Below, one piece after another: positions 1 through 64,000 of a stretch of DNA of 64,000 bases. The first letter of the stretch is position 1, and every line of letters starts with the position of its first letter. Both the position numbers and the translations under genes were made by a program. The notes beneath the pieces are model-generated. The model was not told the origin of the DNA and ran no database searches. It saw only the letters and a program-made list of their open reading frames with translations. This DNA comes from Collinsella sp. (GTDB lineage Bacteria; Actinomycetota; Coriobacteriia; Coriobacteriales; Coriobacteriaceae): positions 5,733-69,732 of the forward strand of contig DBEZXW010000076.1 in the NCBI GenBank assembly GCA_048291725.1. Direction: 5' to 3'.

Positions 1-195
1 CGTCATACCTATCATTTGATAAGCTCTGCAAAACTGCTCGGTATCAACTCCAACGTTTACCGAACGAATCCCCGCAACGAAAGTTAGCATAAAGAAACAT
101 AACGTAATATACAGCTTTGTTCTCTTCTCAGTCTCACGACACAGGACTGCACCAAATAGAGCAATAAAGGTCATTTCAAAAAGATATATCGCCAT
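1..195 (-). CDS. EpsG-family (Wzy-like) polysaccharide polymerase, first 65 codons only; gene runs off the left edge
   Basis: My own reverse translation from the ATG at 195 gives MAIYLFEMTFIALFGAVLCRETEKRTKLYITLCFFMLTFVAGIRSVNVGVDTEQFCRAYQMIGMT. It has a hydrophobic N-terminus and a GIRxxxVGxDT motif typical of EpsG-type polymerases. It is absent from the ORF track because there is no stop codon in the window. Confidence 0.5.
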   Translation of the reverse strand, partial: MAIYLFEMTFIALFGAVLCRETEKRTKLYITLCFFMLTFVAGIRSVNVGVDTEQFCRAYQMIGMT

Positions 196-200
196 ATCTC

Positions 201-1316
201 TTACCTGTACATTCTTTCCCATTTTTCGGAAAAGGTCCCTAAATCAAGCCCGTTATCAATCATAGCGTTTTGACCGAGATCTATTTGAGCCTTATCTTTG
301 TGATGCAATGTGTGAATTTGTTCAGTCCAACGCTTGCCATCAAGAGGCAGTCGCGTTACTAACGCTGGACCGAGCATGAGTACCTCTTCAGTAACGTTCT
401 CAGAAATAATGCAGCGAGTACCGGCAGAAACTCCCTCAAGAATTGTCATCGGAAAACCTTCACCCGGAAGAGACGGAAGTAAAAGACAATCCAAAGACTT
501 CATGATGCAGGCCATATCGTCTCGTCGACCAATGAAAGAAGTATTTAGAAGCCCGTATTCAGCTGCCTTTTCTTGAATCTTGTTAAGGCTTGAACCCTCT
601 CCGACAAAAACGAAAAAGTATTTATCGGAATTCTTTAAATTCCTTGCAAGGTCAAGCGTAAACAGCTGATTTTTCATACTGCTAAACCTTGCCACTTGAC
701 CAATTAGAATCGCGTCAGAAGGACAGCCGATTTCATTTCGAAAAGATTTACAGTCTTTATTCGAAACTGAATCCGAGGCAGACACATCAACCCCGTTATA
801 AAGCAATCTATAAGGATTATCTTTAAATAGAAAATCCCCTGCAGCACGACTGCACGCGACTAGGAGGCTGGAATTCTGTACGCACTCTTTTCTAAGCGGA
901 GATTCAAGGACAGCACGCTGGGCAAAACTTGTTCTTCGTTGTATTGCACCTACATGAGAATGACAAATCCTCTTCGGAATCCCCAGTTTTTTTGCCGCTT
1001 TTAGAGCCAAGCCAGACTGAAGAGAAGTGTGTGCATGAAATACATCGTAATTGGTATCAAGACTTCGAATTGCATTTTCAACAGCAATGGAATACTTGAA
1101 CTTTAGTTTTCGAAAATCGCCATCAAGAACCACGACCCTATGGCCTTCGTTGCGCAGCGACTCAACAAAAGAAACATCACAGCCACTATGGGTAAGAAAA
1201 TCGACATCAATTGAGTCATCCTTAAAACCGTGTATAGCATTCATAATTGCAGTCGTGTCACCACCGCAGCCAAGGTGGCCAACCAACTGAAGTACTTTTG
1301 TGCGTTCGAAACCCAA
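201..1316 (-). CDS. Glycosyltransferase family 4 (GT-B, group 1)
   Basis: 371-aa ORF. The C-terminal PSLPGEGFPMTILEGVSAGT matches the E-x7-E GT4 signature. AT-rich, and sits in a polysaccharide gene context. Confidence 0.8.
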   Translation of the reverse strand: MGFERTKVLQLVGHLGCGGDTTAIMNAIHGFKDDSIDVDFLTHSGCDVSFVESLRNEGHRVVVLDGDFRKLKFKYSIAVENAIRSLDTNYDVFHAHTSLQSGLALKAAKKLGIPKRICHSHVGAIQRRTSFAQRAVLESPLRKECVQNSSLLVACSRAAGDFLFKDNPYRLLYNGVDVSASDSVSNKDCKSFRNEIGCPSDAILIGQVARFSSMKNQLFTLDLARNLKNSDKYFFVFVGEGSSLNKIQEKAAEYGLLNTSFIGRRDDMACIMKSLDCLLLPSLPGEGFPMTILEGVSAGTRCIISENVTEEVLMLGPALVTRLPLDGKRWTEQIHTLHHKDKAQIDLGQNAMIDNGLDLGTFSEKWERMYR

Positions 1317-1367
1317 GCGAACCTCTTCCTACTTCTGGCGCAACATACCCAAAACAAATCAATTGGG

Positions 1368-2639
1368 CTAGTCCCGCTTAAACAGATCCCTCGTGTACAC
1401 CTTGTCCGCCACGTCCGCGAGCTCGTCGCTCCAGCGGTTGGCCACGATCACGTCGCAGCCGGCCTTGAAGGCCTCCAGGTCGTGGGTCACCTCGGAGCCG
1501 AAGAACTCCGGCGCGTCCAGCGTGGGCTCGTAGACCACCACGGGCACGCCCTTGGCCTTCACGCGCTTCATGACGCCCTGGATGGAGCTCGCGCGGAAGT
1601 TGTCGGAGTTGGACTTCATCGTCAGGCGGTAGACGCCCACGACCGGCTTCGGCTTGCCCTCGTACACGCGGTCCCACACCATCTGCAGCACCTCGTCGGC
1701 CACGAAGTCCTTGCGGGTGCAGTTGGCGTCCACGATGGCCTCGATCAGGTTCTGGGGCACATCCTTGTAGTTGGCCAGCAGCTGCTTGGTGTCCTTGGGC
1801 AGGCAGTAGCCGCCGTAGCCGAAGCTGGGGTTGTTGTAGTGGCTGCCGATGCGCGGCTCCAGGCACACGCCGTCGATGACGTCGCGGGTATTGAGGCCGC
1901 GGACCTCGCAGTAGGTGTCGAGCTCGTTGAAGTAGGCCACGCGCAGCGCCAGGTAGGTGTTGGCGAAGAGCTTTACGGCCTCGGCCTCGGTGGTGCCCAG
2001 CACGAGCTCCGGGATGCCCTTGGAGCCGTCGGCGTTCACGCGCTCCAGCTCGGCGGGATCGGCACCCTGCGCGAGCAGGCCGGCGAAGCGCTCGGCAGCC
2101 GCGACGGCCTCGGGGTCGTCCTTCGGCACGCCCACCACGATGCGGCTGGGGTGCAGGTTGTCGCAGAGGGCCTTGCTCTCGCGCAGGAACTCCGGGCTGA
2201 AGAAGATCTTGCTGTCGCCCAGCCTCTCACGCAGGCCCGCAGTATAGCCGACGGGAATCGTCGACTTGATGACGATCCAGGCGTCCGGGTTCACCGAGCG
2301 AATGGCGGCGATGGCGGCCTCGACGGAGGAAGTGTCGAAGAAGTTCCTATCGCTGTCGTAGTTGGTGGGCGTGGCGATGACGGCGTAGTCGGCGCCTGTG
2401 TATGCCTCTGCAACGTCGACCGTGGCGTGCAGGTCGAGCTGGCGCTCCCCCGCCTTGGCCTCCGCCAGGAAGCGCTCGATCTCGTCGTCCTGGATGGGCG
2501 ATATGTAGTTGTTGATCTTCTCGACCTTTTCGGGCACGATGTCCAACGCGTGGACCTCGTTGTGCTGCGAGAGCAGGACGGCGAGGGACAGGCCGACGTA
2601 GCCGGTACCGGCGACGGCAATTTTTAATTTTTCAGTCAT
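1368..2639 (-). CDS. ugd: UDP-glucose 6-dehydrogenase
   Basis: 423 aa. N-terminal Rossmann motif [13 protein letters not shown] and the catalytic region [10 protein letters not shown] are characteristic of the Ugd/UDPGDH family. Confidence 0.9.
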
Positions 2640-2700
2640 AAAACGACTCCTCAGAAGAATTGAAGTTACGGTTCATAACTCGTTGCTAAGATTTACTTTT

Positions 2701-3609
2701 CTAAGATTTACTTTTCCTAAAGAATCCAAATGCTTCGGTAACGCAGGCACTCGGCGACGCAAAGAAAGCCTTGATCGCGTAGCCGAACGCATCCATATAT
2801 CGTCGGCTACGCTTCATTGCAAATGCCAGGACGGCGTTATGTCGAAACTCTATATAGTTAATATCTTTCTTATCGAGCTGTGGGTAATAACTTTGAACGA
2901 CTTTGTGTCTCGCCACTTCGCCTTCGATCTTGTTGTTTCCCAGGGAAAGGCGCTCGCCAGAATGCAAATACTGATGCACGTGGACTTCTGGCATATAGCC
3001 AATATGCGCACCGGCTTCAATACAACGAAGCATTAGCCACCAGTCTTGGCCCGTAGCAACTTCGCCGAATCCCTCGGTCACGTCAAACAGACTCTTCTTT
3101 AGCATGTAGATTGATGTGGGTGCTATTGGCGTTAATAGATGTGCTCTGAGCAAACCCTGTTTTGAGAAATCATCACAATGATTGAGCCGGCGATGCTCCA
3201 CGAGTTTACCTGACTCGTTATACCAAGAGACATCCTGCCAGCACATATCGAGGCCATTTTCCAGCATATAGACAAGCTGCGTTTCGACCTTATCTGAGAG
3301 AAACTCATCATCATCATCAAGAAATGCCAGGTAATCGCCCATCGCTTGACGACATGCATAATTACGCGCGGAACCCCCGCCCGTACGACCAGCAGTATGG
3401 ATAGTCCTTAGACGCGAATCTTCGTATGCTGAAAGTACTTTGTTTGTTTCCTTGTCCCACTCGGAATTCACTTCATTATCGTTAACGACAATAATTTCCA
3501 GGTTCTTATATGACTGATTCGAAATAGAACTTAAAGCTTTTGCCAGCCGATCTGCCCTTTTATAGGTTGGGACAATAACGCTAACCAGAGGTCCATTCTC
3601 AATAGCCAT
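2701..3609 (-). CDS. Glycosyltransferase family 2
   Basis: 302 aa. The N-terminal VSVIVPTYKRADRL and the DDDDE motif are typical of GT2 (GT-A fold). Confidence 0.85.
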   Translation of the reverse strand: MAIENGPLVSVIVPTYKRADRLAKALSSISNQSYKNLEIIVVNDNEVNSEWDKETNKVLSAYEDSRLRTIHTAGRTGGGSARNYACRQAMGDYLAFLDDDDEFLSDKVETQLVYMLENGLDMCWQDVSWYNESGKLVEHRRLNHCDDFSKQGLLRAHLLTPIAPTSIYMLKKSLFDVTEGFGEVATGQDWWLMLRCIEAGAHIGYMPEVHVHQYLHSGERLSLGNNKIEGEVARHKVVQSYYPQLDKKDINYIEFRHNAVLAFAMKRSRRYMDAFGYAIKAFFASPSACVTEAFGFFRKSKS

Positions 3610-4323
3610 CTATCGCCCCGTCCTCTTCTTGCCAAACATGGCACCAAAAGTGCCTGTGAAGCACTTCCAGTCCATACGAAAGCAGCGATTGCGCACGTAA
3701 TGAAGTTCAATTATTTGACGCAGTCCGCTCTCGAAGGTCGCAGCGTTGCGGTCAGTCGCCTGCCACAGGCCCGTAATGCCGGGCTGGACAGAAAGCAGTT
3801 CAGCCTTTTCCTCATCTGAAAAGTGCTGCTCAAGTTCGTCTCTTGTAATGGGGCGAGGTCCGATGACGGAAAGGTCGCCGTTCAGCACGCTCAGGAACTG
3901 CGGAATCTCATCAATGGAGCACTTGCGGATGAACTGACCGATTTTGGTAATGCGAGGATCATCGTCGACCTTGCGCTCGACTTCCCACTGATGTAGCTGC
4001 TCAGGGCTCAGATACTTCTGTACATCGCCAGCGTCGGCGACCATGCTGCGAAGCTTAAGGATCTTGATAGTCTTGCCGCCCTTGCCGACGCGCTCCTGTT
4101 CGTACAGCGGATTTCCGGGAGATTCAAGGGAAATAAACGCGCAAACAATAGCCACTGGAATTATCAGCACCACGCTCACACAAAGGCTGAACACAAAATC
4201 GAACAGTCTCTTCAAGAAACGGTAGGCCAGCGTACCGCTCGGTTGTATCTTCTGAATTGCTAGCTTCTCCCCCATGGATGCGCTGCTTTCAGTCTTCTCT
4301 TCAACAGTCAAGTTCAAATCCAC
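3610..4323 (-). CDS. Priming sugar-phosphate transferase (bacterial sugar transferase family, WbaP/EpsL-like)
   Basis: 237 aa. One TM segment is followed by KILKLRSM ... DEIPQFLSVLNGDLSVIGPRP ... PGITGLWQ, which are the canonical bacterial sugar transferase motifs. Confidence 0.85.
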   Translation of the reverse strand: MDLNLTVEEKTESSASMGEKLAIQKIQPSGTLAYRFLKRLFDFVFSLCVSVVLIIPVAIVCAFISLESPGNPLYEQERVGKGGKTIKILKLRSMVADAGDVQKYLSPEQLHQWEVERKVDDDPRITKIGQFIRKCSIDEIPQFLSVLNGDLSVIGPRPITRDELEQHFSDEEKAELLSVQPGITGLWQATDRNAATFESGLRQIIELHYVRNRCFRMDWKCFTGTFGAMFGKKRTGR

Positions 4324-4392
4324 GTCCCTGTCCTCAGGGATCCCCCCATCGATGAATTCAAATTGCGAATGAATTGCCAGTAAGACGTCCCC

Positions 4393-4983
4393 TTACGTCT
4401 TACTGGGCACGTCGAGCGGAAGAACTTCCCTAAAGCGGGAATCGCCCTCGCCCACGTCTACCAAGCACCAGCGTTTGCGACGATCAATCTTGTGCACACG
4501 GGCCTCTTGCCCCACAAGTGGACCCTGCTCTATGTGCAACACGCCGCCTTCTATGCGCGCAACGCTGTTGCGCACCACGCCGTCGTCGTCCAGCACGCTG
4601 CGGTACCAATCCTGCGCGTCGTCCGGCATGGGCATGTACGCCCGCTCCCTACTGCCGGCGATGCGACAGCCAAAGCTCAACTGGGCCAAAGCCCTGTCGA
4701 GCGCGGCGGCATCGTGCGTGGCGACGAAGAAATATTCCTTGTACATAGGTTTGGTTTGGAGCGACCATGCGCCGTCCCGCTTAAACCAGAACTCCTTTTG
4801 CATCACAAAAGCGTCCTGCATCAGCTCGTGCGGGATAATGCAACGGACCTTTTCGCAGGTCTCGCGCTCTTTTCCATTGGGGGAGTGAACCAGATACCAG
4901 CGGACGCGGCCATGCTGGCTGTTGGTGGTGACGCTGTTAAATGCGCCTGGCAGCTGCTCTTGGCGCCGTGCCGTCTGTTCCAT
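4393..4983 (-). CDS. NusG-paralog transcription antiterminator (LoaP/UpxY-like), first gene of the polysaccharide locus
   Basis: NGN-like segment RWYLVHSPNGKERETCEKV...YFFV and KOW-like segment GPLVGQEARVHKIDRRKRWCLVDV. I place the start at the ATG at 4983 (MEQTARR), preceded by a G-rich SD. The track ORF extends to a TTG at 5076. Confidence 0.7.
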   Translation of the reverse strand: MEQTARRQEQLPGAFNSVTTNSQHGRVRWYLVHSPNGKERETCEKVRCIIPHELMQDAFVMQKEFWFKRDGAWSLQTKPMYKEYFFVATHDAAALDRALAQLSFGCRIAGSRERAYMPMPDDAQDWYRSVLDDDGVVRNSVARIEGGVLHIEQGPLVGQEARVHKIDRRKRWCLVDVGEGDSRFREVLPLDVPSKT

Positions 4984-5254
4984 GTTCTCGCCCCCCCCCT
5001 CTTTTGGCTTTGCGATGCACGCAAATGCAGGAGCGTTTAGAACAGGCTTCTCGCTCGCAGCTAGGCGCAGTTGCAAAAGTACAGGTTTTTGTATCTTTCG
5101 ACAGACCTCATTATACGAGCAATTAATCAGCGTTTGCCCAGATTACGCAAAATGTACTGCTAGTAGGTACATCTCCATACTCCTCTATAAAAACCTGTAC
5201 CTTTTTGTGCAACAAAAAAAGCTGCTCAACCAGCGGCTTTTCTTATTTCGGCAT

Positions 5255-5292
5255 AAAAAAAGGCGACCGCCCTTTATGGACGGTCGCCTTTG
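5255..5292 (-). terminator. Rho-independent terminator downstream of thrS (bidirectional shape)
   Basis: GGCGACCG (5262-5269) pairs with CGGTCGCC (5281-5288). The flanking A7 run reads as a U-tract on the minus strand. Confidence 0.7.
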
Positions 5293-5313
5293 TTAATTGT
5301 TGTAAAGCTTGCC

Positions 5314-7077
5314 TTAGGCGCGGGTCTTGATCTCCTCGAGCACCTTCGCAACAAACTCGTCGACGCTCATCTGAACAGTCTCGTTGGAGCGATCGCGGAC
5401 GGAGATGTTGCCGGCCTCGACCTCCTTCTCGCCCAGAATGAGCATGTAGGGCACGCGGTCGATGCTGCGGGCCTCGCGGATCTTGTAGCCGATCTTCTCG
5501 TCGCGGTCGTCGCAGACCACGCGGATGCCGGCCTCCTCCAGCTTGGCGCACACCTCGTGGGCGTAGTCGCGGCTCTTCTCAGAGACGGGAAGCGCCTTGA
5601 CCTGCACGGGGGCAAGCCAGGTGGGGAACTTGCCCGCAAAGTGCTCGATCAGAATGCCGATAAAGCGCTCGATGGAGCCAAAGCACACGCGATGCAGCAT
5701 GATGGGGCGCTTCTTGGTGCCGTCGGCGTCCACGTACTCCAGGTCAAAGTTGAGCGGCATCTGGAAGTCGAGCTGGACGGTACCGCACTGCCAGGTACGG
5801 CCGAGCGAGTCCTCCAAGTGGAAGTCGATCTTGGGGCCGTAGAAGGCGCCGTCGCCCTCGTTGACCTCGTAGTCCATGCCTAGCTGCTCCAGAGCGGTGC
5901 GCAGGCCCTCCTCGGCGCGAGCCCAGTCCTCGTCAGAACCCATGGAGTCCTCGGGACGGGTGGAAAGCTCGACGTGATACTTAAAGCCAAACTTCTGGTA
6001 CACGGAGTCGATGAGGTTGACCACGCCCACGATCTCGTCGGTTAGCTGGTCGGGGCGCACAAACAGGTGGGCGTCGTCCTGGTTAAAGCAGCGCACGCGG
6101 AACAGGCCGTGCAAGGCGCCGCGCAGCTCGTGGCGGTGCACCAGGCCAATCTCGCCGGCGCGGATGGGCAGTTCGCGATAGGAGTGCGGCTTGGAGGCAT
6201 ACACCAGCACGCCGCCCGGGCAGTTCATGGGCTTAATGCAGTACTCTTCGTCGTCGATGACGGTGGAGTACATGTTGTCCTTGTAGTGGTCCCAGTGGCC
6301 CGAGGTCTTCCACAGCTGCTTGTTCATGATGAGCGGCGTGGAGATCTCCACGTAGCCGGCCTTGTGGTGGATCTCGCGCCAGTAGTCCAGCAGCGTGTTC
6401 TTAAGGATCATGCCGTTGGGCAGGAAGAACGGGAAGCCGGGGGCCTCGTCGCGCATCATAAAGAGGTCCATCTCGCGGCCGATCTTGCGGTGGTCGCGCT
6501 TCTTGGCCTCCTCCAGCATGTGCATGTGCTCGTCGAGCTCTTCCTTGGTGGCAAAGGCGACACCGTTGATGCGGGTGAGCATCTTGTTGTCCTTGTCGCC
6601 CTTCCAGTAGGCGCCCGAGACGCCGGTGAGCTTAAAGGCCTTGAGGGCCTTGGTGTAGCAGATGTGGGGGCCGACGCACATGTCGATGTAGTCGCCCTGC
6701 TGGTAGAAGGTGATGCGGGCGTCGTCGTCCAGGTCGCCGATGTGCTCGACCTTGTACTTCTCGCCGCGCTCCTCCATAAGGGCGATGGCCTCGGCGCGGG
6801 GCTTCTCGTACACGGTGAACTTGAGGTTCTCCTTGACGATCTTTTTCATCTCGGCCTCGATCGCGGGGAAGTCGTCCTCGCTGATCTTGACGCCCTCGGG
6901 CAGGTCGACGTCGTAGTAGAAGCCGTTGTCGGTCGCGGGACCGTAGGCAAAGTCGGCCTGGGGGTAGAGGCGCTTGATGGCCTGCGCCATGATGTGCGCG
7001 GCGGAGTGGCGGATGACGTGCGTGACCTCGTCCTGCGGGAGCTCGGCCACCGAACCGTCATTGTAGAGTGCCTTCAT
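5314..7077 (-). CDS. thrS: Threonine--tRNA ligase
   Basis: Full-length ThrRS similarity (TGS, second additional domain, class II core, anticodon-binding domain). Start chosen at the ATG at 7077 (MKALYNDGS), preceded by GAGAGGAGAA. The longer track ORF start at 7188 is unlikely. Confidence 0.95.
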   Translation of the reverse strand: MKALYNDGSVAELPQDEVTHVIRHSAAHIMAQAIKRLYPQADFAYGPATDNGFYYDVDLPEGVKISEDDFPAIEAEMKKIVKENLKFTVYEKPRAEAIALMEERGEKYKVEHIGDLDDDARITFYQQGDYIDMCVGPHICYTKALKAFKLTGVSGAYWKGDKDNKMLTRINGVAFATKEELDEHMHMLEEAKKRDHRKIGREMDLFMMRDEAPGFPFFLPNGMILKNTLLDYWREIHHKAGYVEISTPLIMNKQLWKTSGHWDHYKDNMYSTVIDDEEYCIKPMNCPGGVLVYASKPHSYRELPIRAGEIGLVHRHELRGALHGLFRVRCFNQDDAHLFVRPDQLTDEIVGVVNLIDSVYQKFGFKYHVELSTRPEDSMGSDEDWARAEEGLRTALEQLGMDYEVNEGDGAFYGPKIDFHLEDSLGRTWQCGTVQLDFQMPLNFDLEYVDADGTKKRPIMLHRVCFGSIERFIGILIEHFAGKFPTWLAPVQVKALPVSEKSRDYAHEVCAKLEEAGIRVVCDDRDEKIGYKIREARSIDRVPYMLILGEKEVEAGNISVRDRSNETVQMSVDEFVAKVLEEIKTRA

Positions 7078-7147
7078 GGGTATGTTTTCTCCTCTCGGAT
7101 GCCTGATGCAAGTGCGTGCGATGCGCTCGGCGTTTTTGACTTGCATC

Positions 7148-7175
7148 ATTATAGGCAGGTTGCCTTGGTATACAA
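7148..7175 (-). promoter_or_regulatory. Candidate sigma-70-type promoter of thrS
   Basis: On the minus strand: TTGTAT (7170-7175), a 16-nt spacer, then TATAAT (7148-7153), about 70 nt upstream of the thrS ATG. It follows a hairpin that probably terminates the upstream gene. Confidence 0.5.
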
Positions 7176-7302
7176 GCGCCCGCCGCACCTTAATGGCACG
7201 GCGGGCGATTTTCTACGCATGCTTCATCGTGTGGGCGGGGCTACGGGGCGCGCGTGGCTTACGGCGTGCCTGTTGCTTGCGGCCGGCCCGGCGATGGATG
7301 CG

Positions 7303-7734
7303 TTACTGGATGCGAGTTCGGCAGTAGGGGCAGACCTTCCAGTGCGCATCGAGCGGGCGATGGCAGCTGGGGCAGACGTTGCGAACCTGGGTGTCGCACA
7401 CCGGGCAGACGACGAAGTCCTTCTCGATGGGCGCGCCGCACTGCGGGCAGGTGCCGTACTGGGCAAGCTGGCGCTCGCGCAGGGCCATGTCCAGCTCCTG
7501 CTCCTCGCGGTCGGACGCGTAGGAGTGCGGGCGCAGGACCAGGTAGGCAATGAGGCCTACGAACGGGATGAGGGCGATGATGCCCCATGCCACGTAGGCG
7601 CTGGCGCCGCGGCGGCGAGCGTCGATGAACACATAAACGACCGACAGCACATACAGGGCGATGATGAAGCCAACGAAGGCATAGACGACGCCCATAAGCT
7701 GCGGCGACATGAGCTCGGAGATGTACTTGGACAT
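7303..7734 (-). CDS. Membrane protein with PLD-N-terminal-like TM hairpin and C-terminal double zinc ribbon
   Basis: Two TM helices (VVYVFIDARRRGASAYVAWGIIALIPFVG) are followed by CPQCGAP...CPVCDT...CPSCHRP...CPYC. Start taken at the ATG at 7734 (MSKYISEL). Confidence 0.6.
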   Translation of the reverse strand: MSKYISELMSPQLMGVVYAFVGFIIALYVLSVVYVFIDARRRGASAYVAWGIIALIPFVGLIAYLVLRPHSYASDREEQELDMALRERQLAQYGTCPQCGAPIEKDFVVCPVCDTQVRNVCPSCHRPLDAHWKVCPYCRTRIQ

Positions 7735-7834
7735 TACGGGTACCTTTCGGAATATTAACAGTTCGGTAAAGTTTACCACGGGGTTTGTTTATATGGGACC
7801 ACGGCTAGGGGCGGGGCTGGCGCGGACACAAACA

Positions 7835-7970
7835 TCTCAATCTGTAACAGGTGGGAGTTGAATTCTCTTCTAACTGTTACAGATTGAGACAAAGGAAAAC
7901 GTCCAGACAGAATGTCTCAATCTGTAACATCTAGAACCCAAATCCTCGTCTAACTGTTACAGATCGAGAC
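7835..7970. repeat. Two tandem copies of a ~56-nt hairpin element (16-bp arms TCTCAATCTGTAACAG / CTGTTACAGATTGAGA)
   Basis: Copy 1 arms are 7835-7850 and 7874-7889. Copy 2 arms are 7914-7929 and 7955-7970, with one mismatch. Loops are 22-25 nt and not conserved. Confidence 0.8.
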
Positions 7971-7989
7971 GAACGGTTGCCGTAGCTGT

Positions 7990-8035
7990 CGGCAGACGAG
8001 GTTATCGACGTTACAGAGTCTCCCCTCGTCTGCCG
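7990..8035. repeat. Third, unrelated hairpin in the same divergent intergenic region
   Basis: CGGCAGACGAGG (7990-8001) pairs with CCTCGTCTGCCG (8024-8035); 22-nt loop. Confidence 0.7.
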
Positions 8036-8139
8036 TTGGCGGGTGTTGCGGGGCTGTTCGCCGCATTGCCGCCGCACTGGGGGCGTACAGACCGTAGGAT
8101 GGTTTTATTGACGGCCTGTCAACTTGTCTGGGAGGCACC

Positions 8140-9594
8140 GTGGCAGAAACGTTTGATATCGCAATTGTCGGCGCGGGCATCACGGGATGCGCAATCGCGC
8201 GGCAGCTCGCGCGGTTTGAACTGTCCATTTGCGTGGTCGAGGCGGCCAACGACATCGCCCTGGGCGCGTCGAAGGCCAACGGCGGCCTGGTGCACGCCGG
8301 CTACGATCCGGCTCCGGGCACGGTCAAGGCGCAGGTCAACGCCCGCGGTTGCGAGCTGTATGGCACCTGGGCCCAGGAACTGGGCTTTTTGTTTTGCCGA
8401 ACCGGGTCGATGGTACTGGGCTTCAACGATGAAGACCGCGCGCACCTGGAGAAGCTGTACCAGAATGGCCTGGCCAACGGCGTACCCGAGCTGTCAATCG
8501 TCGGACCCGACCGCATCCACGAATTAGAGCCGCGCGCCAGTGCCGATGCAACGTGCGCGTTGTGGTGCCCCTCGACTGGGTTTGTCGATCCGTTTGAGGT
8601 CGCCATCGCCGCGCTGGAGAACGCCGTCGCCAACGGGGTGACGTTTATGCGGTCCGCGTCGGTGGAAGCGATTGAAGTCGCGGGCTCGGGCGACGACGCG
8701 CGCTTTACGCTGGCGACCCCCGCTGGCAACGTGCGCTGCCGCTACCTGATCAACGCCGCGGGCAACGGCGCCGCCGTCATCTCGCATATGGCGGGCGCCG
8801 AGGAGTTCCAGATGGTCTGGCGTCAGGGCAACATCGTGGTGCTGGACAAAGAGCCGCGCACGCTCATGCCGCTCTACCCCGTGCCGACGCCGGTGTCGAA
8901 GGGCGTTATCGTGACGGGCACCGTGCACGGCAACACCGTGATCACCGCAACCGCCGCTGTACGCGAGCCGGGCGACACGCAGACCTATGCGAGCGATGTG
9001 AACGCGCTGCTGACCGGTGCGCGCAAGCTGGTGCCCGATCTGGATACGCGCCGCGTGGTGCGCGCATTTGCCGGCGGGCGTCCGGTCATTCAGGGAACGA
9101 ACGACTTCTTTATTGGACAGTCGGCCGTGGTGCCGGGGCTTTTCCAGGCGGCGGGCATTCAGTCGCCGGGTGTGGCGAGCGCGCCGGCCATTGCCGAGCG
9201 TATGGAGCTTGTGATGCGTGAGGCGGGCGTGGAGCTGCACGAGCGGGCAGACTGGAACCCAATTCGCCGCGCGCCGGACGACTTTGACCGCGCACCGTTG
9301 GCGCGCAAGGAGGAGCTAATCGAGTCCGATTCCGCGTGGGGACAGATTGTCTGCCGCTGCGAGACGGTGCCCGAGGCCGAGATCGTGGCCGCGATCCGAC
9401 GCCAACCGGGCGCGGTTTCGGTCGAGGGCGTCAAGCGCCGCTGCCGTGCCGGCATGGGTCGGTGCCAGAGCGGTTTTTGCCAGAGCCGCGTGGTGGCGAT
9501 TCTTGCCCGAGAGCTGGACTGCGACCCCAGCGAGGTGCTGTTGGAGGATGCCGGATCTTGGTTGGTCGAGGGACCGCTAAAGGGGGTGCGTTAG
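8140..9594 (+). CDS. FAD-dependent oxidoreductase, anaerobic glycerol-3-phosphate dehydrogenase (GlpA)-like, with BFD-like [2Fe-2S] domain
   Basis: GTG start after GGGAGG. Contains the dinucleotide fold DIAIVGAGITGCAIA and the C-terminal CRCETV...CRAGMGRCQSGFC BFD-type motif. Confidence 0.8.
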   Translation: MAETFDIAIVGAGITGCAIARQLARFELSICVVEAANDIALGASKANGGLVHAGYDPAPGTVKAQVNARGCELYGTWAQELGFLFCRTGSMVLGFNDEDRAHLEKLYQNGLANGVPELSIVGPDRIHELEPRASADATCALWCPSTGFVDPFEVAIAALENAVANGVTFMRSASVEAIEVAGSGDDARFTLATPAGNVRCRYLINAAGNGAAVISHMAGAEEFQMVWRQGNIVVLDKEPRTLMPLYPVPTPVSKGVIVTGTVHGNTVITATAAVREPGDTQTYASDVNALLTGARKLVPDLDTRRVVRAFAGGRPVIQGTNDFFIGQSAVVPGLFQAAGIQSPGVASAPAIAERMELVMREAGVELHERADWNPIRRAPDDFDRAPLARKEELIESDSAWGQIVCRCETVPEAEIVAAIRRQPGAVSVEGVKRRCRAGMGRCQSGFCQSRVVAILARELDCDPSEVLLEDAGSWLVEGPLKGVR

Positions 9595-9595
9595 G

Positions 9596-10975
9596 ATGGC
9601 GGAATTCAAATCGAGCGCTATTGATTGCGGCGTCGTAGAAGCCGTACAAACGCAAGCTTTCGACGTGGTCGTTATCGGCGGCGGACCTGCCGGCATGGCG
9701 GCCGCGCTGGCCGCGCACAAAGCCGGAGCGTGCGTGGCCATCGTGGAGCGCGAGCGGCATCTGGGAGGAATCCTCCGTCAGTGCATTCACCCGGGTTTTG
9801 GCCTGTCGCACTTTAAGCAGGAACTCACCGGTCCCGAGTACGCACAGCGCTTTATCGAGCAGGTGTGCGAGACCGACATCGTGCTGTTCTTGGACAGCAT
9901 GGTGCTTGGGATCGATTCGGGCGAGGACACGGGCGCAGGCGATCCGAGCACGGGCGAGGCCGCGGGAGCCGCCGCGGTCCATACCGTCACGCTCATGAGC
10001 CCCGCCGGCATGCTGCAGCTCACCGGATGCGCGGTCGTCCTTGCCATGGGTTGCCGTGAGCGAACCCGCAGCGAGATCAAAATCCCCGGCAGCCGACCCG
10101 CCGGCGTGTTTACGGCGGGCCTGGCGCAGCGATACATCAATATCGAGAACCTCAAGCCCGGCTCGCACGCCGTCATTTTGGGCTCGGGCGACATCGGGCT
10201 GATCATGGCACGTCGCTGCACGCTCGAGGGGATTTCGGTCGAGGGCGTGTACGATCTCATGCCGTACGCCAACGGTCTGCTCCGCAACGTCAAGAACTGC
10301 CTGGAGGACTTTGGAATTCCGCTGCACCTGTCCACCACCGTGACGCGTGTAATCGGGCACGATCGCGTGGAAGCCGTCGAGGTGAGTCAGGTCGACGAGC
10401 GCCTGGCGCCCATTCCGGGGACCGAGCGCGTTGTTCCGTGTGACACACTGCTGCTTTCGGTGGGCTTGATTCCCGAAAACGAGCTTTCGGTTGCCGCGGG
10501 CGTAGAGCTTGACCCGCGCACGCGCGGCGCCGTGGTGGATCAGAGCCTGCAGACGGGCGTGCCGGGCATCTTTGCCTGCGGCAACGTGCTGCACGTGCAC
10601 GACCTGGCCGACAATGTAACGACCGAGTCCAAGAGGGCTGGCGCAGCTGCAGCGGCGTACGCGCTGGGGACCGACGCGGGCACCGTTCCGAACTGCGAGC
10701 TCACCGTCTCCCCTGCCGGCATCGCGGGCTACGCGCTGCCGGGACGCATTACAGCTGTGGCGCTCACCAAGCTCAACTTCCGCGTGCGCCGGCCGGTCGA
10801 TGCCGCCCGCGTGAGGATCTTGGCCGACGGCGAGGAACTGTTCGCCGGCAAGGTCCGTGCGTTTAAGCCGAGCGTAATGGAGAGTTTCCCGCTACCGGCA
10901 AAGGTGATTCAACGTGCACTCGACCTGGGTACCAGCGAGATTGTCCTGTCCGTTGACCCTGTTGAGGGGGCGTAA
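9596..10975 (+). CDS. Pyridine nucleotide-disulfide family FAD/NAD(P) oxidoreductase (partner of the GlpA-like protein)
   Basis: DVVVIGGGPAGMAAA and a second Rossmann motif AVILGSGDIGLIMA. Tightly coupled to the upstream gene. Confidence 0.8.
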   Translation: MAEFKSSAIDCGVVEAVQTQAFDVVVIGGGPAGMAAALAAHKAGACVAIVERERHLGGILRQCIHPGFGLSHFKQELTGPEYAQRFIEQVCETDIVLFLDSMVLGIDSGEDTGAGDPSTGEAAGAAAVHTVTLMSPAGMLQLTGCAVVLAMGCRERTRSEIKIPGSRPAGVFTAGLAQRYINIENLKPGSHAVILGSGDIGLIMARRCTLEGISVEGVYDLMPYANGLLRNVKNCLEDFGIPLHLSTTVTRVIGHDRVEAVEVSQVDERLAPIPGTERVVPCDTLLLSVGLIPENELSVAAGVELDPRTRGAVVDQSLQTGVPGIFACGNVLHVHDLADNVTTESKRAGAAAAAYALGTDAGTVPNCELTVSPAGIAGYALPGRITAVALTKLNFRVRRPVDAARVRILADGEELFAGKVRAFKPSVMESFPLPAKVIQRALDLGTSEIVLSVDPVEGA

Positions 10976-10979
10976 AGCC

Positions 10980-11378
10980 ATGAGCACAAACGCAATCGAG
11001 ACGCTGAAGTTCAACTGCACCACTTGCCCATCCGAGTGCCTTCTGACCGTAGAGGTAGAGCGTGACGCAGACGGCGTCGTGGTAGAAGTGCGCTCCGTGA
11101 CCGGCAACAGATGCCCGCGTGGTGATAAGTTCGCACATCAGGAGCTCACCTGCCCCATGCGCGTACTCACCACCACCGTGGCCGTATCCGGAGGCGACGA
11201 GGCGCTGCTGCCCGTGCGCACATCCGAAGCCATCCCGCTAGAGCTCCACGCCCAAGCCATGGCCCTCATCCGAGGCCTAGTCGTCAACGCCCCCATCCGC
11301 ATGGGCGACATCGTGCTGGAAGACCTCCTCGGCACCAGCATCAACCTCATCGCCAGCATGGACATCAACCGAGCCTAA
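10980..11378 (+). CDS. DUF1667 domain protein (third member of the oxidoreductase trio)
   Basis: Start at the ATG at 10980 (MSTNAIETL). CTTCPSEC ... GNRCPRGDKFAHQE matches my memory of the DUF1667 pattern. Confidence 0.7.
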   Translation: MSTNAIETLKFNCTTCPSECLLTVEVERDADGVVVEVRSVTGNRCPRGDKFAHQELTCPMRVLTTTVAVSGGDEALLPVRTSEAIPLELHAQAMALIRGLVVNAPIRMGDIVLEDLLGTSINLIASMDINRA

Positions 11379-11438
11379 GTAGCTCATTTGGGACGGGGCT
11401 CTTATAGCTACCCCGCCATCCACCCTACCCTCCTCCGC

Positions 11439-11505
11439 AGTTGCGGTGAAATACGGACTGTTTTATGGCTTCAGGCCGCTAAACAGTCCGTATTTCACCG
11501 CAACT
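11439..11505. repeat. REP-like palindromic element, subfamily 1, copy A
   Basis: AGTTGCGGTGAAATACGGACTGTTT (11439-11463) and its exact reverse complement (11481-11505); 17-nt loop. Confidence 0.9.
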
Positions 11506-11618
11506 GAAGAGGGCGCGCATGGGATGCAAAGGAGTGTCCCAAAGTGCCGGCATAAAAGGAACGTCCCTATCTGCCGAGCTTGGGATACCATGGTGGCAGC
11601 CTAGCGAAAGGATGTTTC

Positions 11619-12707
11619 ATGGCGCATGTTGATGACCAGCGTGTGGAGCGCGTGCTCGATGCACTCGAGGCTCAGCACCCCGGTGCGCAGCTGCTCGTAA
11701 ACGACCCGTGGTCGATTTATTACCTGACCGGCTTTTATGCCGATATGTTCGAGCGTTTTTGCGGCGTGCTGCTCACGCGCGGTAACGAGCCCGTGATCTT
11801 GGTCAACGCCCTGCATCAGCTGCCCGAGTACGACAATGCCCGCGTCGCCTACCACACCGATACCGACGTCGTGGCCGACGCCATCGCGAGTGAGATCGAT
11901 CCGACCAAGCCGCTCGGCATCGATACCGTCATGCGCTCCGGCTTTTTGATGCCGCTCATGGAGCGCCACGCCGCCAGCGAGTTTTTCCTGGGCGACTTTG
12001 CCGTCACCGCCGCACGCACCCACAAGGATGCCGCCGAGCAGGAGCTTATGCGCGTTTCCTCGGCAGCCAACGACGCCGTGATGGCCGACGCCATCAAGCT
12101 CGTTCACGAGGGCGTGACGGAGCGCGAGATTGCCGACCAGATGCTCGGCCTGTATCGCAAGCACGGCTGCGAGGGCTTTAGCTTTCCGCCGATCGTGAGC
12201 TTTGGCGTCAACGCCGGCGACCCGCACCACGAACCCGACGGCACCGTGCTCAAGCGCGGCGACGTGGTACTGTTCGACATTGGTGGACGTCACCGCAACT
12301 ACTGCTCGGACATGACGCGCACGTTCTTTTGGGGCGAGCCGGACGAGAAGGCGGCACACATCTACGACATCGTGCGCCGTGCCAACGAGGCCGCCGAGGC
12401 GCTCATCGAACCGGGCGTTCGCATGTGCGACCTGGACCGCGCCGCGCGCGACGTGATTGAGGATGCTGGCTACGGTAAGTACTTTACGCACCGCCTGGGT
12501 CACTCGATCGGCCTGCAGGATCACGAGCCTGGCGACGTCTCGCTCGTCAATGAGCAGGTTGTCGAACCGGGCATGACCTTCTCCATCGAGCCGGGCATCT
12601 ACCTCCCCGGCCGCACCGGCGTCCGCATCGAGGACCTGGCCCTGGTGACCGAGACCGGCGTCGAGATTCTCAACGCCTACCCCCATGATCCGCTCCGCCT
12701 AGACTAG
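11619..12707 (+). CDS. M24-family Xaa-Pro peptidase (aminopeptidase P / prolidase type)
   Basis: Metal ligand pattern DIGGRHRNYCSDMTRT ... HRLGHSIG ... EPG ... IED is typical of M24B. Start at the ATG at 11619 after GAAAGGA. Confidence 0.85.
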   Translation: MAHVDDQRVERVLDALEAQHPGAQLLVNDPWSIYYLTGFYADMFERFCGVLLTRGNEPVILVNALHQLPEYDNARVAYHTDTDVVADAIASEIDPTKPLGIDTVMRSGFLMPLMERHAASEFFLGDFAVTAARTHKDAAEQELMRVSSAANDAVMADAIKLVHEGVTEREIADQMLGLYRKHGCEGFSFPPIVSFGVNAGDPHHEPDGTVLKRGDVVLFDIGGRHRNYCSDMTRTFFWGEPDEKAAHIYDIVRRANEAAEALIEPGVRMCDLDRAARDVIEDAGYGKYFTHRLGHSIGLQDHEPGDVSLVNEQVVEPGMTFSIEPGIYLPGRTGVRIEDLALVTETGVEILNAYPHDPLRLD

Positions 12708-12710
12708 GCA

Positions 12711-12741
12711 ATGCGGCAAAGGGACAACCCCTTTGCCGCAT
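12711..12741 (+). terminator. Strong GC hairpin immediately after the peptidase stop (no U-tract)
   Basis: ATGCGGCAAAGGG / CCCTTTGCCGCAT, about 13 bp, with a 4-5 nt loop. Confidence 0.55.
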
Positions 12742-12766
12742 CCTGCCAAGGCTTCGCCACAAAAAC

Positions 12767-12904
12767 GGCCTATCTACTACGTTTAACCCGCACGGGTCGA
12801 CCATAACCGACTTTTCGCAAAATCCGCAAGCCATCTACCTGCGGTTTTAATTTCGCAATGTTCCGTGTGGTCGAGAGTAACCGGTCAAACGTAGTAGATG
12901 GGCC
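12767..12904. repeat. Long-range inverted repeat enclosing internally repetitive ~90 nt
   Basis: GGCCTATCTACTACGTTTAACC (12767-12788) against GGTCAAACGTAGTAGATGGGCC (12883-12904), 20 of 22 complementary. Inside are direct repeats GGTCGAnnnTAACCG and a CCGCA/TGCGG hairpin. Confidence 0.6.
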
Positions 12905-12976
12905 CATTTCGTGGCAAACGAGTCAGCTCGGGGCACAGGGCAGCCAAAAAGCCCCATCCCAAATTAGCTGCTTTTG

Positions 12977-13043
12977 AGTTGCGGTGATATACGGACTGTT
13001 TGAGGCTTCTGGCTTGTAAAACAGTCCGTATTTCACCGCAACT
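12977..13043. repeat. REP-like palindromic element, subfamily 1, copy B
   Basis: AGTTGCGGTGATATACGGACTGTTT (12977-13001) against AAAACAGTCCGTATTTCACCGCAACT (13018-13043). One arm mismatch (GATAT vs GAAAT), the same mismatch as in copy C. Confidence 0.9.
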
Positions 13044-13057
13044 GATGAGGGGATGAG

Positions 13058-14401
13058 TTAACGCAGCAGGCCGGCTACTTCGCCGGCTAGGGTGATGGTG
13101 CCAGCTGCTACGAAGGGCTCGCCCGCGGCCTTGAAAGCCGCGAGGGCCTCGGGCACGCTCTGGTATACGCCCGCGAGCTTATCGGCGTCCACCAGGGCGG
13201 CGAGCTCCTCTGCCGGCAGGGCGCGATCGGAATCGGTCTGGGTTACGACCACACGCGGGAAGGCCGGAATCAGAACATCGACAATACCGGCCACATCCTT
13301 GTCGGCCAGTGCGGCGCACAGCAGCGTGGGGCGATTCTCGACGCACGGATCTATCTCGTCCAGCGCGCTCACAAAGTTCTCGCAGCTCTGGGGGTTATGG
13401 CAGGCGTCGATCAGCTTGAGCGGTTCAGTTCCCAGTACATCAAATCGGCCCGGCGTGGGGCAGCCCATAAGCGAAGCATCCAGTGCCTCGTGGTCGAGCT
13501 CGCGGCCCAGATACCCCTCGCAAAGCATAATCGCGCACGCGGCATTCTGCGGCTGATAGGCCGGCTTGACCATGCTCGACGTATAGATCGCACGCGGCGT
13601 GGTGCAGCTAAACTCAACCGTGTCGCCCACATGCGCCGGCACCTTAGTCGTAGCGTGACTTACCACGAGCGGCACGATGCCGCACTCGCGGCAGCGGGCA
13701 TCCATCACGCGCTGAACGCTCGCCTCGTGCGTGCCCTCGCCCAAAACAACCAAGCGCCCGGGTTTGATAACCGCAGCCTTCTCCCCCGCAATGGCCTCGA
13801 GCGTGTCGCCCAAAATACGTGTGTGATCGAGCCCGATGCCCGTAATGGCAACGGCGACGGGATCGGTCGCACTCGTGGCGTCCCAACGCCCGCCCATGCC
13901 AACCTCGAGCACGGCAACATCCACCGCGGCCTCGGCAAACACTACAAGTGCGGCAGCCGTCAGCAGGTCAAACGGCGTGATGGAATAGGCACGCTCCCCC
14001 GCCGTCACACGACGGGCATTGACTCGACGCCCCGCCTCAACAGCGGCAGAAACACCACGGGCAAAGGCCTCGTCGCTCACAACGCGCCCGTCAACCTCCA
14101 TGCGCTCGGGATAACGCACCAGCTGCGGCGACGTATACAGCGCGGTCTTGAGCCCCTCGCCGCGAAGGATAGCAGCCGAAAAACGCGTGGTCGAAGTCTT
14201 GCCATTGGTACCGGCAACCTGGATGCAATCGAAATACTCGTCCGGACGTCCCAGCTCATCGAGCATATCGACAACCGTCTCAAGCAGAGGCCCAGCATCC
14301 CCAGAAATCCGCCCCGTATCAGCAGCAAGCCCCACAGCCTCATCAAACGAAAGCAGCTCAAACGAGAAAGGAACGACATACGACCCAAAACGCTTAGCCA
14401 T
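13058..14401 (-). CDS. folC: Folylpolyglutamate synthase / dihydrofolate synthase
   Basis: P-loop VAGTNGKTSTT and Mur-ligase-family architecture. Start chosen at the ATG at 14401 (MAKRFGSY). Confidence 0.85.
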   Translation of the reverse strand: MAKRFGSYVVPFSFELLSFDEAVGLAADTGRISGDAGPLLETVVDMLDELGRPDEYFDCIQVAGTNGKTSTTRFSAAILRGEGLKTALYTSPQLVRYPERMEVDGRVVSDEAFARGVSAAVEAGRRVNARRVTAGERAYSITPFDLLTAAALVVFAEAAVDVAVLEVGMGGRWDATSATDPVAVAITGIGLDHTRILGDTLEAIAGEKAAVIKPGRLVVLGEGTHEASVQRVMDARCRECGIVPLVVSHATTKVPAHVGDTVEFSCTTPRAIYTSSMVKPAYQPQNAACAIMLCEGYLGRELDHEALDASLMGCPTPGRFDVLGTEPLKLIDACHNPQSCENFVSALDEIDPCVENRPTLLCAALADKDVAGIVDVLIPAFPRVVVTQTDSDRALPAEELAALVDADKLAGVYQSVPEALAAFKAAGEPFVAAGTITLAGEVAGLLR

Positions 14402-14561
14402 AACCCAAAGTCCCCCATAACAGAAAAAGAGGCTCATCAAAAAGAATGAGCCCCTCGCGTTAACAATTTCAGCCTTTACCCGATTGCAGCAAGATCAAGG
14501 CCACAACCCAGTGGCCCCAACCTCCCAGTTGCAAACAACCACGTAAACGAACTAGGAGCGG

Positions 14562-14662
14562 CCCGACGCTTTGCTCGATACAAGTTCCGCACGCAAAGGA
14601 CAGCACTTAATGTGCTGTCCGTCTTGCGCAGGACTGTCCGCAGAAGCGAGCAAAGCGTCGGG
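14562..14662. repeat. Nested palindrome between valS and folC
   Basis: Outer perfect 16-bp arms CCCGACGCTTTGCTCG (14562-14577) and CGAGCAAAGCGTCGGG (14647-14662). Inner hairpin GGACAGCAC-TTAA-TGTGCTGTCC (14598-14620). Confidence 0.7.
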
Positions 14663-14681
14663 ACGCGCCCCTCAGTAAGAA

Positions 14682-17378
14682 CTACGAGAAGTCAGCAACC
14701 TGAGCAGTCAGCGCCGCCAGGATCTCCTTGAGCTCAGCTGCACGGTCCCTCTTCTTCTGGACCACCACAGGCGCGGCCTTAGCCACAAAGCCCTCGTTGG
14801 CAAGCGTCTTCTCGCAGCCGGCGAGTTCCTTCTGCGCCGCAGCGATCTCCTTCTCCAGGCGAGCCTTCTCGGCCGAAAGGTCAACCTTGCCCTCGAGCAC
14901 CACAAAGACCTCGACGCCGCTGTCGACCACGGCGATGCTCGCGGCCGGCTTCTCAACATCGGTACCCATGGCCAGCGAGGCAGTGTTAGCCAGCGGCTCG
15001 ATGGTCGAGCGCAGGCTCTCGAGCTTCTCGATGTCCTCGGCACCGGCACGCACGACCACGTCGAGCTCGGCCTTGGGGCTCAAGCGATAACGCGAACGCG
15101 TGGCGCGGGCGGCGGAAACGACGGTGCGGCACAGCTCAAACGCGCGCTCGGCGTCCTCGTCAACATACTTGGCGTAGTCGGCGGGCTCCGGCCACTTGGC
15201 GATCATGAGCGCCTCGGCGCGGTTCAGGTTGCCCTCGGCGTCCAGATCGAGCACACTCGCCGGCATGTTGTCCCAGATCTCCTCGGTGACAAACGGCATA
15301 AGCGGGTGCATCAGGCGAATGGAGGTGTCGAGCACAAAGATCAGGTTGCGCTGCGCCTGCAGACGGCCCTCGCCCTTCAGGCGGGCCTTGGTGACCTCGA
15401 CGTACCAGTCGCAGACCTCGTTCCAGAAGAACTGCTGCACGCCGCGGGCCATGTCGCCAAAGGTGTAGTTCTCGATGCCCTCGGTGACCATCTTCACGGC
15501 CTTGGCCAGGCGGCTGAACATCCAAGCGTCGGCCGGCGTCTCCACGACGGGCTCGCCGGGCGTGTAGCCCTCCATGTTCATAAGCAGGAAGCGGCTGGCG
15601 TTCCAGATCTTGGTCACAAACGACTTAGCCTGGTCGGTACGCGGGCTGTCGATGAGCTTCTTGGTCTTCTTATCGATGTTCGCGTCAAACTTGACGTCCT
15701 GGTTGTTGGTGCACAGCGTGAGCAGGTTGTAACGCATGGCGTCGGCACCGTACATGCCAATGAGGTCCATGGGGTCAACGCCATTGCCCTTGGACTTGGA
15801 CATGCGGCTGCCGTCCTTGGCCAGGATCGTCGGGTAGATGACGACGTCCTTAAACGGCACCTCGTCCAGAAAGTACAGCGAGCTCATGACCATGCGGGCG
15901 ACCCACAGCGCGATGATGTCGCGCGCGGTGACGAGCGCCGTCGTGGGATGATGGCCCTCGAGCAGCTCCAGCTTTTGCGGCCAGCCCTGCGTGGCGAAGG
16001 TCCACAGCTGCGAGCTGAACCAGGTGTCCAGCACGTTCTCGTCCTGATGCACGTGATGGCCGCCGCACTTGGGGCACACATCGGTGTCCTCGGTAAGAGC
16101 GTCCTCCCAGCCGCAGTCCTCGCAGTAGAACACGGGGATGCGGTGGCCCCACCACAGCTGGCGGCTGATGCACCAGTCCTTAAGGTTTTCCATCCAGGTG
16201 GTGTAGGTCTGCGTCCAGCGCGCGGGGTGGAAGGTGACCTTGCCGGAGTTGACGGCGTCAAGCGCCGGCCCCTTGAGTTTGTCGACGGCCACGAACCACT
16301 GCTCGGACAGCCACGGCTCAAGCGCGGCGTCACAGCGGTAGCAGTGCATGACGGAGTGGTCGTGGTCCTCGACGTGATCGAGCAGGTCATGCTCCTCGAA
16401 CCACTTGATGACGGCCTCGCGGCACTCCTCGCGAGTCATGCCGGTAAACTCGCCATAACCCTCGACGACCACCGCGTGCTCGTCGAAGATGTTGATTTGC
16501 GGCAGGTCGTGGGCCTGACCCATAGCGTAATCGTTGGGGTCGTGGGCTGGGGTAACCTTAACAAAGCCGGAGCCAAAGTTGGCGTCGACATGCCAATCCT
16601 CAAAGATGGGGATCTCGCGGTCGACGATGGGGAGCTTGACGGTCTTACCCACGAAGGCGGCCTTCTCGGGGTCCTTCGGGGAGACGGCGACGCCCGTGTC
16701 GCCGAGCATGGTCTCGGGGCGCGTGGTGGCGACGACGATGTAGTCCTGGCCGTTGACCGGTTCGGTCAGCGGGTAGCGCAGGTGCCACAGGTGGCCCTTC
16801 TCGTCCTTATACTCGGCCTCGTCGTCCGAGATGGCGGTGGTACAGTTGGGGCACCAGTTAACGATGCGCTTGCCGCGATAGATCAGGCCGTCATGATACC
16901 AATCACAGAAGACCTTGCGTACGGCCTGCGCGTAGTCCTCGTCCATGGTAAAGCGCTCGTTGTCGAAGTCGACGGAGCAGCCCATACGCTTGATCTGCTC
17001 GACGATGATGCCGCCGTACTCGTGGGTCCAGTCCCAGCAGGCGTCGACAAACTTATCGCGACCGATCTCCAGGCGGCTGATGCCCTCGCTCTTGAGCTTC
17101 TTGTCGACCTTGGTCTGCGTGGCGATACCGGCATGATCGGTGCCGAGCACCCAACGCGTGGACTTGCCGCGCATGCGGGCCATACGGATGATGGCGTCCT
17201 GGATGGAGTCGTCGGTGGCGTGGCCCATGTGGAGCTTGCCGGTCACGTTGGGAGGCGGAATGGTGACGGTGCAGTCGCCCACGCCCTCGCGGCGCTTGTA
17301 GTAGCCGCCGTCGAGCCACTTCTGCAGGATCGCCGGCTCGTTGGTCGACGGATCGTAGTTCTTGGGCATCTCTTCCAT
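14682..17378 (-). CDS. valS: Valine--tRNA ligase
   Basis: 898 aa. HIGH-type motif (PPPNVTGKLHMGH), KMSKS (RMSKSKGN) and the C-terminal coiled coil are typical of ValRS. Confidence 0.95.
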   Translation of the reverse strand: MEEMPKNYDPSTNEPAILQKWLDGGYYKRREGVGDCTVTIPPPNVTGKLHMGHATDDSIQDAIIRMARMRGKSTRWVLGTDHAGIATQTKVDKKLKSEGISRLEIGRDKFVDACWDWTHEYGGIIVEQIKRMGCSVDFDNERFTMDEDYAQAVRKVFCDWYHDGLIYRGKRIVNWCPNCTTAISDDEAEYKDEKGHLWHLRYPLTEPVNGQDYIVVATTRPETMLGDTGVAVSPKDPEKAAFVGKTVKLPIVDREIPIFEDWHVDANFGSGFVKVTPAHDPNDYAMGQAHDLPQINIFDEHAVVVEGYGEFTGMTREECREAVIKWFEEHDLLDHVEDHDHSVMHCYRCDAALEPWLSEQWFVAVDKLKGPALDAVNSGKVTFHPARWTQTYTTWMENLKDWCISRQLWWGHRIPVFYCEDCGWEDALTEDTDVCPKCGGHHVHQDENVLDTWFSSQLWTFATQGWPQKLELLEGHHPTTALVTARDIIALWVARMVMSSLYFLDEVPFKDVVIYPTILAKDGSRMSKSKGNGVDPMDLIGMYGADAMRYNLLTLCTNNQDVKFDANIDKKTKKLIDSPRTDQAKSFVTKIWNASRFLLMNMEGYTPGEPVVETPADAWMFSRLAKAVKMVTEGIENYTFGDMARGVQQFFWNEVCDWYVEVTKARLKGEGRLQAQRNLIFVLDTSIRLMHPLMPFVTEEIWDNMPASVLDLDAEGNLNRAEALMIAKWPEPADYAKYVDEDAERAFELCRTVVSAARATRSRYRLSPKAELDVVVRAGAEDIEKLESLRSTIEPLANTASLAMGTDVEKPAASIAVVDSGVEVFVVLEGKVDLSAEKARLEKEIAAAQKELAGCEKTLANEGFVAKAAPVVVQKKRDRAAELKEILAALTAQVADFS

Positions 17379-17531
17379 ATATCTCTCCCTGTCCCGCCGG
17401 GGAGGAATGTAGGCCCGCCAGGGTCTGCATTCCTCCCCTTAGGTATCGATTACTTCAGTCTGATATGACTTCGCTGAGGCTTAAACAAACAAACAGAATA
17501 ACACAGGTAGTTGGGGTTATTGCGTATATAT

Positions 17532-17568
17532 AAAATAGCCTCCGACCGCGGGTGGTCGGAGGCTATTT
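17532..17568 (-). terminator. Rho-independent terminator of clpX
   Basis: Minus strand reads AAATAGCCTCCGACC-ACCCGC-GGTCGGAGGCTATTTTATATATA. Confidence 0.8.
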
Positions 17569-17589
17569 GCAACCACGTTTTTGGCTAGT

Positions 17590-19002
17590 TTAGCCGTAGA
17601 TGCGCTGGGGCTGTTCTTCACCCTTGACGGAGGCTTCGGTCACGATGACCTTGGCGACTCCCTCCTCGCTGGGCAGGTCGAACATCGTCTGCTGCAGCAC
17701 GTCCTCGCAGATGGAGCGCAGGCCGCGGGCGCCGGTCTTGCGGGCGAGCGCCATGCGGGCGATCTCGTGCAGGGCGGCGTCCTCAAACTCCAGGTCCACG
17801 TCCTCGAGCTGGAACATCTTACGATACTGGCGCACCACGGCGTTCTTGGGCTCGGTCAGGATCGACACCAGGTCGTCCTCGTCGAGCGCCTGCGTCTGGG
17901 TGACGACAGGCGTACGGCCCACGAACTCAGGAATCATGCCAAAGGCGTTGAGGTCCTGCGGGAGTACCTGGCGCAGCAGGTCGTTCTCGTCGACCGAGGT
18001 GGGGCCGGCAATCTCGGAGTTAAAGCCCACGCCCTTGTTGCCCACGCGGTCGGCGATGATCTTGTCCAGGCCCACAAAGGCACCGCCGCAGATAAACAGG
18101 ATGTTGGTCGTGTCGATCTGCAACAGTTCCTGCTGGGGATGCTTACGGCCGCCAGTGGGCGGAACGCTTGCCACCGTGCCCTCAAGAATCTTCAGCAGTG
18201 CCTGCTGAACGCCCTCACCCGAAACGTCGCGGGTGATGGAGAGATTCTCGGCCTTGCGGGCAATCTTGTCGATCTCATCGACATAGATGATGCCGACCTG
18301 CGCGCGCTCAATATCGCCATCGGCAGCGTTGATGAGTTTGAGCAGGATGTTCTCCACGTCCTCGCCCACGTAACCGGCCTCGGTGAGCGCAGTAGCGTCG
18401 GCAATGGCAAACGGCACCTCGAGGATGCGCGCGAGCGTCTGGGCGAGCAGGGTCTTACCGGTACCGGTAGGGCCGAGCAGCAAGATGTTGGACTTGGCGA
18501 GCTCCACCTCGTCCATGTCATCGTCGAGCTGGCCGCCCATACCGTCAGCCTCGTCAAAGGCCGAAAGCGCGGCGCCGCCCTCGATCACGCGGCGATAGTG
18601 GTTGTACACGGCAACCGACATGGCGCGCTTGGCGTCCTCCTGGCCCATGACATAAGCCGAAAGCTCGTCATAGATCTCGTGCGGCGTCGGCACATGCGTA
18701 ATGACCTGGCGGTCGTCCTCGAGCTCAAAGCCCTCGGTCTCGGGGTCCACGGCGGGCCGGGATGCAGCCTGGCCGTGGTCGTTGAGGAAACCCGGGAGAT
18801 TGCCGTTGCGGGCAGCGTCCATAAAGTCCGAAGCCAGCGACTCCTCCAGAATCTCGGAACAGGCGGCAACGCACTCGTCGCAGATAAAGATGTTGGTCGG
18901 ACCCTTAACAAGGCGACGAACCTGCCCCTGCTCTTTTCCGCAGAAGGAGCAGCGGATGGGGTTGCCGTTCTCGTCGAAGCCGTCCTGCATGTTACCGGCC
19001 AT
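17590..19002 (-). CDS. clpX: ATP-dependent Clp protease ATP-binding subunit ClpX
   Basis: N-terminal zinc-binding CSFCGK...CDEC, Walker [12 protein letters not shown], and full-length ClpX similarity. The start ATG at 19002 lies 1 nt after the clpP stop. Confidence 0.95.
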
Positions 19003-19003
19003 C

Positions 19004-19636
19004 CTAGGCGTCCTTAGCGGCAAGGTCGCGCGAGGTGACAATGCGGTCGATCAGACCGTAGTCGAGGGCCTCAGCAGCCGTGAGGTAGTTATCGCGCTCG
19101 GTATCGGCCTGGACCTTCTCGATGGGCTGGCCCGATGCGTCGGACAGAATCTGGTTGAGCTCGCGGCGGGTCTTCTTGATCTCCTCGGCCACAATCTCGA
19201 TCTCGGTCTGCTGGCCCTGCGCACCGCCGCTGGGCTGGTGAATCATGACCTTGGAGTGCGGCAGGCAGAAGCGCTTGCCCTTGGCGCCGGCCGAAAGCAG
19301 CACCGCGGCCATGGAAGCGGCCATACCGACGCAGATGGTGGAGACCTGCGGCTTGATGAAGTTCATGGTGTCCAGAATCGCCAGGCCGGAGTAGACCTCG
19401 CCGCCGGGCGAATTGATGTAGAGCGAGATATCCTTCTCGGCATCCTGGCTCTCAAGATGCAGCAGCTGGGCAACGACCAGGTTGGCGCTGACGGAGCTGA
19501 TCTCCTCGCCCAAGAAGATGATGCGGTCGTTGAGCAGGCGCGAATAGATATCGTAGCTGCGCTCGCCGCGCGGCGTCTGCTCGATAACGTATGGCACGAG
19601 GGCGGAATCGAACTTAGCGATCATACGCATCTCCAT
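19004..19636 (-). CDS. clpP: ATP-dependent Clp protease proteolytic subunit
   Basis: [30 protein letters not shown] and the catalytic-region GMAASMAA. The true start may be the ATG at 19624 (MIAKFD), which has a better-spaced GGAG. Confidence 0.95.
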
Positions 19637-19669
19637 TTCTCTTACGGACCAATAGTGGTTCTAGACAAA

Positions 19670-19710
19670 CGTACGGTGCCCGCATGCTATGCATTGGCTG
19701 GCACCGTACG
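19670..19710 (-). terminator. Hairpin downstream of tig
   Basis: CGTACGGTGCC (19670-19680) pairs perfectly with GGCACCGTACG (19700-19710). Confidence 0.6.
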
Positions 19711-19786
19711 AAGCAACCGGATAACCGGTGTATAACTTTACCCCATCACGGGCACATGCATGCGCTCGCGGGCAAGGTGGCGAGAA

Positions 19787-21100
19787 TTACTCGGCGTCCT
19801 TGGCGGTCTCGTCGACCTCGGTCACCTTGGCGTTCTCGACCAGGTGGTCGACGGCCTTGGAGCGGCGGATGGACTCACGGACAGCAGGCATGCGGCCATC
19901 GGCGATGAACTCGGCCTTGGAAGCCTCGACGTCCTTGACGCCAGCCTTCTCGAACTCGGCGTTGACGTCGTCCTCGGTGACCTCGATCTTGAGCTCACGG
20001 GCGAGGGCGTCGAGCGCCAGGGACTCGCGGGCAACGTCATTGGCCTGCTTGTGCAGGTCGCCGACGAACTGCTCCATGGTCAGGCCGGAAGCCGGCAGCC
20101 AGGTGTCCAGCGTCATGCCGCGGGCAGCGAGGTTGGACAGGAAGTTCTGGCCAAGCTCCTCAAAGACGGACTGCTCGTAGTCGGCGTCCATCTCGTCGAG
20201 CTGCAGACGCTCGGCAAGAGCGGCGACGCAACGGTTCTCCTTCTCGGCCGGAAGGCGGGAAGCCTTGTCCTGCTCGATCTCGAGCTTGATGGCGTCGCGC
20301 ATAGCGTCGATGTTGTCGAAGCCAAAGTCGGACTTGACGAGCTCGTCGGTGAGCTCGGGGGTGTTGCGGACCTTGATGCCCTTGACGGTGACCTCGACGG
20401 TGTGGGTCTCGGCCTCCTCGCCCTCCTCGGCCTCGTCGGTCCAGGTGACGGACTTGACGTCGTCAACGTTAGCGCCGATCAGGGCCTCGTTGAACTCCTT
20501 GGGGTTGCTGTCGCTACCGGCGATGAGCATGCGGCCCTCGGCGGCAAAGTTGTCGGCGTTCTCGACGGCCTTGAGGTCGACGGTCACATAGTCGTCAGCC
20601 TCGACGGCGCGACCCTCGACGTCCTCGAAGGTAGCACGGTAGTTGAGGAGCATCTCGACCTGGTTGTTGATCTCGGACTCGGTGACCTCCGCGGGAGGCA
20701 TCTCGATCTCGACGGCGTCGAAAGAGGAGAGCTCGGCAGCAGGACGCAGGGAGAACTCGACGGTGTAGGTGTAGTCCTCGTGATCCTTGGCGAGGTCGAG
20801 CTCCTTGTAGTCACCGTTCTTGGTGGGGACGATGTCCAGCTCGTTGAGGACGGCGGGCTCGTTGGCGGCGATCAGGTCGTTGGTGGCCTGAGCGAGGGTA
20901 GCCTCAGCGCCAAGTGCGGAGTCGATGACCGGACGGGGAGCCTTACCGGCACGGAAGCCCGGGAAGCGGTACTTCTTGGCGGTGTCCTTGTAGGCCTTCT
21001 TGATCGCGGCGTCGACGTCGGCGGCCGGGATGGTGACCGTAGCGGTGAGCTTGGCGTCCTTGACGTCAGAAGCGGTGATGTTCAACACGTTCCTCCTCAT
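19787..21100 (-). CDS. tig: Trigger factor
   Basis: GFRAGKAPRPVI ribosome-binding signature and full-length trigger factor architecture. The ATG at 21100 is followed by AGGAGGAACGTGTTG, so translation may start at the internal TTG/GTG near 21085-21088. Confidence 0.9.
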   Translation of the reverse strand: MRRNVLNITASDVKDAKLTATVTIPAADVDAAIKKAYKDTAKKYRFPGFRAGKAPRPVIDSALGAEATLAQATNDLIAANEPAVLNELDIVPTKNGDYKELDLAKDHEDYTYTVEFSLRPAAELSSFDAVEIEMPPAEVTESEINNQVEMLLNYRATFEDVEGRAVEADDYVTVDLKAVENADNFAAEGRMLIAGSDSNPKEFNEALIGANVDDVKSVTWTDEAEEGEEAETHTVEVTVKGIKVRNTPELTDELVKSDFGFDNIDAMRDAIKLEIEQDKASRLPAEKENRCVAALAERLQLDEMDADYEQSVFEELGQNFLSNLAARGMTLDTWLPASGLTMEQFVGDLHKQANDVARESLALDALARELKIEVTEDDVNAEFEKAGVKDVEASKAEFIADGRMPAVRESIRRSKAVDHLVENAKVTEVDETAKDAE

Positions 21101-21176
21101 ACTGCCCAGCTTATCTGAGGTGCTGGTACCTTTATGCAACAAAGTGTCGCGACGGCCAAGGCCGACGCAGGTGCGA

Positions 21177-21260
21177 TGGTGCGGGCGAAAGGACTCGAAC
21201 CTTCACGGGAATCCCACCAGAACCTAAATCTGGCGCGTCTACCAATTCCGCCACGCCCGC
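21177..21260 (-). tRNA. tRNA-Leu (anticodon TAG)
   Basis: Reverse strand reads GCGGGCGTGGCGGAATTGGTAGACGCGCCAGATTTAGGTTCTGGTGGGATTCCCGTGAAGGTTCGAGTCCTTTCGCCCGCACCA. Features are a long variable arm, anticodon loop TTTAGGT, and an encoded CCA. Confidence 0.9.
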
Positions 21261-21346
21261 ATGAACGCACAGACTAGGAATGATAGCAGATACGAACGGT
21301 AAGCGCACGCACACCTTTTTCAGGCTCACGACCTCACCACGAGTGC

Positions 21347-21371
21347 AAAAGGCGGGACGAGTTGCCCCGCC
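21347..21371 (-). terminator. Terminator after the molybdenum hydroxylase gene
   Basis: Minus strand reads GGCGGG-GCAACTCGT-CCCGCC followed by TTTTG. Confidence 0.6.
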
Positions 21372-21400
21372 CCGCCCATTACGACTTGTTCGCTGACCCG

Positions 21401-24232
21401 CTACTCCCCCAGCAGGGCCTTCTCGGGCGTGATCGGCAACGAGCGAACCTGGTGGCCGGTGGCGTGTGCCACGGCCGAGGCCACGGCGGCGAGCGGCGTG
21501 TTGATGACGACCTCGCCGATCGACTTGGCGCCAAACGGGCCCGTCGGCTCGTAGCTCGGCTCAAAGGCCACGCGAATACTGCCGATATCCAGGCGCGTGG
21601 GCAGCTTGTAGCTCATAAAGTTGCCGGTGCGCAGGCGGCCGCGCTCATCATGCTCGACGATTTCGTAGAGCGCGTGACCGATACCCTGGGCAATGCCGCC
21701 CTCGGCCTGGACGCGCGCGAGCGCCTCATTGATCACGGTGCCGCAGTCCACAGCCGCCGCGTAGTCCACCACGGTCACCTTGCCGGTAGCCTTGTCGACC
21801 TCGACCTCGGCAATGCCGGCCATAAAAGGCGGAGGCGAAACGGGCAGGCAGGCAGAGGCGTGCGAAGTGAGCGCGTCGCCGCCCGCGATATTCTTGACGC
21901 ACAGGTTGGCAAAGTCGCGCAGCGTGAGGTAGCGGTTCTGCTCGCGCGCGGCACGCTCGTCGGACAGGCGCACGTACTGACCATCAAAGACCACGTCGGC
22001 GGCGTTCACGTCCCACATCTGGGCGGCCTTAGTGCAGATCTTCTCGCGCAGCTCGGTCGCGGCATTCTTGGCTGCCAGGCCCGTCACGTACGTGCCCGAG
22101 CTCGCGTACGAGCCGGCGTCGAACGGCGACACGTCGGTGTCCACGCCGCGCACCACAATGAGCGAGCTTTCAACGCCCAGCTCCTCGGCGGCAATCTGCG
22201 CCAGGATCGTATCGACGCCCATGCCGTTATCGGTGGCGCCGGTGCCGATGGTAATGAAGCCGTCCTCTTCCAGGCGCATGTCGATGCCGGCGATATCTAC
22301 GTTGGAAATGCCCGAGCCCTGCATGGTGAGCGCGCAGCCCAGAGCACGCACGCGGTCGCCTAGGTCGACGGCCAGCGGCTTGTCGCGCCAACCAATCATG
22401 TCCATCGCGCGCAGCAGGCAGCGGTCGAGCGCGCAGGCGTTGAGTTTCTCGTTGTAGTACTGCGGCATGATCTCACCCTCGCGCACGATGTTCTTAAGGC
22501 GCAGGTCGGCGGGGTCCATGTGCAGTATGTCGGCGAGCTCGTTGACGGCGCTCTCCACGGCAAACTGGCCCTGGGTGGCACCGTAGCCGCGATACGCGCC
22601 GCCGCGGTTGGTGTTGGTGTAGACGGCGTCCCAGCTAAAGCGGCTCGCCTTCACGTGGTTGTAGATCGGCAGGCTCTTGTGGCCCGAAAGGCCGATCGTC
22701 GTGGTGGCGTGCTCGCCGTATGCGCCAGCGTTGGACAGCGTATGCAGGTCGATGGCCGTGATGGTGCCGTCGTTCATGGCGCCCAGCTTGACGGTCATCT
22801 GCATCTGGTGACGCGAGTTGCCCGCAGTGATGGTCTCCTCGCGGGTGTAGCAGCAATAGCTCGGACGGCCGGTCTGCTGGGTGACGAACGCCACGAAGAT
22901 CTCGCAGCAGCCCGTCTGCTTGGAGCCAAAGCCGCCGCCGATGCGCGGCTTAATGACCTGCACCTGCGACTGCGGGATATCGAGCGACTGCGCGACCATG
23001 CGGCGCACGTGGAAGGGCACCTGCGTGGAGGTGGTCACCGAGATGCGGCCGAACGCATCGGTCGTCGCGAAGGCGCGGAAGGTTTCCATGGGCGCAGTCT
23101 GCGTGGCCTGGCTGGTGTAAGTGCGCTCAAATACGATGTCGCTCTGGGCGAAGGCCTCGTCCAGGTTGCCATAATCGCTGGTACCGCTGCACACCAGGTT
23201 GCGCGGGACGTCGCCGCCCTGCGGGAACATAAAGGTCACGTCGCCTTCGGGGTGAACCACGATGTCGTTATCGAGTGCCTGGGTAAAGTCGAGCAGCGGC
23301 TCGAGCACCTCATAGTCGACCTTGATGAGCTTGAGCGCCTTGTCGGCGGCCTCCTCGGTCTCGGCGGCGACGATCGCCACCTCCTCGTTTTGGTAGCGCA
23401 CCAGGTTCTCGAGGATCAGGCGGTCGTAGGGTGAAGGCTGCGGATAGCTCTGGCCGGCGATGGTAAAGCGGCGCTGGGGCACGTCCTCGTAGGTGTAGAC
23501 GCCCACGACGCCGGGCACCTTCAGGGCACGCGACGTATCGATGGAGCGGATCCTGGCGCGGGCATAGGGGCTGCGCTTGAGCTTGACGATCAGCGCGCCG
23601 GCGGGCACCATGTCGCCCGTGTAGACGGGACGACCCTCGAGTAGGGCCTTCGAGTCCTTCTTGGGCTGCTTGTGGGTAATCTGCTTGTAGGAGACGCCGT
23701 CAGAGCTGGTGTCGTTGACCGGCAGCTCGGGCATCTCAAAGCCCACCTGCACGCCGGACTCGTTGAGAAAGCGCACGATGGCGCGCAGCTGGCTCTCGTA
23801 GCCGCTGCAACGGCAAAGGTTGCCGGCCAGCTGGCGCGACAGCTCCTCGCGTGTGGCGACGAGGCTCGGGTCCTCCTTGGCGGCGCGGGCGAGCGCCAGC
23901 ACGTTCATGATGAGGCCGGGGGCGCAAAAACCGCACTGCTCAGCGCCTTCGGCAGCCATTGCGCGGGCCAGTGCCTCGGACTCGGCCTTGAGGCCCTCGA
24001 GCGTGGTGATGGAGCGGCCCTCAACACGGGCGGCGGGAACCGAGCAGCTCAGCACCGGATCGCCGTCGAGCCACACCGTGCACAGGCCGCAGTTGGTGGT
24101 CTCGCAGGCGCAGCGCACCGACGCGCAGCCTTGTTCGCGCAACAGCGCAAAGAGCATGGTGTCGGGGGCAATCTGAACCTTGACCTTGCGGCCGTTGAGC
24201 GTAAAGGAAAGATCGATGAGTTTGGTAGCCAT
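21401..24232 (-). CDS. Molybdenum hydroxylase of the aldehyde oxidoreductase / xanthine dehydrogenase family, with fused N-terminal double [2Fe-2S] domain
   Basis: 943 aa. The N-terminus CETTNCGLCTV...CGFCAPG...CRCSGY gives the two 2Fe-2S motifs, followed by a molybdopterin-binding a/b-hammerhead and MoCo domains. The architecture resembles Desulfovibrio gigas-type AOR. Confidence 0.85.
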   Translation of the reverse strand: MATKLIDLSFTLNGRKVKVQIAPDTMLFALLREQGCASVRCACETTNCGLCTVWLDGDPVLSCSVPAARVEGRSITTLEGLKAESEALARAMAAEGAEQCGFCAPGLIMNVLALARAAKEDPSLVATREELSRQLAGNLCRCSGYESQLRAIVRFLNESGVQVGFEMPELPVNDTSSDGVSYKQITHKQPKKDSKALLEGRPVYTGDMVPAGALIVKLKRSPYARARIRSIDTSRALKVPGVVGVYTYEDVPQRRFTIAGQSYPQPSPYDRLILENLVRYQNEEVAIVAAETEEAADKALKLIKVDYEVLEPLLDFTQALDNDIVVHPEGDVTFMFPQGGDVPRNLVCSGTSDYGNLDEAFAQSDIVFERTYTSQATQTAPMETFRAFATTDAFGRISVTTSTQVPFHVRRMVAQSLDIPQSQVQVIKPRIGGGFGSKQTGCCEIFVAFVTQQTGRPSYCCYTREETITAGNSRHQMQMTVKLGAMNDGTITAIDLHTLSNAGAYGEHATTTIGLSGHKSLPIYNHVKASRFSWDAVYTNTNRGGAYRGYGATQGQFAVESAVNELADILHMDPADLRLKNIVREGEIMPQYYNEKLNACALDRCLLRAMDMIGWRDKPLAVDLGDRVRALGCALTMQGSGISNVDIAGIDMRLEEDGFITIGTGATDNGMGVDTILAQIAAEELGVESSLIVVRGVDTDVSPFDAGSYASSGTYVTGLAAKNAATELREKICTKAAQMWDVNAADVVFDGQYVRLSDERAAREQNRYLTLRDFANLCVKNIAGGDALTSHASACLPVSPPPFMAGIAEVEVDKATGKVTVVDYAAAVDCGTVINEALARVQAEGGIAQGIGHALYEIVEHDERGRLRTGNFMSYKLPTRLDIGSIRVAFEPSYEPTGPFGAKSIGEVVINTPLAAVASAVAHATGHQVRSLPITPEKALLGE

Positions 24233-25146
24233 TAGCGCACCTCGCTAGAATCGACGCCGGGCACGCGGCGGCAGGAATACTCGTCCGTGGCAAACTTGGG
24301 AATCTGCACGCCCTCGAGCTCGTGGGCAAGCGCGGCCGAAAGCTCGATGCCGGCGGCGCGGCGCACGGCCTGAATCGCCAACGGGGCCGAGATGCGGCGG
24401 CGGTAGTCGGCCGAGCCCCACAGGTTGGTGCCGTAGCTCAGGGCGCGCACGGATGCGGCAAGGGCGCGAAGCTCGTCCTCGGAAGGCTGCTCGCTGGTAA
24501 GGCCGCATGCCTCGCCCTGCAGCAGGGTCGCGCGCAGCGGACGGGCGCCCACGGTGACGTGCCAGGAGCCGTCCCACCAGGCGGCGGTGACGTTTAAGGA
24601 GGGGAAGTCGGTCGCGGCCTTGCGCACGGCCTCGTAGCTCGCGCGGTAATCGTGCTTGACGACCACGACATGCTCGATAACGTCGCGCACGTAGCCCATC
24701 CGCACGAACTCCGCGAGCGGCACGCGACCGGCACCCGTCAGCTCAACATAGGAATCGAGCGCGAGGAAAGCGGAGAGCACGTCCGAAAAACCAAAGCGGC
24801 CGTAGATGCTGCCGCCCACCGTGGCGGTGTTGCGCAGCTGCACACCCACGATATCGTGGACGGCGAACTCAAAGACATTGTTGACAAGCGCGTTGAGCTC
24901 GGCATGACGCTCGAGCTGGCGCAGGGTGCACATGGCACCGATGCGAAACTCGGTCTCGGTCTCCTCGATCTGATCGAGTCCGCAGGCCGAAAGGTCAATC
25001 GCCGTCGCCACACGACGCGAACCCAGGCGCATCCAGATGCCGCCGCCCACAATCTTGTTGTTGCGGTTCTTCTGTAAGAGCTCATAGGCTTCGGCCGCGT
25101 TTCCAACACGGACGTAGGTACCGAACTTGAGCACGTTCTCCCCCAT
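24232..25146 (-). CDS. FAD-binding subunit of the molybdenum hydroxylase (CoxM/XdhB-like)
   Basis: 304 aa. FAD-binding PCMH-type pattern (IVGGGIWMRLG ... ATVGGSIY). Its stop overlaps the start of the large subunit (TAATG). Confidence 0.8.
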   Translation of the reverse strand: MGENVLKFGTYVRVGNAAEAYELLQKNRNNKIVGGGIWMRLGSRRVATAIDLSACGLDQIEETETEFRIGAMCTLRQLERHAELNALVNNVFEFAVHDIVGVQLRNTATVGGSIYGRFGFSDVLSAFLALDSYVELTGAGRVPLAEFVRMGYVRDVIEHVVVVKHDYRASYEAVRKAATDFPSLNVTAAWWDGSWHVTVGARPLRATLLQGEACGLTSEQPSEDELRALAASVRALSYGTNLWGSADYRRRISAPLAIQAVRRAAGIELSAALAHELEGVQIPKFATDEYSCRRVPGVDSSEVR

Positions 25147-25228
25147 CTCTTCACTTGTCCAGTACGTTTAAGTGTACCAAACGAGGAGCCGCACACCGTT
25201 TTAGGACAAAATCCACCCACCCATCCAT

Positions 25229-25297
25229 AACTTGCGGTGATATACGGACTGATTAGCCGTTCTGGGGCGCTAAACAGTCCGTATTTCACCGCAAGTT
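25229..25297. repeat. REP-like palindromic element, subfamily 1, copy C
   Basis: AACTTGCGGTGATATACGGACTG (25229-25251) against CAGTCCGTATTTCACCGCAAGTT (25275-25297). The G-to-C change relative to the family consensus is compensated in both arms. Confidence 0.9.
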
Positions 25298-25316
25298 ATG
25301 AGGAGTCCTCCGGGAT

Positions 25317-25350
25317 AGAAAAGGCTCCCAGCCAGATAGCTGGGAGCCTC
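25317..25350 (-). terminator. Rho-independent terminator of gdhA
   Basis: Minus strand reads GAGGCTCCCAGC-TATCTG-GCTGGGAGCC followed by TTTTCTAT. Confidence 0.75.
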
Positions 25351-25375
25351 ATCACATGCTATGTCGAGCGAAGAA

Positions 25376-26731
25376 TTAGCAGACGCCCTGTGCGAGCATG
25401 GCGTCGGCGACCTTCAGGAAGCCGGCGATGTTGGCGCCCATGACGAAGTTGCCCTCCTCGCCGTACTTCTTGGCGGTGTCGTCCACGTTGTGGAACATGC
25501 CGCGCATGAGCTGCTCGAGCTTGCCGTCGACCTCCTCGAAGGTCCAGGACAGGTGCTCGGCGTTCTGGCTCATCTCCAGGCCGGACACGAGCACGCCACC
25601 GGCGTTGGCAGCCTTACCGGGCATAAAGGCGACGCCGTTCTCCTGGAAGTAAGTCGTGGCCTCGATGGTCGTGGGCATGTTCGCGCCCTCGCCGACCACC
25701 TTGCAGCCGTTGGCGACGAGTGCCTGGGCGTCCTCGAGCAGCAGCGTGTTCTCGCGAGCGCAGGGCAGCGCGATATCGCAGGGAAGCTGCCACACGCCAC
25801 GGCCGTCACCCTCATGCCACGTGGCATTGGGCTTCTCGTCGACGTACATAGCGAGCGTAACGCCCTTGTCGTGGCCGGAGCGCTTCTTGTTGTAGACATG
25901 CTCGAGCACGGTGTAGTCGATGCCGTCGGGATCCTCGACCCAGCCATGGGTGTCGGAGCAGGCAAGCACCTTGCCGCCGAGCTGGGAGACCTTCTGGACA
26001 GCGTAAATGGCGACGTTACCGGAGCCGTGAACGACGACGTTCTTGCCCTCGAAGGAGTCGCCGCGGCTCTTGAGGTACTCATCCACAAAGTAGGCCAGAC
26101 CGTAGCCGGTAGCCTCGGTACGGGCGAGCGAGCCGCCAAAGGAGAGGCCCTTGCCGGTAAGGACGCCGGTCCACTCGTTGGTCAGGCGCTTGTACTGACC
26201 GAACAGGTAGGCAACCTCGCGGCCGCCAACGCCCAGGTCGCCGGCGGGAACGTCGGTGTTGGGACCAATGTGGCGATAGAGCTCGGTCATGAAGGACTGG
26301 CAGAAGTGCATGATCTCGTTGTTGGACTTGCCCTTGGGGTCAAAGTCGGAGCCGCCCTTGCCGCCGCCCATGGGAAGGGTGGTCAGGCTGTTCTTGAGGA
26401 TCTGCTCCAGACCCAGGAACTTGAGCATGCCCAGGGTGACCGTCGGGTTAAAGCGCAGGCCGCCCTTGTAGGGTCCAATGGCAGAGTTGAACTCGACGCG
26501 GTAGCCGCGGTTGACCTGGACCTTGCCCTGGTCGTCGACCCAGGGAACACGGAACATAACGATGCGCTCGGGCTCGACGAGGCGCTCAAGCAGGGCGGCC
26601 TCCTCGTACTCGGGATGGGCGTCGAGTGCCGGCTGGATGGTGCCGAGGATCTCGGTCGCGGCCTGGATGAACTCAGGCTGCTCGGGATAGCGGGCCTTGA
26701 GCTCGTCGAGAACTTTCTGCGTGTAGCTCAT
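25376..26731 (-). CDS. gdhA: NADP-specific glutamate dehydrogenase
   Basis: GGGKGGSDFDPKGKS catalytic-lysine motif and full-length GdhA similarity. Start at the ATG at 26731 (MSYTQKV) after GGAGGAAGC. Confidence 0.95.
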   Translation of the reverse strand: MSYTQKVLDELKARYPEQPEFIQAATEILGTIQPALDAHPEYEEAALLERLVEPERIVMFRVPWVDDQGKVQVNRGYRVEFNSAIGPYKGGLRFNPTVTLGMLKFLGLEQILKNSLTTLPMGGGKGGSDFDPKGKSNNEIMHFCQSFMTELYRHIGPNTDVPAGDLGVGGREVAYLFGQYKRLTNEWTGVLTGKGLSFGGSLARTEATGYGLAYFVDEYLKSRGDSFEGKNVVVHGSGNVAIYAVQKVSQLGGKVLACSDTHGWVEDPDGIDYTVLEHVYNKKRSGHDKGVTLAMYVDEKPNATWHEGDGRGVWQLPCDIALPCARENTLLLEDAQALVANGCKVVGEGANMPTTIEATTYFQENGVAFMPGKAANAGGVLVSGLEMSQNAEHLSWTFEEVDGKLEQLMRGMFHNVDDTAKKYGEEGNFVMGANIAGFLKVADAMLAQGVC

Positions 26732-26988
26732 GCTTCCTCCAATTGATGGAAAAGAAAAGTGTCGTTCGAGGCGCCCCATGCGCCGCGAGCTTTATCGAGT
26801 ATGGATAATATCGCACTGTTGCAACAAAGTTTCGCATAAGCCGACGAGCAGATGTTTCGTTTTGATTACGATGCAGGTAGAAGCGTTTTTGAGCACCCGA
26901 CGCACAAATCGCGTGTTTCAAACCTGTTTCGTCCACGTGTTCCAAACCACCACATTGGGGACAGGCACCTTTGTGGTGGTGTGGGTGG

Positions 26989-27399
26989 TTAGAGGACGAG
27001 CTGATGGTAGTCGGCGGGGGTTATGCGGCCTTCGGTGGCAGCGCGGAAGGCGGCAAGCGCATCGCCCGAGAACGGCATGGCCCAGCATAGCCCGCAGCCG
27101 GCGGTGATGGAGCCGGGCAGCGGCATGATGCGCCCGGGCACACCGGCGGCAAGACACAGCTGCTCGCATTCCATCACATCGAAGGTGCTATCGAACGAAA
27201 CGATAATCTTGCGCTCGTGGTCGAGGGCATCACCGGACGGGCCGCCGCGGTGTGCCTCACGATACGCCGCGGCGGCCGCTTCCTCTTCCGCAGTATGTCC
27301 ACAGCCACCGCAGCCGCAGGTACAGGGCTCGGACCCATCGCAAGCGCAAGGTTCCCCGGTATCGGGGCAAATATCATGTGACACGGCATCTCCCGTCAT
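26989..27399 (-). CDS. DUF3343 (putative Se/S carrier-like) domain protein with Cys-rich N-terminal extension
   Basis: The C-terminal part KIIVSFDSTFDVMECEQLCLAAGVPGRIMPLPGSITAGCGLCW matches the DUF3343 pattern (PxP...CG). The N-terminus ICPDTGEPCACDGSEPCTCGCGGCGH has 7 Cys in about 25 residues. Confidence 0.7.
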   Translation of the reverse strand: MTGDAVSHDICPDTGEPCACDGSEPCTCGCGGCGHTAEEEAAAAAYREAHRGGPSGDALDHERKIIVSFDSTFDVMECEQLCLAAGVPGRIMPLPGSITAGCGLCWAMPFSGDALAAFRAATEGRITPADYHQLVL

Positions 27400-27413
27400 C
27401 GATGTGTGCAGAT

Positions 27414-28046
27414 CTAGGCGAGCAGCTCGGCTGCCGCAAACTCCTCGGGCGTATTGACGTTCTCGAAGCAGAGCGTCGAGCCTGCGGCCTTAACGATCTG
27501 CGGTTCATCCATATAACCAGCCTGAACGCGATTGATCAGGCAGCGAATGCGCTGGCGGTCGCAGGCAAGCAGCTCTTGGGCAACCGGCGCACACGCGTCA
27601 CGGCGCCAGACGGCGCAAAGCGGCTCAATCCCCCGCTCCTCGCGCGGCACGCACACGTCGAGCGCCTCAGACTCAACACGATCGGCAAGCGCGCCGATCA
27701 GTTCTGGCGAGACGAACGGCATATCGCAGGCGACGATCGCCACGAGCGGCAATCGGGCCGCGGCCAACGAGCTCGCGATGCCGCGCATGGCACCCGCCGG
27801 TCCTTCAAGGTCCGCCACCACACGCGGCACCAGGCCGCCAAACGCGCGCTCCTCAAGATAGGCAAGCTCGCTGGGACGCGAAGTCGTCACGACCAACTCG
27901 CCGGCAACTGGCGCCAGCCGACCCAGCACACGCTCGATGAGCGGCTCGCCGCAAAACGCCAAGCGCGCCTTATCGCAGCCCATGCGCGAGGACATCCCGC
28001 CCGCTTGGACGACACAAGAAAGATCGGCACGTCTTACGGTAGTCAT
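27414..28046 (-). CDS. mobA: Molybdenum cofactor guanylyltransferase (or cytidylyltransferase) MobA-like
   Basis: SCVVQAGGMSSRMGCDKA ... VACDMPFV motifs. Start at the ATG at 28046 (MTTVRRADL) after GGAGGTG. The 312-aa track ORF is over-extended across selC. Confidence 0.8.
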   Translation of the reverse strand: MTTVRRADLSCVVQAGGMSSRMGCDKARLAFCGEPLIERVLGRLAPVAGELVVTTSRPSELAYLEERAFGGLVPRVVADLEGPAGAMRGIASSLAAARLPLVAIVACDMPFVSPELIGALADRVESEALDVCVPREERGIEPLCAVWRRDACAPVAQELLACDRQRIRCLINRVQAGYMDEPQIVKAAGSTLCFENVNTPEEFAAAELLA

Positions 28047-28135
28047 ACGGCAAAACACCTCCATCGGCATGTTCGAAACCCGACACACGAAGCCAAATAC
28101 CGCCGCCGAAATAACGGCGCTACGAAAAGCTCGTG

Positions 28136-28192
28136 CAAAAACAAAACAGCGCCTTTGCGGCACGCAGCAAGACCGCGAGCACAAAAGCGCTG
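28136..28192 (-). terminator. Hairpin plus U-tract downstream of selC
   Basis: Minus strand: CAGCGCTTTTG ... CAAAGGCGCTG (10 of 11 bp) followed by TTTTGTTTTTG. Confidence 0.55.
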
Positions 28193-28200
28193 GTAGCGTA

Positions 28201-28297
28201 TGGCGGGAACGTATGTGAATCGAACACATCCAAGACGTTTTGCACGCCTCGCAACGGTTTTGAGGACCGCGGAGCCCACCGGAGCCCATCCGTTCCC
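28201..28297 (-). tRNA. selC: tRNA-Sec (anticodon UCA)
   Basis: The 97-nt reverse-strand sequence is GGGAACGGATGGGCTCCGGTGGGCTCCGCGGTCCTCAAAACCGTTGCGAGGCGTGCAAAACGTCTTGGATGTGTTCGATTCACATACGTTCCCGCCA. Folded by hand it gives a 7 bp (+G-A) acceptor, a 6-bp D stem with a 4-nt loop, anticodon loop CCUCAAA, a long 6-bp variable arm, a 5-bp T stem with TTCGATT loop, discriminator G and CCA. It lies directly downstream of selA-selB. Confidence 0.85.
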
Positions 28298-28354
28298 AAG
28301 TGCGGCGGTATTTTACCAAACCGAAACGGCTCCATCCCAAAAAGACGAACAAGA

Positions 28355-28421
28355 AGTTGCGGTGGAATAGTTCCTGTATTTGCTGCCAAAGCCTCCAAAT
28401 AGGAACTATTTCACCGCAACT
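28355..28421. repeat. REP-like palindromic element, subfamily 2, copy D
   Basis: AGTTGCGGTGGAATAGTTCCTGTATTTG against CAAATAGGAACTATTTCACCGCAACT, with one G-T position and one bulge. It sits between the selB stop and selC. Confidence 0.85.
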
Positions 28422-28446
28422 GAGGAGGCGGGAGCGAGTGACCGGC

Positions 28447-30414
28447 CTAGCGCAGGGACCTCAAGCCGCCGGCGTCCTTGTCGAGCACCGTAAAGCGCAC
28501 GGCATCCAGGTGCTCCAAGATGCTGATGGCACGTTTGCGCGACACACCCAGGGCCTCGCGCAGTACGCTCGTGGTCGCAGCGCCACCGGCTGTCTCAATG
28601 GCAGCGGCAACAAGCTCGCGCGCATGGGCCTCGGCGGCAGCGGACAGGGCAACGTCGCGCTCGACCTTAACGATCGAGCGGTTGAGCGAAAGCTCGCGCA
28701 GGGCACGCGTCATGGTGTCGCGATCGAGCTGCAACTGCTCGCCAACCTCGGGCAGCGTCGGCGCATCGAGGCCGGCTTCGTCCAGCAAGGCAACGATCCG
28801 ATCGCAAGCCTCTCGCACCACGCGTGCGGCTGCGGCGGCCGAGTGTGGATCGAATACCTCGGCGCCCTCGGCGGCGCACACGCCACGCGAGCAGCCCTCG
28901 GCAATCAGAGCCGCGGCAACGCCTTCATCAGCGGCAGGCCACGCAGCATGGGCAACGGCGCCGGGCGTAAAGCCCGTCTCCTTGGGAGCCGCCGCGTGCA
29001 TGGCTGACAGGGTCGCCGCAAGTGCATCCATCCCGGCGTCCAGCACCACGGCGTCCGCATAGAGGTCCGCGTCGCCCACGGCAAGCTTGCAAACGGAGCC
29101 CTGCGCCACCAACCCACGCAGCACGGCATCGACCTCGCCGACACCAAGATCCAAAGCCTCGGCAATATCAACCGCCGCAACCGGCAGCGTCTGCAGCGCC
29201 AGCCAAGCGCCCACACCGCCCGCGATATCTCCGGCCTCGAGCGCCGCATACAGCGCACGCTCTCCTTCGGCAAGCTCGCGCGAGCGACGGCAGCGCGAAA
29301 GCAGCACACGCCCGCCGCCAATGAGCATCACGGGCGAATAGGACAGCACCACAGCATGGTCCCCGGCACGCAGCGGCAGCGAGTTTTCCAAGCGCACCTG
29401 AACAATACGGGTCTCGCCCACCGCCATGGGGGCCTCGCCCTCCATGAACATGATGCGACCGACAACCTCGGCTGTACCCGCCATCACGTGCACACGCGCA
29501 CCCGACTCGAGCATACGCGGCTTGGCTCCCTCGCGACCCAAGTAAGTGAACGTCATCATAAAGCGCAACGTCTGACCAAAGCGGTCCGCCACGCCCAGCA
29601 TCTCGCCACGGTCAAGCGCCGCGACACCGTCACCAACCAGGTTGAGCGCCACGCGTTGCCCAGGCAGCGCGCGCGGCGTATCGCCATGCACCTGAATCCC
29701 GCGGACACGGCAGACCGTACGCGACGGCAAAGCCATCAGCTCGTCGCCCACCGCAACCGGCGCATCGTGCAGCGTTCCCGTCACGACGGTGCCGGCGCCC
29801 TTGATCGTAAAGCAGCGGTCAATCGGCAGGCGCGGCGCGGCATCGCTCCGCTCGGCACGGTCGCGGCAAGAATCCCAGCAAGCGGCAACCTGCTCGTCGA
29901 GCGCAGCCAGCAGGTCATCGATTCCCGCGCCGGTCTTGGACGACACAGGCACAATCGGCGCATCCGCAAACACGGTACCCGACAAAAAGTCATCGACGTC
30001 GAGCTCGGCAAGCTCGGTCATCTCGGCGTCGGCCAAGTCACACATCGTCAGCGCGACCACCATATGCGTAACGCCCAGCAGCTCCAGCACATGCACGTGC
30101 TCGCGGGTCTGCGGCATTACGCCCTCAACGGCAGAGACCACCAGCACCGCCACGTCGATGCCCGTGGCGCCCTGCACCATGGCGCGCAAGTAATGCGCGT
30201 GGCCCGGCACGTCGACCAGGCCAACGATCTTGCCACTCGGCAGTGCCAGCTCGCCAAAGCCCAGCTCCACGGTCATACCGCGACGGCGCTCAACCTCCAG
30301 ACGGTCGGGATTCTTGCCGGTCAACGCCTCGATCAGTGCCGACTTACCATGGTCAACGTGGCCCGCCGTGCCAACGATAACGGGACACTCTACCAGCGCT
30401 TGAACCTCACTCAT
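28447..30414 (-). CDS. selB: Selenocysteine-specific translation elongation factor
   Basis: GTPase motifs GTAGHVDHGKSAL, DVPGH and the long C-terminal winged-helix extension (655 aa). ATGA overlap with selA. Confidence 0.95.
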   Translation of the reverse strand: MSEVQALVECPVIVGTAGHVDHGKSALIEALTGKNPDRLEVERRRGMTVELGFGELALPSGKIVGLVDVPGHAHYLRAMVQGATGIDVAVLVVSAVEGVMPQTREHVHVLELLGVTHMVVALTMCDLADAEMTELAELDVDDFLSGTVFADAPIVPVSSKTGAGIDDLLAALDEQVAACWDSCRDRAERSDAAPRLPIDRCFTIKGAGTVVTGTLHDAPVAVGDELMALPSRTVCRVRGIQVHGDTPRALPGQRVALNLVGDGVAALDRGEMLGVADRFGQTLRFMMTFTYLGREGAKPRMLESGARVHVMAGTAEVVGRIMFMEGEAPMAVGETRIVQVRLENSLPLRAGDHAVVLSYSPVMLIGGGRVLLSRCRRSRELAEGERALYAALEAGDIAGGVGAWLALQTLPVAAVDIAEALDLGVGEVDAVLRGLVAQGSVCKLAVGDADLYADAVVLDAGMDALAATLSAMHAAAPKETGFTPGAVAHAAWPAADEGVAAALIAEGCSRGVCAAEGAEVFDPHSAAAAARVVREACDRIVALLDEAGLDAPTLPEVGEQLQLDRDTMTRALRELSLNRSIVKVERDVALSAAAEAHARELVAAAIETAGGAATTSVLREALGVSRKRAISILEHLDAVRFTVLDKDAGGLRSLR

Positions 30415-31868
30415 CGAGCAATCGCCTTCTCAACGCACGCGACGAGCGTCGATGCCGCCGTCTCGATATCGCGGTCGCCCACGAGCGTACGGACGTCAAA
30501 CAAAATGCGATCGTGCGAGGTTCGTGTGACGACCGGAGTGTCGAAATCTTGGACGAGCGAGCGCTTGAGTGCGTCAACGGAAAGACGCTCATCGACAAGA
30601 CGCACGGCAACGCACATGGTGGGCAACTCGACGGTAGGCAGCGAGCCGCCGCCGGGAGTCGACGACTCGTCGACGATCTCCACCTGAACGGCGCACGGGC
30701 AGCCAGCCTTATCGAGGCCCGCCACCATCAGATCGCGCAACTTGCGTGCGCGACGCTCCAGATGAGCCTGCGGCAGCGTGAGCATGTTGAGTACCGGCAC
30801 TTCGCGATGGGCCACATCCGCCCCGTCCATGTAAATGCGCAGTGTAGCCTCGAGCGCCGCCAGTGCAAGCTTACCCGGACGCAGGGCACGCATAAGCGGA
30901 TGCGACCCGCAGGCCTGGACCAGATCGCGACGACCCATGATAATGCCCGCCTGTGCGGCACCGAGCAGCTTATCGCCCGAGCACGACACGATATCGAGCC
31001 CCGCCGCGACCGAAGCCGGCGTGGGCTCCTCACCGCCGCGCACCAGGATGTCGTCGGGCAACAGCGCGCCCGACCCCTGGTCCTCGTAGAACAGCAGGCC
31101 ATGCTTGTGGGCCAGAGTAGCAAGCTCCCGAGAGCCTACCTCCTCGTGAAAGCCCTCGATGCGATAGTTGGAAGGATGGACCTTGAGGATCATGGCCGTA
31201 TCGGGTGTGATGGCTTGCTCATAATCTGCCAGGTGCGTGCGGTTGGTGGCGCCGACCTCGACGAGTTTGGCGCCCGAAGCCGCCATGACATCGGGGATGC
31301 GGAAGCTGCCGCCAATCTCGACAAGCTCGCCGCGGCTGACGATGACCTCTTTACCCGCGGCATGGGTGGCAAGCACCAGCAGCACCGCGGCGGCATTGTT
31401 GTTGACCACGAGCGCGTCCTCGGCACCGGTGAGTGAGCGGATCAGCTGCGCGGCGTGCTCCTTGCGCGACCCGCGCGAACAGGTGTCGACGCTGTACTCG
31501 AGCGTGCTATACCCGCGCGCGACATCGGCCACGGCTTTGGCGGCTGATTCCGCGAGCGGGGCGCGACCCAAGTTGGTATGGATGACCACACCCGTGGCGT
31601 TGACGGCGGGACGCAGGCTCGGCAGCGCGGAGCGATGCGCACGCCACTCGATGGCCGAGGCCAGCTCGCGCTTGGAACGCGGGGCGGCGCCGGCACGAAT
31701 CGCGGCGCGCTCATCATCGAGCTCGGCCGTGACGGCGGCATGCACCACCGCGTCGCAGGTCTCCCCCGCCGCCTTCACAACCGGCCACTCTGCGAGCAGC
31801 TCGTTGACGGAAGGAATAGCGCGAAGGCGGGCGCGTACCTCATCGGACATGTTCTGGCTATCGCTCAT
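30411..31868 (-). CDS. selA: L-seryl-tRNA(Sec) selenium transferase
   Basis: 485 aa with full-length SelA similarity (NATGVVIHTNLGRAPL ... SGDKLLGAAQAGII with the PLP lysine). Confidence 0.95.
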   Translation of the reverse strand: MSDSQNMSDEVRARLRAIPSVNELLAEWPVVKAAGETCDAVVHAAVTAELDDERAAIRAGAAPRSKRELASAIEWRAHRSALPSLRPAVNATGVVIHTNLGRAPLAESAAKAVADVARGYSTLEYSVDTCSRGSRKEHAAQLIRSLTGAEDALVVNNNAAAVLLVLATHAAGKEVIVSRGELVEIGGSFRIPDVMAASGAKLVEVGATNRTHLADYEQAITPDTAMILKVHPSNYRIEGFHEEVGSRELATLAHKHGLLFYEDQGSGALLPDDILVRGGEEPTPASVAAGLDIVSCSGDKLLGAAQAGIIMGRRDLVQACGSHPLMRALRPGKLALAALEATLRIYMDGADVAHREVPVLNMLTLPQAHLERRARKLRDLMVAGLDKAGCPCAVQVEIVDESSTPGGGSLPTVELPTMCVAVRLVDERLSVDALKRSLVQDFDTPVVTRTSHDRILFDVRTLVGDRDIETAASTLVACVEKAIAR

Positions 31869-31944
31869 GTGCGGCCTTTCAAAACCAAAGGTGAATCAAT
31901 CATTCGAACGTCAAACTATCAGCCAATTCGATCGGCTGAGTCAA

Positions 31945-34062
31945 TCAATCGCTATTATCCTCGCGCGCCGCGATCTTTTCCACGCGAACGGCGTTTTCCT
32001 GGGTGAGCGCGGCGCCCGTCAACGGGTCCCAGCGCAACGGTGTATGGTCGAGTGGGCCGACGCCCAAGGCTTGAGCGCCGCCGGCTTCGGCGCCAAACGA
32101 ACGCCCGCCGGGGGCGGCCGAGGTGAAGATGCACGCCGGATGCAGATACGGCGTCGTCTCCACGCGCACGCGGTCGCGGCCCATATCACTCACGAGTTCG
32201 ACAATCTCGCCGTCAGCGATGCCCATGTGCGCAGCAGCATCGGCATTCATCTGCACGGCATCCAGGTCCGATCCAGCCTCGGCGGCACCTTGGGCCGCAA
32301 GCCTGCGCAAGGTGTGCGACTCAAAGGGACGGTTGCCGCTAATGAGGCGAAACATCCCCGGGCCGGGCTCCACCATGGGAGCGATCCAGTTGGGTACACG
32401 ACCCAGACCGGCTCGCTCCCACACGTCGCTTGCCAGCGCAATCCTGCCGCCATCCAGGGGAATCGCCGGCTCGCCCGTACGCGACGGCAACGCAACACCC
32501 GTGTCGGCCCAGCCGCGCTCCTTGAGCTCGTCCAGATTGATCCCAAAAGGCGCCACCTGGGCAGCCGCCAGATCGTCAGACGTAAACTGGAAGTACTCGC
32601 CCACGCCACACGCCTGCGCCAGACCGGCAAAGATCTCCCGACCGGGACATGTGTCGTCATGCTGCACAGTCAGCACGGCGTTGCGGTAGAACACGCGCGA
32701 ATCGTTGGCGCCCACGACCGTGCCTACACCGCGGTCGGCCTCCAGATACGTCACGTCGGGCAGCACGAAGTCAGAAGCGCGCGCCGTCTCGGACCAACGA
32801 ATATCAATCGTCACAAGCAAGTCGAGCTGCTGCAAAATACTCAACCAAGCCTGTGCATTGCCATAGCCCGCACCGGGATTACTGGCATAGACGATGAGCC
32901 CACGCAAATCGCCGGCAAGAATCGACTGACCGATGGTCGTGCACAGGCCGCGCACCGGATCGACCAGTGGATAACGCTCGGACCCCAGCTTGGGCCTGCG
33001 CGGCACCGGCGGCGTCGCAAAGCGTGCGGGATCGAGATCGCCCAACACAAGCGGCGTGGGCGGATTGAGCGCACCGCCCTCATGCCCGATGCAGCCCAGC
33101 AGCACATCGACCAAGCAAATAGCGCGCGCGGTCTGGGTGCTATTGGCATACGCGATACCGATGCCGCCATGAAAGCCCGCATCCACCACAGCGGCAGGCG
33201 CGGCGGCAGCGAGATCGCGCGCCGTAGCGACAATCTCTGCGGCCGGCACGTCGCACATCGACTCGGCCCACTCGGGCGTCCAAGCACGGGCCGCCTGCGC
33301 CAGCTCGTCAAAACCCGTGGTATAGCGGTCCACGAACTCGTGGTCGTACAAGTCCTCGGCAATCAGCACGTGGGCGATGCCCAGCAGCAAGGCCAGGTCA
33401 CAGCCCGGGCGCACGCGCAGCCAGCGGTCGGCAAGCGCGGCCGAGCCGCTGCGCCGAGGGTCGACCACGATGATCTTCGCCCCGCGCCGGCGCGCATCGT
33501 TGAGCGCGTCAACGGCCCCCATCGTCGACGAATCGACAATGGAACGCCCCAGGTACATGATGCAGTCGGTATGCGCAAGGTCGGAGGCGGGGCTATAGCC
33601 CAGGCTGTGCTCCCAACCGGTAAGTCTGCTTACCTCGCAGGCGCCATCGGCACCGTACACGTTGGGCGAGCCCAGCGCATGCATAAAGCGATAGGCCCAG
33701 TAGCGGTCGAACGAGGGCACACCAAGTGTCATGCCCAGCGCACGGGGCCCGCGCTCGTCAACAATTCCCAAAAGACGCTCGGCAATCTGAGCAAACGCCT
33801 CGTCCCAGGTAATCGCATCAAACCCCGAGCCATCCCGGCGGCGTCGCATGGGGTGCAAAATCCGGTCGCGCTCGTCAAACGGCATTGCCAGGCGATGGCG
33901 CCCGCGGGCGCACAGGGCACGCGCCGCGCACGGATGTCCCGGCACCGGCAACTCGGCCACCACGCGACCGTCCTCAACGCGTGCCGCAAAGGCGCAATCG
34001 GCATAGCATCCCCCGCATGTCGTCACCACGGAGCGACCGTCATGCATAGCTCTCGATGCCAT
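31945..34062 (-). CDS. Molybdopterin (bis-MGD) oxidoreductase, DMSO-reductase superfamily, cytoplasmic, substrate unknown
   Basis: N-terminal 4Fe-4S motif CGGCYADC...C, MopB-type domains and a C-terminal molybdopterin dinucleotide-binding beta-barrel. No twin-arginine signal. The candidate Mo ligand is Cys in GADGACEVSRLTG. Confidence 0.8.
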   Translation of the reverse strand: MASRAMHDGRSVVTTCGGCYADCAFAARVEDGRVVAELPVPGHPCAARALCARGRHRLAMPFDERDRILHPMRRRRDGSGFDAITWDEAFAQIAERLLGIVDERGPRALGMTLGVPSFDRYWAYRFMHALGSPNVYGADGACEVSRLTGWEHSLGYSPASDLAHTDCIMYLGRSIVDSSTMGAVDALNDARRRGAKIIVVDPRRSGSAALADRWLRVRPGCDLALLLGIAHVLIAEDLYDHEFVDRYTTGFDELAQAARAWTPEWAESMCDVPAAEIVATARDLAAAAPAAVVDAGFHGGIGIAYANSTQTARAICLVDVLLGCIGHEGGALNPPTPLVLGDLDPARFATPPVPRRPKLGSERYPLVDPVRGLCTTIGQSILAGDLRGLIVYASNPGAGYGNAQAWLSILQQLDLLVTIDIRWSETARASDFVLPDVTYLEADRGVGTVVGANDSRVFYRNAVLTVQHDDTCPGREIFAGLAQACGVGEYFQFTSDDLAAAQVAPFGINLDELKERGWADTGVALPSRTGEPAIPLDGGRIALASDVWERAGLGRVPNWIAPMVEPGPGMFRLISGNRPFESHTLRRLAAQGAAEAGSDLDAVQMNADAAAHMGIADGEIVELVSDMGRDRVRVETTPYLHPACIFTSAAPGGRSFGAEAGGAQALGVGPLDHTPLRWDPLTGAALTQENAVRVEKIAAREDNSD

Positions 34063-34222
34063 CTCGATTATTCCTTCCAGCTCAGGGGTTCATGCCCCGC
34101 CGCACCACAGCCCTGCCACCAGCTGCCGCGACGCAAAGCCCGCTGCATCTACCGCAGCAAGACACGAAGAGCCTCCCAAAAGGCAAACGCCCCTCGGGAG
34201 GCCCGTACGTCATTCCAGCTTA

Positions 34223-35062
34223 TTACGCCTCGGACTTCTTGGCGTAGACAAACCAGTAGCCGAGCGCGATCAGAACCGCGCCGCCCACGATGTTGCCCAG
34301 CGTGGCGGCGGACAAGTTAAACGCAATGCCCGCGGCGTTGAGCGCATCGGCGCCGGCGACGTCGGCACCATAGCCGCACGCGTGCATCACGGCACCCATG
34401 GGCAAAAAGTACATGTTGGCGACGCAGTGCTCAAAACCGCAGGCCACAAAGGCGGCGATGGGCAGCAGAATGCCCACAACCTTATCGACCACGGTCTTAC
34501 CGGCGGTACCGATCCACACGGCCAGGCACACAAAGATGTTGCACAGGATGCCGCGGAAGAAGATCGTCACCCAGTCGATCGTCACCTTGCCGGCGGCGAC
34601 GCTCACCATGGAGTTGGCGACCGCCTCGCCGTTGAGCTTATAGATGCCGGCCATGTACACCAAAAAGACGATGAACAGGGCACCGACAAAATTGCCGACC
34701 CACACGACGACCCAGGCCTTAAGCATCTGAACCAGGGTGATCTTTTTGCTCTTGAGTGCGCAGACCATAAGCGAATTGCCGGTAAACAGCTCGGCGCCGC
34801 ACACCAGCACGAGCACCAGGCCCAGGCAAAAGCACAGACCGCCCACGACGCGCTGAGCGCCCCAGCCCAGCGTGCTGTCGCTCAAGAACACGGTAAAGAA
34901 CAGGCCGCCGAAGGCGATAAACGCGCCGGCGAACATTGCCAACAGAAAGGCCTTAGCGACCGGCAGGTTAGCCTTGGTCACGCCGGCGGCCTCGGTCTTG
35001 GCCTCGATCGCGGCGGGCGCCAGGCAATCGGGAGAGGGGTACTCCACCTTGGAATCTGCCAT
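34223..35062 (-). CDS. focA: Formate/nitrite transporter family channel (FocA/FocB-like)
   Basis: Six-TM FNT pattern including GAELFTGN and CNIFVCLAVW. Start at the ATG at 35062 (MADSKVEY). Last gene of the FHL operon. Confidence 0.9.
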   Translation of the reverse strand: MADSKVEYPSPDCLAPAAIEAKTEAAGVTKANLPVAKAFLLAMFAGAFIAFGGLFFTVFLSDSTLGWGAQRVVGGLCFCLGLVLVLVCGAELFTGNSLMVCALKSKKITLVQMLKAWVVVWVGNFVGALFIVFLVYMAGIYKLNGEAVANSMVSVAAGKVTIDWVTIFFRGILCNIFVCLAVWIGTAGKTVVDKVVGILLPIAAFVACGFEHCVANMYFLPMGAVMHACGYGADVAGADALNAAGIAFNLSAATLGNIVGGAVLIALGYWFVYAKKSEA

Positions 35063-35101
35063 GTCAATCACTTCTTTCCTAATCAGCAGGAACAAGCGCT
35101 C

Positions 35102-35605
35102 CTATTGCTCTTGCCCCAAGCGGACAAAGTGGGAAAAGTCGTTGGCGGCCACGGCGTCGTACACGGCGTCGACGGCCTCAAAGACTTCCGGGGACATGGG
35201 GTTGTAGAACTCCGTGTCGCCCGGCTGAATCCCGACGAAGACGATATCATCACACGATTGCTCAATCTCTTCGATCAGAATCGACAAAGGAAGCGAATGC
35301 GTGGTGAACATCGACTTGCGGGCCACATCACGTTTGTCGAGCAAGCGAATGGCGCCGACGGGCAGCGCCATGTCGGCGGCATCAACCAAAACCAAACGCG
35401 GCGGACGCTCGCGCTTGACCTCGATGATGTCATCCTCGGGCGTCTGACCGCCGTCGATGGTGTACCAACCGGCAAGCGGCGCGTCCTCCATCTTTTTGGA
35501 GAGCACGGGGCCGGCGGCATCGTCGGCACGCAGCACGCTTCCCGCCGTGAGCACGATACCCGCAAACGGGGCGCCGTTCACACGACCATCCACAACGCGA
35601 CCCAT
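35102..35605 (-). CDS. hycI: Hydrogenase 3/4 large-subunit maturation endopeptidase
   Basis: RADDAAGPVL ... IDGGQTPEDDI ... LVLVDAADM ... TTHSLPL ... FVGIQP align with E. coli HycI as I remember it. Confidence 0.9.
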   Translation of the reverse strand: MGRVVDGRVNGAPFAGIVLTAGSVLRADDAAGPVLSKKMEDAPLAGWYTIDGGQTPEDDIIEVKRERPPRLVLVDAADMALPVGAIRLLDKRDVARKSMFTTHSLPLSILIEEIEQSCDDIVFVGIQPGDTEFYNPMSPEVFEAVDAVYDAVAANDFSHFVRLGQEQ

Positions 35606-36186
35606 TACTGCAACCTTCCCGTCAGATACACACCCGAAACATCGCGCACGCGCTCGACCAGATCGCGAAATTTCATTAAGAACGCGACCTGCTGGGCATG
35701 CAGGCCAAAGTCGTCATCGAACACCGAGATGCCGGCCTTGGCCGAACCGCGAAAACCGCGCTCGTCAAGCAGCGCATCACAGGCCTCGAGCAGTGACGGC
35801 ACCGCCGCCTTGTCGAGCTGACACTCGCCAAAGGAGCGGATGGCCTCGAACTTGGTCTTGGCCTCCCCCTCCGGCAACGCATCGACGAGCGAATAGAACA
35901 CATCCACCGGCACCGACAGGCGCGGCTCAAAGCAGTCGAGCACGCCGGTGTGGTGGCCCACGGCGAGCGTGTAGTACAGCACGTCGCAGGCCTCCTGGGG
36001 AACGTCTTCCTCGGTCTCCACAAACTTACGCGTGAGCTCGTAGAAGACCACCTGGTCGGGCGCATGGCCCAGGCAGGGGTCGGCGACGCCCTCGGCGGCC
36101 TCGTCGCTTGCGCGCGAGGCATCGCCAAAAGAGCCGCCGAGCATGCCGGGACCCGCAAAGTAACCAGAGCGGTCCGTGAGCTCCAT
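35605..36186 (-). CDS. hycH: Formate hydrogenlyase maturation protein HycH/HyfJ
   Basis: VVFYELTRKFV and VLYYTLAVGHHTGVLDC match E. coli HycH (VVFSQLSRKFI, VVYYSLAIGHHLGVIDC). It has an N-terminal extension of about 45 aa. Confidence 0.85.
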   Translation of the reverse strand: MELTDRSGYFAGPGMLGGSFGDASRASDEAAEGVADPCLGHAPDQVVFYELTRKFVETEEDVPQEACDVLYYTLAVGHHTGVLDCFEPRLSVPVDVFYSLVDALPEGEAKTKFEAIRSFGECQLDKAAVPSLLEACDALLDERGFRGSAKAGISVFDDDFGLHAQQVAFLMKFRDLVERVRDVSGVYLTGRLQ

Positions 36187-36969
36187 CTAGCGACCTCCGG
36201 CCAGCACCAGATCCTGCAGCGCCGAGTACACCTCGACGCGGCGAGGATCATCCTGCTTGTCGATGAGCAGCGCCATGGCACCGCGGATATCGCCCTTGGG
36301 CGCGCCCTCGAGCGTGTCCATAAACTCGTTGGCCAGGTCGCGGCCGTAACGGTAGCCGCTCATGGCGCGAGCCTCGCGCTCGATGGCAACGCGCAGCTTG
36401 TACGGCACGCCGGGGTGCAGGATATCGGCCTGCTCGCCGGCGGCCTCCACCGTGGTCTCGGCATGGAGCTTTTGGTCCAGCAGACCGAGCGCCATGGCAA
36501 AGCCGTAGACGGTCTGCGCGGGGCTGGGCGGGCAGCCGGGGATATAGACATCGACCGGCAGAATCTTATCCGTGCCACCCCAGACGCAGTAGTTGTCGTA
36601 GAAGATGCCGCCGGTGCAGCCGCACGCGCCGTAGGACACCACAATCTTGGGATCGGGTGCGGCCTCAAAGGCGCGCAGGGCCGGCATGCGCATGGCACGC
36701 GTCACGGCGCCGGTGTACAGCAGCACATCGGCGTGACGGGGCGAGGGCACGACCTTGATGCCAAAGCGCTCGACGTCAAAGACGGGCGTGATGGAACCGA
36801 AGATCTCGATCTCGCAGCCGTTGCAGCCGCCGCAGTCAACACGGTAGACGTACACCGAGCGCTTGATCTTCTTAAGAAGGGTCGCCTTGGCCTTCTCGAT
36901 GCTCTCGTCGAGCTCGATCTTGGTCGGGCGGTACTGAAGCCGCTCGGGCAAAAGCGTGGGTTCGGCCAT
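36187..36969 (-). CDS. hyfI: [NiFe] hydrogenase small subunit of FHL (HycG/HyfI, NuoB-like)
   Basis: CGGCNGCEIE ... GCPP motifs of the NuoB/HycG family. Confidence 0.9.
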   Translation of the reverse strand: MAEPTLLPERLQYRPTKIELDESIEKAKATLLKKIKRSVYVYRVDCGGCNGCEIEIFGSITPVFDVERFGIKVVPSPRHADVLLYTGAVTRAMRMPALRAFEAAPDPKIVVSYGACGCTGGIFYDNYCVWGGTDKILPVDVYIPGCPPSPAQTVYGFAMALGLLDQKLHAETTVEAAGEQADILHPGVPYKLRVAIEREARAMSGYRYGRDLANEFMDTLEGAPKGDIRGAMALLIDKQDDPRRVEVYSALQDLVLAGGR

Positions 36970-36971
36970 GG

Positions 36972-37688
36972 TTACTCCTCCTTCGTATCAAAATCCATGA
37001 TGATGCCCTCGACCGGCGCCGGACCGGCGGGAATCTCGGGCGCATCGGGGTTGAGCTCGCGGTCGATATACTCCGGGTTCACGCCGTGGCCGCCCAGATA
37101 CTCCATGCCGGGGCCCTGGGGCTCACCGGACGCAAGCGTCTCGTTGGCAGCCATGCCGTGCGCGTTGCCGGTCTTTACGGCCGAGGCGGCGCGCAGGGCG
37201 TCGAGCTCGCGCTTGCACTCCTGGCACATACCGACGGTACGGGCGGCCTGCTCGGCCTCCATGCCGCCGGCCTTTTGCAGCAGGCGCTTGGCGTAGTCGA
37301 TCTCCTTGTGCGGGGCAAACGGCTTGCCGCAGCGCGAGCAGTGCTCGAGCGTATAGACGCTCTTGCTAGTGAGGTCGTCCTTGCTCATGACGGCCAGCTC
37401 AAACTCCTCGGTGAGCTTGATGGCCTCCATGGGGCAGGCTTCCTCGCAGCGGCCGCAGAAGATGCAGCGACCGTAGTCGATCGACCAGGTGATGGTATCG
37501 GCCGCAAGGTCGGTATCCATGCGAATGGCATCGGCCGGGCACGCCACGCCGCAGGCACCGCAGGCGATGCAGAGCTCGGCGTTGTGCTCGGGCTTGCCGC
37601 GCATGTCCTTGTTGGTGGGGAACGGCGCAAACGGGTACTTGACCGTCGCGTCGCCGGCCTTGGCGTTAACCTTCCAAAGCTTCAGCAT
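36972..37688 (-). CDS. hyfH: FHL 2x[4Fe-4S] ferredoxin subunit (HycF/HyfH, NuoI-like) with acidic/Pro-rich C-terminal extension
   Basis: CIACGACGVACP and CIFCGRCEEACP motifs plus CSRCGKPF...CQECKRE as in E. coli HycF. Start at the ATG at 37688 (MLKLWKV). About 65 extra C-terminal residues. Confidence 0.85.
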   Translation of the reverse strand: MLKLWKVNAKAGDATVKYPFAPFPTNKDMRGKPEHNAELCIACGACGVACPADAIRMDTDLAADTITWSIDYGRCIFCGRCEEACPMEAIKLTEEFELAVMSKDDLTSKSVYTLEHCSRCGKPFAPHKEIDYAKRLLQKAGGMEAEQAARTVGMCQECKRELDALRAASAVKTGNAHGMAANETLASGEPQGPGMEYLGGHGVNPEYIDRELNPDAPEIPAGPAPVEGIIMDFDTKEE

Positions 37689-37689
37689 A

Positions 37690-39462
37690 TTAGAGCGCCT
37701 CCTCATCGAGCGGAGCGGCCATGGTGCCCTCGCCCGCAAGCGGCGACTTGTCGCGCCAGACGTTCTCGAACTGCTCCTTGTCGAGCACGTGGTCACGCTT
37801 GGCGGCGACATCGGTCACCGTCACACGGTCGGTGCAGGAGTAGCACGGGTCGAGCGAGCCGACGATCAGCGCTGCATCGCCCACGGTGTTGCCGCGGAAC
37901 ATGTAGCGCAGGACCGGCCAGTTGCTGTACGTGGCGGCCTTGGCGCGCCAGCGGTAGCACTTCTGGTTATTACCGAGCATGGCCCAGTGCACGTCCTCGC
38001 CGCGCGGCGCCTCGGTGGCGCCGATGGCGTACTTGTGCGGGGTGTACTCCCAATCCGTGGTGAGGATGGGGCCCGACGGGCAGTTCTCAAGCATGGTCTC
38101 GATCATATCGATCGAATCGTAGACCTCCTGGATGCGAACGGCGGTACGGCCGAAGGCATCGCAGGTGTCGGCCGTGGCGGCGTGCATCTTTTGAACGTCC
38201 GGATCGGCGTAGCCGTCGAAGGGATGGTCAAAGCGCACGTCGCGGGCATAGCCCGAGCCACGCATGAGCGGGCCGACCGGCGAGAAGTCGCGTGCAATCT
38301 TGCGGTCCAAGATGCCGATACCGCTCGTACGCTCAATAAAGTTGGGCGTGGAGAGCAAGACGTCGACGAGCTCCTGAACCTCGGAGCGCAGCTGGTGGAT
38401 GGTCGTGAGCGTGGAGAGCTTCTGCTCGGCCAAAATGTCGCGACGCACGCCGCCGATCACGTTGAGGCCGTAGGTCTTGCGGTGACCGGAGAGCTTCTCG
38501 GCCAGGTCCATGGACTTCTCGCGGACGCGGAAGAACTGCTGGAAGCCGGAGTCGAAGCCCGTGTAGTGCGACGCCAGGCCAATGTTGAGCAGATGCGAGT
38601 GCAGACGCTCGACCTCAAGCATGATGGCACGGATGTACTGGGCGCGCGGCGGGACATGGATGCCCTGGGCGCGCTCGACGGCCTCGGCATAGGCCACCGA
38701 GTGGGCGCAGCCGCAGATGCCGCAGATGCGGTCGGCGAGGAAAGTCACGGCGTCATAGTTCAGGCGCGTCTCGGCGACCTTCTCCATGCCGCGGTGCACG
38801 TAGAACAGACGGTAGTCGGCGTCGACGATCGTCTCGCCCTCAACGAACAGGCGGAAGTGGCCGGGCTCGTCGGAGGTAATGTGCAACGGGCCCATGGGGA
38901 CAAGAGTCGTCTCCTTGCCCTTGGTATCGGCCAAGAACTCGTAGTTTTCCATGTCGCTCGCGGGAGCGGGACGGAAGCGGTAGTCCATCGAATCCTTGCG
39001 CAGCGGGTACAGGCCGCTGGGCCAATCGTCGGGCAGCACCAGGCGACGACGGTCGGGCAGACCCTCGGGGATCAGGCCGAACATGTCGCGAAGCTCGCGC
39101 TCGCCCCACACGCAGGCGGGGACGAACGGCGTCACGGACGGGAACGTCATCTTGGCGGGATCGACCTCGGTGCGCACGGTCACCCAGCCGGGGTCCTCCC
39201 CCTCCATGGAGATGACGTAATACACGGCGTAACGGCCGCACAGACTGCGCTCGTCGTTGCCGATGATCACGGGAATCCAGCCGTAGCGCTCGTAATACAG
39301 GTAGTGGACGGCCTCGGGCAGCTTGTCCTGCTTGACGGTGATCGTCAGCTGGTCCTCGCACTGCCACTCAACCTTCTCGATAGCGCCCGGCACTGCGGCG
39401 CGCAGGGCCTCGACGTGGCTTTCGCAACGACGAGCGTAGTCCTTCTTTTCAGGTTCTGCCAT
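37690..39462 (-). CDS. hyfG: [NiFe] hydrogenase large subunit of FHL (HycE/HyfG, fused NuoC-NuoD-like)
   Basis: N-terminal NiFe motif RICGICG and C-terminal DPCYSCTDR, followed by a cleavable tail of about 41 aa (HycI substrate). Confidence 0.95.
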   Translation of the reverse strand: MAEPEKKDYARRCESHVEALRAAVPGAIEKVEWQCEDQLTITVKQDKLPEAVHYLYYERYGWIPVIIGNDERSLCGRYAVYYVISMEGEDPGWVTVRTEVDPAKMTFPSVTPFVPACVWGERELRDMFGLIPEGLPDRRRLVLPDDWPSGLYPLRKDSMDYRFRPAPASDMENYEFLADTKGKETTLVPMGPLHITSDEPGHFRLFVEGETIVDADYRLFYVHRGMEKVAETRLNYDAVTFLADRICGICGCAHSVAYAEAVERAQGIHVPPRAQYIRAIMLEVERLHSHLLNIGLASHYTGFDSGFQQFFRVREKSMDLAEKLSGHRKTYGLNVIGGVRRDILAEQKLSTLTTIHQLRSEVQELVDVLLSTPNFIERTSGIGILDRKIARDFSPVGPLMRGSGYARDVRFDHPFDGYADPDVQKMHAATADTCDAFGRTAVRIQEVYDSIDMIETMLENCPSGPILTTDWEYTPHKYAIGATEAPRGEDVHWAMLGNNQKCYRWRAKAATYSNWPVLRYMFRGNTVGDAALIVGSLDPCYSCTDRVTVTDVAAKRDHVLDKEQFENVWRDKSPLAGEGTMAAPLDEEAL

Positions 39463-39466
39463 GGTG

Positions 39467-41032
39467 CTAATTCACCTCGCTTGTCTTGGTCTGGGAACTG
39501 AACACCATGCGGTAGAGAGGAGCCTCGTGGAGCTCTTCGACGCTCTGGTTCAAAACGACGGACGTTGCATCCTCGACGCCGCTCGTGATGGCGACCGGGG
39601 TGGCGATACCGAACCACATGACCACGATCGCGAGGGCGATCTCGGGGATGATCATGAGGGCGGGCACCTCGTGGCGCTTCATGCCCTCGGGCGCCTTGCC
39701 GAAGATGGACTTGAGCGCGATGCCGGTAAGGGCAAAGTACACGCCGGTGAGGCCAATGGCCACGAGCACGACCACCCAGATGGGACCGGACTGGACGCCG
39801 GCCACGAAGGTGAGGAACTCGGAGATGAACAGGGCGAACGGCGGGAAGGCGGCGAGCGCGAGCAGGGCGATGATGGTGAGCGCTGCCGTGACGGGAGCGA
39901 TCTCGACGACGCCCTTGATCTTGTTCAGGTCGCGGGTGTGGTAGATGTGCTGGATGTTACCGGCCATGCAGAAGGCGAGCGCCTTCGTGAAACCGTGGAA
40001 GATGCAGTGCAGCAGGCAGGCGGCGATACCGAGCGGACCACCGATACCCAGGCACAGCGCGACCACGCCGACGTTGTCGACGGAGGAGTACGCGAAGCGG
40101 CGCTTGATATCGTCCTGCTTAAAGATGCACAGGGCGGCCACCAGGATGGACAGCGTGCCCAGGATGAGCAGGAGCGTACGCGGATAGGTGTCGCCCACCG
40201 TGATGATGGACAGGGAGTAGAAGCGGATGATCACCAGCATGGCGCACTTGAGCAGCACGCCCGAGAGCAGCGCGGAGACCGGGCTCGGAGCCTGGGAGTG
40301 CGCGTCGGGCAGCCAAGTGTGCATGGGGAACAGGCCCGCCTTGGTGCCGAAGCCGATGACGATGAACGCGAACGCGAGGCGCACGAGCATCGGGTCGAAC
40401 TGGTCGGCGTAGGGCATGATGGAGGTGAGGAAGGCTGCCTCATGCGCGTTGGGCATGATATCGGCGGCGTTCGCGTAGATGAGCAGCGTGCCGAACAGGC
40501 CGAAGGCCACGCCGGCGGTGCAGACCATCGCGTACTTCCAAGACGCCTCGAGCGCCTGCTTGTTCTTGTAGATGCCCACGAGGAACACGGTCGACAACGT
40601 GGTGGCCTCGACCGCCGCCCAGGTGAGGATGATGTTGTTGGACAGGCAGGCGAGCAGCATCGTGAAAACGAACAGGCTAAACAGCGCGTAGTACTGCTTG
40701 GTGCGCTCGGCCGGCATGGTCTTCTCCTCGATATCGATCTTGATATAGGAGATGGAGTACACGCCGGTGATGAACCCGATGATGCCTACCAGAAGGACGA
40801 AGATCGACGAGAGCGAATCGAGATGGAGCCACAGGCCCAAAGCGTCGATATTCTGCCCGCTCGAGAGCATGGTTCCCGCGGTGACGACCGAAAGGACGAG
40901 GGTCGCCGCGACGGAGATGGTGTTGAGCCCCGCAAAGACGCTGTAGGACGTCGTCTTGGGGAGCGCAGCCATAATCAGGGAGAACACGAGGGGACAAGCG
41001 AGCAGGGCGACCGTCAGCATTGAAACATCCAT
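39467..41032 (-). CDS. hyfF: Hydrogenase-4 membrane subunit F (NuoN/Mrp antiporter-like)
   Basis: 521-aa polytopic protein of the NuoL/M/N family in the position of hyfF. Confidence 0.85.
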   Translation of the reverse strand: MDVSMLTVALLACPLVFSLIMAALPKTTSYSVFAGLNTISVAATLVLSVVTAGTMLSSGQNIDALGLWLHLDSLSSIFVLLVGIIGFITGVYSISYIKIDIEEKTMPAERTKQYYALFSLFVFTMLLACLSNNIILTWAAVEATTLSTVFLVGIYKNKQALEASWKYAMVCTAGVAFGLFGTLLIYANAADIMPNAHEAAFLTSIMPYADQFDPMLVRLAFAFIVIGFGTKAGLFPMHTWLPDAHSQAPSPVSALLSGVLLKCAMLVIIRFYSLSIITVGDTYPRTLLLILGTLSILVAALCIFKQDDIKRRFAYSSVDNVGVVALCLGIGGPLGIAACLLHCIFHGFTKALAFCMAGNIQHIYHTRDLNKIKGVVEIAPVTAALTIIALLALAAFPPFALFISEFLTFVAGVQSGPIWVVVLVAIGLTGVYFALTGIALKSIFGKAPEGMKRHEVPALMIIPEIALAIVVMWFGIATPVAITSGVEDATSVVLNQSVEELHEAPLYRMVFSSQTKTSEVN

Positions 41033-41035
41033 GGC

Positions 41036-41689
41036 CTACCCCTTCAATTCGGTCAGGTCGTGGGAGTCGAGCGACTTGGTGTCGTTCCAGATCCTCACGA
41101 CGACGGCGGACATGATGATGACGGCGAAAATGGCGTCGGTGGCGATGCCGATCTCGATGATCTCGGGGGCCGTAGGCGCGAGCAGGGCGAGCGTCACGTG
41201 GCTACCGTTCTCCATAAGGCAGTACCCGAAGATTTGCTTGAGGATGTTGCGCTGGGAGATGATGCACGTGAGGCCGACGAAGAAGTGCGCGAAGCTGATG
41301 GCGAGGGCCGGAGTAGCCACCTCAGCGGTGGGCAGGCTCAGGCGCGTGACCACCGCGAAGCAGATGGCCACCTCCAGACCGGTGAGGATGATGGTCCAGG
41401 CCGACTTGATGGAGGAGGTCAGCGTGCTATCGGCAGGCGAACCCATCTTTTTGTAGGCACGGTTGAGAATGAACGGAACGAGGATCACCTTGGTGACGAA
41501 GGCCGACGCGGCCCACATGAGAAGCTCGGTGGCACCGGTGGTGAGGCCCAGGGTGAGCAGCACGCCCACCAGGACAACCGACTGGATCGCGTACCACTTA
41601 ATGGCGGACGGGATGGTCTTCGAGACGACCACCATGGTGGAGGTCACGATCAGAAGACCGCCCAGGATATTGACTAACGAATAACCCAT
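41036..41689 (-). CDS. hyfE: Hydrogenase-4 membrane subunit E
   Basis: 217 aa, about 6-7 TM helices, in the syntenic position of hyfE. Confidence 0.8.
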   Translation of the reverse strand: MGYSLVNILGGLLIVTSTMVVVSKTIPSAIKWYAIQSVVLVGVLLTLGLTTGATELLMWAASAFVTKVILVPFILNRAYKKMGSPADSTLTSSIKSAWTIILTGLEVAICFAVVTRLSLPTAEVATPALAISFAHFFVGLTCIISQRNILKQIFGYCLMENGSHVTLALLAPTAPEIIEIGIATDAIFAVIIMSAVVVRIWNDTKSLDSHDLTELKG

Positions 41690-41699
41690 GTCCTACCTC

Positions 41700-43157
41700 C
41701 TAACCCATCCAACTAGAGGACAGAGGACCGGCGACGACGACCATGATCATGAGGACGACGAACACGAACGCCATGGCGCGCGGAAGGGGCTGGCCGGCGG
41801 CCACGGTCTCGCTCGGCTCACCGGGCAGGACCTTACCCATCCAACGCAGGAACCATGCGAAGGTGGCGACGGTCTCGACGACCATGACGCACACGAGGAC
41901 GAAGATGACCGTGTTGGAAACACCAACCGCGAAGCCACCGGAAATAATCTGGAACTTGGAGAAGAACGTGCTCATGGGGGGCACGCCGGCGATAGCGGTC
42001 GCGGCGACCGCGAAGCCCACGCCCGTGACCGGGTACTTCTTCATGAGGCCCTGGATCTTGGGCAACATACGGGTTCCCAGCGTGAAGCTGAGGGAGCCGG
42101 CGATGAGGAAGAACAGGGTCTTGGTGAACGCGTGGTTGAAGATGTGCTCGACGGCGCCGTTGAACGCCATCTGGCTTCCGAACACGGAGAGGCCCAGGCC
42201 GAAGAACACGTAGGCGAGCTGCGCGATCGTCGAGAAGGCGAGCAGGCGCTTCATATCCTTCTGGGGCAGGTACATGAGGAAGCCGAAGAGCATGGTCACG
42301 ACGGCGTCGATGATGGCGACCCAACCGACGATCTCGGGGATATCGCCGGCACTCGCAAGAGCGCGGGCGAACACGCACACGCCGACCTTCACCATGGACG
42401 CGCCATGGAGGTAGGCGGAAACGGGCGTGGGGGCCTCCATTGCGGAGGGCAGCCACATGTAGAGCGGGAACTGGGCGGACTTGGCCCAAGCGGCGAACAG
42501 GATGAGCAGCAGCACGACGGTCTTCATACCGGAATCGAGCTGGGAGATCGCGCTCAGCGCGAACGTGCCGGTTCCGGCGAACAGGAAGGCCGCGCCGATG
42601 TAGAGTCCCAGAGCGCCGATATGGGTGATGATGAGCGCCTTCATACCGGCCTTCTTGGCCGTGGGCGTCATGTAGTAGCTGATGAGGCCCCAGGAGCACA
42701 CGCCGGTGATCTCGAAGAAAACGAGCTGGCCGACGATGGTGGAGCTGTAGGCGAGACCGGCCATGCCGCCGATGAACGTGGAGAAGTACACGTAGAAGCG
42801 GCGACGGGGCGCGTCGGGATGCTCCTTGTTCTTATCGCTCATGTACGGGAACGAATAGATGACGACGAGCAGGCCGATAGCGACGAACGCGGGTGCGAGC
42901 AGCGTGCTCATCCGGTCGAATATGAAGCCCATGACCAAGGTCTGGCCCATACTCGCCCAGGTTACATCGACCGCGTTCATGCCGTTTCCGGCAAACGTCG
43001 CGGCCAAGCCAACGGAAGCGACCGTGGCGATGCCGCCGGCAAAGGCGCAGATCCATTTAGCGTAGGGACGCGGCAGCATGACGATGAGCAGGGAGCCCAG
43101 CATGGGGACGGCGATCGCCACCATGGCAAAGAGGGACAAGCTCGATTCGATTGACAT
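41700..43157 (-). CDS. hyfD: Hydrogenase-4 membrane subunit D (NuoM/antiporter-like)
   Basis: 485-aa NuoL/M/N-family protein in the syntenic position of hyfD. Confidence 0.85.
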   Translation of the reverse strand: MSIESSLSLFAMVAIAVPMLGSLLIVMLPRPYAKWICAFAGGIATVASVGLAATFAGNGMNAVDVTWASMGQTLVMGFIFDRMSTLLAPAFVAIGLLVVIYSFPYMSDKNKEHPDAPRRRFYVYFSTFIGGMAGLAYSSTIVGQLVFFEITGVCSWGLISYYMTPTAKKAGMKALIITHIGALGLYIGAAFLFAGTGTFALSAISQLDSGMKTVVLLLILFAAWAKSAQFPLYMWLPSAMEAPTPVSAYLHGASMVKVGVCVFARALASAGDIPEIVGWVAIIDAVVTMLFGFLMYLPQKDMKRLLAFSTIAQLAYVFFGLGLSVFGSQMAFNGAVEHIFNHAFTKTLFFLIAGSLSFTLGTRMLPKIQGLMKKYPVTGVGFAVAATAIAGVPPMSTFFSKFQIISGGFAVGVSNTVIFVLVCVMVVETVATFAWFLRWMGKVLPGEPSETVAAGQPLPRAMAFVFVVLMIMVVVAGPLSSSWMG

Positions 43158-43173
43158 AGTTTCTCCCTTCTCC

Positions 43174-44097
43174 CTACACGCCTACGACGACGAAGACGAA
43201 CGCGAGGACCGCGATGCCGACGACGGCCCAGGTCTGGTTACCGAGCACCTTGAAGCGCGAACGGGAAACGGAGTTCTCGAGCACGCCGCAGACAACGAAA
43301 TCGACCAGGCACTTGACAAGGAAGACGATGGCGCCCACGAGAGCGGTGACGCCGATGGTCGCGGGCTCTCCCCAGGGGATGAAGATGGAGGTGAACCAAG
43401 CGACGACCACGACCTGCTTCATGCCCATGGCGAGCTTCATCATGGCCAGGGACGGGCCGGAGAGCTCGGCGAGCGGGCCCTCCTGGAGCTCCTGCTCGGC
43501 TTCGGCCTGATCGAACGGCAGCTTGCCGAGCTCCATATAGCAGGCGGCCGCGAAGGCGACGCCGGCGAGGATGACGGCGACGACGCTCGAGACGTTGCCC
43601 GTAACGATGTGCTGACCCATGGTCGCAATGTCCGTGGAGCCGCACACGATGGCGACGGTAAACAGCGCGATGAGCATGGACGGCTCGATGAGCACGCTCA
43701 TGAGGAGCTCGCGGATACCGCCGAAGCCCGCGTAGGCGTTGGAGGAATCCACGCCGGACAGCGCGAAGAAGAAGCGGGACAGCGCGAGCGCGTACATGAT
43801 GGTGATGGCGTCACCAAAGACGGGCATGGGGCTCTCGAGCGTGAACATGGGCAGGCCCATGGCGAGCATGAACGACACCGCGAGGAACAGCGGCGGCATG
43901 ATGCGCAGCACGAAGCTCGAGTCGGAACTCACGGACTCGGGACGCGCCATGAGCTTCGCGAGGTCCCGGTAATCCTGAAGGATGGACGGACCGCGGCGAT
44001 TGTGCATCTTCGCGCGAATCACACGGGCGAGGCCGGAGAAGAAGGGCGCGACCAGCATGACCACGAGGCCCTGCGCTATCGCAAGAACGATGTTCAT
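43174..44097 (-). CDS. hyfC: FHL membrane subunit HycD/HyfC (NuoH-like)
   Basis: 307 aa. NuoH-type pattern (RGPSILQDYRDLAKL, ELQEGP). Confidence 0.9.
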   Translation of the reverse strand: MNIVLAIAQGLVVMLVAPFFSGLARVIRAKMHNRRGPSILQDYRDLAKLMARPESVSSDSSFVLRIMPPLFLAVSFMLAMGLPMFTLESPMPVFGDAITIMYALALSRFFFALSGVDSSNAYAGFGGIRELLMSVLIEPSMLIALFTVAIVCGSTDIATMGQHIVTGNVSSVVAVILAGVAFAAACYMELGKLPFDQAEAEQELQEGPLAELSGPSLAMMKLAMGMKQVVVVAWFTSIFIPWGEPATIGVTALVGAIVFLVKCLVDFVVCGVLENSVSRSRFKVLGNQTWAVVGIAVLAFVFVVVGV

Positions 44098-44114
44098 AAT
44101 ATCCTCTCCCCTCT

Positions 44115-46133
44115 CTAGACCATGACCACGGCGAGCACGAGGAAGACCACGAGCGCCGCGACGATGTAGCAGATGTATACGGAGTAGTTGCCGCCCTCGA
44201 TCTTGGAGGCGAGGCCGGCCAGCTTATCGGCACCCTCGCTCGGTGCATCGACCAGGAAGCGGTCGGGCAGGGGCTCAACGCCCTGGGCGACACCGGTGAG
44301 CTTCTGGAACACGTGCGCGATGGACCAGCAGATCTTGGTGCATACCTCGCGCAGGGTGTAGAGCGGGCCCATGAAGAGCTCTACGTCTGACGCGAAGCTC
44401 GTGGCGACGACGGGCATGTGCTCGTTGGGCTCGTAGCCGCATGCCCAAGGGTCGGTCTTCTTAGCGGGGGCCTTGGTGCCGAGGCAGGACCTCAACACGA
44501 ACGCGAGGCCGGTGAGGACCACGAGCGCGATGGCGATCGCGGGGGTGGAGGTGGCGGCACCGGAAATCTCGTTCACCAGAGACACGCCCGAGGTGGGTGT
44601 GATGGCAGAGCCGGCAAGCACGCTCTGGGCGACGTCGCCCAGAACCGGGGCGATGACGGGAGAGCCGATTCCCAGCACCACGCAGATGGCCGCGAGGAGC
44701 ATCTGCGAGAACAACATCGGAGCCGGGGACTCCTTGGCGTTCGCGGCCTCCTGGGAACGAGGGCTGCTCGCGAACGAGACGCCGTAGGCCTTCACGAAGC
44801 ACGTGACGGCCAGGGCACCGGTGATGGCGAGGGCGGCCGCGGAGGCGACGGCGAACACCATGACGACCGGGTCGGAGAGCGTCGAGATGTTGAACAGGGA
44901 CTGGTAGGTGAACCACTCGGAAACGAAGCCGTTGAGCGGCGGGATAGCCGAGATGGCAAGGGCACCGATGAGGAAGCAGACGGCCGTGACCGGCATACGG
45001 CGGAACAGGCCGCCCATCTTCTCCATGTTGCGCGTACCCGTGGCATAGAGCAGGGAGCCCGCGCCGAGGAACAGCTCGCCCTTGAACATGGCGTGGTTGA
45101 GCGTGTGGTAGAGGGCGGCCATGAGCGCGATCGTCGCGATGACGTCGTTGCCCAGGGCGTGCGCCGTCATGGACGCGCCGACACCGAGCAAGATGATGCC
45201 GATATTCTCGACGGAGTGGTAGGCCAGCAGGCGCTTAATGTCGTGCTCGTGGAGGGCGTAGACGACGCCCAGGACCGACGAGATGGATCCAAAGACCAGG
45301 ACCATGAGGCCCCACCAGAGCTGGACGCCCGAACCCGCGAGCAGGTCGAGACCGACCTTGAGGATTCCCAGGATGCCGATCTTGATCATGCCGCCGGACA
45401 TGAGGGCGGACACGTTGGACGGCGCCTCGGGGTGCGCCTGGGGCAGCCAGGAGTGCAGCGGGATGATACCGGCCTTTGCGCCGAATCCGAAGAACGCGAG
45501 GACGAAGCACGCGGAGGAGACGGCGGGTCCAAAGTCATGCGTACGGAAATCACTGAAGCTGAAGGAACCGCCCACGCCGTTGGTCATGAGCAGGAAGCTC
45601 GCCATGATAAGGACAAAGCCCACGTGCGCGATGACGAAGTAGAGCCAACCGCCCCTAATGGAGTTCTTGTTCTCCTCGATAACGACAAGGAAGTAGCTCG
45701 TAAGGGACATGAGCTCAAAGGCGACCAGGAACCAGAACACGTTGTCGGCGGTGATGACGAGCATCATCGAGGCGACGAAGGTGTTCATGAAGAAACCGGC
45801 GCGCCCGACCTTGCCCGGGTACTCATCGAAGTAGGACAGACCGTAGATGAAGCCCGCAAAGGCGAGGATTGAGATGAGGACCACGATCAGGCCCGCAAGG
45901 CCGTTGAGCAAGAGCTCGAGACGGGCGAACGGGAAAAAGAAGACCGTGTTGAGGGACGAAACGTCGCCAAGCACGGCCTCGAGGCCCGCGATGAACGACA
46001 GCACGGCCGCGATGGCGCCGATCAGGCAGCCGGCGGTCTTGGCGGCGTTGTCGGCCTTAATCAGCAGAACCGAGGCGAGCGCACCGATGCACGAGACGGC
46101 AAGCGATGCGATAAACAGCGTCATGCTATCCAT
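44115..46133 (-). CDS. hyfB: FHL membrane subunit HycC/HyfB (NuoL-like)
   Basis: 672-aa antiporter-like subunit. Overlaps the hyfA stop by 8 nt. Confidence 0.9.
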   Translation of the reverse strand: MDSMTLFIASLAVSCIGALASVLLIKADNAAKTAGCLIGAIAAVLSFIAGLEAVLGDVSSLNTVFFFPFARLELLLNGLAGLIVVLISILAFAGFIYGLSYFDEYPGKVGRAGFFMNTFVASMMLVITADNVFWFLVAFELMSLTSYFLVVIEENKNSIRGGWLYFVIAHVGFVLIMASFLLMTNGVGGSFSFSDFRTHDFGPAVSSACFVLAFFGFGAKAGIIPLHSWLPQAHPEAPSNVSALMSGGMIKIGILGILKVGLDLLAGSGVQLWWGLMVLVFGSISSVLGVVYALHEHDIKRLLAYHSVENIGIILLGVGASMTAHALGNDVIATIALMAALYHTLNHAMFKGELFLGAGSLLYATGTRNMEKMGGLFRRMPVTAVCFLIGALAISAIPPLNGFVSEWFTYQSLFNISTLSDPVVMVFAVASAAALAITGALAVTCFVKAYGVSFASSPRSQEAANAKESPAPMLFSQMLLAAICVVLGIGSPVIAPVLGDVAQSVLAGSAITPTSGVSLVNEISGAATSTPAIAIALVVLTGLAFVLRSCLGTKAPAKKTDPWACGYEPNEHMPVVATSFASDVELFMGPLYTLREVCTKICWSIAHVFQKLTGVAQGVEPLPDRFLVDAPSEGADKLAGLASKIEGGNYSVYICYIVAALVVFLVLAVVMV

Positions 46134-46743
46134 TGTTTACGCTCCCTTCTGCTTTCTCGGACAGGCCCTGGGCCACAGCGGTAACATCGACGGCCGGACC
46201 GTTTTCGATCGAGCGCAGGCGCTTGGCCTCGTCGAGCTCGCGATCGGCCGCGCCGCCCATGACGGTCAGCGCCTTGGTGGGGCACGCCGCCACACAATGC
46301 GGGCCGTCCGGATCGAAGGCGCACAGGTCGCACTTGACAGCGCAGGTGTACTGGCCGGGAGCCCACGTAAGCAGGCTGCTCAGGGACTTAGGATACGAAG
46401 GCGTCGGGTCGCACATGCCTGCGACACCGGCGATAGACGTGCCATCGGGATGGATGGCTCCGAAGGGGCATGCGATGGCGCACAGCCTGCACCCGATGCA
46501 CTCCTGCTCCTTGACGTGGATGCGATCGCCATCGTGCTCGATGGCATTCACCGGGCAGACCTCGGCGCAGGGGGCACCCTCGCAATGGTGGCAGGCAAGG
46601 GCGGCCGAAATACCGCCGGTCTTCACGAGCGCCAGGCGCGGCGTATCCTGAAGACCCTGCATCCGGTGAGCGTCGGCACAGGCGGACTGGCATGTTCCGC
46701 AGCCGATGCACCTCTCCGGGTTGATGTCGATGAAGCGGTTCAT
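46126..46743 (-). CDS. hyfA: FHL 4x[4Fe-4S] ferredoxin HycB/HyfA
   Basis: MNRFIDINPERCIGCGTCQSAC ... PRLALVKT ... CHHCEGAPC ... VKCDLCAF..GP.CV.ACP closely parallels E. coli HycB. Start at the ATG at 46743 after AAGGAAG. Confidence 0.9.
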   Translation of the reverse strand: MNRFIDINPERCIGCGTCQSACADAHRMQGLQDTPRLALVKTGGISAALACHHCEGAPCAEVCPVNAIEHDGDRIHVKEQECIGCRLCAIACPFGAIHPDGTSIAGVAGMCDPTPSYPKSLSSLLTWAPGQYTCAVKCDLCAFDPDGPHCVAACPTKALTVMGGAADRELDEAKRLRSIENGPAVDVTAVAQGLSEKAEGSVNNG

Positions 46744-46821
46744 CCCCACTTCCTTTCAAAATAACGGGCCGGGCTCCCGAACGTACGGGACGCCCGGCCC
46801 AAAAAGCCAACGAGAACGGGA

Positions 46822-49044
46822 CTACACGATTTGGTTCACGTGCGTCTCGTCATCGAACTTGGCGGCGCCGGGCTCAACGTCCTGGGGAGCGGCGGCGTCC
46901 ACCAGAGCCTGCTTGAGCTCGGTGTACTGACGCTCCACCTCGCCCTCAGCCCAGACCTGGTCGGCGATAGCGTCGACCTGGCAGGCGGAGAACTTGTCCT
47001 CGGGCGTATGCGAGACCGGGTCGACCTTGTGAATGGTCAGCTCGTTGCACTTGCCGATCCACCACTGGTAGGTCATGTAGACCGTGCCCTTGTTGATGCG
47101 ATCGCTCACGTCGGCGCGGCTGTATACCTGGCCGCGGCGGCTGTGGATCGAGACGATGTCGCCATTCTTGATGCCGCGTGCCTCGGCGTCCGCGGGATTC
47201 ATGCGGACAAAGCCGGGCTCGTCGGCAAGCAGCGCCAGCGTCTTGCAGTTGCCGGTCATCGAGCGGCAGCTGTAGTGGCCGACCTCGCGGACGGTGCACA
47301 GGATGAGCGGGTACTCATCGTCGGGAAGCTCGGAGGGCGCCTCCCAGTCGTGCGCCATCAGGTTGGCGCGGCCGTCCTTGGTGGTGAACTTGCCACCAGC
47401 GAACATGTCGGGCGTACCGTGGTCGTTCACATCGGTGCTCTTGACGGGCCACTGGGCGTAGCCGCCCTCGGGAGCCATCTTCTCGTAGGTCGCGCCCACA
47501 AAGTTGGGGCACAGGCTAATGCACTCGTTCCAGATCTGCTCGGTGTTGTCGTAGTGCATGGGATAGCCCATACGCGTGGACAGGTCCGCGAAGATCTCCC
47601 AGTCATGGCGGCACTCGCCCTTGGGCGGAACAGCCGCGTCAAAGTGCTGGAAGCTACGGTCGGATGCGGTAAAGACACCCTCGTGCTCGCCCCAAGAGGT
47701 AGCGGGCAGGATGACGTCGGCGAGCATGGTCGTCTGCGTCATAAAGATGTCCTGGCAAATGAACAGATCCAGCTCGGAGAGCGTCTTGCGCATACCGGCC
47801 GAATCGGGCTCGGTCTGCACCGGGTCCTCGCCGTAGTTGTAGAAGCAGTGCACCTTGCCCTCGTCGACCAGGTGGCCCAGGTCGGTGAGCTTGTAGCCCT
47901 CCTCGAGCGGGAGCTTTTCCTCGGGCACGCCCCAAGCCTTGGCAAACTTGGCACGCACTGCCGGGTCGGTGACCTTCTGGTAGCCAGGGTACAGGTTGGG
48001 CAGCATACCCATATCGCAGGAGCCCTGGACGTTATTCTGGCCACGCACGGGCGCGAGGCCGGAATTGGGTTTGCCGATCTGGCCGGCAACGCAGGCGATG
48101 GAGGCGATGGTGTGCACCGTCTTCAGGTTCTGCTTCTGCTGGCATACGCCCATGCCCCAGCCAATGATGGCAGAGGGCTTCGCCGTGGCGTACATCTCGG
48201 CAGCTTGGTGGATCAACGCGGGCTCGACACCCGTGATGTCCTGTACGGATTCGGGAGTGTAGTTCTTGATGGTCTCCCACCACTCGTCAAAGCCGTTCGT
48301 GTGCTCGGCGACGAATTCCTTGTCGTAGAGGCCATCGTTGACCAAGCAGTTGGCAAAGGCGTTGAGGAACGCAACGTTGCAACCGTTCTTGATCGGAAGG
48401 TAGAGATCGGCGATACGCGCGGTTTCGATATGGCGCGGGTCGGCGACGATGATCTTGCAACCCTTTTCTTTGGCTCGCACGATACGCCTTGCGACGATGG
48501 GGTGCGAATCGGCAGGGTTATAGCCGAAGAGGAAAATGCAGCCCGCATCCTCCATACCGGGGATGGAGCATGACATGCAACCTGAACCAACCGTGTCCAT
48601 CAGACCGAGGACAGTAGGGCCGTGTCAAGTACGGGCGCAGTTGTCCACGCTGTGGGTGCCGATGCACGCACGCGTAAACTTCTGCATGACGTAGTTCGCC
48701 TCATTGCCGCCGCCTCGCGAAGAGCCGGTGGTCATGACAGCGTTAGGACCATATTCGTCAATTATGGCCTGCATCTTAGATGCGGTGAAATCCAGTGCCT
48801 CGTCCCAGCTTACGCGCTCAAGATCCGCGCCCTTAGTGCGGCGGATCATCGGGTGCAGTACGCGAGGAGTCAAGATCTTGGTGTCGTTGATGAAGTCGTA
48901 GCCGCTCATGCCCTTAAGGCACAGCTCGCTCTGGTTGGTGATGCCGTTGAGCGGTTCGGTGCCCACGACCTGGCCGTTTTGGACCAGGAGGTTGAACTGG
49001 CAACCGGCGCCGCAGTACGGGCAGATCACTTTATGCTTCTCCAT
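46822..49044 (-). CDS. fdhF: Formate dehydrogenase H, selenocysteine-containing (in-frame UGA at 48625-48627)
   Basis: Two track ORFs (48625..49095 and 46822..48600) join in frame. My translation across the gap reads VDNCART-U-HGPTVLGLMDTVGSGCMS, matching E. coli VDCCARV-U-HGPSVAGL. N-terminus is MEKHKVICPYCGAGC. Start at the ATG at 49044 after GGAAGGAGGG. Confidence 0.95.
48591..48624 (-). promoter_or_regulatory. Bacterial SECIS hairpin of fdhF
   Basis: The mRNA just 3-prime of the UGA is CACGGCCCUACUGUCCUCGGUCUGAUGGACACGG. The stem UGUCC/GGACA extends through U-A, C-G and G-U pairs to an apical GUC loop with a bulged U. The GU of the loop falls about 20-21 nt after the UGA. Confidence 0.6.
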
Positions 49045-49118
49045 GACACCCTCCTTCCTTTCTCTGCTACCGAATACTCGGTACTTATTTGACAATCATT
49101 GGGCCTGTCGCCCGACGC

Positions 49119-49637
49119 TTACGCCTCGTTTTCGATGGTGGCGCGGGCACGCTCGGCAGTCAGTTCTGCCAGACGCTCCTCGTCCACCAGGGTGAGGCCC
49201 TTGGTCGGACACGCCTCGGCACACGCCGGACCGCCGGGACGGTCCACGCACAGGTCGCACTTGAGCACGAAGCTCTTAGTCTGCGAACCCACGCGAACGT
49301 CACCCATCAAGACGGGGACCTGCGTGGTCGCCACGCTCACGGCGCCAAAGGGGCATGCCATGACGCAGCTCTTGCAGCCGATGCAGTTGTCCTCGTTAAC
49401 GCCGATACGATGGTTCTTTGGATCAAAGAACAAGGCGCCCGTAGGACAGGCCTTCGCGCACGGAGCGTCCTCGCAGTGGTGACATGCCACCGGCGCGGAG
49501 ATCTCGTAGGTGCGCGTTACGCGCAAGCGAGGTGCGGCGATGTTGCCGGGAATATCGTGTGCCTCGATGCACGCCGCCATACAGGTTTGGCACCCAATGC
49601 AGCGTGAAGAATCAGCCACGACTCGTTTATTGCCCAT
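49119..49637 (-). CDS. hydN: HydN-like 4x[4Fe-4S] electron-transfer protein, first gene of the FHL operon
   Basis: Start at the ATG at 49637 (MGNKRVVADSSRCIGCQTCMAAC) after CAGGAGGGAG. CHHCEDAPC and KCDLC...GPAC..ACP parallel E. coli HydN. Confidence 0.85.
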   Translation of the reverse strand: MGNKRVVADSSRCIGCQTCMAACIEAHDIPGNIAAPRLRVTRTYEISAPVACHHCEDAPCAKACPTGALFFDPKNHRIGVNEDNCIGCKSCVMACPFGAVSVATTQVPVLMGDVRVGSQTKSFVLKCDLCVDRPGGPACAEACPTKGLTLVDEERLAELTAERARATIENEA

Positions 49638-49815
49638 GTTGTTCACTCCCTCCTGAATCCCATGCCGGAGAGACCCTGCCGACGTTGCCCCGGACCGCCC
49701 GTGGTCCGGCATCGGCGTATCGAGTGCATGCGGCGAAACAGGCACTTCGATAGAATTCCTCCAACGATATACAGGTTAAATATACGCAGTTGCAGGGGGC
49801 AAACTTGAGCATAGG

Positions 49816-49841
49816 CCCTGCAATACGGGTGTATTGCAGGG
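49816..49841. promoter_or_regulatory. Perfect 11-4-11 palindrome upstream of the FHL operon (candidate operator)
   Basis: CCCTGCAATAC-GGGT-GTATTGCAGGG. A third half-site-like TTGCAGGG lies at 49790-49797. Confidence 0.4.
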
Positions 49842-50063
49842 GTTTGGGCTGGTTAGGATTATTCTTGGGTAGCTATAAAGATAAGTGTATTACACGCGTA
49901 CGCCCAAGAAAAATTTCACGCTCGCTTCTGAAGGATGTAGTACGTTTGTAATATTGTTCACACTGAATTACTCTAGTGCAATAAAGTAATGGTTATAAGA
50001 TTGGTTATTATTAGCCGATGTTGTATTTGACTATTCAAATTGCACGCTCATTAAGGGAGGCCA

Positions 50064-50390
50064 GTGATGTCATCGACTCAAAAACGAGCCATCCTGCAGG
50101 TGCGCATTCGCGAGGAAGACAAGCAGCATGCCGAGCGTCTCTACGACGCCATGGGCACATCGCTCGCCGAGGCCGTGCGCCTTTTTGTCGCGCAGAGCAT
50201 TTTGATGCGCAAGCTTCCCTTTCAGCCGGTCGCCGTGCGCTCAAAGGACGGCACCGCCGCCTATGGATCGCTCAAAGCATATGGTGACCCCAATCGCCGC
50301 GCCGAGGAGCGCAATGCCTGGATTGAATACCTAGCCACAGAAAGTGATGAGTCGGTTTTGGGTCCCGAGGAAGTAGATATCCATGAGTAG
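50064..50390 (+). CDS. RelB/DinJ-family type II antitoxin
   Basis: RAILQVRIREEDKQHAERLYDAMGTSLAEAVRLFVAQS is the classic DinJ/RelB ribbon-helix-helix pattern. SD is AAGGGAGG. 8-nt overlap with the downstream gene. Confidence 0.8.
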   Translation: MMSSTQKRAILQVRIREEDKQHAERLYDAMGTSLAEAVRLFVAQSILMRKLPFQPVAVRSKDGTAAYGSLKAYGDPNRRAEERNAWIEYLATESDESVLGPEEVDIHE

Positions 50391-50859
50391 CACCATCATC
50401 GACGAGACCGTCATCCTGCGCTACCTGCTTAACGACGACGAGGTCCTGTCACCGCGCGCCGCCAAGGTCATCGCCACGCGCACCGCTCGCGTCTACCCCG
50501 AGATCATCACACGCGTCGTGGTCACGCTGCGCGACGTCTATAAGGTTCCCCGCGTTGAGATTGCTACGGCCATGAGAAGGCTGCTCGATGACGTCATGGT
50601 CGACGAGCCCACCGTTGTCGCCCTTGCCGTCAAACTCTTTGGCAAGACCCATATGGACTTTACCGACTGCCTCCTCGCAGCCCGAACCGCCATCTACAAC
50701 GATGATGTCGTGAGCTTTGGCAAGCCCATCATCCAAGGCATGATCGATTACCGCCGCAAGCGCCAAACCGCTGCCGAAGTCCGCGACCGCGCCGCCGAAG
50801 CCCGCAGCCGAAGCACCGACTCCACCATCGACAAACTCCGCCACCGCCCTCGCAGCTAA
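50383..50859 (+). CDS. PIN-domain toxin (COG5611-like)
   Basis: IIDETVILRYLLNDDEVLSPRAAKVI ... DFTDCLLAA ... DDVVSF matches the COG5611 PIN pattern as I recall it. It has a basic C-terminal tail of about 35 aa. Confidence 0.75.
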   Translation: MSSTIIDETVILRYLLNDDEVLSPRAAKVIATRTARVYPEIITRVVVTLRDVYKVPRVEIATAMRRLLDDVMVDEPTVVALAVKLFGKTHMDFTDCLLAARTAIYNDDVVSFGKPIIQGMIDYRRKRQTAAEVRDRAAEARSRSTDSTIDKLRHRPRS

Positions 50860-50860
50860 C

Positions 50861-50942
50861 CCCATCCCCTCCTAAGTTGCGGTGAAATAGTTCCTGGATT
50901 TAGGCTTATTCGATCTTTCCAGGAACTATTTCACCGCAACTT
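50861..50942. repeat. REP-like palindromic element, subfamily 2, copy E (inverted orientation, G-rich tail on the left)
   Basis: Arms AAGTTGCGGTGAAATAGTTCCTGGA (50874-50898) and TCCAGGAACTATTTCACCGCAACTT (50918-50942). The left flank CCCATCCCCTCCT is the reverse complement of the tail seen on the right of copy F. Confidence 0.9.
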
Positions 50943-51114
50943 TCTGTAAGGGTGGTTTTTAGTGCCGCCGAGGGGCACTAATCAACCGTTTGCCGATATG
51001 TTTGGCTCTGACTCATGACTCTGACCTGCCCCGTCAAGCTTTTGGTCAGTTCATGGCAAGGTCTGGCCGACCAAATATGGGATAGCGTAGTGTCATTCAC
51101 TCCCCCTCGAGACC

Positions 51115-52122
51115 ATGGGGTCGAAAATGAGTCATGATAAACGCTGTTCCAAACCGCAAGCAGAGCTATTCTTCCGGTTATTCGAGGCCCATCATGGCGG
51201 GCATCTGTTTGTAGCTACCAAAAAATGGGATGAACGCTGTGCCTACGCGCTCATGCAAAAAGAGATGATTATTCGACTCTACAACCATGTCTACGCTGAC
51301 CCCGCGTATTGGAATGACCTCGGCGTCGAAGATCGCATCTTTCAATTGGCATCCGCTATTGCGGTCGTTGAACCGGATGCCGTGTTTTGTGGAGCAACGG
51401 CGGCACTGCTCTATGGCGTCGGTTCTGCATATTCGCTTCTCGACAAGGTGCAAGTGCTGCTGCCGCGTTCCACCAGACGCGATATGTACGAATTCGTTGA
51501 ATACCGACGCTGGCGGCCGGGCGACGTATGGCAGCTCGGCCCGTTTACGTTAACGGATCCATATCGCACGGTGGTCGACATCGCCCGAACGAGCGCTTTT
51601 CGATATGCACTAGGCTATGTCGACGGGTTGGCTCGTGAGTACGGTGTCGAGCGTGAAGAATTGCGTGCATATGCACAAGCGAACTGCCGCGGACTGCACG
51701 GCATCGCGCGCGCATTTGACGTTTTTGAACACATGGATGGCAGATCGGATAACGGTGGAGAATCCGAGGCACGGGCGGCAATGATTCTGGCGGGAGTTGC
51801 CGCTCCCGAACTTCAGGTTGAAATCACTCGACCGGGAAACGCCGGCTATTATTTGGCAGATTACGGCTGGCAGATGCCAGACGGCTCTTGGAAGCTGGCT
51901 GAGCTGCATGGACTAGGCAAGTTTGAGGACGATGCCCAAAATGATCCGGAACATACTGCGGCAAAAACCTATCGAGCTGCCCTCATGCGCGACGCGAACC
52001 TGCGTGCCATGGGCCACAACGTCATTCATTTCAAGCTCTCAGACACCTACGATGTCAAAGCGTTCGGCTCCATGATGCGCGGCTACGGCATACCAACCAC
52101 AAAGCCCTACGCAGACTCCTGA
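51115..52122 (+). CDS. AbiEi-N-terminal-like / DUF559 (Vsr-type endonuclease fold)-like protein, function unknown
   Basis: The middle segment (TLTDPYRTVVDIART) and the C-terminal segment (ESEARAAMILAGVAAPELQVEI....YLADYGW....KLAELHG) resemble the actinobacterial AbiEi_4 + DUF559 architecture. Assigned from memory of family patterns only. Confidence 0.55.
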   Translation: MGSKMSHDKRCSKPQAELFFRLFEAHHGGHLFVATKKWDERCAYALMQKEMIIRLYNHVYADPAYWNDLGVEDRIFQLASAIAVVEPDAVFCGATAALLYGVGSAYSLLDKVQVLLPRSTRRDMYEFVEYRRWRPGDVWQLGPFTLTDPYRTVVDIARTSAFRYALGYVDGLAREYGVEREELRAYAQANCRGLHGIARAFDVFEHMDGRSDNGGESEARAAMILAGVAAPELQVEITRPGNAGYYLADYGWQMPDGSWKLAELHGLGKFEDDAQNDPEHTAAKTYRAALMRDANLRAMGHNVIHFKLSDTYDVKAFGSMMRGYGIPTTKPYADS

Positions 52123-52184
52123 CCGGCTGCCCTCATCTTCTCGACAACAGAACCCATCATCGACCCAGCCCGCTCGGTCTCAAT

Positions 52185-52270
52185 AAGTTGCGGTGAAATA
52201 GTTCCTGGATAACAGCTTTTGCGGCTAATCCAGGAACTATTTCACCGCAACTTAGGAGGGGATGTGGGGT
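52185..52270. repeat. REP-like palindromic element, subfamily 2, copy F (tail on the right)
   Basis: Arms AAGTTGCGGTGAAATAGTTCCTGGAT (52185-52210) and ATCCAGGAACTATTTCACCGCAACTT (52228-52253), then the tail AGGAGGGGATGTGGGG. Confidence 0.9.
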
Positions 52271-52288
52271 CCCGGCATGTATATGAAA

Positions 52289-52322
52289 ATGGCTCTGGTC
52301 CCAAAAGGAATCAGAGCCATTC
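52289..52322 (-). terminator. Terminator of the tRNA-Pro/tRNA-Gly transcription unit
   Basis: Minus strand reads AATGGCTCTG-ATTCCTTTTGGGAC-CAGAGCCATT followed by TTCAT. Confidence 0.65.
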
Positions 52323-52332
52323 ATCTATCTTA

Positions 52333-52406
52333 TGGAGCGGGCGACGGGAATCGAACCCGCGTCATCAGCTTGGAAGGCTGGGGTTCTACCATTGAACTAC
52401 GCCCGC
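52333..52406 (-). tRNA. tRNA-Gly (anticodon TCC)
   Basis: Reverse strand reads GCGGGCGTAGTTCAATGGTAGAACCCCAGCCTTCCAAGCTGATGACGCGGGTTCGATTCCCGTCGCCCGCTCCA. Confidence 0.9.
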
Positions 52407-52412
52407 AAGATA

Positions 52413-52489
52413 TGGTCGGGACGACAGGATTTGAACCTGCGACATCCTGCTCCCAAAGCAGGCGCGCTACCAAACTGCGCCACGTCCCG
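52413..52489 (-). tRNA. tRNA-Pro (anticodon TGG)
   Basis: Reverse strand reads CGGGACGTGGCGCAGTTTGGTAGCGCGCCTGCTTTGGGAGCAGGATGTCGCAGGTTCAAATCCTGTCGTCCCGACCA. Confidence 0.9.
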
Positions 52490-52580
52490 AAGGTGTTGAG
52501 CAGCTAAGGTCTAAACCTTGCGTGTCCCAAAGCGAAGGAAATTATAGGGGAGACTTCCCGCCTGTGCAAGCGCAGAAACC

Positions 52581-53945
52581 CTAGCTCCTCGAATGTGCGA
52601 CAAACTTGCTGTGGAGCAGACCGATCACAAACGCCGCCACGGCAACCGGCGCCCACGCGGCACCGATATCCGCCAGCGGAAGAACATCAAACGGTAGCCA
52701 CGCGCCCGAAAAGAACGCATCGCGGACCGAGGTGATCACGCTCTGCACGGCAACCACACCGCCGACCCAGACCCACACCTGCGGATGAGCGTCGCAAAAG
52801 CCGTGTACCAAACCCATGAGAACCAGCACGATGGCGACGGGATACAAGGCGTTAAGCATGGGCACCGAGAACATAAGGATCACGTCGAGGCCCACGTTGG
52901 AGAGCACGCACGAAAACGCCGCGAACACAAAGGCGAGGATCGCGAAGGGGCGGCGCATGGCCTCCTCGGAGGCCTCCGCTCCCCCTTCAACCACGTACGT
53001 CTCACAGAAATAGCGCGCGCAGCAACTAATGAGGCCAATGCACACGTTCATGCAGGCGAGGAAGAAGATGGCGAAGACCACGACCGTGCCGGCAAGGCCA
53101 AAGTGCATGGAGGCCGAGCGAGCAAGGATTGCAGCGCCGTTGGTGGCGTCGGGCATCACGGTGCCGAGCTGCATACCGGCAAGTGCCAAGCCGCAATAGA
53201 TAATGGCCATGAGCACGCCGGCAATCACACCGGAGCGCGAGATCTCGAAGGCCACGCGCTTGTCATCGGTAACACCCAACTCGTGGATGGTCTCGGCGAT
53301 GATGATGCCGAAGGCGAGCGACGCAAGCAGGTCCATGGTCTGGTAGCCGGTCAAGAAGCCTTGGACCGCAGCGCCGGCATCATAGGGAGCTTGCGGGGCA
53401 GCAGCCGGTCCCAGCGGCGAAATCACGGCGGCGCCGACAACGAGTACGATAAGCGCAATGAGCGCGGGGCCCGTAATGCGACCGAGCACGCGCGTGATGA
53501 CGCCGGGGCGCAGCGTAAGTGCAAATGCGACCACGAAGAAGGCGACGGCGAAGACCAAGCGCGCGGTGCCAAGCGAGATGCCCTCGGGTAGCAACGGTAC
53601 CAGCATCTCAAACGCCGTGGAGCTCGTACGCGGAATGGCCAGGCACGGACCGATGGCCAGATAGACCGCCGCAACGAAGAATTCGCCAAACTTGGGATGC
53701 ACGCGGCCGGCCAATTCGCGGGCCGTGCCGGCGAGCGCAACGGCGATAAATCCCATGACGGGCAAACCGATAGCGGCAATCAAATAGCCAACCATGGCAA
53801 CCGGTGTGGCCGTGCCGGCCTGGAGCGCCAGCAACGGCGGAATGATGAGGTTGCCGGCGCCAAAGAGCATCGAGAACAGGGCGATGCCGACGGTAACGAC
53901 ATGGTCGGAGCGCAGACCGCGCGGTGCGGATGAGGCCATAGGCAC
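52581..53945 (-). CDS. brnQ: Branched-chain amino acid:cation symporter (LIVCS family)
   Basis: 454 aa, 12 TM. The N-terminal FSMLFGAGNLIIPP motif is typical of BrnQ. Confidence 0.9.
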   Translation of the reverse strand: MPMASSAPRGLRSDHVVTVGIALFSMLFGAGNLIIPPLLALQAGTATPVAMVGYLIAAIGLPVMGFIAVALAGTARELAGRVHPKFGEFFVAAVYLAIGPCLAIPRTSSTAFEMLVPLLPEGISLGTARLVFAVAFFVVAFALTLRPGVITRVLGRITGPALIALIVLVVGAAVISPLGPAAAPQAPYDAGAAVQGFLTGYQTMDLLASLAFGIIIAETIHELGVTDDKRVAFEISRSGVIAGVLMAIIYCGLALAGMQLGTVMPDATNGAAILARSASMHFGLAGTVVVFAIFFLACMNVCIGLISCCARYFCETYVVEGGAEASEEAMRRPFAILAFVFAAFSCVLSNVGLDVILMFSVPMLNALYPVAIVLVLMGLVHGFCDAHPQVWVWVGGVVAVQSVITSVRDAFFSGAWLPFDVLPLADIGAAWAPVAVAAFVIGLLHSKFVAHSRS

Positions 53946-53961
53946 ACCTTTCGGGTCGAAA

Positions 53962-53992
53962 CAAAAACGGGACGGGCAAAAGGCCCGTCCCG
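53962..53992 (-). terminator. Rho-independent terminator ending the selD operon
   Basis: Minus strand reads GGGACGGGC-CTTT-TGCCCGTCCC followed by GTTTTTGTTT. Confidence 0.8.
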
Positions 53993-54015
53993 CAAGTATA
54001 AACGGTCTAGCAGCT

Positions 54016-55155
54016 TTAGCAGGCTAAATCGCGCAAAGCATCAATCGCGGTGTCAACTTCCTCGTCCGTATTGAAATACCCAAACGAGAAGCGGACGACG
54101 CCCTGGCGCTCGGTCTCCAGCGCGCGGTGCATGAGCGGAGCGCAATGGGCACCGGGGCGCGTCGCAATCCCCCACCCTTGCATAAGCGCGTCCGAGATCT
54201 CGGCAGAGTCGATATCACCCACGTTGAGTGAGACGATCGCCGAACGCACGGGCTGGTCAAACGCACCGTAGAGCGCAATGCCGGGGATTTCGCGAACACC
54301 GGCGAGGAAGCGCTCCGCAAGCGAACGCTCATGCGCCGCAATCGCCTCGACCCCGCCTTGTGCCTCGATAAAGTCGAGACCGGCAGAAAGTCCCGCGATG
54401 CCGTGGCCGTTGAGCGTGCCCGCCTCAAGGCGCGTGGGCCACTCAAGCGGCTGCAGCGCATCGAAGCTGTGCACGCCCGTGCCGCCTATGGCCCACGGAG
54501 CCACGTCAATGCCCTCCGCCACGGCCAGGCCACCGGTGCCTTGAGGTCCCATGAGCCCCTTATGGCCGGTAAAGCACACCACGTCAAGCCCCATGGCCTG
54601 CATATCGATATGCGCCGTTCCGGCAGACTGCGAGGCATCGACGATTACCAGTGCACCTGCCGCATGGGCCATGGCGGCCACGCGTGCAATGTCGACCGAG
54701 TTGCCGGTCACATTGGAGGCGTGCGTCACCACTACGGCACGCGTGTCAGGCGTCACCAGCCGCTCGAGCTCGTCGTAGTCGAGCGCGCCGCTCGCATCGC
54801 AGCCCGCATGCTCAACGGTCACGCCCCGCTCTACCGCCAAGCGATTGAGCGGACGTAGCACGGAGTTGTGCTCGAGCACCGTCGTGACCACACGGTCGCC
54901 GGGGCACACCACCCCGTTGATGGCGGTGTTGAGCGCCGCCGTAGAGTTGGGCGTAAAGCACACATGGTCCGCCCTCGGGCAACCCAAAAGGCGCGCGAGC
55001 TTGGCGCGGCAACCGTGAATCGTACGAGCGGCATCGAGGGCACCCGACGTGGCGCCGCGTCCGGCATTGCCGAGCGAGCACATCGCCTGCGTCACGGCAT
55101 CGATGACCGTCTGCGGCTTGTGCATGGTCGTCGCCGCGTTATCCAGGTAGATCAT
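54016..55155 (-). CDS. Class V aminotransferase-fold cysteine desulfurase / selenocysteine lyase family protein
   Basis: MIYLDNAATT..., PLP lysine in FTGHKGLMGPQG, active-site Cys in RPGAHCAPL. It is the short-N-terminus clade often found beside selD. The ATGA overlaps the stop of the upstream gene. Confidence 0.85.
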   Translation of the reverse strand: MIYLDNAATTMHKPQTVIDAVTQAMCSLGNAGRGATSGALDAARTIHGCRAKLARLLGCPRADHVCFTPNSTAALNTAINGVVCPGDRVVTTVLEHNSVLRPLNRLAVERGVTVEHAGCDASGALDYDELERLVTPDTRAVVVTHASNVTGNSVDIARVAAMAHAAGALVIVDASQSAGTAHIDMQAMGLDVVCFTGHKGLMGPQGTGGLAVAEGIDVAPWAIGGTGVHSFDALQPLEWPTRLEAGTLNGHGIAGLSAGLDFIEAQGGVEAIAAHERSLAERFLAGVREIPGIALYGAFDQPVRSAIVSLNVGDIDSAEISDALMQGWGIATRPGAHCAPLMHRALETERQGVVRFSFGYFNTDEEVDTAIDALRDLAC

Positions 55156-55403
55156 CGCACGACCTCCCACATATCAATCACCGTAAAGCCCTCGGTGGGA
55201 ACGCCCGCCGCGGCGAGTTCGCCGCGCAGCAGTTCCTCATCGGCAGGCAACGCCTTCCACGCCAGACCGCAGCCGGCAGCGACCTCCCCGGGTACGGGAA
55301 TCGTTCGCCCGGGAAGACCGCGCTCAATGCACAGGGACTCGCAGCCCATGGCGGCCGCCGTGGTGGGAAACGTGATGACAAGCGCCGGGCGCTTCTCCCT
55401 CAT
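55152..55403 (-). CDS. DUF3343 (putative Se/S carrier-like) protein
   Basis: Start at the ATG at 55403. MREKRPALVITFPTTAAAMGCESLCIERGLPGRTIPVPGEVAAGCGLAWK fits the DUF3343 pattern. Paralog of 26989..27399. Confidence 0.75.
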   Translation of the reverse strand: MREKRPALVITFPTTAAAMGCESLCIERGLPGRTIPVPGEVAAGCGLAWKALPADEELLRGELAAAGVPTEGFTVIDMWEVVR

Positions 55404-55422
55404 GGCAACTCCAACCAATACG

Positions 55423-56049
55423 CTACGGGCGCACGACGCGCACGGCCTGCTCCATCTTCTCCACAATCACGTACATATTCGTGACCTCGCCCACCGCGAG
55501 CTGGTCCTTAATGCCATAGTGATCGAGGCAGGTACCGCAGGTGAGAATCTCGACACCCTGCTCGGCCAGACCCTTCAGGTCGTCGAGCACCGGCGAGCCC
55601 TCGACGGTGAGCTTGGCGCCGCCGTTGTAGAACAGCATGGTCGCGGGCAGCTCCTCCTGCTGCGTCACGGCAAAGATAAACGCCTTCATGAGCTTGTGGC
55701 CCAGCTCGTCGTCGCCACGGCCCATGCAATCGGTGTAGACGGAAATGACGAGTTTGCCCTTGCCGGCGCTGGCGTCGCAGAAGGCAGCGCCATCCTGCTC
55801 AGGATCGGCCACGGCAACGGCGCCAGAGGTCGCCACGGCCACGTGCCACTCGGCGTCAGAAACCTTCTCGACCGAGGCCGTGCAGCCCTTCTCCTGCGCC
55901 ATCTTGGAGATGTTCTTGACGGCAGTCTCGTTATCGACCGAGGTCACCACGGCGCCCTCGCCATCGAGCTGCTTCAGGGCTTTGAGCGTCTTGACGACGG
56001 GCAGCGGGCAGGCATCGCCCATGGCATTGACTTCAATTTTGGTAGACAT
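55423..56049 (-). CDS. yedF: Selenium metabolism protein YedF-type (TusA/SirA-like N-domain fused to DsrE-like domain with CGTC motif)
   Basis: Start at the ATG at 56049. MSTKIEVNAMGDACPLPVVKTLKAL carries the TusA CPxP motif. The C-terminal ILTCGTCLDHYG is the CGxC redox motif. Sits next to selD, as is described for this family. Confidence 0.8.
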   Translation of the reverse strand: MSTKIEVNAMGDACPLPVVKTLKALKQLDGEGAVVTSVDNETAVKNISKMAQEKGCTASVEKVSDAEWHVAVATSGAVAVADPEQDGAAFCDASAGKGKLVISVYTDCMGRGDDELGHKLMKAFIFAVTQQEELPATMLFYNGGAKLTVEGSPVLDDLKGLAEQGVEILTCGTCLDHYGIKDQLAVGEVTNMYVIVEKMEQAVRVVRP

Positions 56050-56107
56050 AGCAAATTCCTTTCGAATAAATCTTTTTAGAACGGTACATAGCTCAATAAA
56101 CGTGTCG

Positions 56108-57157
56108 TTAACGGACAACGTGGACGGCAGGACCGTCTGGCACCGGCTCGTACACGCGACCGACGACGGCGGCGATACGTCCTTCGGCATGTAGACGGCG
56201 CGCAAGCTCATCCACATCGGCAGCAGGCGCCGCGATGAGCAAACCACCCGAGGTCTGCGGATCGTACAGCGCATCCAACATGCCCGGCTCAAGGTCCTCG
56301 TCGGCAGTCACGCGCGAGCCAAAGAAGTCCTGGTTGCGGTAGGCGCCGGCAGGGATAATGCCAAGGCGTGCCATGTCGAGCACTTGGTCAAAGAGCGGCA
56401 CCGCCCTCGACGCAAGCTCAATCTGCACGCCCGAGCCCTCGGCCATCTCGCACGCATGCCCGATCAGGCCAAAGCCCGTAATGTCGGTGCAACCGTGAAG
56501 CTCGAGCCCCTCGGCCAGACGGATCGGGGCCCCGTTGAGGGTGCGCATCGAGTCAAACATGGCTGCGGCCTCGTCCTGCTCGATGAGCTCGCCCTTAATG
56601 GCCGTGGTGATGATGCCCGAGCCAACCGCCTTGGTCAGCAGCAACGCATCGCCCACGCGCGCGCCACTGTTGGCGAGCATACGGTCAAGCGCGACAAACC
56701 CGCTCACGGACAGGCCGTACTTGGGCTCGTCGTCGTTGATGGTGTGGCCGCCCGCGATGGAGCAGCCGGCCTCGACGCACTTGTCGGCGCCGCCCGCCAG
56801 AATTTCGCCGGCGACCTCAACGCCCAAGCAACTGGGAATGCACAGCAGGTTCATGGCATGGCTCGGCCGCCCGCCCATGGCGTAGATGTCCGACAGTGAG
56901 TTTGCCGCGGCAATCTGGCCAAACAGAAACGGGTCGTCGACCATCGGTGGGAAGAAGTCGATGGACTGCACGAGCCCCAGGTTCTCCCCTACGCGGAAGA
57001 CGCTCGCATCGTCGGAGGTATCGAACCCCACGAGCAGATTGTCGTTATGCACATTGGGCAAGTCGCCCAGGACCTGGGCGAGGGCTCCGGGAGCCAGCTT
57101 AGCGGCTCAACCGCTCGCGGCAGTCATAGACGTGAGCTTAATCTGATCGTCAGCCAT
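56108..57157 (-). CDS. selD: Selenide, water dikinase (selenophosphate synthetase), selenocysteine-containing (UGA at 57107-57109)
   Basis: The track ORF starts at MPNVHNDNLLVG. Reading upstream in the same frame gives MADDQIKLTSMTAASG-U-AAKLAPGALAQVLGDLPNVHND, with the ATG at 57157 after GGAAGGGGG. The U aligns with Cys17 of the E. coli GCGCK loop, and the Lys is conserved. Confidence 0.9.
57063..57081 (-). promoter_or_regulatory. Candidate SECIS hairpin of selD
   Basis: UCGCCCAG-GUC-CUGGGCGA, an 8-bp stem with an apical GUC preceded by G (the same GGUC apex as in fdhF), 26-44 nt after the UGA. A smaller GGCUC-CCG-GAGCC hairpin lies at +12 to +24. Confidence 0.45.
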
Positions 57158-58367
57158 ACGAACCCCCTTCCAACAAATCAACGACTTTTAGTATACGCCC
57201 CAGGCACGCTTCCCAAGAGACCGCCGACGGCTCGAACGTCGAAGGCGGCGCCGCAAGCGCCTGCGCGATAGCATCTGCCAGTGCGCGCTCAAACAACGGA
57301 AGGTCGGCCGCCACGGGCGTGTCGACATCCGTCATACGCGGCGACGCCACCCACGTCACGGGAGCGCCGGGAAGCATCGCCTCCATCCAGGGACGAACGC
57401 CGGGCAAATCGGTCGCCACAACTTTGCAGCCGCACGCGAGGGCCTCGATCGTCACGAGCGGCAGACCCTCGTAAAACGAAGGCAGCACAAAGACGTCGGA
57501 ACTGCGGTAGGCATGCACGAGTCCATCGCTATCCAGGCGACCCGCCAGCTTCACCGGCACATCCGAGGCCGCGGCCAAGCGCTCGATACGCGCGTACTCG
57601 GCATCGTCCCCGCGACCGCCCACAAGTACCAAGCCAGATGGGCGGACGTCATCGTCAATCGACAATGACACGGCTCGAACCAGCGACTCGACACCCTTTT
57701 TAAAGCAAATCTTGCCCACGTACACAAGCGATCCCGGCCGCCTCGCCACGCTTGCGTCGCGGCAGAAGACGCGATGGTCGTAGCCCGTCCCAATCACGTG
57801 GATGCGATCGGCATCGACGCCGCACACCAGGCCAATCTGCTCAGCCTGCTCAGCATGGAGCGCAAAGACGACATCGAGCCGACGAACCGCACTTACGATG
57901 CGATCGCGCTCGAGCGCATGCGAACGCAGCTGGCGCAGATCGGTCGAATGGCACACGGCAACAACCGGCACGCCCCGGACGCACTCGCGCGCCAATGCGG
58001 TCACCAGATACAGGTGATGGCAGAGCACCAGATCGGGCCGAAACTCAGTCACCGCCCGATCGATTGCATTAGCAAATGCCCGCTCAAATGCCTTGAGCAT
58101 CGAAGGTGTCAGATCACGATAGCGTGTAGAGGGATAGGGCATGACATCGGACATACCGCAGATGGGAAACGGCAGCTCGGGCGACTCGAACGGTACGGCA
58201 AACACGGCAGCACGCCGGTCCAGCTCGCCTTGGGTATCACCCGGCGCCGCACCGCAAAGCACGGCGGCGCGATGCCCCGTCTCGATCTGCTCGCGCACAA
58301 GCGCGGCAAGGTAGGTGCCGCTGCCGGTGCTATCTGGTTTTTGTGCCGTGATATTGAGGATGCGCAT
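57150..58367 (-). CDS. GT4-family (GT-B) glycosyltransferase overlapping selD; candidate SenB-like selenosugar synthase
   Basis: Start at the ATG at 58367 (MRILNITAQKPDSTGSGTY). E-x7-E region is FVLPSFYEGLPLVTIEALACG. Its stop TGA overlaps the selD start (ATGGCTGA). The SenB-like call is inference from context only. Confidence 0.8.
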   Translation of the reverse strand: MRILNITAQKPDSTGSGTYLAALVREQIETGHRAAVLCGAAPGDTQGELDRRAAVFAVPFESPELPFPICGMSDVMPYPSTRYRDLTPSMLKAFERAFANAIDRAVTEFRPDLVLCHHLYLVTALARECVRGVPVVAVCHSTDLRQLRSHALERDRIVSAVRRLDVVFALHAEQAEQIGLVCGVDADRIHVIGTGYDHRVFCRDASVARRPGSLVYVGKICFKKGVESLVRAVSLSIDDDVRPSGLVLVGGRGDDAEYARIERLAAASDVPVKLAGRLDSDGLVHAYRSSDVFVLPSFYEGLPLVTIEALACGCKVVATDLPGVRPWMEAMLPGAPVTWVASPRMTDVDTPVAADLPLFERALADAIAQALAAPPSTFEPSAVSWEACLGRILKVVDLLEGGSYG

Positions 58368-58381
58368 GTCGCGGTACACCC

Positions 58382-59146
58382 CTAGGCCAAGGCGGCGGCG
58401 CGGACAGCGGCGCCGATCGCTCCGGCAAAGCGAGCCTGGGGCGAGGTGGTCACCGGCGATCCCAGTAGCTCGCCCAACCGCTCCACCACGAAGGCGTTCT
58501 CGCACAGGCCACCGGTCAGGTAGTACGGGGCGCCCGCGGCCTGCCCGGCCATGGTCGCCACGCGCGAGACCACGCTGTCGATCACGCCACGCGCAATGTT
58601 CTCGCGCGGCTCACCGCGACCGATCAGGCTGATGACCTCGCTTTCGGCAAACACCGTGCACATGCTGCTGATCTTGGTGGGCTCACCGGAACGCGCAAGG
58701 TCGGCCATCTGCTGTTGGGAAATACCCAGACGGTCGGCCATGATCTCCAAAAAGCGCCCCGTACCGGCAGCGCACTTGTCGTTCATGGCGAACTTGGCCA
58801 CGCGGCCACTTTTAAGCTGAATGACCTTGGTGTCCTGGCCGCCCACGTCAATCACCGTGCCGTGATCGCCAAACAGGCGCACGGCACCGGTACCGTGGCA
58901 GGTGATCTCGGTCACGACCTTGTGCGCATAGGGCACGGCGACACGACCGTAGCCGGTCGCGACCACGCGCGCGTCGTCGGCAGCCACGTCATAACCCGCC
59001 GCTGCCAGTGCCTCGCGCAGCCGCTCGGAAGCATCGACCGAGGAGAACCCGGTTGGCTGCACGCACGTCCACGCCACCGAACCCTCCCCATCGACCACAG
59101 CAGCCTTGGCCGCCGTAGACCCGATATCGATCCCGATCCCTATCAT
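58382..59146 (-). CDS. BcrA/BadF/HgdC-type ATPase (activase for 2-hydroxyacyl-CoA dehydratase / double-cubane proteins)
   Basis: IGIDIGSTAAKAAV, DVGGQDTK, and the cluster-bridging Cys motifs NDKCAAGTGRFLE and SMCTVFAESE are typical of the activase family. Confidence 0.9.
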   Translation of the reverse strand: MIGIGIDIGSTAAKAAVVDGEGSVAWTCVQPTGFSSVDASERLREALAAAGYDVAADDARVVATGYGRVAVPYAHKVVTEITCHGTGAVRLFGDHGTVIDVGGQDTKVIQLKSGRVAKFAMNDKCAAGTGRFLEIMADRLGISQQQMADLARSGEPTKISSMCTVFAESEVISLIGRGEPRENIARGVIDSVVSRVATMAGQAAGAPYYLTGGLCENAFVVERLGELLGSPVTTSPQARFAGAIGAAVRAAALA

Positions 59147-59301
59147 GGCTCTCTCCCAATCTAAACATCAAAGACAGCGGCGCGTTCAGGCGCCTTAGCT
59201 CTAGGTTTCTCAGGTGCCGGAGATTGCCCCGAAAGAGGAGCGCAGCGTACTTTGGGTACGCAAGCGACGGTTTGAGGGGCAAGAACCGGTGCCTGAGGAA
59301 G

Positions 59302-60465
59302 CTAGAGGGTTTCGATGAAGGCGGCGATGCGGGTCTCGATCTGACCCATGTCGCCGTTGCTGTAGTCGGTCTCGATCTTCATATACGGAATACCCGCACC
59401 CTCGACGGCCTCCTGCATACGGGCGCTCTCAACGTTGAAGGTGTGGCATGCCTGCAGCACGCTCTCCACTACGCCATCGACGTGATACTTCTCGCACATG
59501 GCCAGCGTATTTTCCATACGACCGTCGTTTGGCGTCATGACCGAGCAGTTGATGTCCAGGTAGCGGTCGGCGATGGCGCGCAGGATGTCGGGAGCCTCCG
59601 GGTCGACCATCATGGCCGCCGTGCGCTCGCCCGAGCAGTCGTCCATGCACACGACCACGCCGCCGTTGGACTCGATGGTGCGACCGATCTTGTTGATCAC
59701 GCCGCCCACCGGGCAGCCGGTGATCAGAATGCGCTTGGCATCCGCCGCGACCGGGCGCTCGCCCGCGTCGTAGGCTTCGCGCAGCTTGGCAACCTTTTGC
59801 TCCAGCTGCTGCGTATAGGCATCGATATCAAAGCTAAACGTACCGGCAAACATGGTGCTCATCAGGTCAACGCCGCTCATGGCCGCCGGCTGGTTGGCCT
59901 GCAGCGCAAACATCTCGAGCTGAGCCGCACGCAAGCGGTTGCGACGACGGACGGCAGCACGCAGGTCATCGTCGGTAATCGTGATGCCGTAGAAGTTCTC
60001 GAGTTCCTCCTTGAGCAGGCGGCATTCCTCGTACCAGCCCTCGCACTCGTAGGCGCGGTCGCGGCCCTGCGGAAGATGCAGAATGTGCGTGCGCTTGAGC
60101 TCATTGAGTAGCTCGTACATCTTCTTCTTGCCGTCGCAGGTGGTCTCGCCGATGATCATGTCGCTAAAGTACGTAAACGGGCACTTTTGCGAGTAGGCAA
60201 AACCGTACGTCGACTTGATGAGCGGGCACAGGTTTGCCGGCAGCACCTTCTCGGCCTCGGGAATCACCTCGTCGGATGTGCCGCACAAGGCCACACTTGC
60301 AGCGCCCGCGGCATCGATAATCTCAAGCGGCGTATAGCTGCACAAAAAGCCGACCAGGCGATTACCCGCCTGCTTATAATCCTTGACGCGAATAAACGCC
60401 GCCTTGCGTTGCTCGTTGAACTCCTCAAACGTGCGCGGCAACGGCTGTTCCTCGATTTCGGCCAT
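59302..60465 (-). CDS. 2-hydroxyacyl-CoA dehydratase-family protein of the double-cubane cluster (DCCP/YjiM-like) type
   Basis: Single 387-aa subunit. Start at the ATG at 60465 ([10 protein letters not shown]). Conserved Cys-containing segments are [36 protein letters not shown] and LQACHTF. No second dehydratase subunit is present. Confidence 0.75.
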
Positions 60466-60541
60466 AGTAGTTCCCCTCTCTTGCGCCGATATACCGACAA
60501 TTAAACAACGAACCCACGCCATACCCAAAAGGAAGCATCCT

Positions 60542-61327
60542 CTAGGGAATGGCGTCGATAAGCTCCTGCGTATACGGATCGCTCGGGTGCGCGATCACGT
60601 CCTCGGCCGCGCCCTCCTCGACAAGACGACCGTGGTAGAGCACGCCAATCCGGTCGGACATATGCCGAACCACACGCATATCATGCGTGATAAACAGCAG
60701 CGCCACGCCCGTCGTGCGCTGCAGGTCACGAAGCAAGTTGAGCACTTGAGCCTGAACGGACACGTCAAGCGCCGAGACCGGCTCGTCGCATACCACAAGG
60801 CGCGGCTCGCAAATAAGCGCCCGTGCCAGATTGAGTCGCTGACGCTGTCCCCCCGAAAGGTCGTGCGGATAGCGGTCATGATGCTCTGCCAGAAGACCGA
60901 CCGAGGCCAGGGCCGAGAGCGCGCGCTCATGGCGCTCATCCGCATCGCGCACGCCGGCGATAATCAGCGGCTCCTCCAAAATGCGGCCGACACGGTTACG
61001 CGGGTCAAAAGCCGTAGAGCTATCCTGGAATACCAGCTGGATTTCGCGGCGAAACGGCTTGCGTTCGCGCTCCGACATCGTGGCGAGGTCGTGCCCGCGA
61101 TAGACAATCGAGCCGGAATCCGCACGCTCGAGACCACAGATCAGGCGTCCAGTCGTCGACTTGCCCGATCCGGATTCGCCAACCAGGCCATAGATCTCGC
61201 CCGGTGCGATCTCAAACGACAGATCGTCCACGGCGGTAAAGGCCTGACGCTTAAAACCTGAGCCCGGCATGGGAAACGTTTTAGTCAGATGTGAGACCCT
61301 AAGCAGGGCTTCGCTATCAACAGCCAT
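60542..61327 (-). CDS. Peptide/nickel (PepT-family) ABC transporter ATP-binding protein, OppF/DppF/NikE-like
   Basis: Walker [10 protein letters not shown], signature LSGGQRQR, Walker B LVVCDEP. Start at the ATG at 61327. Confidence 0.9.
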
Positions 61328-62312
61328 GGCACTCCCCTTTCTCGACAAGCCAGCATTTAGACCGGTCGCACGCATTCACGGCAAACAGCGGAGGCTCCTG
61401 CGCGCGGCAACGCTCGTCCGCCCGGGCGCAACGAGGCGCAAAGCGGCATCCACAGGGTATTGCCGTAAGCGGCGGCACCGTGCCCGGAATATCCGCCAGC
61501 GTGTCAACTCGCTCGCCTTCGAGCGGCGGAATGCTCGCGATGAGCCCCTGGGCATACGGGTGGCTCGGGCGCTCCATAAGGCCGCAGGCGTCGATCTCTT
61601 CTACGATTTGACCCAGATACATGACGTGCACGCGCGAGCAGATGCTCGTGACGACACCCAAATCATGGCTGATAAAAAGCACCGCCATGCCCTCGGAACT
61701 GTTGAGGTCGCGCAGAAGGTCCAAAATCTGTTTTTGAGTCGTCGTGTCGAGTGCCGTGGTGGGTTCATCGGCGATAAGCAGGCGCGGGTGTCCGGCGAGC
61801 GCCATGGCAATCATCACGCGCTGGCGCATACCGCCGCTAAAATCGCCCGGATACATGCCGAAGCGAGCCGCGGCATCTCGAATTCCCACACGCTCCAACA
61901 GCGATAGAGCCTCGTTGCGGGCCTCGCGTCGGCTCACCTTACGGTGGGCCCGCACCGCCTCGATAACCTGCGCACCCACCGTCATGACGGGGTTGAGTGA
62001 GGACAACGGGTCCTGGAAGATCATGGCGATATCGCGGCCGCGCACCTCGCGCATACGCTTGAGCGGGCGCACGAGCAGGTCCTCCCCGTCAAAGAGAATC
62101 TGACCGGCATAGGCCATCTTCTGTTCATGCTCCAATAGGCGCATGACACTCTGGGCAAACACCGACTTACCGCAGCCGGACTCGCCGACAACACCAACGA
62201 TCTCGCCGGCATCAATATGTAGGTTGAGTTTGTTGACGGCTTCCAACGCGTTGCCATCGCGGCCCACAAACGAGATGCAGAGGTCGCGCACGTCCAAAAG
62301 ATGCTGAGCCAT
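61317..62312 (-). CDS. Peptide/nickel ABC transporter ATP-binding protein, OppD/DppD/NikD-like
   Basis: GESGCGKS, FSGGMRQR, LLIADEPTTALD, and the C-terminal oligopeptide-transporter Cys-rich domain. Confidence 0.9.
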   Translation of the reverse strand: MAQHLLDVRDLCISFVGRDGNALEAVNKLNLHIDAGEIVGVVGESGCGKSVFAQSVMRLLEHEQKMAYAGQILFDGEDLLVRPLKRMREVRGRDIAMIFQDPLSSLNPVMTVGAQVIEAVRAHRKVSRREARNEALSLLERVGIRDAAARFGMYPGDFSGGMRQRVMIAMALAGHPRLLIADEPTTALDTTTQKQILDLLRDLNSSEGMAVLFISHDLGVVTSICSRVHVMYLGQIVEEIDACGLMERPSHPYAQGLIASIPPLEGERVDTLADIPGTVPPLTAIPCGCRFAPRCARADERCRAQEPPLFAVNACDRSKCWLVEKGECHGC

Positions 62313-62315
62313 GGG

Positions 62316-63146
62316 CTAGTCCTCCTTGGTCTTGGGGTCGAGGGCGTCTCGCAGGCCGTCGCCGGCAAGGTTCAGCGAAAGCACGCTCGCGATGATGGCC
62401 GCTGCCGGGAAGAAAATCATCCACCAGGCTTTGCGCATCACGTTCTTGCCCGCCTGCAGGATGTTTCCCCAGCTGGCGTCGGGTGCCTTGATACCCAGAC
62501 CCAGAAACGAGAGGGCGGCCTCCGAGAGCACGGCCTCGGCAAAGACAAAGGTCGCCTGCACCAGGAAGGGTGCCATAACGTTGGGCACGATATGCAGCCA
62601 CACGATGCGCGCGGTCGAGGCGCCCTGCACGCGCAGGGCCTCCACAAAGGGCTCCTCCTTGACCACCATCGCACGCGAGCGCACGATGCGCGCCATGCTA
62701 GGCGTATAGACGATGGAGAGCGCGATGATGACGTTCCACACGCTCGCCCCCATCATCGCCATGAGCGCGATGGCCAGCAGCACGCCCGGAATGGACATAA
62801 GGCCGTCGCAGATGCGCATGAGAATATGATCGAGCCTCTCGTTGTAGCACGCATAGGCGCCGATCACCAAGCCGAGCGCACTCGTCGCGAGCGTGACGGC
62901 AATGCCAACGCCAAGCGACACGTGCGCGCCCGCGATGACGCGGGCAAGCAGGTCGCGGCCAAAGTCATCGCAGCCAAAGGGATGCGCGGGCGAAGGTGCC
63001 GAAAGTCGCAACGTCATCTCCTGCGCATTGGGATTAACCGTCCACACCAGCGGACCGACGAGCGCGATCAGCGCAATCACCAGGAAAATGCAGCCGCCGA
63101 CCACAAACCCCTTGTTGGCAAGAGCCTTCTTAAAGTTTGTCATCAT
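62316..63146 (-). CDS. Peptide/nickel ABC transporter permease, DppC/OppC/NikC-like
   Basis: BPD-transporter EAA loop SEAALSFLGLG. ATGATGA start/stop overlap with the upstream permease. Confidence 0.9.
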   Translation of the reverse strand: MMTNFKKALANKGFVVGGCIFLVIALIALVGPLVWTVNPNAQEMTLRLSAPSPAHPFGCDDFGRDLLARVIAGAHVSLGVGIAVTLATSALGLVIGAYACYNERLDHILMRICDGLMSIPGVLLAIALMAMMGASVWNVIIALSIVYTPSMARIVRSRAMVVKEEPFVEALRVQGASTARIVWLHIVPNVMAPFLVQATFVFAEAVLSEAALSFLGLGIKAPDASWGNILQAGKNVMRKAWWMIFFPAAAIIASVLSLNLAGDGLRDALDPKTKED

Positions 63147-64000
63147 GCATCGCCCCATTTGCGAGCGCGCGGGTCAAAAGCGCCGTAGGCAAGGTCGACG
63201 GCCAGATTGATCACCGAATTCAACAAGGCGATGACCAGCAGCACGCCCTGAATCACCGGATAGTCGCGGCGCTCGATAGAGCTCGTGACCAGCTGGCCCA
63301 AACCGGGGATGTTAAAAATGGCCTCAGTCACCACGGCGCCCGTAATCAGAGCGCCAAAAGAATAGCCGACCGAGGTGAGAATCGGCAGCGCCGCGTTGCG
63401 CAGGGCATGGGCCAGCACCACGCGAACCTCGGAGACGCCCTTGGCACGCGCCGTCTTGACGCAGTCGAGCTGCATGGCCTCGATAACGCTCGAACGGGTC
63501 ATGCGCATGAGCAGGGCCGCCTGCACGCATCCAAGCGATATGGCCGGCAATGCAAGATAGCGTAAATGGCTGAACCAGCCCTTCGATAGCGGCGCATAGC
63601 CGGCGACCGGGAACACACGCAACGTGACGGCAAACAGCCACATAAGCATGAGCGCCATCAAAAAGCCGGGTATCGCCACGCCCAAAAGAGCAACGACGCG
63701 CAAGACCGCGTCGGTGCGCGACCCATGTTTGAGGGCAGCGACGACGCCGCAGGGCAGCGCAATCAACAGCGCGATGAGCTGTGCTAGAAGCGCGAGCGAT
63801 AGCGTGGGGCCAAAGTGCTCGGCAATCGCCTGCGTGACGGGCTGGCGCATAAAATACGAATCGCCCAGGTCGCCGGTAAGCACGCCGCCCATCCACTCAA
63901 CGTAGCGCTGCGGCAGCGGCTCGTTGAGTCCCAGACTATCGTTGACGCGCTCGATCTGGTCGGCCGAAGCCTCCATGCCGAGCATCGAAGAGGCCGGGTC
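63143..64000 (-). CDS. Peptide/nickel ABC transporter permease, DppB/OppB/NikB-like (N-terminus beyond the right edge)
   Basis: LGLNEPLPQRYVEW and the EAA-type loop. The reading frame stays open to the window end. Confidence 0.85.
   Translation of the reverse strand, partial: DPASSMLGMEASADQIERVNDSLGLNEPLPQRYVEWMGGVLTGDLGDSYFMRQPVTQAIAEHFGPTLSLALLAQLIALLIALPCGVVAALKHGSRTDAVLRVVALLGVAIPGFLMALMLMWLFAVTLRVFPVAGYAPLSKGWFSHLRYLALPAISLGCVQAALLMRMTRSSVIEAMQLDCVKTARAKGVSEVRVVLAHALRNAALPILTSVGYSFGALITGAVVTEAIFNIPGLGQLVTSSIERRDYPVIQGVLLVIALLNSVINLAVDLAYGAFDPRARKWGDA

Follow-up and report, generated by a model that had tools for sequence, protein, structure and literature searches.

A GT4 glycosyltransferase gene overlapping selD in Collinsella: an uncharacterised GMSDxMPY family, distinct from SenB, in the selenium gene clusters of Coriobacteriia

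The gene overlapping the start of selD in the Collinsella DNA analysed here (a stretch of 64,000 nucleotides, called the window below) encodes a GT4 glycosyltransferase (GT) that, on sequence grounds, is not a homologue of the selenosugar synthase SenB. It belongs instead to a large family, which we name GMSDxMPY after its signature loop, and members of this family stay within or beside sel genes in three families of Coriobacteriia although the surrounding genes have repeatedly changed order and orientation. We put the probability at about one half that the protein resembles MshA and GlgM in adding a sugar to a small anionic acceptor and that it has been recruited to selenium handling in this class.

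The GT4 (GT-B) gene lies on the minus strand at 57150..58367 and encodes 405 amino acids, with the N-terminus MRILNITAQKPDSTGSG (translation of the minus-strand ORF 58367->57150). Its identity is based on Pfam domains, an AF2 model and Foldseek. The start codon is considered correct because this N-terminus agrees with all homologues; a 451-aa ORF from 58505 was rejected as a mechanical upstream extension of the same frame, as the homologues share the 405-aa N-terminus. The GT4 stop codon TGA (57150-57152) and the selD ATG are both held in an 8-nt overlap, ATGGCTGA, at 57150..57157 on the minus strand (read 57157-57150), and a purine-rich GAAGGGGG, read from the sequence about 6 nt upstream of the selD ATG, lies within the GT4 coding region. 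The earlier note had drawn attention to this overlap, and it extends well beyond the window: the two frames overlap in all 77 Collinsella loci (77/77) with both genes, by 8 nt in 72/77 and by 19-20 nt in 5/77, with either TAA or TGA as the GT4 stop within the overlap. The 8-nt version reads ATGGCTAA in 60 loci, ATGGCTGA in 11 and ATGGATAA in one. Some Collinsella carry a GT4 allele of 70% identity at the same position, and here too the overlap with selD is kept. The conservation of the overlap is beyond chance, and the overlapping reading frames suggest translational coupling of GT4 and selD.

The selD gene (selenophosphate synthetase; 56108..57157, minus strand) has 349 codons, including a Sec (TGA) codon at position 17 (57107-57109) in the motif SG-U-AAKLAPG (translation ...TAASG*AAKLAPG...). 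This in-frame TGA identifies selD as a selenoprotein gene rather than a truncated ORF; the same TGA is found in the SelD of Thermophilibacter, which is 69% identical to that of the window, and SelD homologues carry the Pfam AIRS/AIRS_C domains. The window also holds selA, a probable selB, selC and a Sec formate dehydrogenase. Its SelD is the organism's housekeeping Sec-containing enzyme, not a dedicated SenC-type paralogue.

The remaining genes of the cluster are all on the minus strand. Downstream of selD is yedF (55423..56052; TIGR03527, 213.5 bits against a cutoff of 110), a selenium-metabolism protein with TusA-like and DsrE-like parts (Pfam TusA and DsrE), followed by a small DUF3343/Se_S_carrier protein (55152..55403, ATG at 55401-55403; Pfam PF11823, 66.5 bits), which occupies the same place in the Collinsella loci extending that far. 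The DUF3343 gene overlaps by 19 nt the start of sclA (54016..55170), a class-V aminotransferase gene of the EF2568/SclA type (TIGR01977, 413 bits against a cutoff of 377; Pfam Aminotran_5). The product scores 345 bits with the SclA model, under the cutoff of 525, and appears to be of the selenocysteine lyase/cysteine desulfurase type; we refer to it as selenocysteine-lyase-like. Directly after sclA is an intrinsic-terminator-like hairpin (53967..53993) with an 11-bp stem, 9 GC and a T tract, the probable end of the operon; it is a consensus match only, and although it is by far the strongest stem, shuffled versions of the region yield no fewer such matches in total. Upstream of GT4, an ATP-dependent activase gene of the BcrAD/BadFG family (58382..59146; TIGR00241, 235 bits; Pfam PF01869) ends 14 nt before the GT4 start and is itself preceded, at a distance of 155 nt, by a gene for a double-cubane [8Fe-9S] cluster anaerobic reductase (DCCP; 59302..60465; NF040772, 497 bits against a cutoff of 350; Pfam HGD-D). 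The order DCCP-activase-GT-selD-yedF-DUF3343-sclA is found in 80 Collinsella loci as far as each contig reaches. The likely operon is (DCCP)-activase-GT-selD-yedF-DUF3343-sclA, then the terminator, and gene spacing together with the terminator motif suggests that GT4 is co-transcribed with selD.

The GT4 protein has above-gathering matches to Glyco_transf_4 and Glycos_transf_1/Glyco_trans_1_4 models (PF13439 65.7, PF13579 53.8, PF00534 66.9 and PF13692 75.2 bits), an AF2 model with a two-Rossmann fold (pLDDT 89.5) and an EX7E motif, and is thus assigned to CAZy GT4 as a GT-B enzyme with a normal E-x7-E, as had been described from the sequence. Among solved structures, the best relative by profile search is GlgM (6tvp, 1e-23), followed by SPS, MshA and BshA, while the top Foldseek matches are SPS, MshA, a methylmannose-polysaccharide mannosyltransferase, GlgM and BshA. 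No equivalog was found in an NCBIfam search, the top model being the GlgM-type TIGR02149 (glgA_Coryne) at 61.5 bits against a cutoff of 302.4. GlgM (alpha-maltose-1-phosphate synthase) shares the GT4 scaffold and leads both the solved-structure and NCBIfam searches, but is only 22-23% identical to the window protein in the Foldseek alignment; this alignment spans residues 127-391, so that the signature loop has no counterpart in GlgM. The GlcNAc transferases of mycothiol (MshA) and bacillithiol (BshA) synthesis are top fold matches and are likewise solitary soluble GT4 enzymes. However, the GT4 protein scores far below the cutoffs of their models (MshA TIGR03449, 48.6 against 462.5 bits; BshA TIGR03999, 35.1 against 273.7 bits), and no downstream genes of either pathway are near the window GT4. 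The BshA/MshA-like alternative of the earlier note is a better fit to the fold neighbours than its SenB-like reading, but actual membership in either family is not borne out.

The same note had proposed a SenB-like enzyme without a SenA partner. With the SenB HMM (TIGR04348, cutoff 300 bits) the protein scores 20.7 bits (E = 1.7e-4), over residues 204-324 only, BLASTP against Variovorax paradoxus SenB gives E = 0.13, and hhalign aligns 114 columns, all in the generic C-terminal domain (columns 213-330 to SenB 144-257): the comparison to SenB suggested in the note is thus negative outside this domain. No domain homologous to the SenB N-terminal SeP-pocket domain (N20, H58, R61, T83, T85, R155) was found by BLASTP or hhalign. 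Though present in the PDB set searched, SenB structures are outside both the 60 best sequence matches and the 50 best Foldseek matches of the AF2 model, so that the structural search does not point to SenB either. The only alignable parts are GKICFKKG with SenB GHLRQVK and EGLPLVTIE with SenB EGGAHVIME; these SenB stretches carry K158, E231 and E239 (numbering of the SenB papers), and K224 of the GT4 protein aligns with the GHLRQVK motif, the home of K158. The GT-B fold, EX7E and the lysine equivalent to K158 are thus all present, but EX7E and the lysine motif are not diagnostic of SenB because they recur across the GMSDxMPY family and its GT4 relatives. H117/H118 and H140-S-T142-D-L-R145 are loose look-alikes of the SeP pocket, which we presume to be shared with other GT4 enzymes.

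The resemblance to the SenB/SenC cassette lies in its arrangement: there, too, a GT-B gene with EX7E and an MshA/SPS/BshA structural neighbourhood overlaps or abuts a selD gene. SenB is about 326 aa in length, whereas the window GT4 has 405 aa with an extra signature loop, and the SenB cassette is partnered with a SenA/OvsA-type enzyme, whereas the window GT4, in a strictly anaerobic host, is next to a housekeeping Sec-SelD and its family is mostly found apart from selenium genes. As had been noted earlier, no partner of the SenA/OvsA (NHISS) type is encoded by the operon or by any ORF of 150 aa or more in the 44-64 kb part of the window, and ovoselenol is correctly named as a second SenB/SenC pathway, since selenoneine and ovoselenol both use the senBC selenosugar cassette. 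The proposal of a dedicated SelD-GT metabolite pair sits badly with the housekeeping role of this SelD and with a family that is mostly away from selenium genes.

The signature loop, FPICGMSDVMPYPSTRY, corresponds to codons 67-83 (58119..58169, minus strand) in the N-terminal (acceptor) domain. G71, M72, S73, D74, M76, P77 and Y78 are invariant in 16 Coriobacteriia sequences (as are T81, R82 and Y83 within Coriobacteriia), and GMSDxMPY is found in approximately 140 of the best 150 representatives at 50% identity and is also invariant across Firmicutes-like members. The loop described earlier as unusual is therefore present, but it marks a whole family rather than this protein. AF2 pLDDT for residues 71-80 is 65, lower than the rest of the model, suggesting that the loop is probably flexible. 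In the C-terminal part, E300-x7-E308 (EGLPLVTIE; 57444..57470, minus strand), the nucleotide-sugar binding motif, and K219 and K224 (GKICFKKG; 57696-57713, minus strand) are invariant in both alignments. Coriobacteriia and low-GC members (32-45% identity) share H118, H140 and Q146 without exception, as they do the signature, and R82, T/S142 and R145 are mostly kept over the same range. The Cys of CHHLYL was considered as a special residue and rejected: CHH is absent from many members outside the window's clade, and this Cys presumably resembles the small residue of the H-x-H motif common in GT4 N-domains.

We define the GMSDxMPY family by the GMSDxMPY loop, H118, H140, Q146, GKxxxxKG, EX7E and a length of about 400 aa, and the window protein has each of these features. 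The family comprises 630 representatives (50%-identity clusters) at E <= 1e-30, mostly from anoxic habitats. As the signature and the polar N-domain residues are invariant across lineages, one reaction common to the family may be argued, and the chemistry appears to be family-wide and not confined to selenium loci.

A scan of genome contigs returned Collinsella only (80 loci, 70-99% identity), and more distant synteny was obtained instead by looking up exact proteins and by scanning metagenomes with a Firmicutes-type member as the seed. At least six lineages of Coriobacteriia have the GT inside a sel cluster, with varying gene arrangements: selD-selA-selB-yedF-DUF3343-GT-sclA in Thermophilibacter; selB-selA<>GT-sclA-yedF-DUF3343, then selD on the opposite strand, in Arabiibacter; selB-selA<>GT in Slackia faecicanis; and three further GT-sel arrangements in metagenome loci L120/L135, L154 and L164. 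Its commonest direct partner in these clusters is the selenocysteine-lyase-like gene sclA, its frame overlaps or nearly abuts selD or sclA, and no phosphatase gene is found in them. The families represented are Coriobacteriaceae, Atopobiaceae and Eggerthellaceae. In Slackia heliotrinireducens, the 'glycosyltransferase' Shel_25140 is a STRING partner of yedE (PMC5322559). The selenium association in the earlier note is thus stronger than had been stated, and the link within the class is real, although common descent may account for part of the proximity kept within a single class. There are exceptions: Olsenella sp. L088 and locus L090 have the GT with an ABC transporter and no selenium genes within 10 kb, and an Olsenella-type cluster (L171) has selD-yedF-sclA without the GT. 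Since a SelD search shows that some Olsenella carry SelD, the GT-bearing Olsenella are not taken as GT-positive, SelD-negative genomes.

Like the GT, yedF, DUF3343, yedE, sclA and the double-cubane reductase are tied to SelD by comparative genomics only and occur in the same clusters. The selenium link of these families is already established (Lin 2015; Haft 2022; Kayrouz 2022 top-10 list), whereas the GT4 family does not figure among the ten leading selD-overlapping families (Kayrouz 2022) and surfaces solely as an unexplained STRING partner in a single table. Our literature search found no description of a selD-linked GT4 or of an anaerobe selenosugar pathway beyond the SenB papers and one incidental STRING table.

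Outside these clusters, approximately 75 other GMSDxMPY loci have no selenium neighbours, and the selenium link is not general across the family. Most members stand alone among genes of no common theme (nrdDG, thyA-folA, yjjI/yjjW and others). A PHP phosphoesterase gene is just downstream of the GT in 10 loci outside Coriobacteriia (assigned by Pfam in L086 and grouped with it by BLASTP clustering in the other nine), a PP2C_2-like gene, the representative of which has no Pfam match, adjoins it in four (three upstream, one downstream on the opposite strand), and a HAD hydrolase is upstream of it in Olsenella. No polysaccharide or envelope gene families are among the 25 most recurrent neighbour families; PHP, DHFR and rhodanese are annotated among these 25, most of which are without annotation, and for the thymidylate synthase, PP2C_2-like and ABC-type families the identification comes from visual inspection or locus composition only. 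Some neighbours in other lineages are of redox or sulfur type (MsrA, rubrerythrin and nitroreductase, as well as a rhodanese membrane protein in four loci). Fusion partners of the GT are DUF6873 (two members; unmatched in PDB and NCBIfam), a GFO/IDH/MocA sugar-type oxidoreductase and, in one member, a gamma-glutamyl-cyclotransferase (GGACT)-like domain; they are hints only and point to no particular acceptor.

GlgM acts on Glc-1-P, MshA on inositol-1-P, sucrose-phosphate synthase on Fru-6-P and BshA on malate. The GMSDxMPY protein is a soluble nucleotide-sugar glycosyltransferase on a GT4 scaffold, and by analogy with these four enzymes its acceptor is probably a small, soluble anion, itself probably phosphorylated, that would receive a hexose or HexNAc. 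The transfer would presumably proceed with retention, the class to which GT4 is assigned. Where phosphatase genes adjoin the GT in other lineages, they probably supply the final step of the pathway. In Coriobacteriia the glycoside product would carry, buffer or consume reduced or activated selenium, a use that is most likely because the GT stays inside rearranged sel clusters. The fold neighbours do not discriminate the acceptor, as the closest structures to SenB are also MshA, SPS and BshA (PMC10702425).

That neighbourhood, along with the finding that SenB holds SeP in the pocket where MshA binds phosphate (PMC10702425), would also suit a convergent selenosugar synthase, with SelD selenophosphate, or perselenide/selenide delivered by SclA/YedF/DUF3343, as the anionic acceptor. 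Such an enzyme would link selenium to the sugar by a C-Se glycosidic bond, and its product would be a selenosugar or a glycosyl-selenophosphate, made by strict anaerobes to which the O2-dependent SenA/OvsA partners are of no use. The selD overlap with its suggested coupling, the six or more sel-cluster arrangements, the Sec-lyase-like gene as commonest direct partner and the conserved His/Thr/Arg of the N-domain are in its favour, and a yedF 3' end lies directly upstream of the GT on one low-GC contig (L091). Phosphatase neighbours elsewhere would suit a separate Se-P hydrolysis, which SenB performs itself using K158. We nevertheless consider the synthase rather unlikely: SenB homology is limited to the generic C-domain, the same active-site signature occurs in the roughly 75 loci with no selenium gene nearby, Olsenella-type loci kept the GT without sel genes, L171 has selD without the GT, and SelD here is a general Sec enzyme. 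The SenB reaction is also unlike that of the retaining GT4 class, which counts against this reading.

A first step in a low-molecular-weight thiol pathway (BshA/MshA-like), in which the thiol reduces selenite and carries selenium as selenotrisulfide or perselenide to SelD, would account for MshA and BshA being among the best fold and sequence matches, for the redox/sulfur-type neighbours and for the one cyclotransferase-like fusion. This reading seems improbable given the scores of 48.6 against 462 bits (MshA) and 35.1 against 274 bits (BshA); the neighbour evidence is anecdotal, and no BshB/MshB deacetylase, BshC/MshC ligase or MshD-like function is recognisable among the annotated neighbours (loci with Pfam tables and annotated recurrent families). 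The recurrent families identified by eye or locus composition point to no deacetylase or ligase either. The solitary family members in unrelated contexts, the GT of L088 and L090, the GT-free L171 and the replacement of the GT in some Collinsella by the 70% allele, as a cassette with sharp boundaries, agree with a housekeeping GT unrelated to selenium (for a compatible solute, storage glycan or envelope precursor) whose sel proximity is inherited gene order. This is unlikely in light of its persistence beside sel genes in three families despite repeated changes in order and orientation, the frames overlapping or nearly abutting selD or sclA, and the retention of position and overlap by the divergent allele. 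The recruited MshA/GlgM-like enzyme remains our preferred reading.

The accessory genes around bacterial selD (yedF, DUF3343, yedE and double-cubane reductases) are functionally unexplained, and its place in sel operons, kept across three Coriobacteriia families, makes the GT a concrete candidate, easy to test, for a step still missing from the trafficking of selenium or the formation of selenometabolites in bacteria that are abundant in the human gut (Collinsella, Eggerthellaceae). To our knowledge, SenB is the only enzyme family known to put selenium into a sugar. A selenosugar synthase here, if true, would mean that C-Se (or Se-carrier) glycosides are also made by a second route of independent origin, with housekeeping SelD, Sec lyase, YedF/DUF3343 and possibly the double-cubane reductase as the partners of the GT, and would add a new class of selenometabolite pathway in strictly anaerobic gut Actinobacteria of the human microbiota. 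If unrelated to selenium, the GT still represents a large uncharacterised family (approximately 630 clusters at 50% identity) whose active-site signature is sharply defined and which probably follows a synthase/phosphatase logic.

Public data also contain two-domain activase-GT proteins. The junction of one such call, P0013, is not readable. Five others (P0001, P0006-P0009) were considered as Rosetta-stone evidence and rejected: in 5/5 fusions with a readable junction, the activase frame shifts into the open upstream GT frame, and the position of the shift takes three or four different values. As these are singletons with differing switch points, they are frameshift or assembly artefacts.

The seven genes from the double-cubane [8Fe-9S] reductase DCCP to sclA are closely packed on the minus strand of this Collinsella aerofaciens-like genome. 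They encode DCCP (59302-60465), an ATP-dependent activase (58382-59146, 155-nt gap to DCCP), the GT4 glycosyltransferase (GT; 57150-58367, 14-nt gap to the activase), SelD (56108-57157, 8-nt overlap with GT), YedF (55423-56052, 55-nt gap to selD), a DUF3343/Se_S_carrier protein (55152-55403, 19-nt gap to yedF) and an EF2568/SclA-type class-V aminotransferase (sclA; 54016-55170, 19-nt overlap with DUF3343). Among the terminator-like hairpins of the region, the strongest (53967-53993; 11-bp stem and T tract) precedes brnQ. DCCP and activase lie immediately upstream of GT-selD in the window (58382-60465, minus strand), and in two Eggerthellaceae-like loci (L120, L135) they are interspersed among yedF, DUF3343, selD and sclA; this placement beside sel genes lends physical-linkage support to the DCCP-SelD co-occurrence of Haft (2022), in which 955 of 970 double-cubane proteins fall in SelD-positive assemblies. 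A second DCCP paralogue (~39% identity) is found farther upstream in most Collinsella loci.

The same GT gene occurs in 76 public Collinsella loci with 91-99% amino-acid identity. GT and selD reading frames overlap in all 77 Collinsella loci with both genes: by 8 nt in 72 (ATGGCTAA in 60, ATGGCTGA in 11, ATGGATAA in one) and by 19-20 nt in five. The GT stop codon varies among loci, while the overlap with selD is retained. To each contig's limit, the order DCCP-activase-GT-selD-yedF-DUF3343-sclA-brnQ is constant, with brnQ absent from the aligned stretch of some loci. Four loci (L077-L080) carry a divergent GT allele (70-71% protein and 55-78% DNA identity), although their flanks (activase, selD, yedF, sclA) still share ~85-95% DNA identity with the window; in sliding windows against L077, identity drops and recovers at the GT gene borders, and this looks like a cassette-like replacement of the allele in a fixed position. 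One homologue, P0014, looks mosaic: its N-half is divergent and its C-half near-identical. Joined activase-GT gene calls of 602-669 aa (P0001, P0006-P0009) were rejected as frameshift artefacts after the five junctions were read: no stop interrupts the GT frame over the 138 nt 5' of its ATG, and the calls switch frame near the activase gene end at three or four different points. The junction of a further joined call, P0013, was not readable.

An in-frame TGA at selD codon 17 (57107-57109; SG-U-AAKLAPG) marks SelD as a selenoprotein. RNA 3' of this codon forms hairpins (-28 kcal/mol, z = -1.9), possibly a SECIS element. Formate dehydrogenase has its Sec codon at 48625-48627 (CART-TGA-HGP, read as CART-U-HGP), and ORF callers split or truncated both genes. 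Selenium genes also form a second locus (27082-31868, minus strand), 22 kb away from the GT-selD operon; it comprises selA (30411-31868), a probable selB (28447-30414; assigned from position and size only, 4-nt overlap with selA), tRNA-Sec (28201-28297) and the window's second DUF3343-like fragment (27082-27207). Since selA, probable selB, tRNA-Sec and a Sec formate dehydrogenase are all present, the window's SelD is the organism's general selenophosphate synthetase rather than a dedicated copy like SenC, the SelD homologue that accompanies the selenosugar synthase SenB.

The earlier note had proposed that GT is possibly SenB-like. The ATGGCTGA overlap, E300-x7-E308 motif and loop FPICGMSDVMPYPSTRY that it reported are exactly as described, but GT is not SenB-like. 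It scores 20.7 bits against the curated SenB model TIGR04348 (cutoff 300), BLASTP against V. paradoxus SenB (from the supplement of Kayrouz & Seyedsayamdost) gives E = 0.13, and in a profile comparison only 114 columns align, all within the C-terminal nucleotide-sugar domain (probability 82%). The SenB structures 8jjq, 8fbx, 8jjn and 8k5u, all present in the PDB copy searched, are outside the 60 best profile matches and the 50 best Foldseek matches of a confident AF2 model of GT (pLDDT 89.5). The best structure matches are instead GlgM (6tvp, 1e-23), sucrose-phosphate synthases (SPS), MshA, methylmannose-polysaccharide mannosyltransferase and BshA; GT also falls below the curated cutoffs of the GlgM-type, MshA and BshA models.

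The loop called unusual in that note is a family signature, GMSDxMPY, found in ~140 of the 150 best representatives. A word-index search gave at least 3514 homologues among 8000 candidates scored, and a representative search gave 630 clusters (50% identity) at E <= 1e-30. Named members are from Coriobacteriia (Collinsella, Olsenella, Thermophilibacter, Slackia, Arabiibacter, Eggerthellaceae) and Clostridia (Syntrophaceticus, Peptococcaceae, Sporanaerobacter, Clostridium niameyense). In an alignment of Coriobacteriia and low-GC members (32-45% identity), GMSDxMPY, H118, H140, Q146, GKxxxxKG and EX7E are invariant; because the acceptor-side residues are identical throughout, we infer that all members probably catalyse one reaction. 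Natural fusions (P0191, P0204, P0256, P0217) join the family to DUF6873 (two clusters), a GFO/IDH/MocA sugar-type oxidoreductase and a gamma-glutamyl-cyclotransferase-like (GGACT-like) domain. DUF6873 had no match in PDB or NCBIfam.

GT recurs within sel clusters of Coriobacteriia in varying arrangements: selD-selA-selB-yedF-DUF3343-GT-sclA-ABC in Thermophilibacter (GT/sclA overlap 4 nt), selB-selA<>GT-sclA-yedF-DUF3343 followed by selD on the opposite strand in Arabiibacter, selB-selA<>GT in Slackia faecicanis, and selB-selA<>DCCP-yedF-DUF3343<selD>activase-sclA-GT in metagenome loci L120/L135. Two further metagenome loci (L154, L164) have GT in sel clusters; the GC content of these four is 63-64%. 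The Sec-lyase-like gene is GT's most constant immediate neighbour in these clusters. A Slackia heliotrinireducens 'glycosyltransferase' (Shel_25140), numbered beside yedE (Shel_25130), is listed without comment as a STRING partner by Lin et al. (2015).

This linkage is not universal in Coriobacteriia. Olsenella sp. L088 and locus L090 have GT with no selenium genes within 10 kb, and keep it with the ABC transporter that follows GT in Thermophilibacter; some Olsenella possess SelD. In an Olsenella-type cluster (L171), selD-yedF-sclA has yedE and two DUF3343 genes close by, and GT is absent; the cluster's 4974-12876 stretch encodes DUF3343, TusA, YedE (Sulf_transp), a class-V aminotransferase, a C_GCAxxG_C_C protein, a SLAC1/TehA-like transporter, DUF3343, SelD, YedF and SclA. 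The transporter lies 3' of GT in Atopobiaceae-type loci with or without sel genes (L081 10420-14111, L088 13223-16998, L090 11368-14909) and consists of a fused permease, an ATPase (with TOBE_2 in L081 and L088) and an SBP_bac_1/11-type binding protein; its substrate is possibly of sugar-phosphate, iron or oxyanion type.

The sample outside Coriobacteriia drew on three Clostridia genomes, a single GT-DUF6873 fusion locus, a short contig and 80 metagenome loci retrieved with a Firmicutes-type member as seed; of these 80, 51 have flanks of 3 kb or more on one side and 24 on both. Within available flanks, 75 of the 80 have no selenium genes beside GT; the other five are four Coriobacteriia-like loci and a low-GC contig of 1.4 kb (L091). 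In L091 (1-300, 40% GC), the 3' end of a yedF-like gene broken by an in-frame TAA lies directly 5' of the family member, its stop adjoining the GT ATG; this is the sole selenium-linked case seen outside Coriobacteriia, on a contig too short for judgement. A PHP phosphoesterase is directly downstream of GT at 10 loci, a PP2C_2-like protein adjoins it at four, a HAD hydrolase is beside it in Olsenella, and a rhodanese-domain membrane protein is near it at four. The 25 most recurrent neighbour families include no polysaccharide or envelope families.

Three unrelated phosphatase-type families beside a solitary GT4, together with nearest relatives that use phosphorylated acceptors, suggest by analogy a two-step synthase/phosphatase scheme such as SPS/SPP or MshA/MshA2. 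In our main reading (probability roughly 0.5), GT is an MshA/GlgM/SPS-like GT4 that would glycosylate a small anionic acceptor by the same chemistry across the family; in Coriobacteriia it would have been recruited into an operon for selenium activation and trafficking, where its product would serve selenium handling. That GT is instead a housekeeping enzyme unrelated to selenium, with an inherited gene order, seems unlikely. Slightly more doubtful is a convergent Se-glycosyltransferase acting on selenophosphate or perselenide. The appeal of this reading is that selenophosphate, too, is a small phosphorylated anion, and that the Se-P hydrolysis which SenB performs via K158 could fall to a separate phosphatase. 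SenB is structurally closest to MshA, SPS and BshA, and the pocket in which it binds selenophosphate is the counterpart of the MshA phosphate pocket (PMC10702425), so fold neighbours alone are no bar to such an activity. A BshA/MshA-like first step toward a selenium-carrying thiol is the least probable of these alternatives.

The SenB/SenC cassette was already known, as were, from comparative genomics, links to selenium for yedF, DUF3343 and Sec lyase (Kayrouz) and for yedE (Lin et al. 2015). Kayrouz's top ten of selD-overlapping families does not include the GT4 family, and we found no discussion of it in the literature. GT is an uncharacterised GT4 whose conserved selenium-cluster association is restricted to one class.

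GT is also tightly coupled to folate/thymidylate genes in one clade outside Coriobacteriia. A dihydrofolate reductase gene is upstream of GT at eight loci that look closely related, preceded in six by a thymidylate-synthase-like gene (assigned by eye). In all eight (L140, L142, L145, L146, L149, L153, L162, L168), the GT start overlaps or abuts the dihydrofolate reductase end (Pfam DHFR_1).
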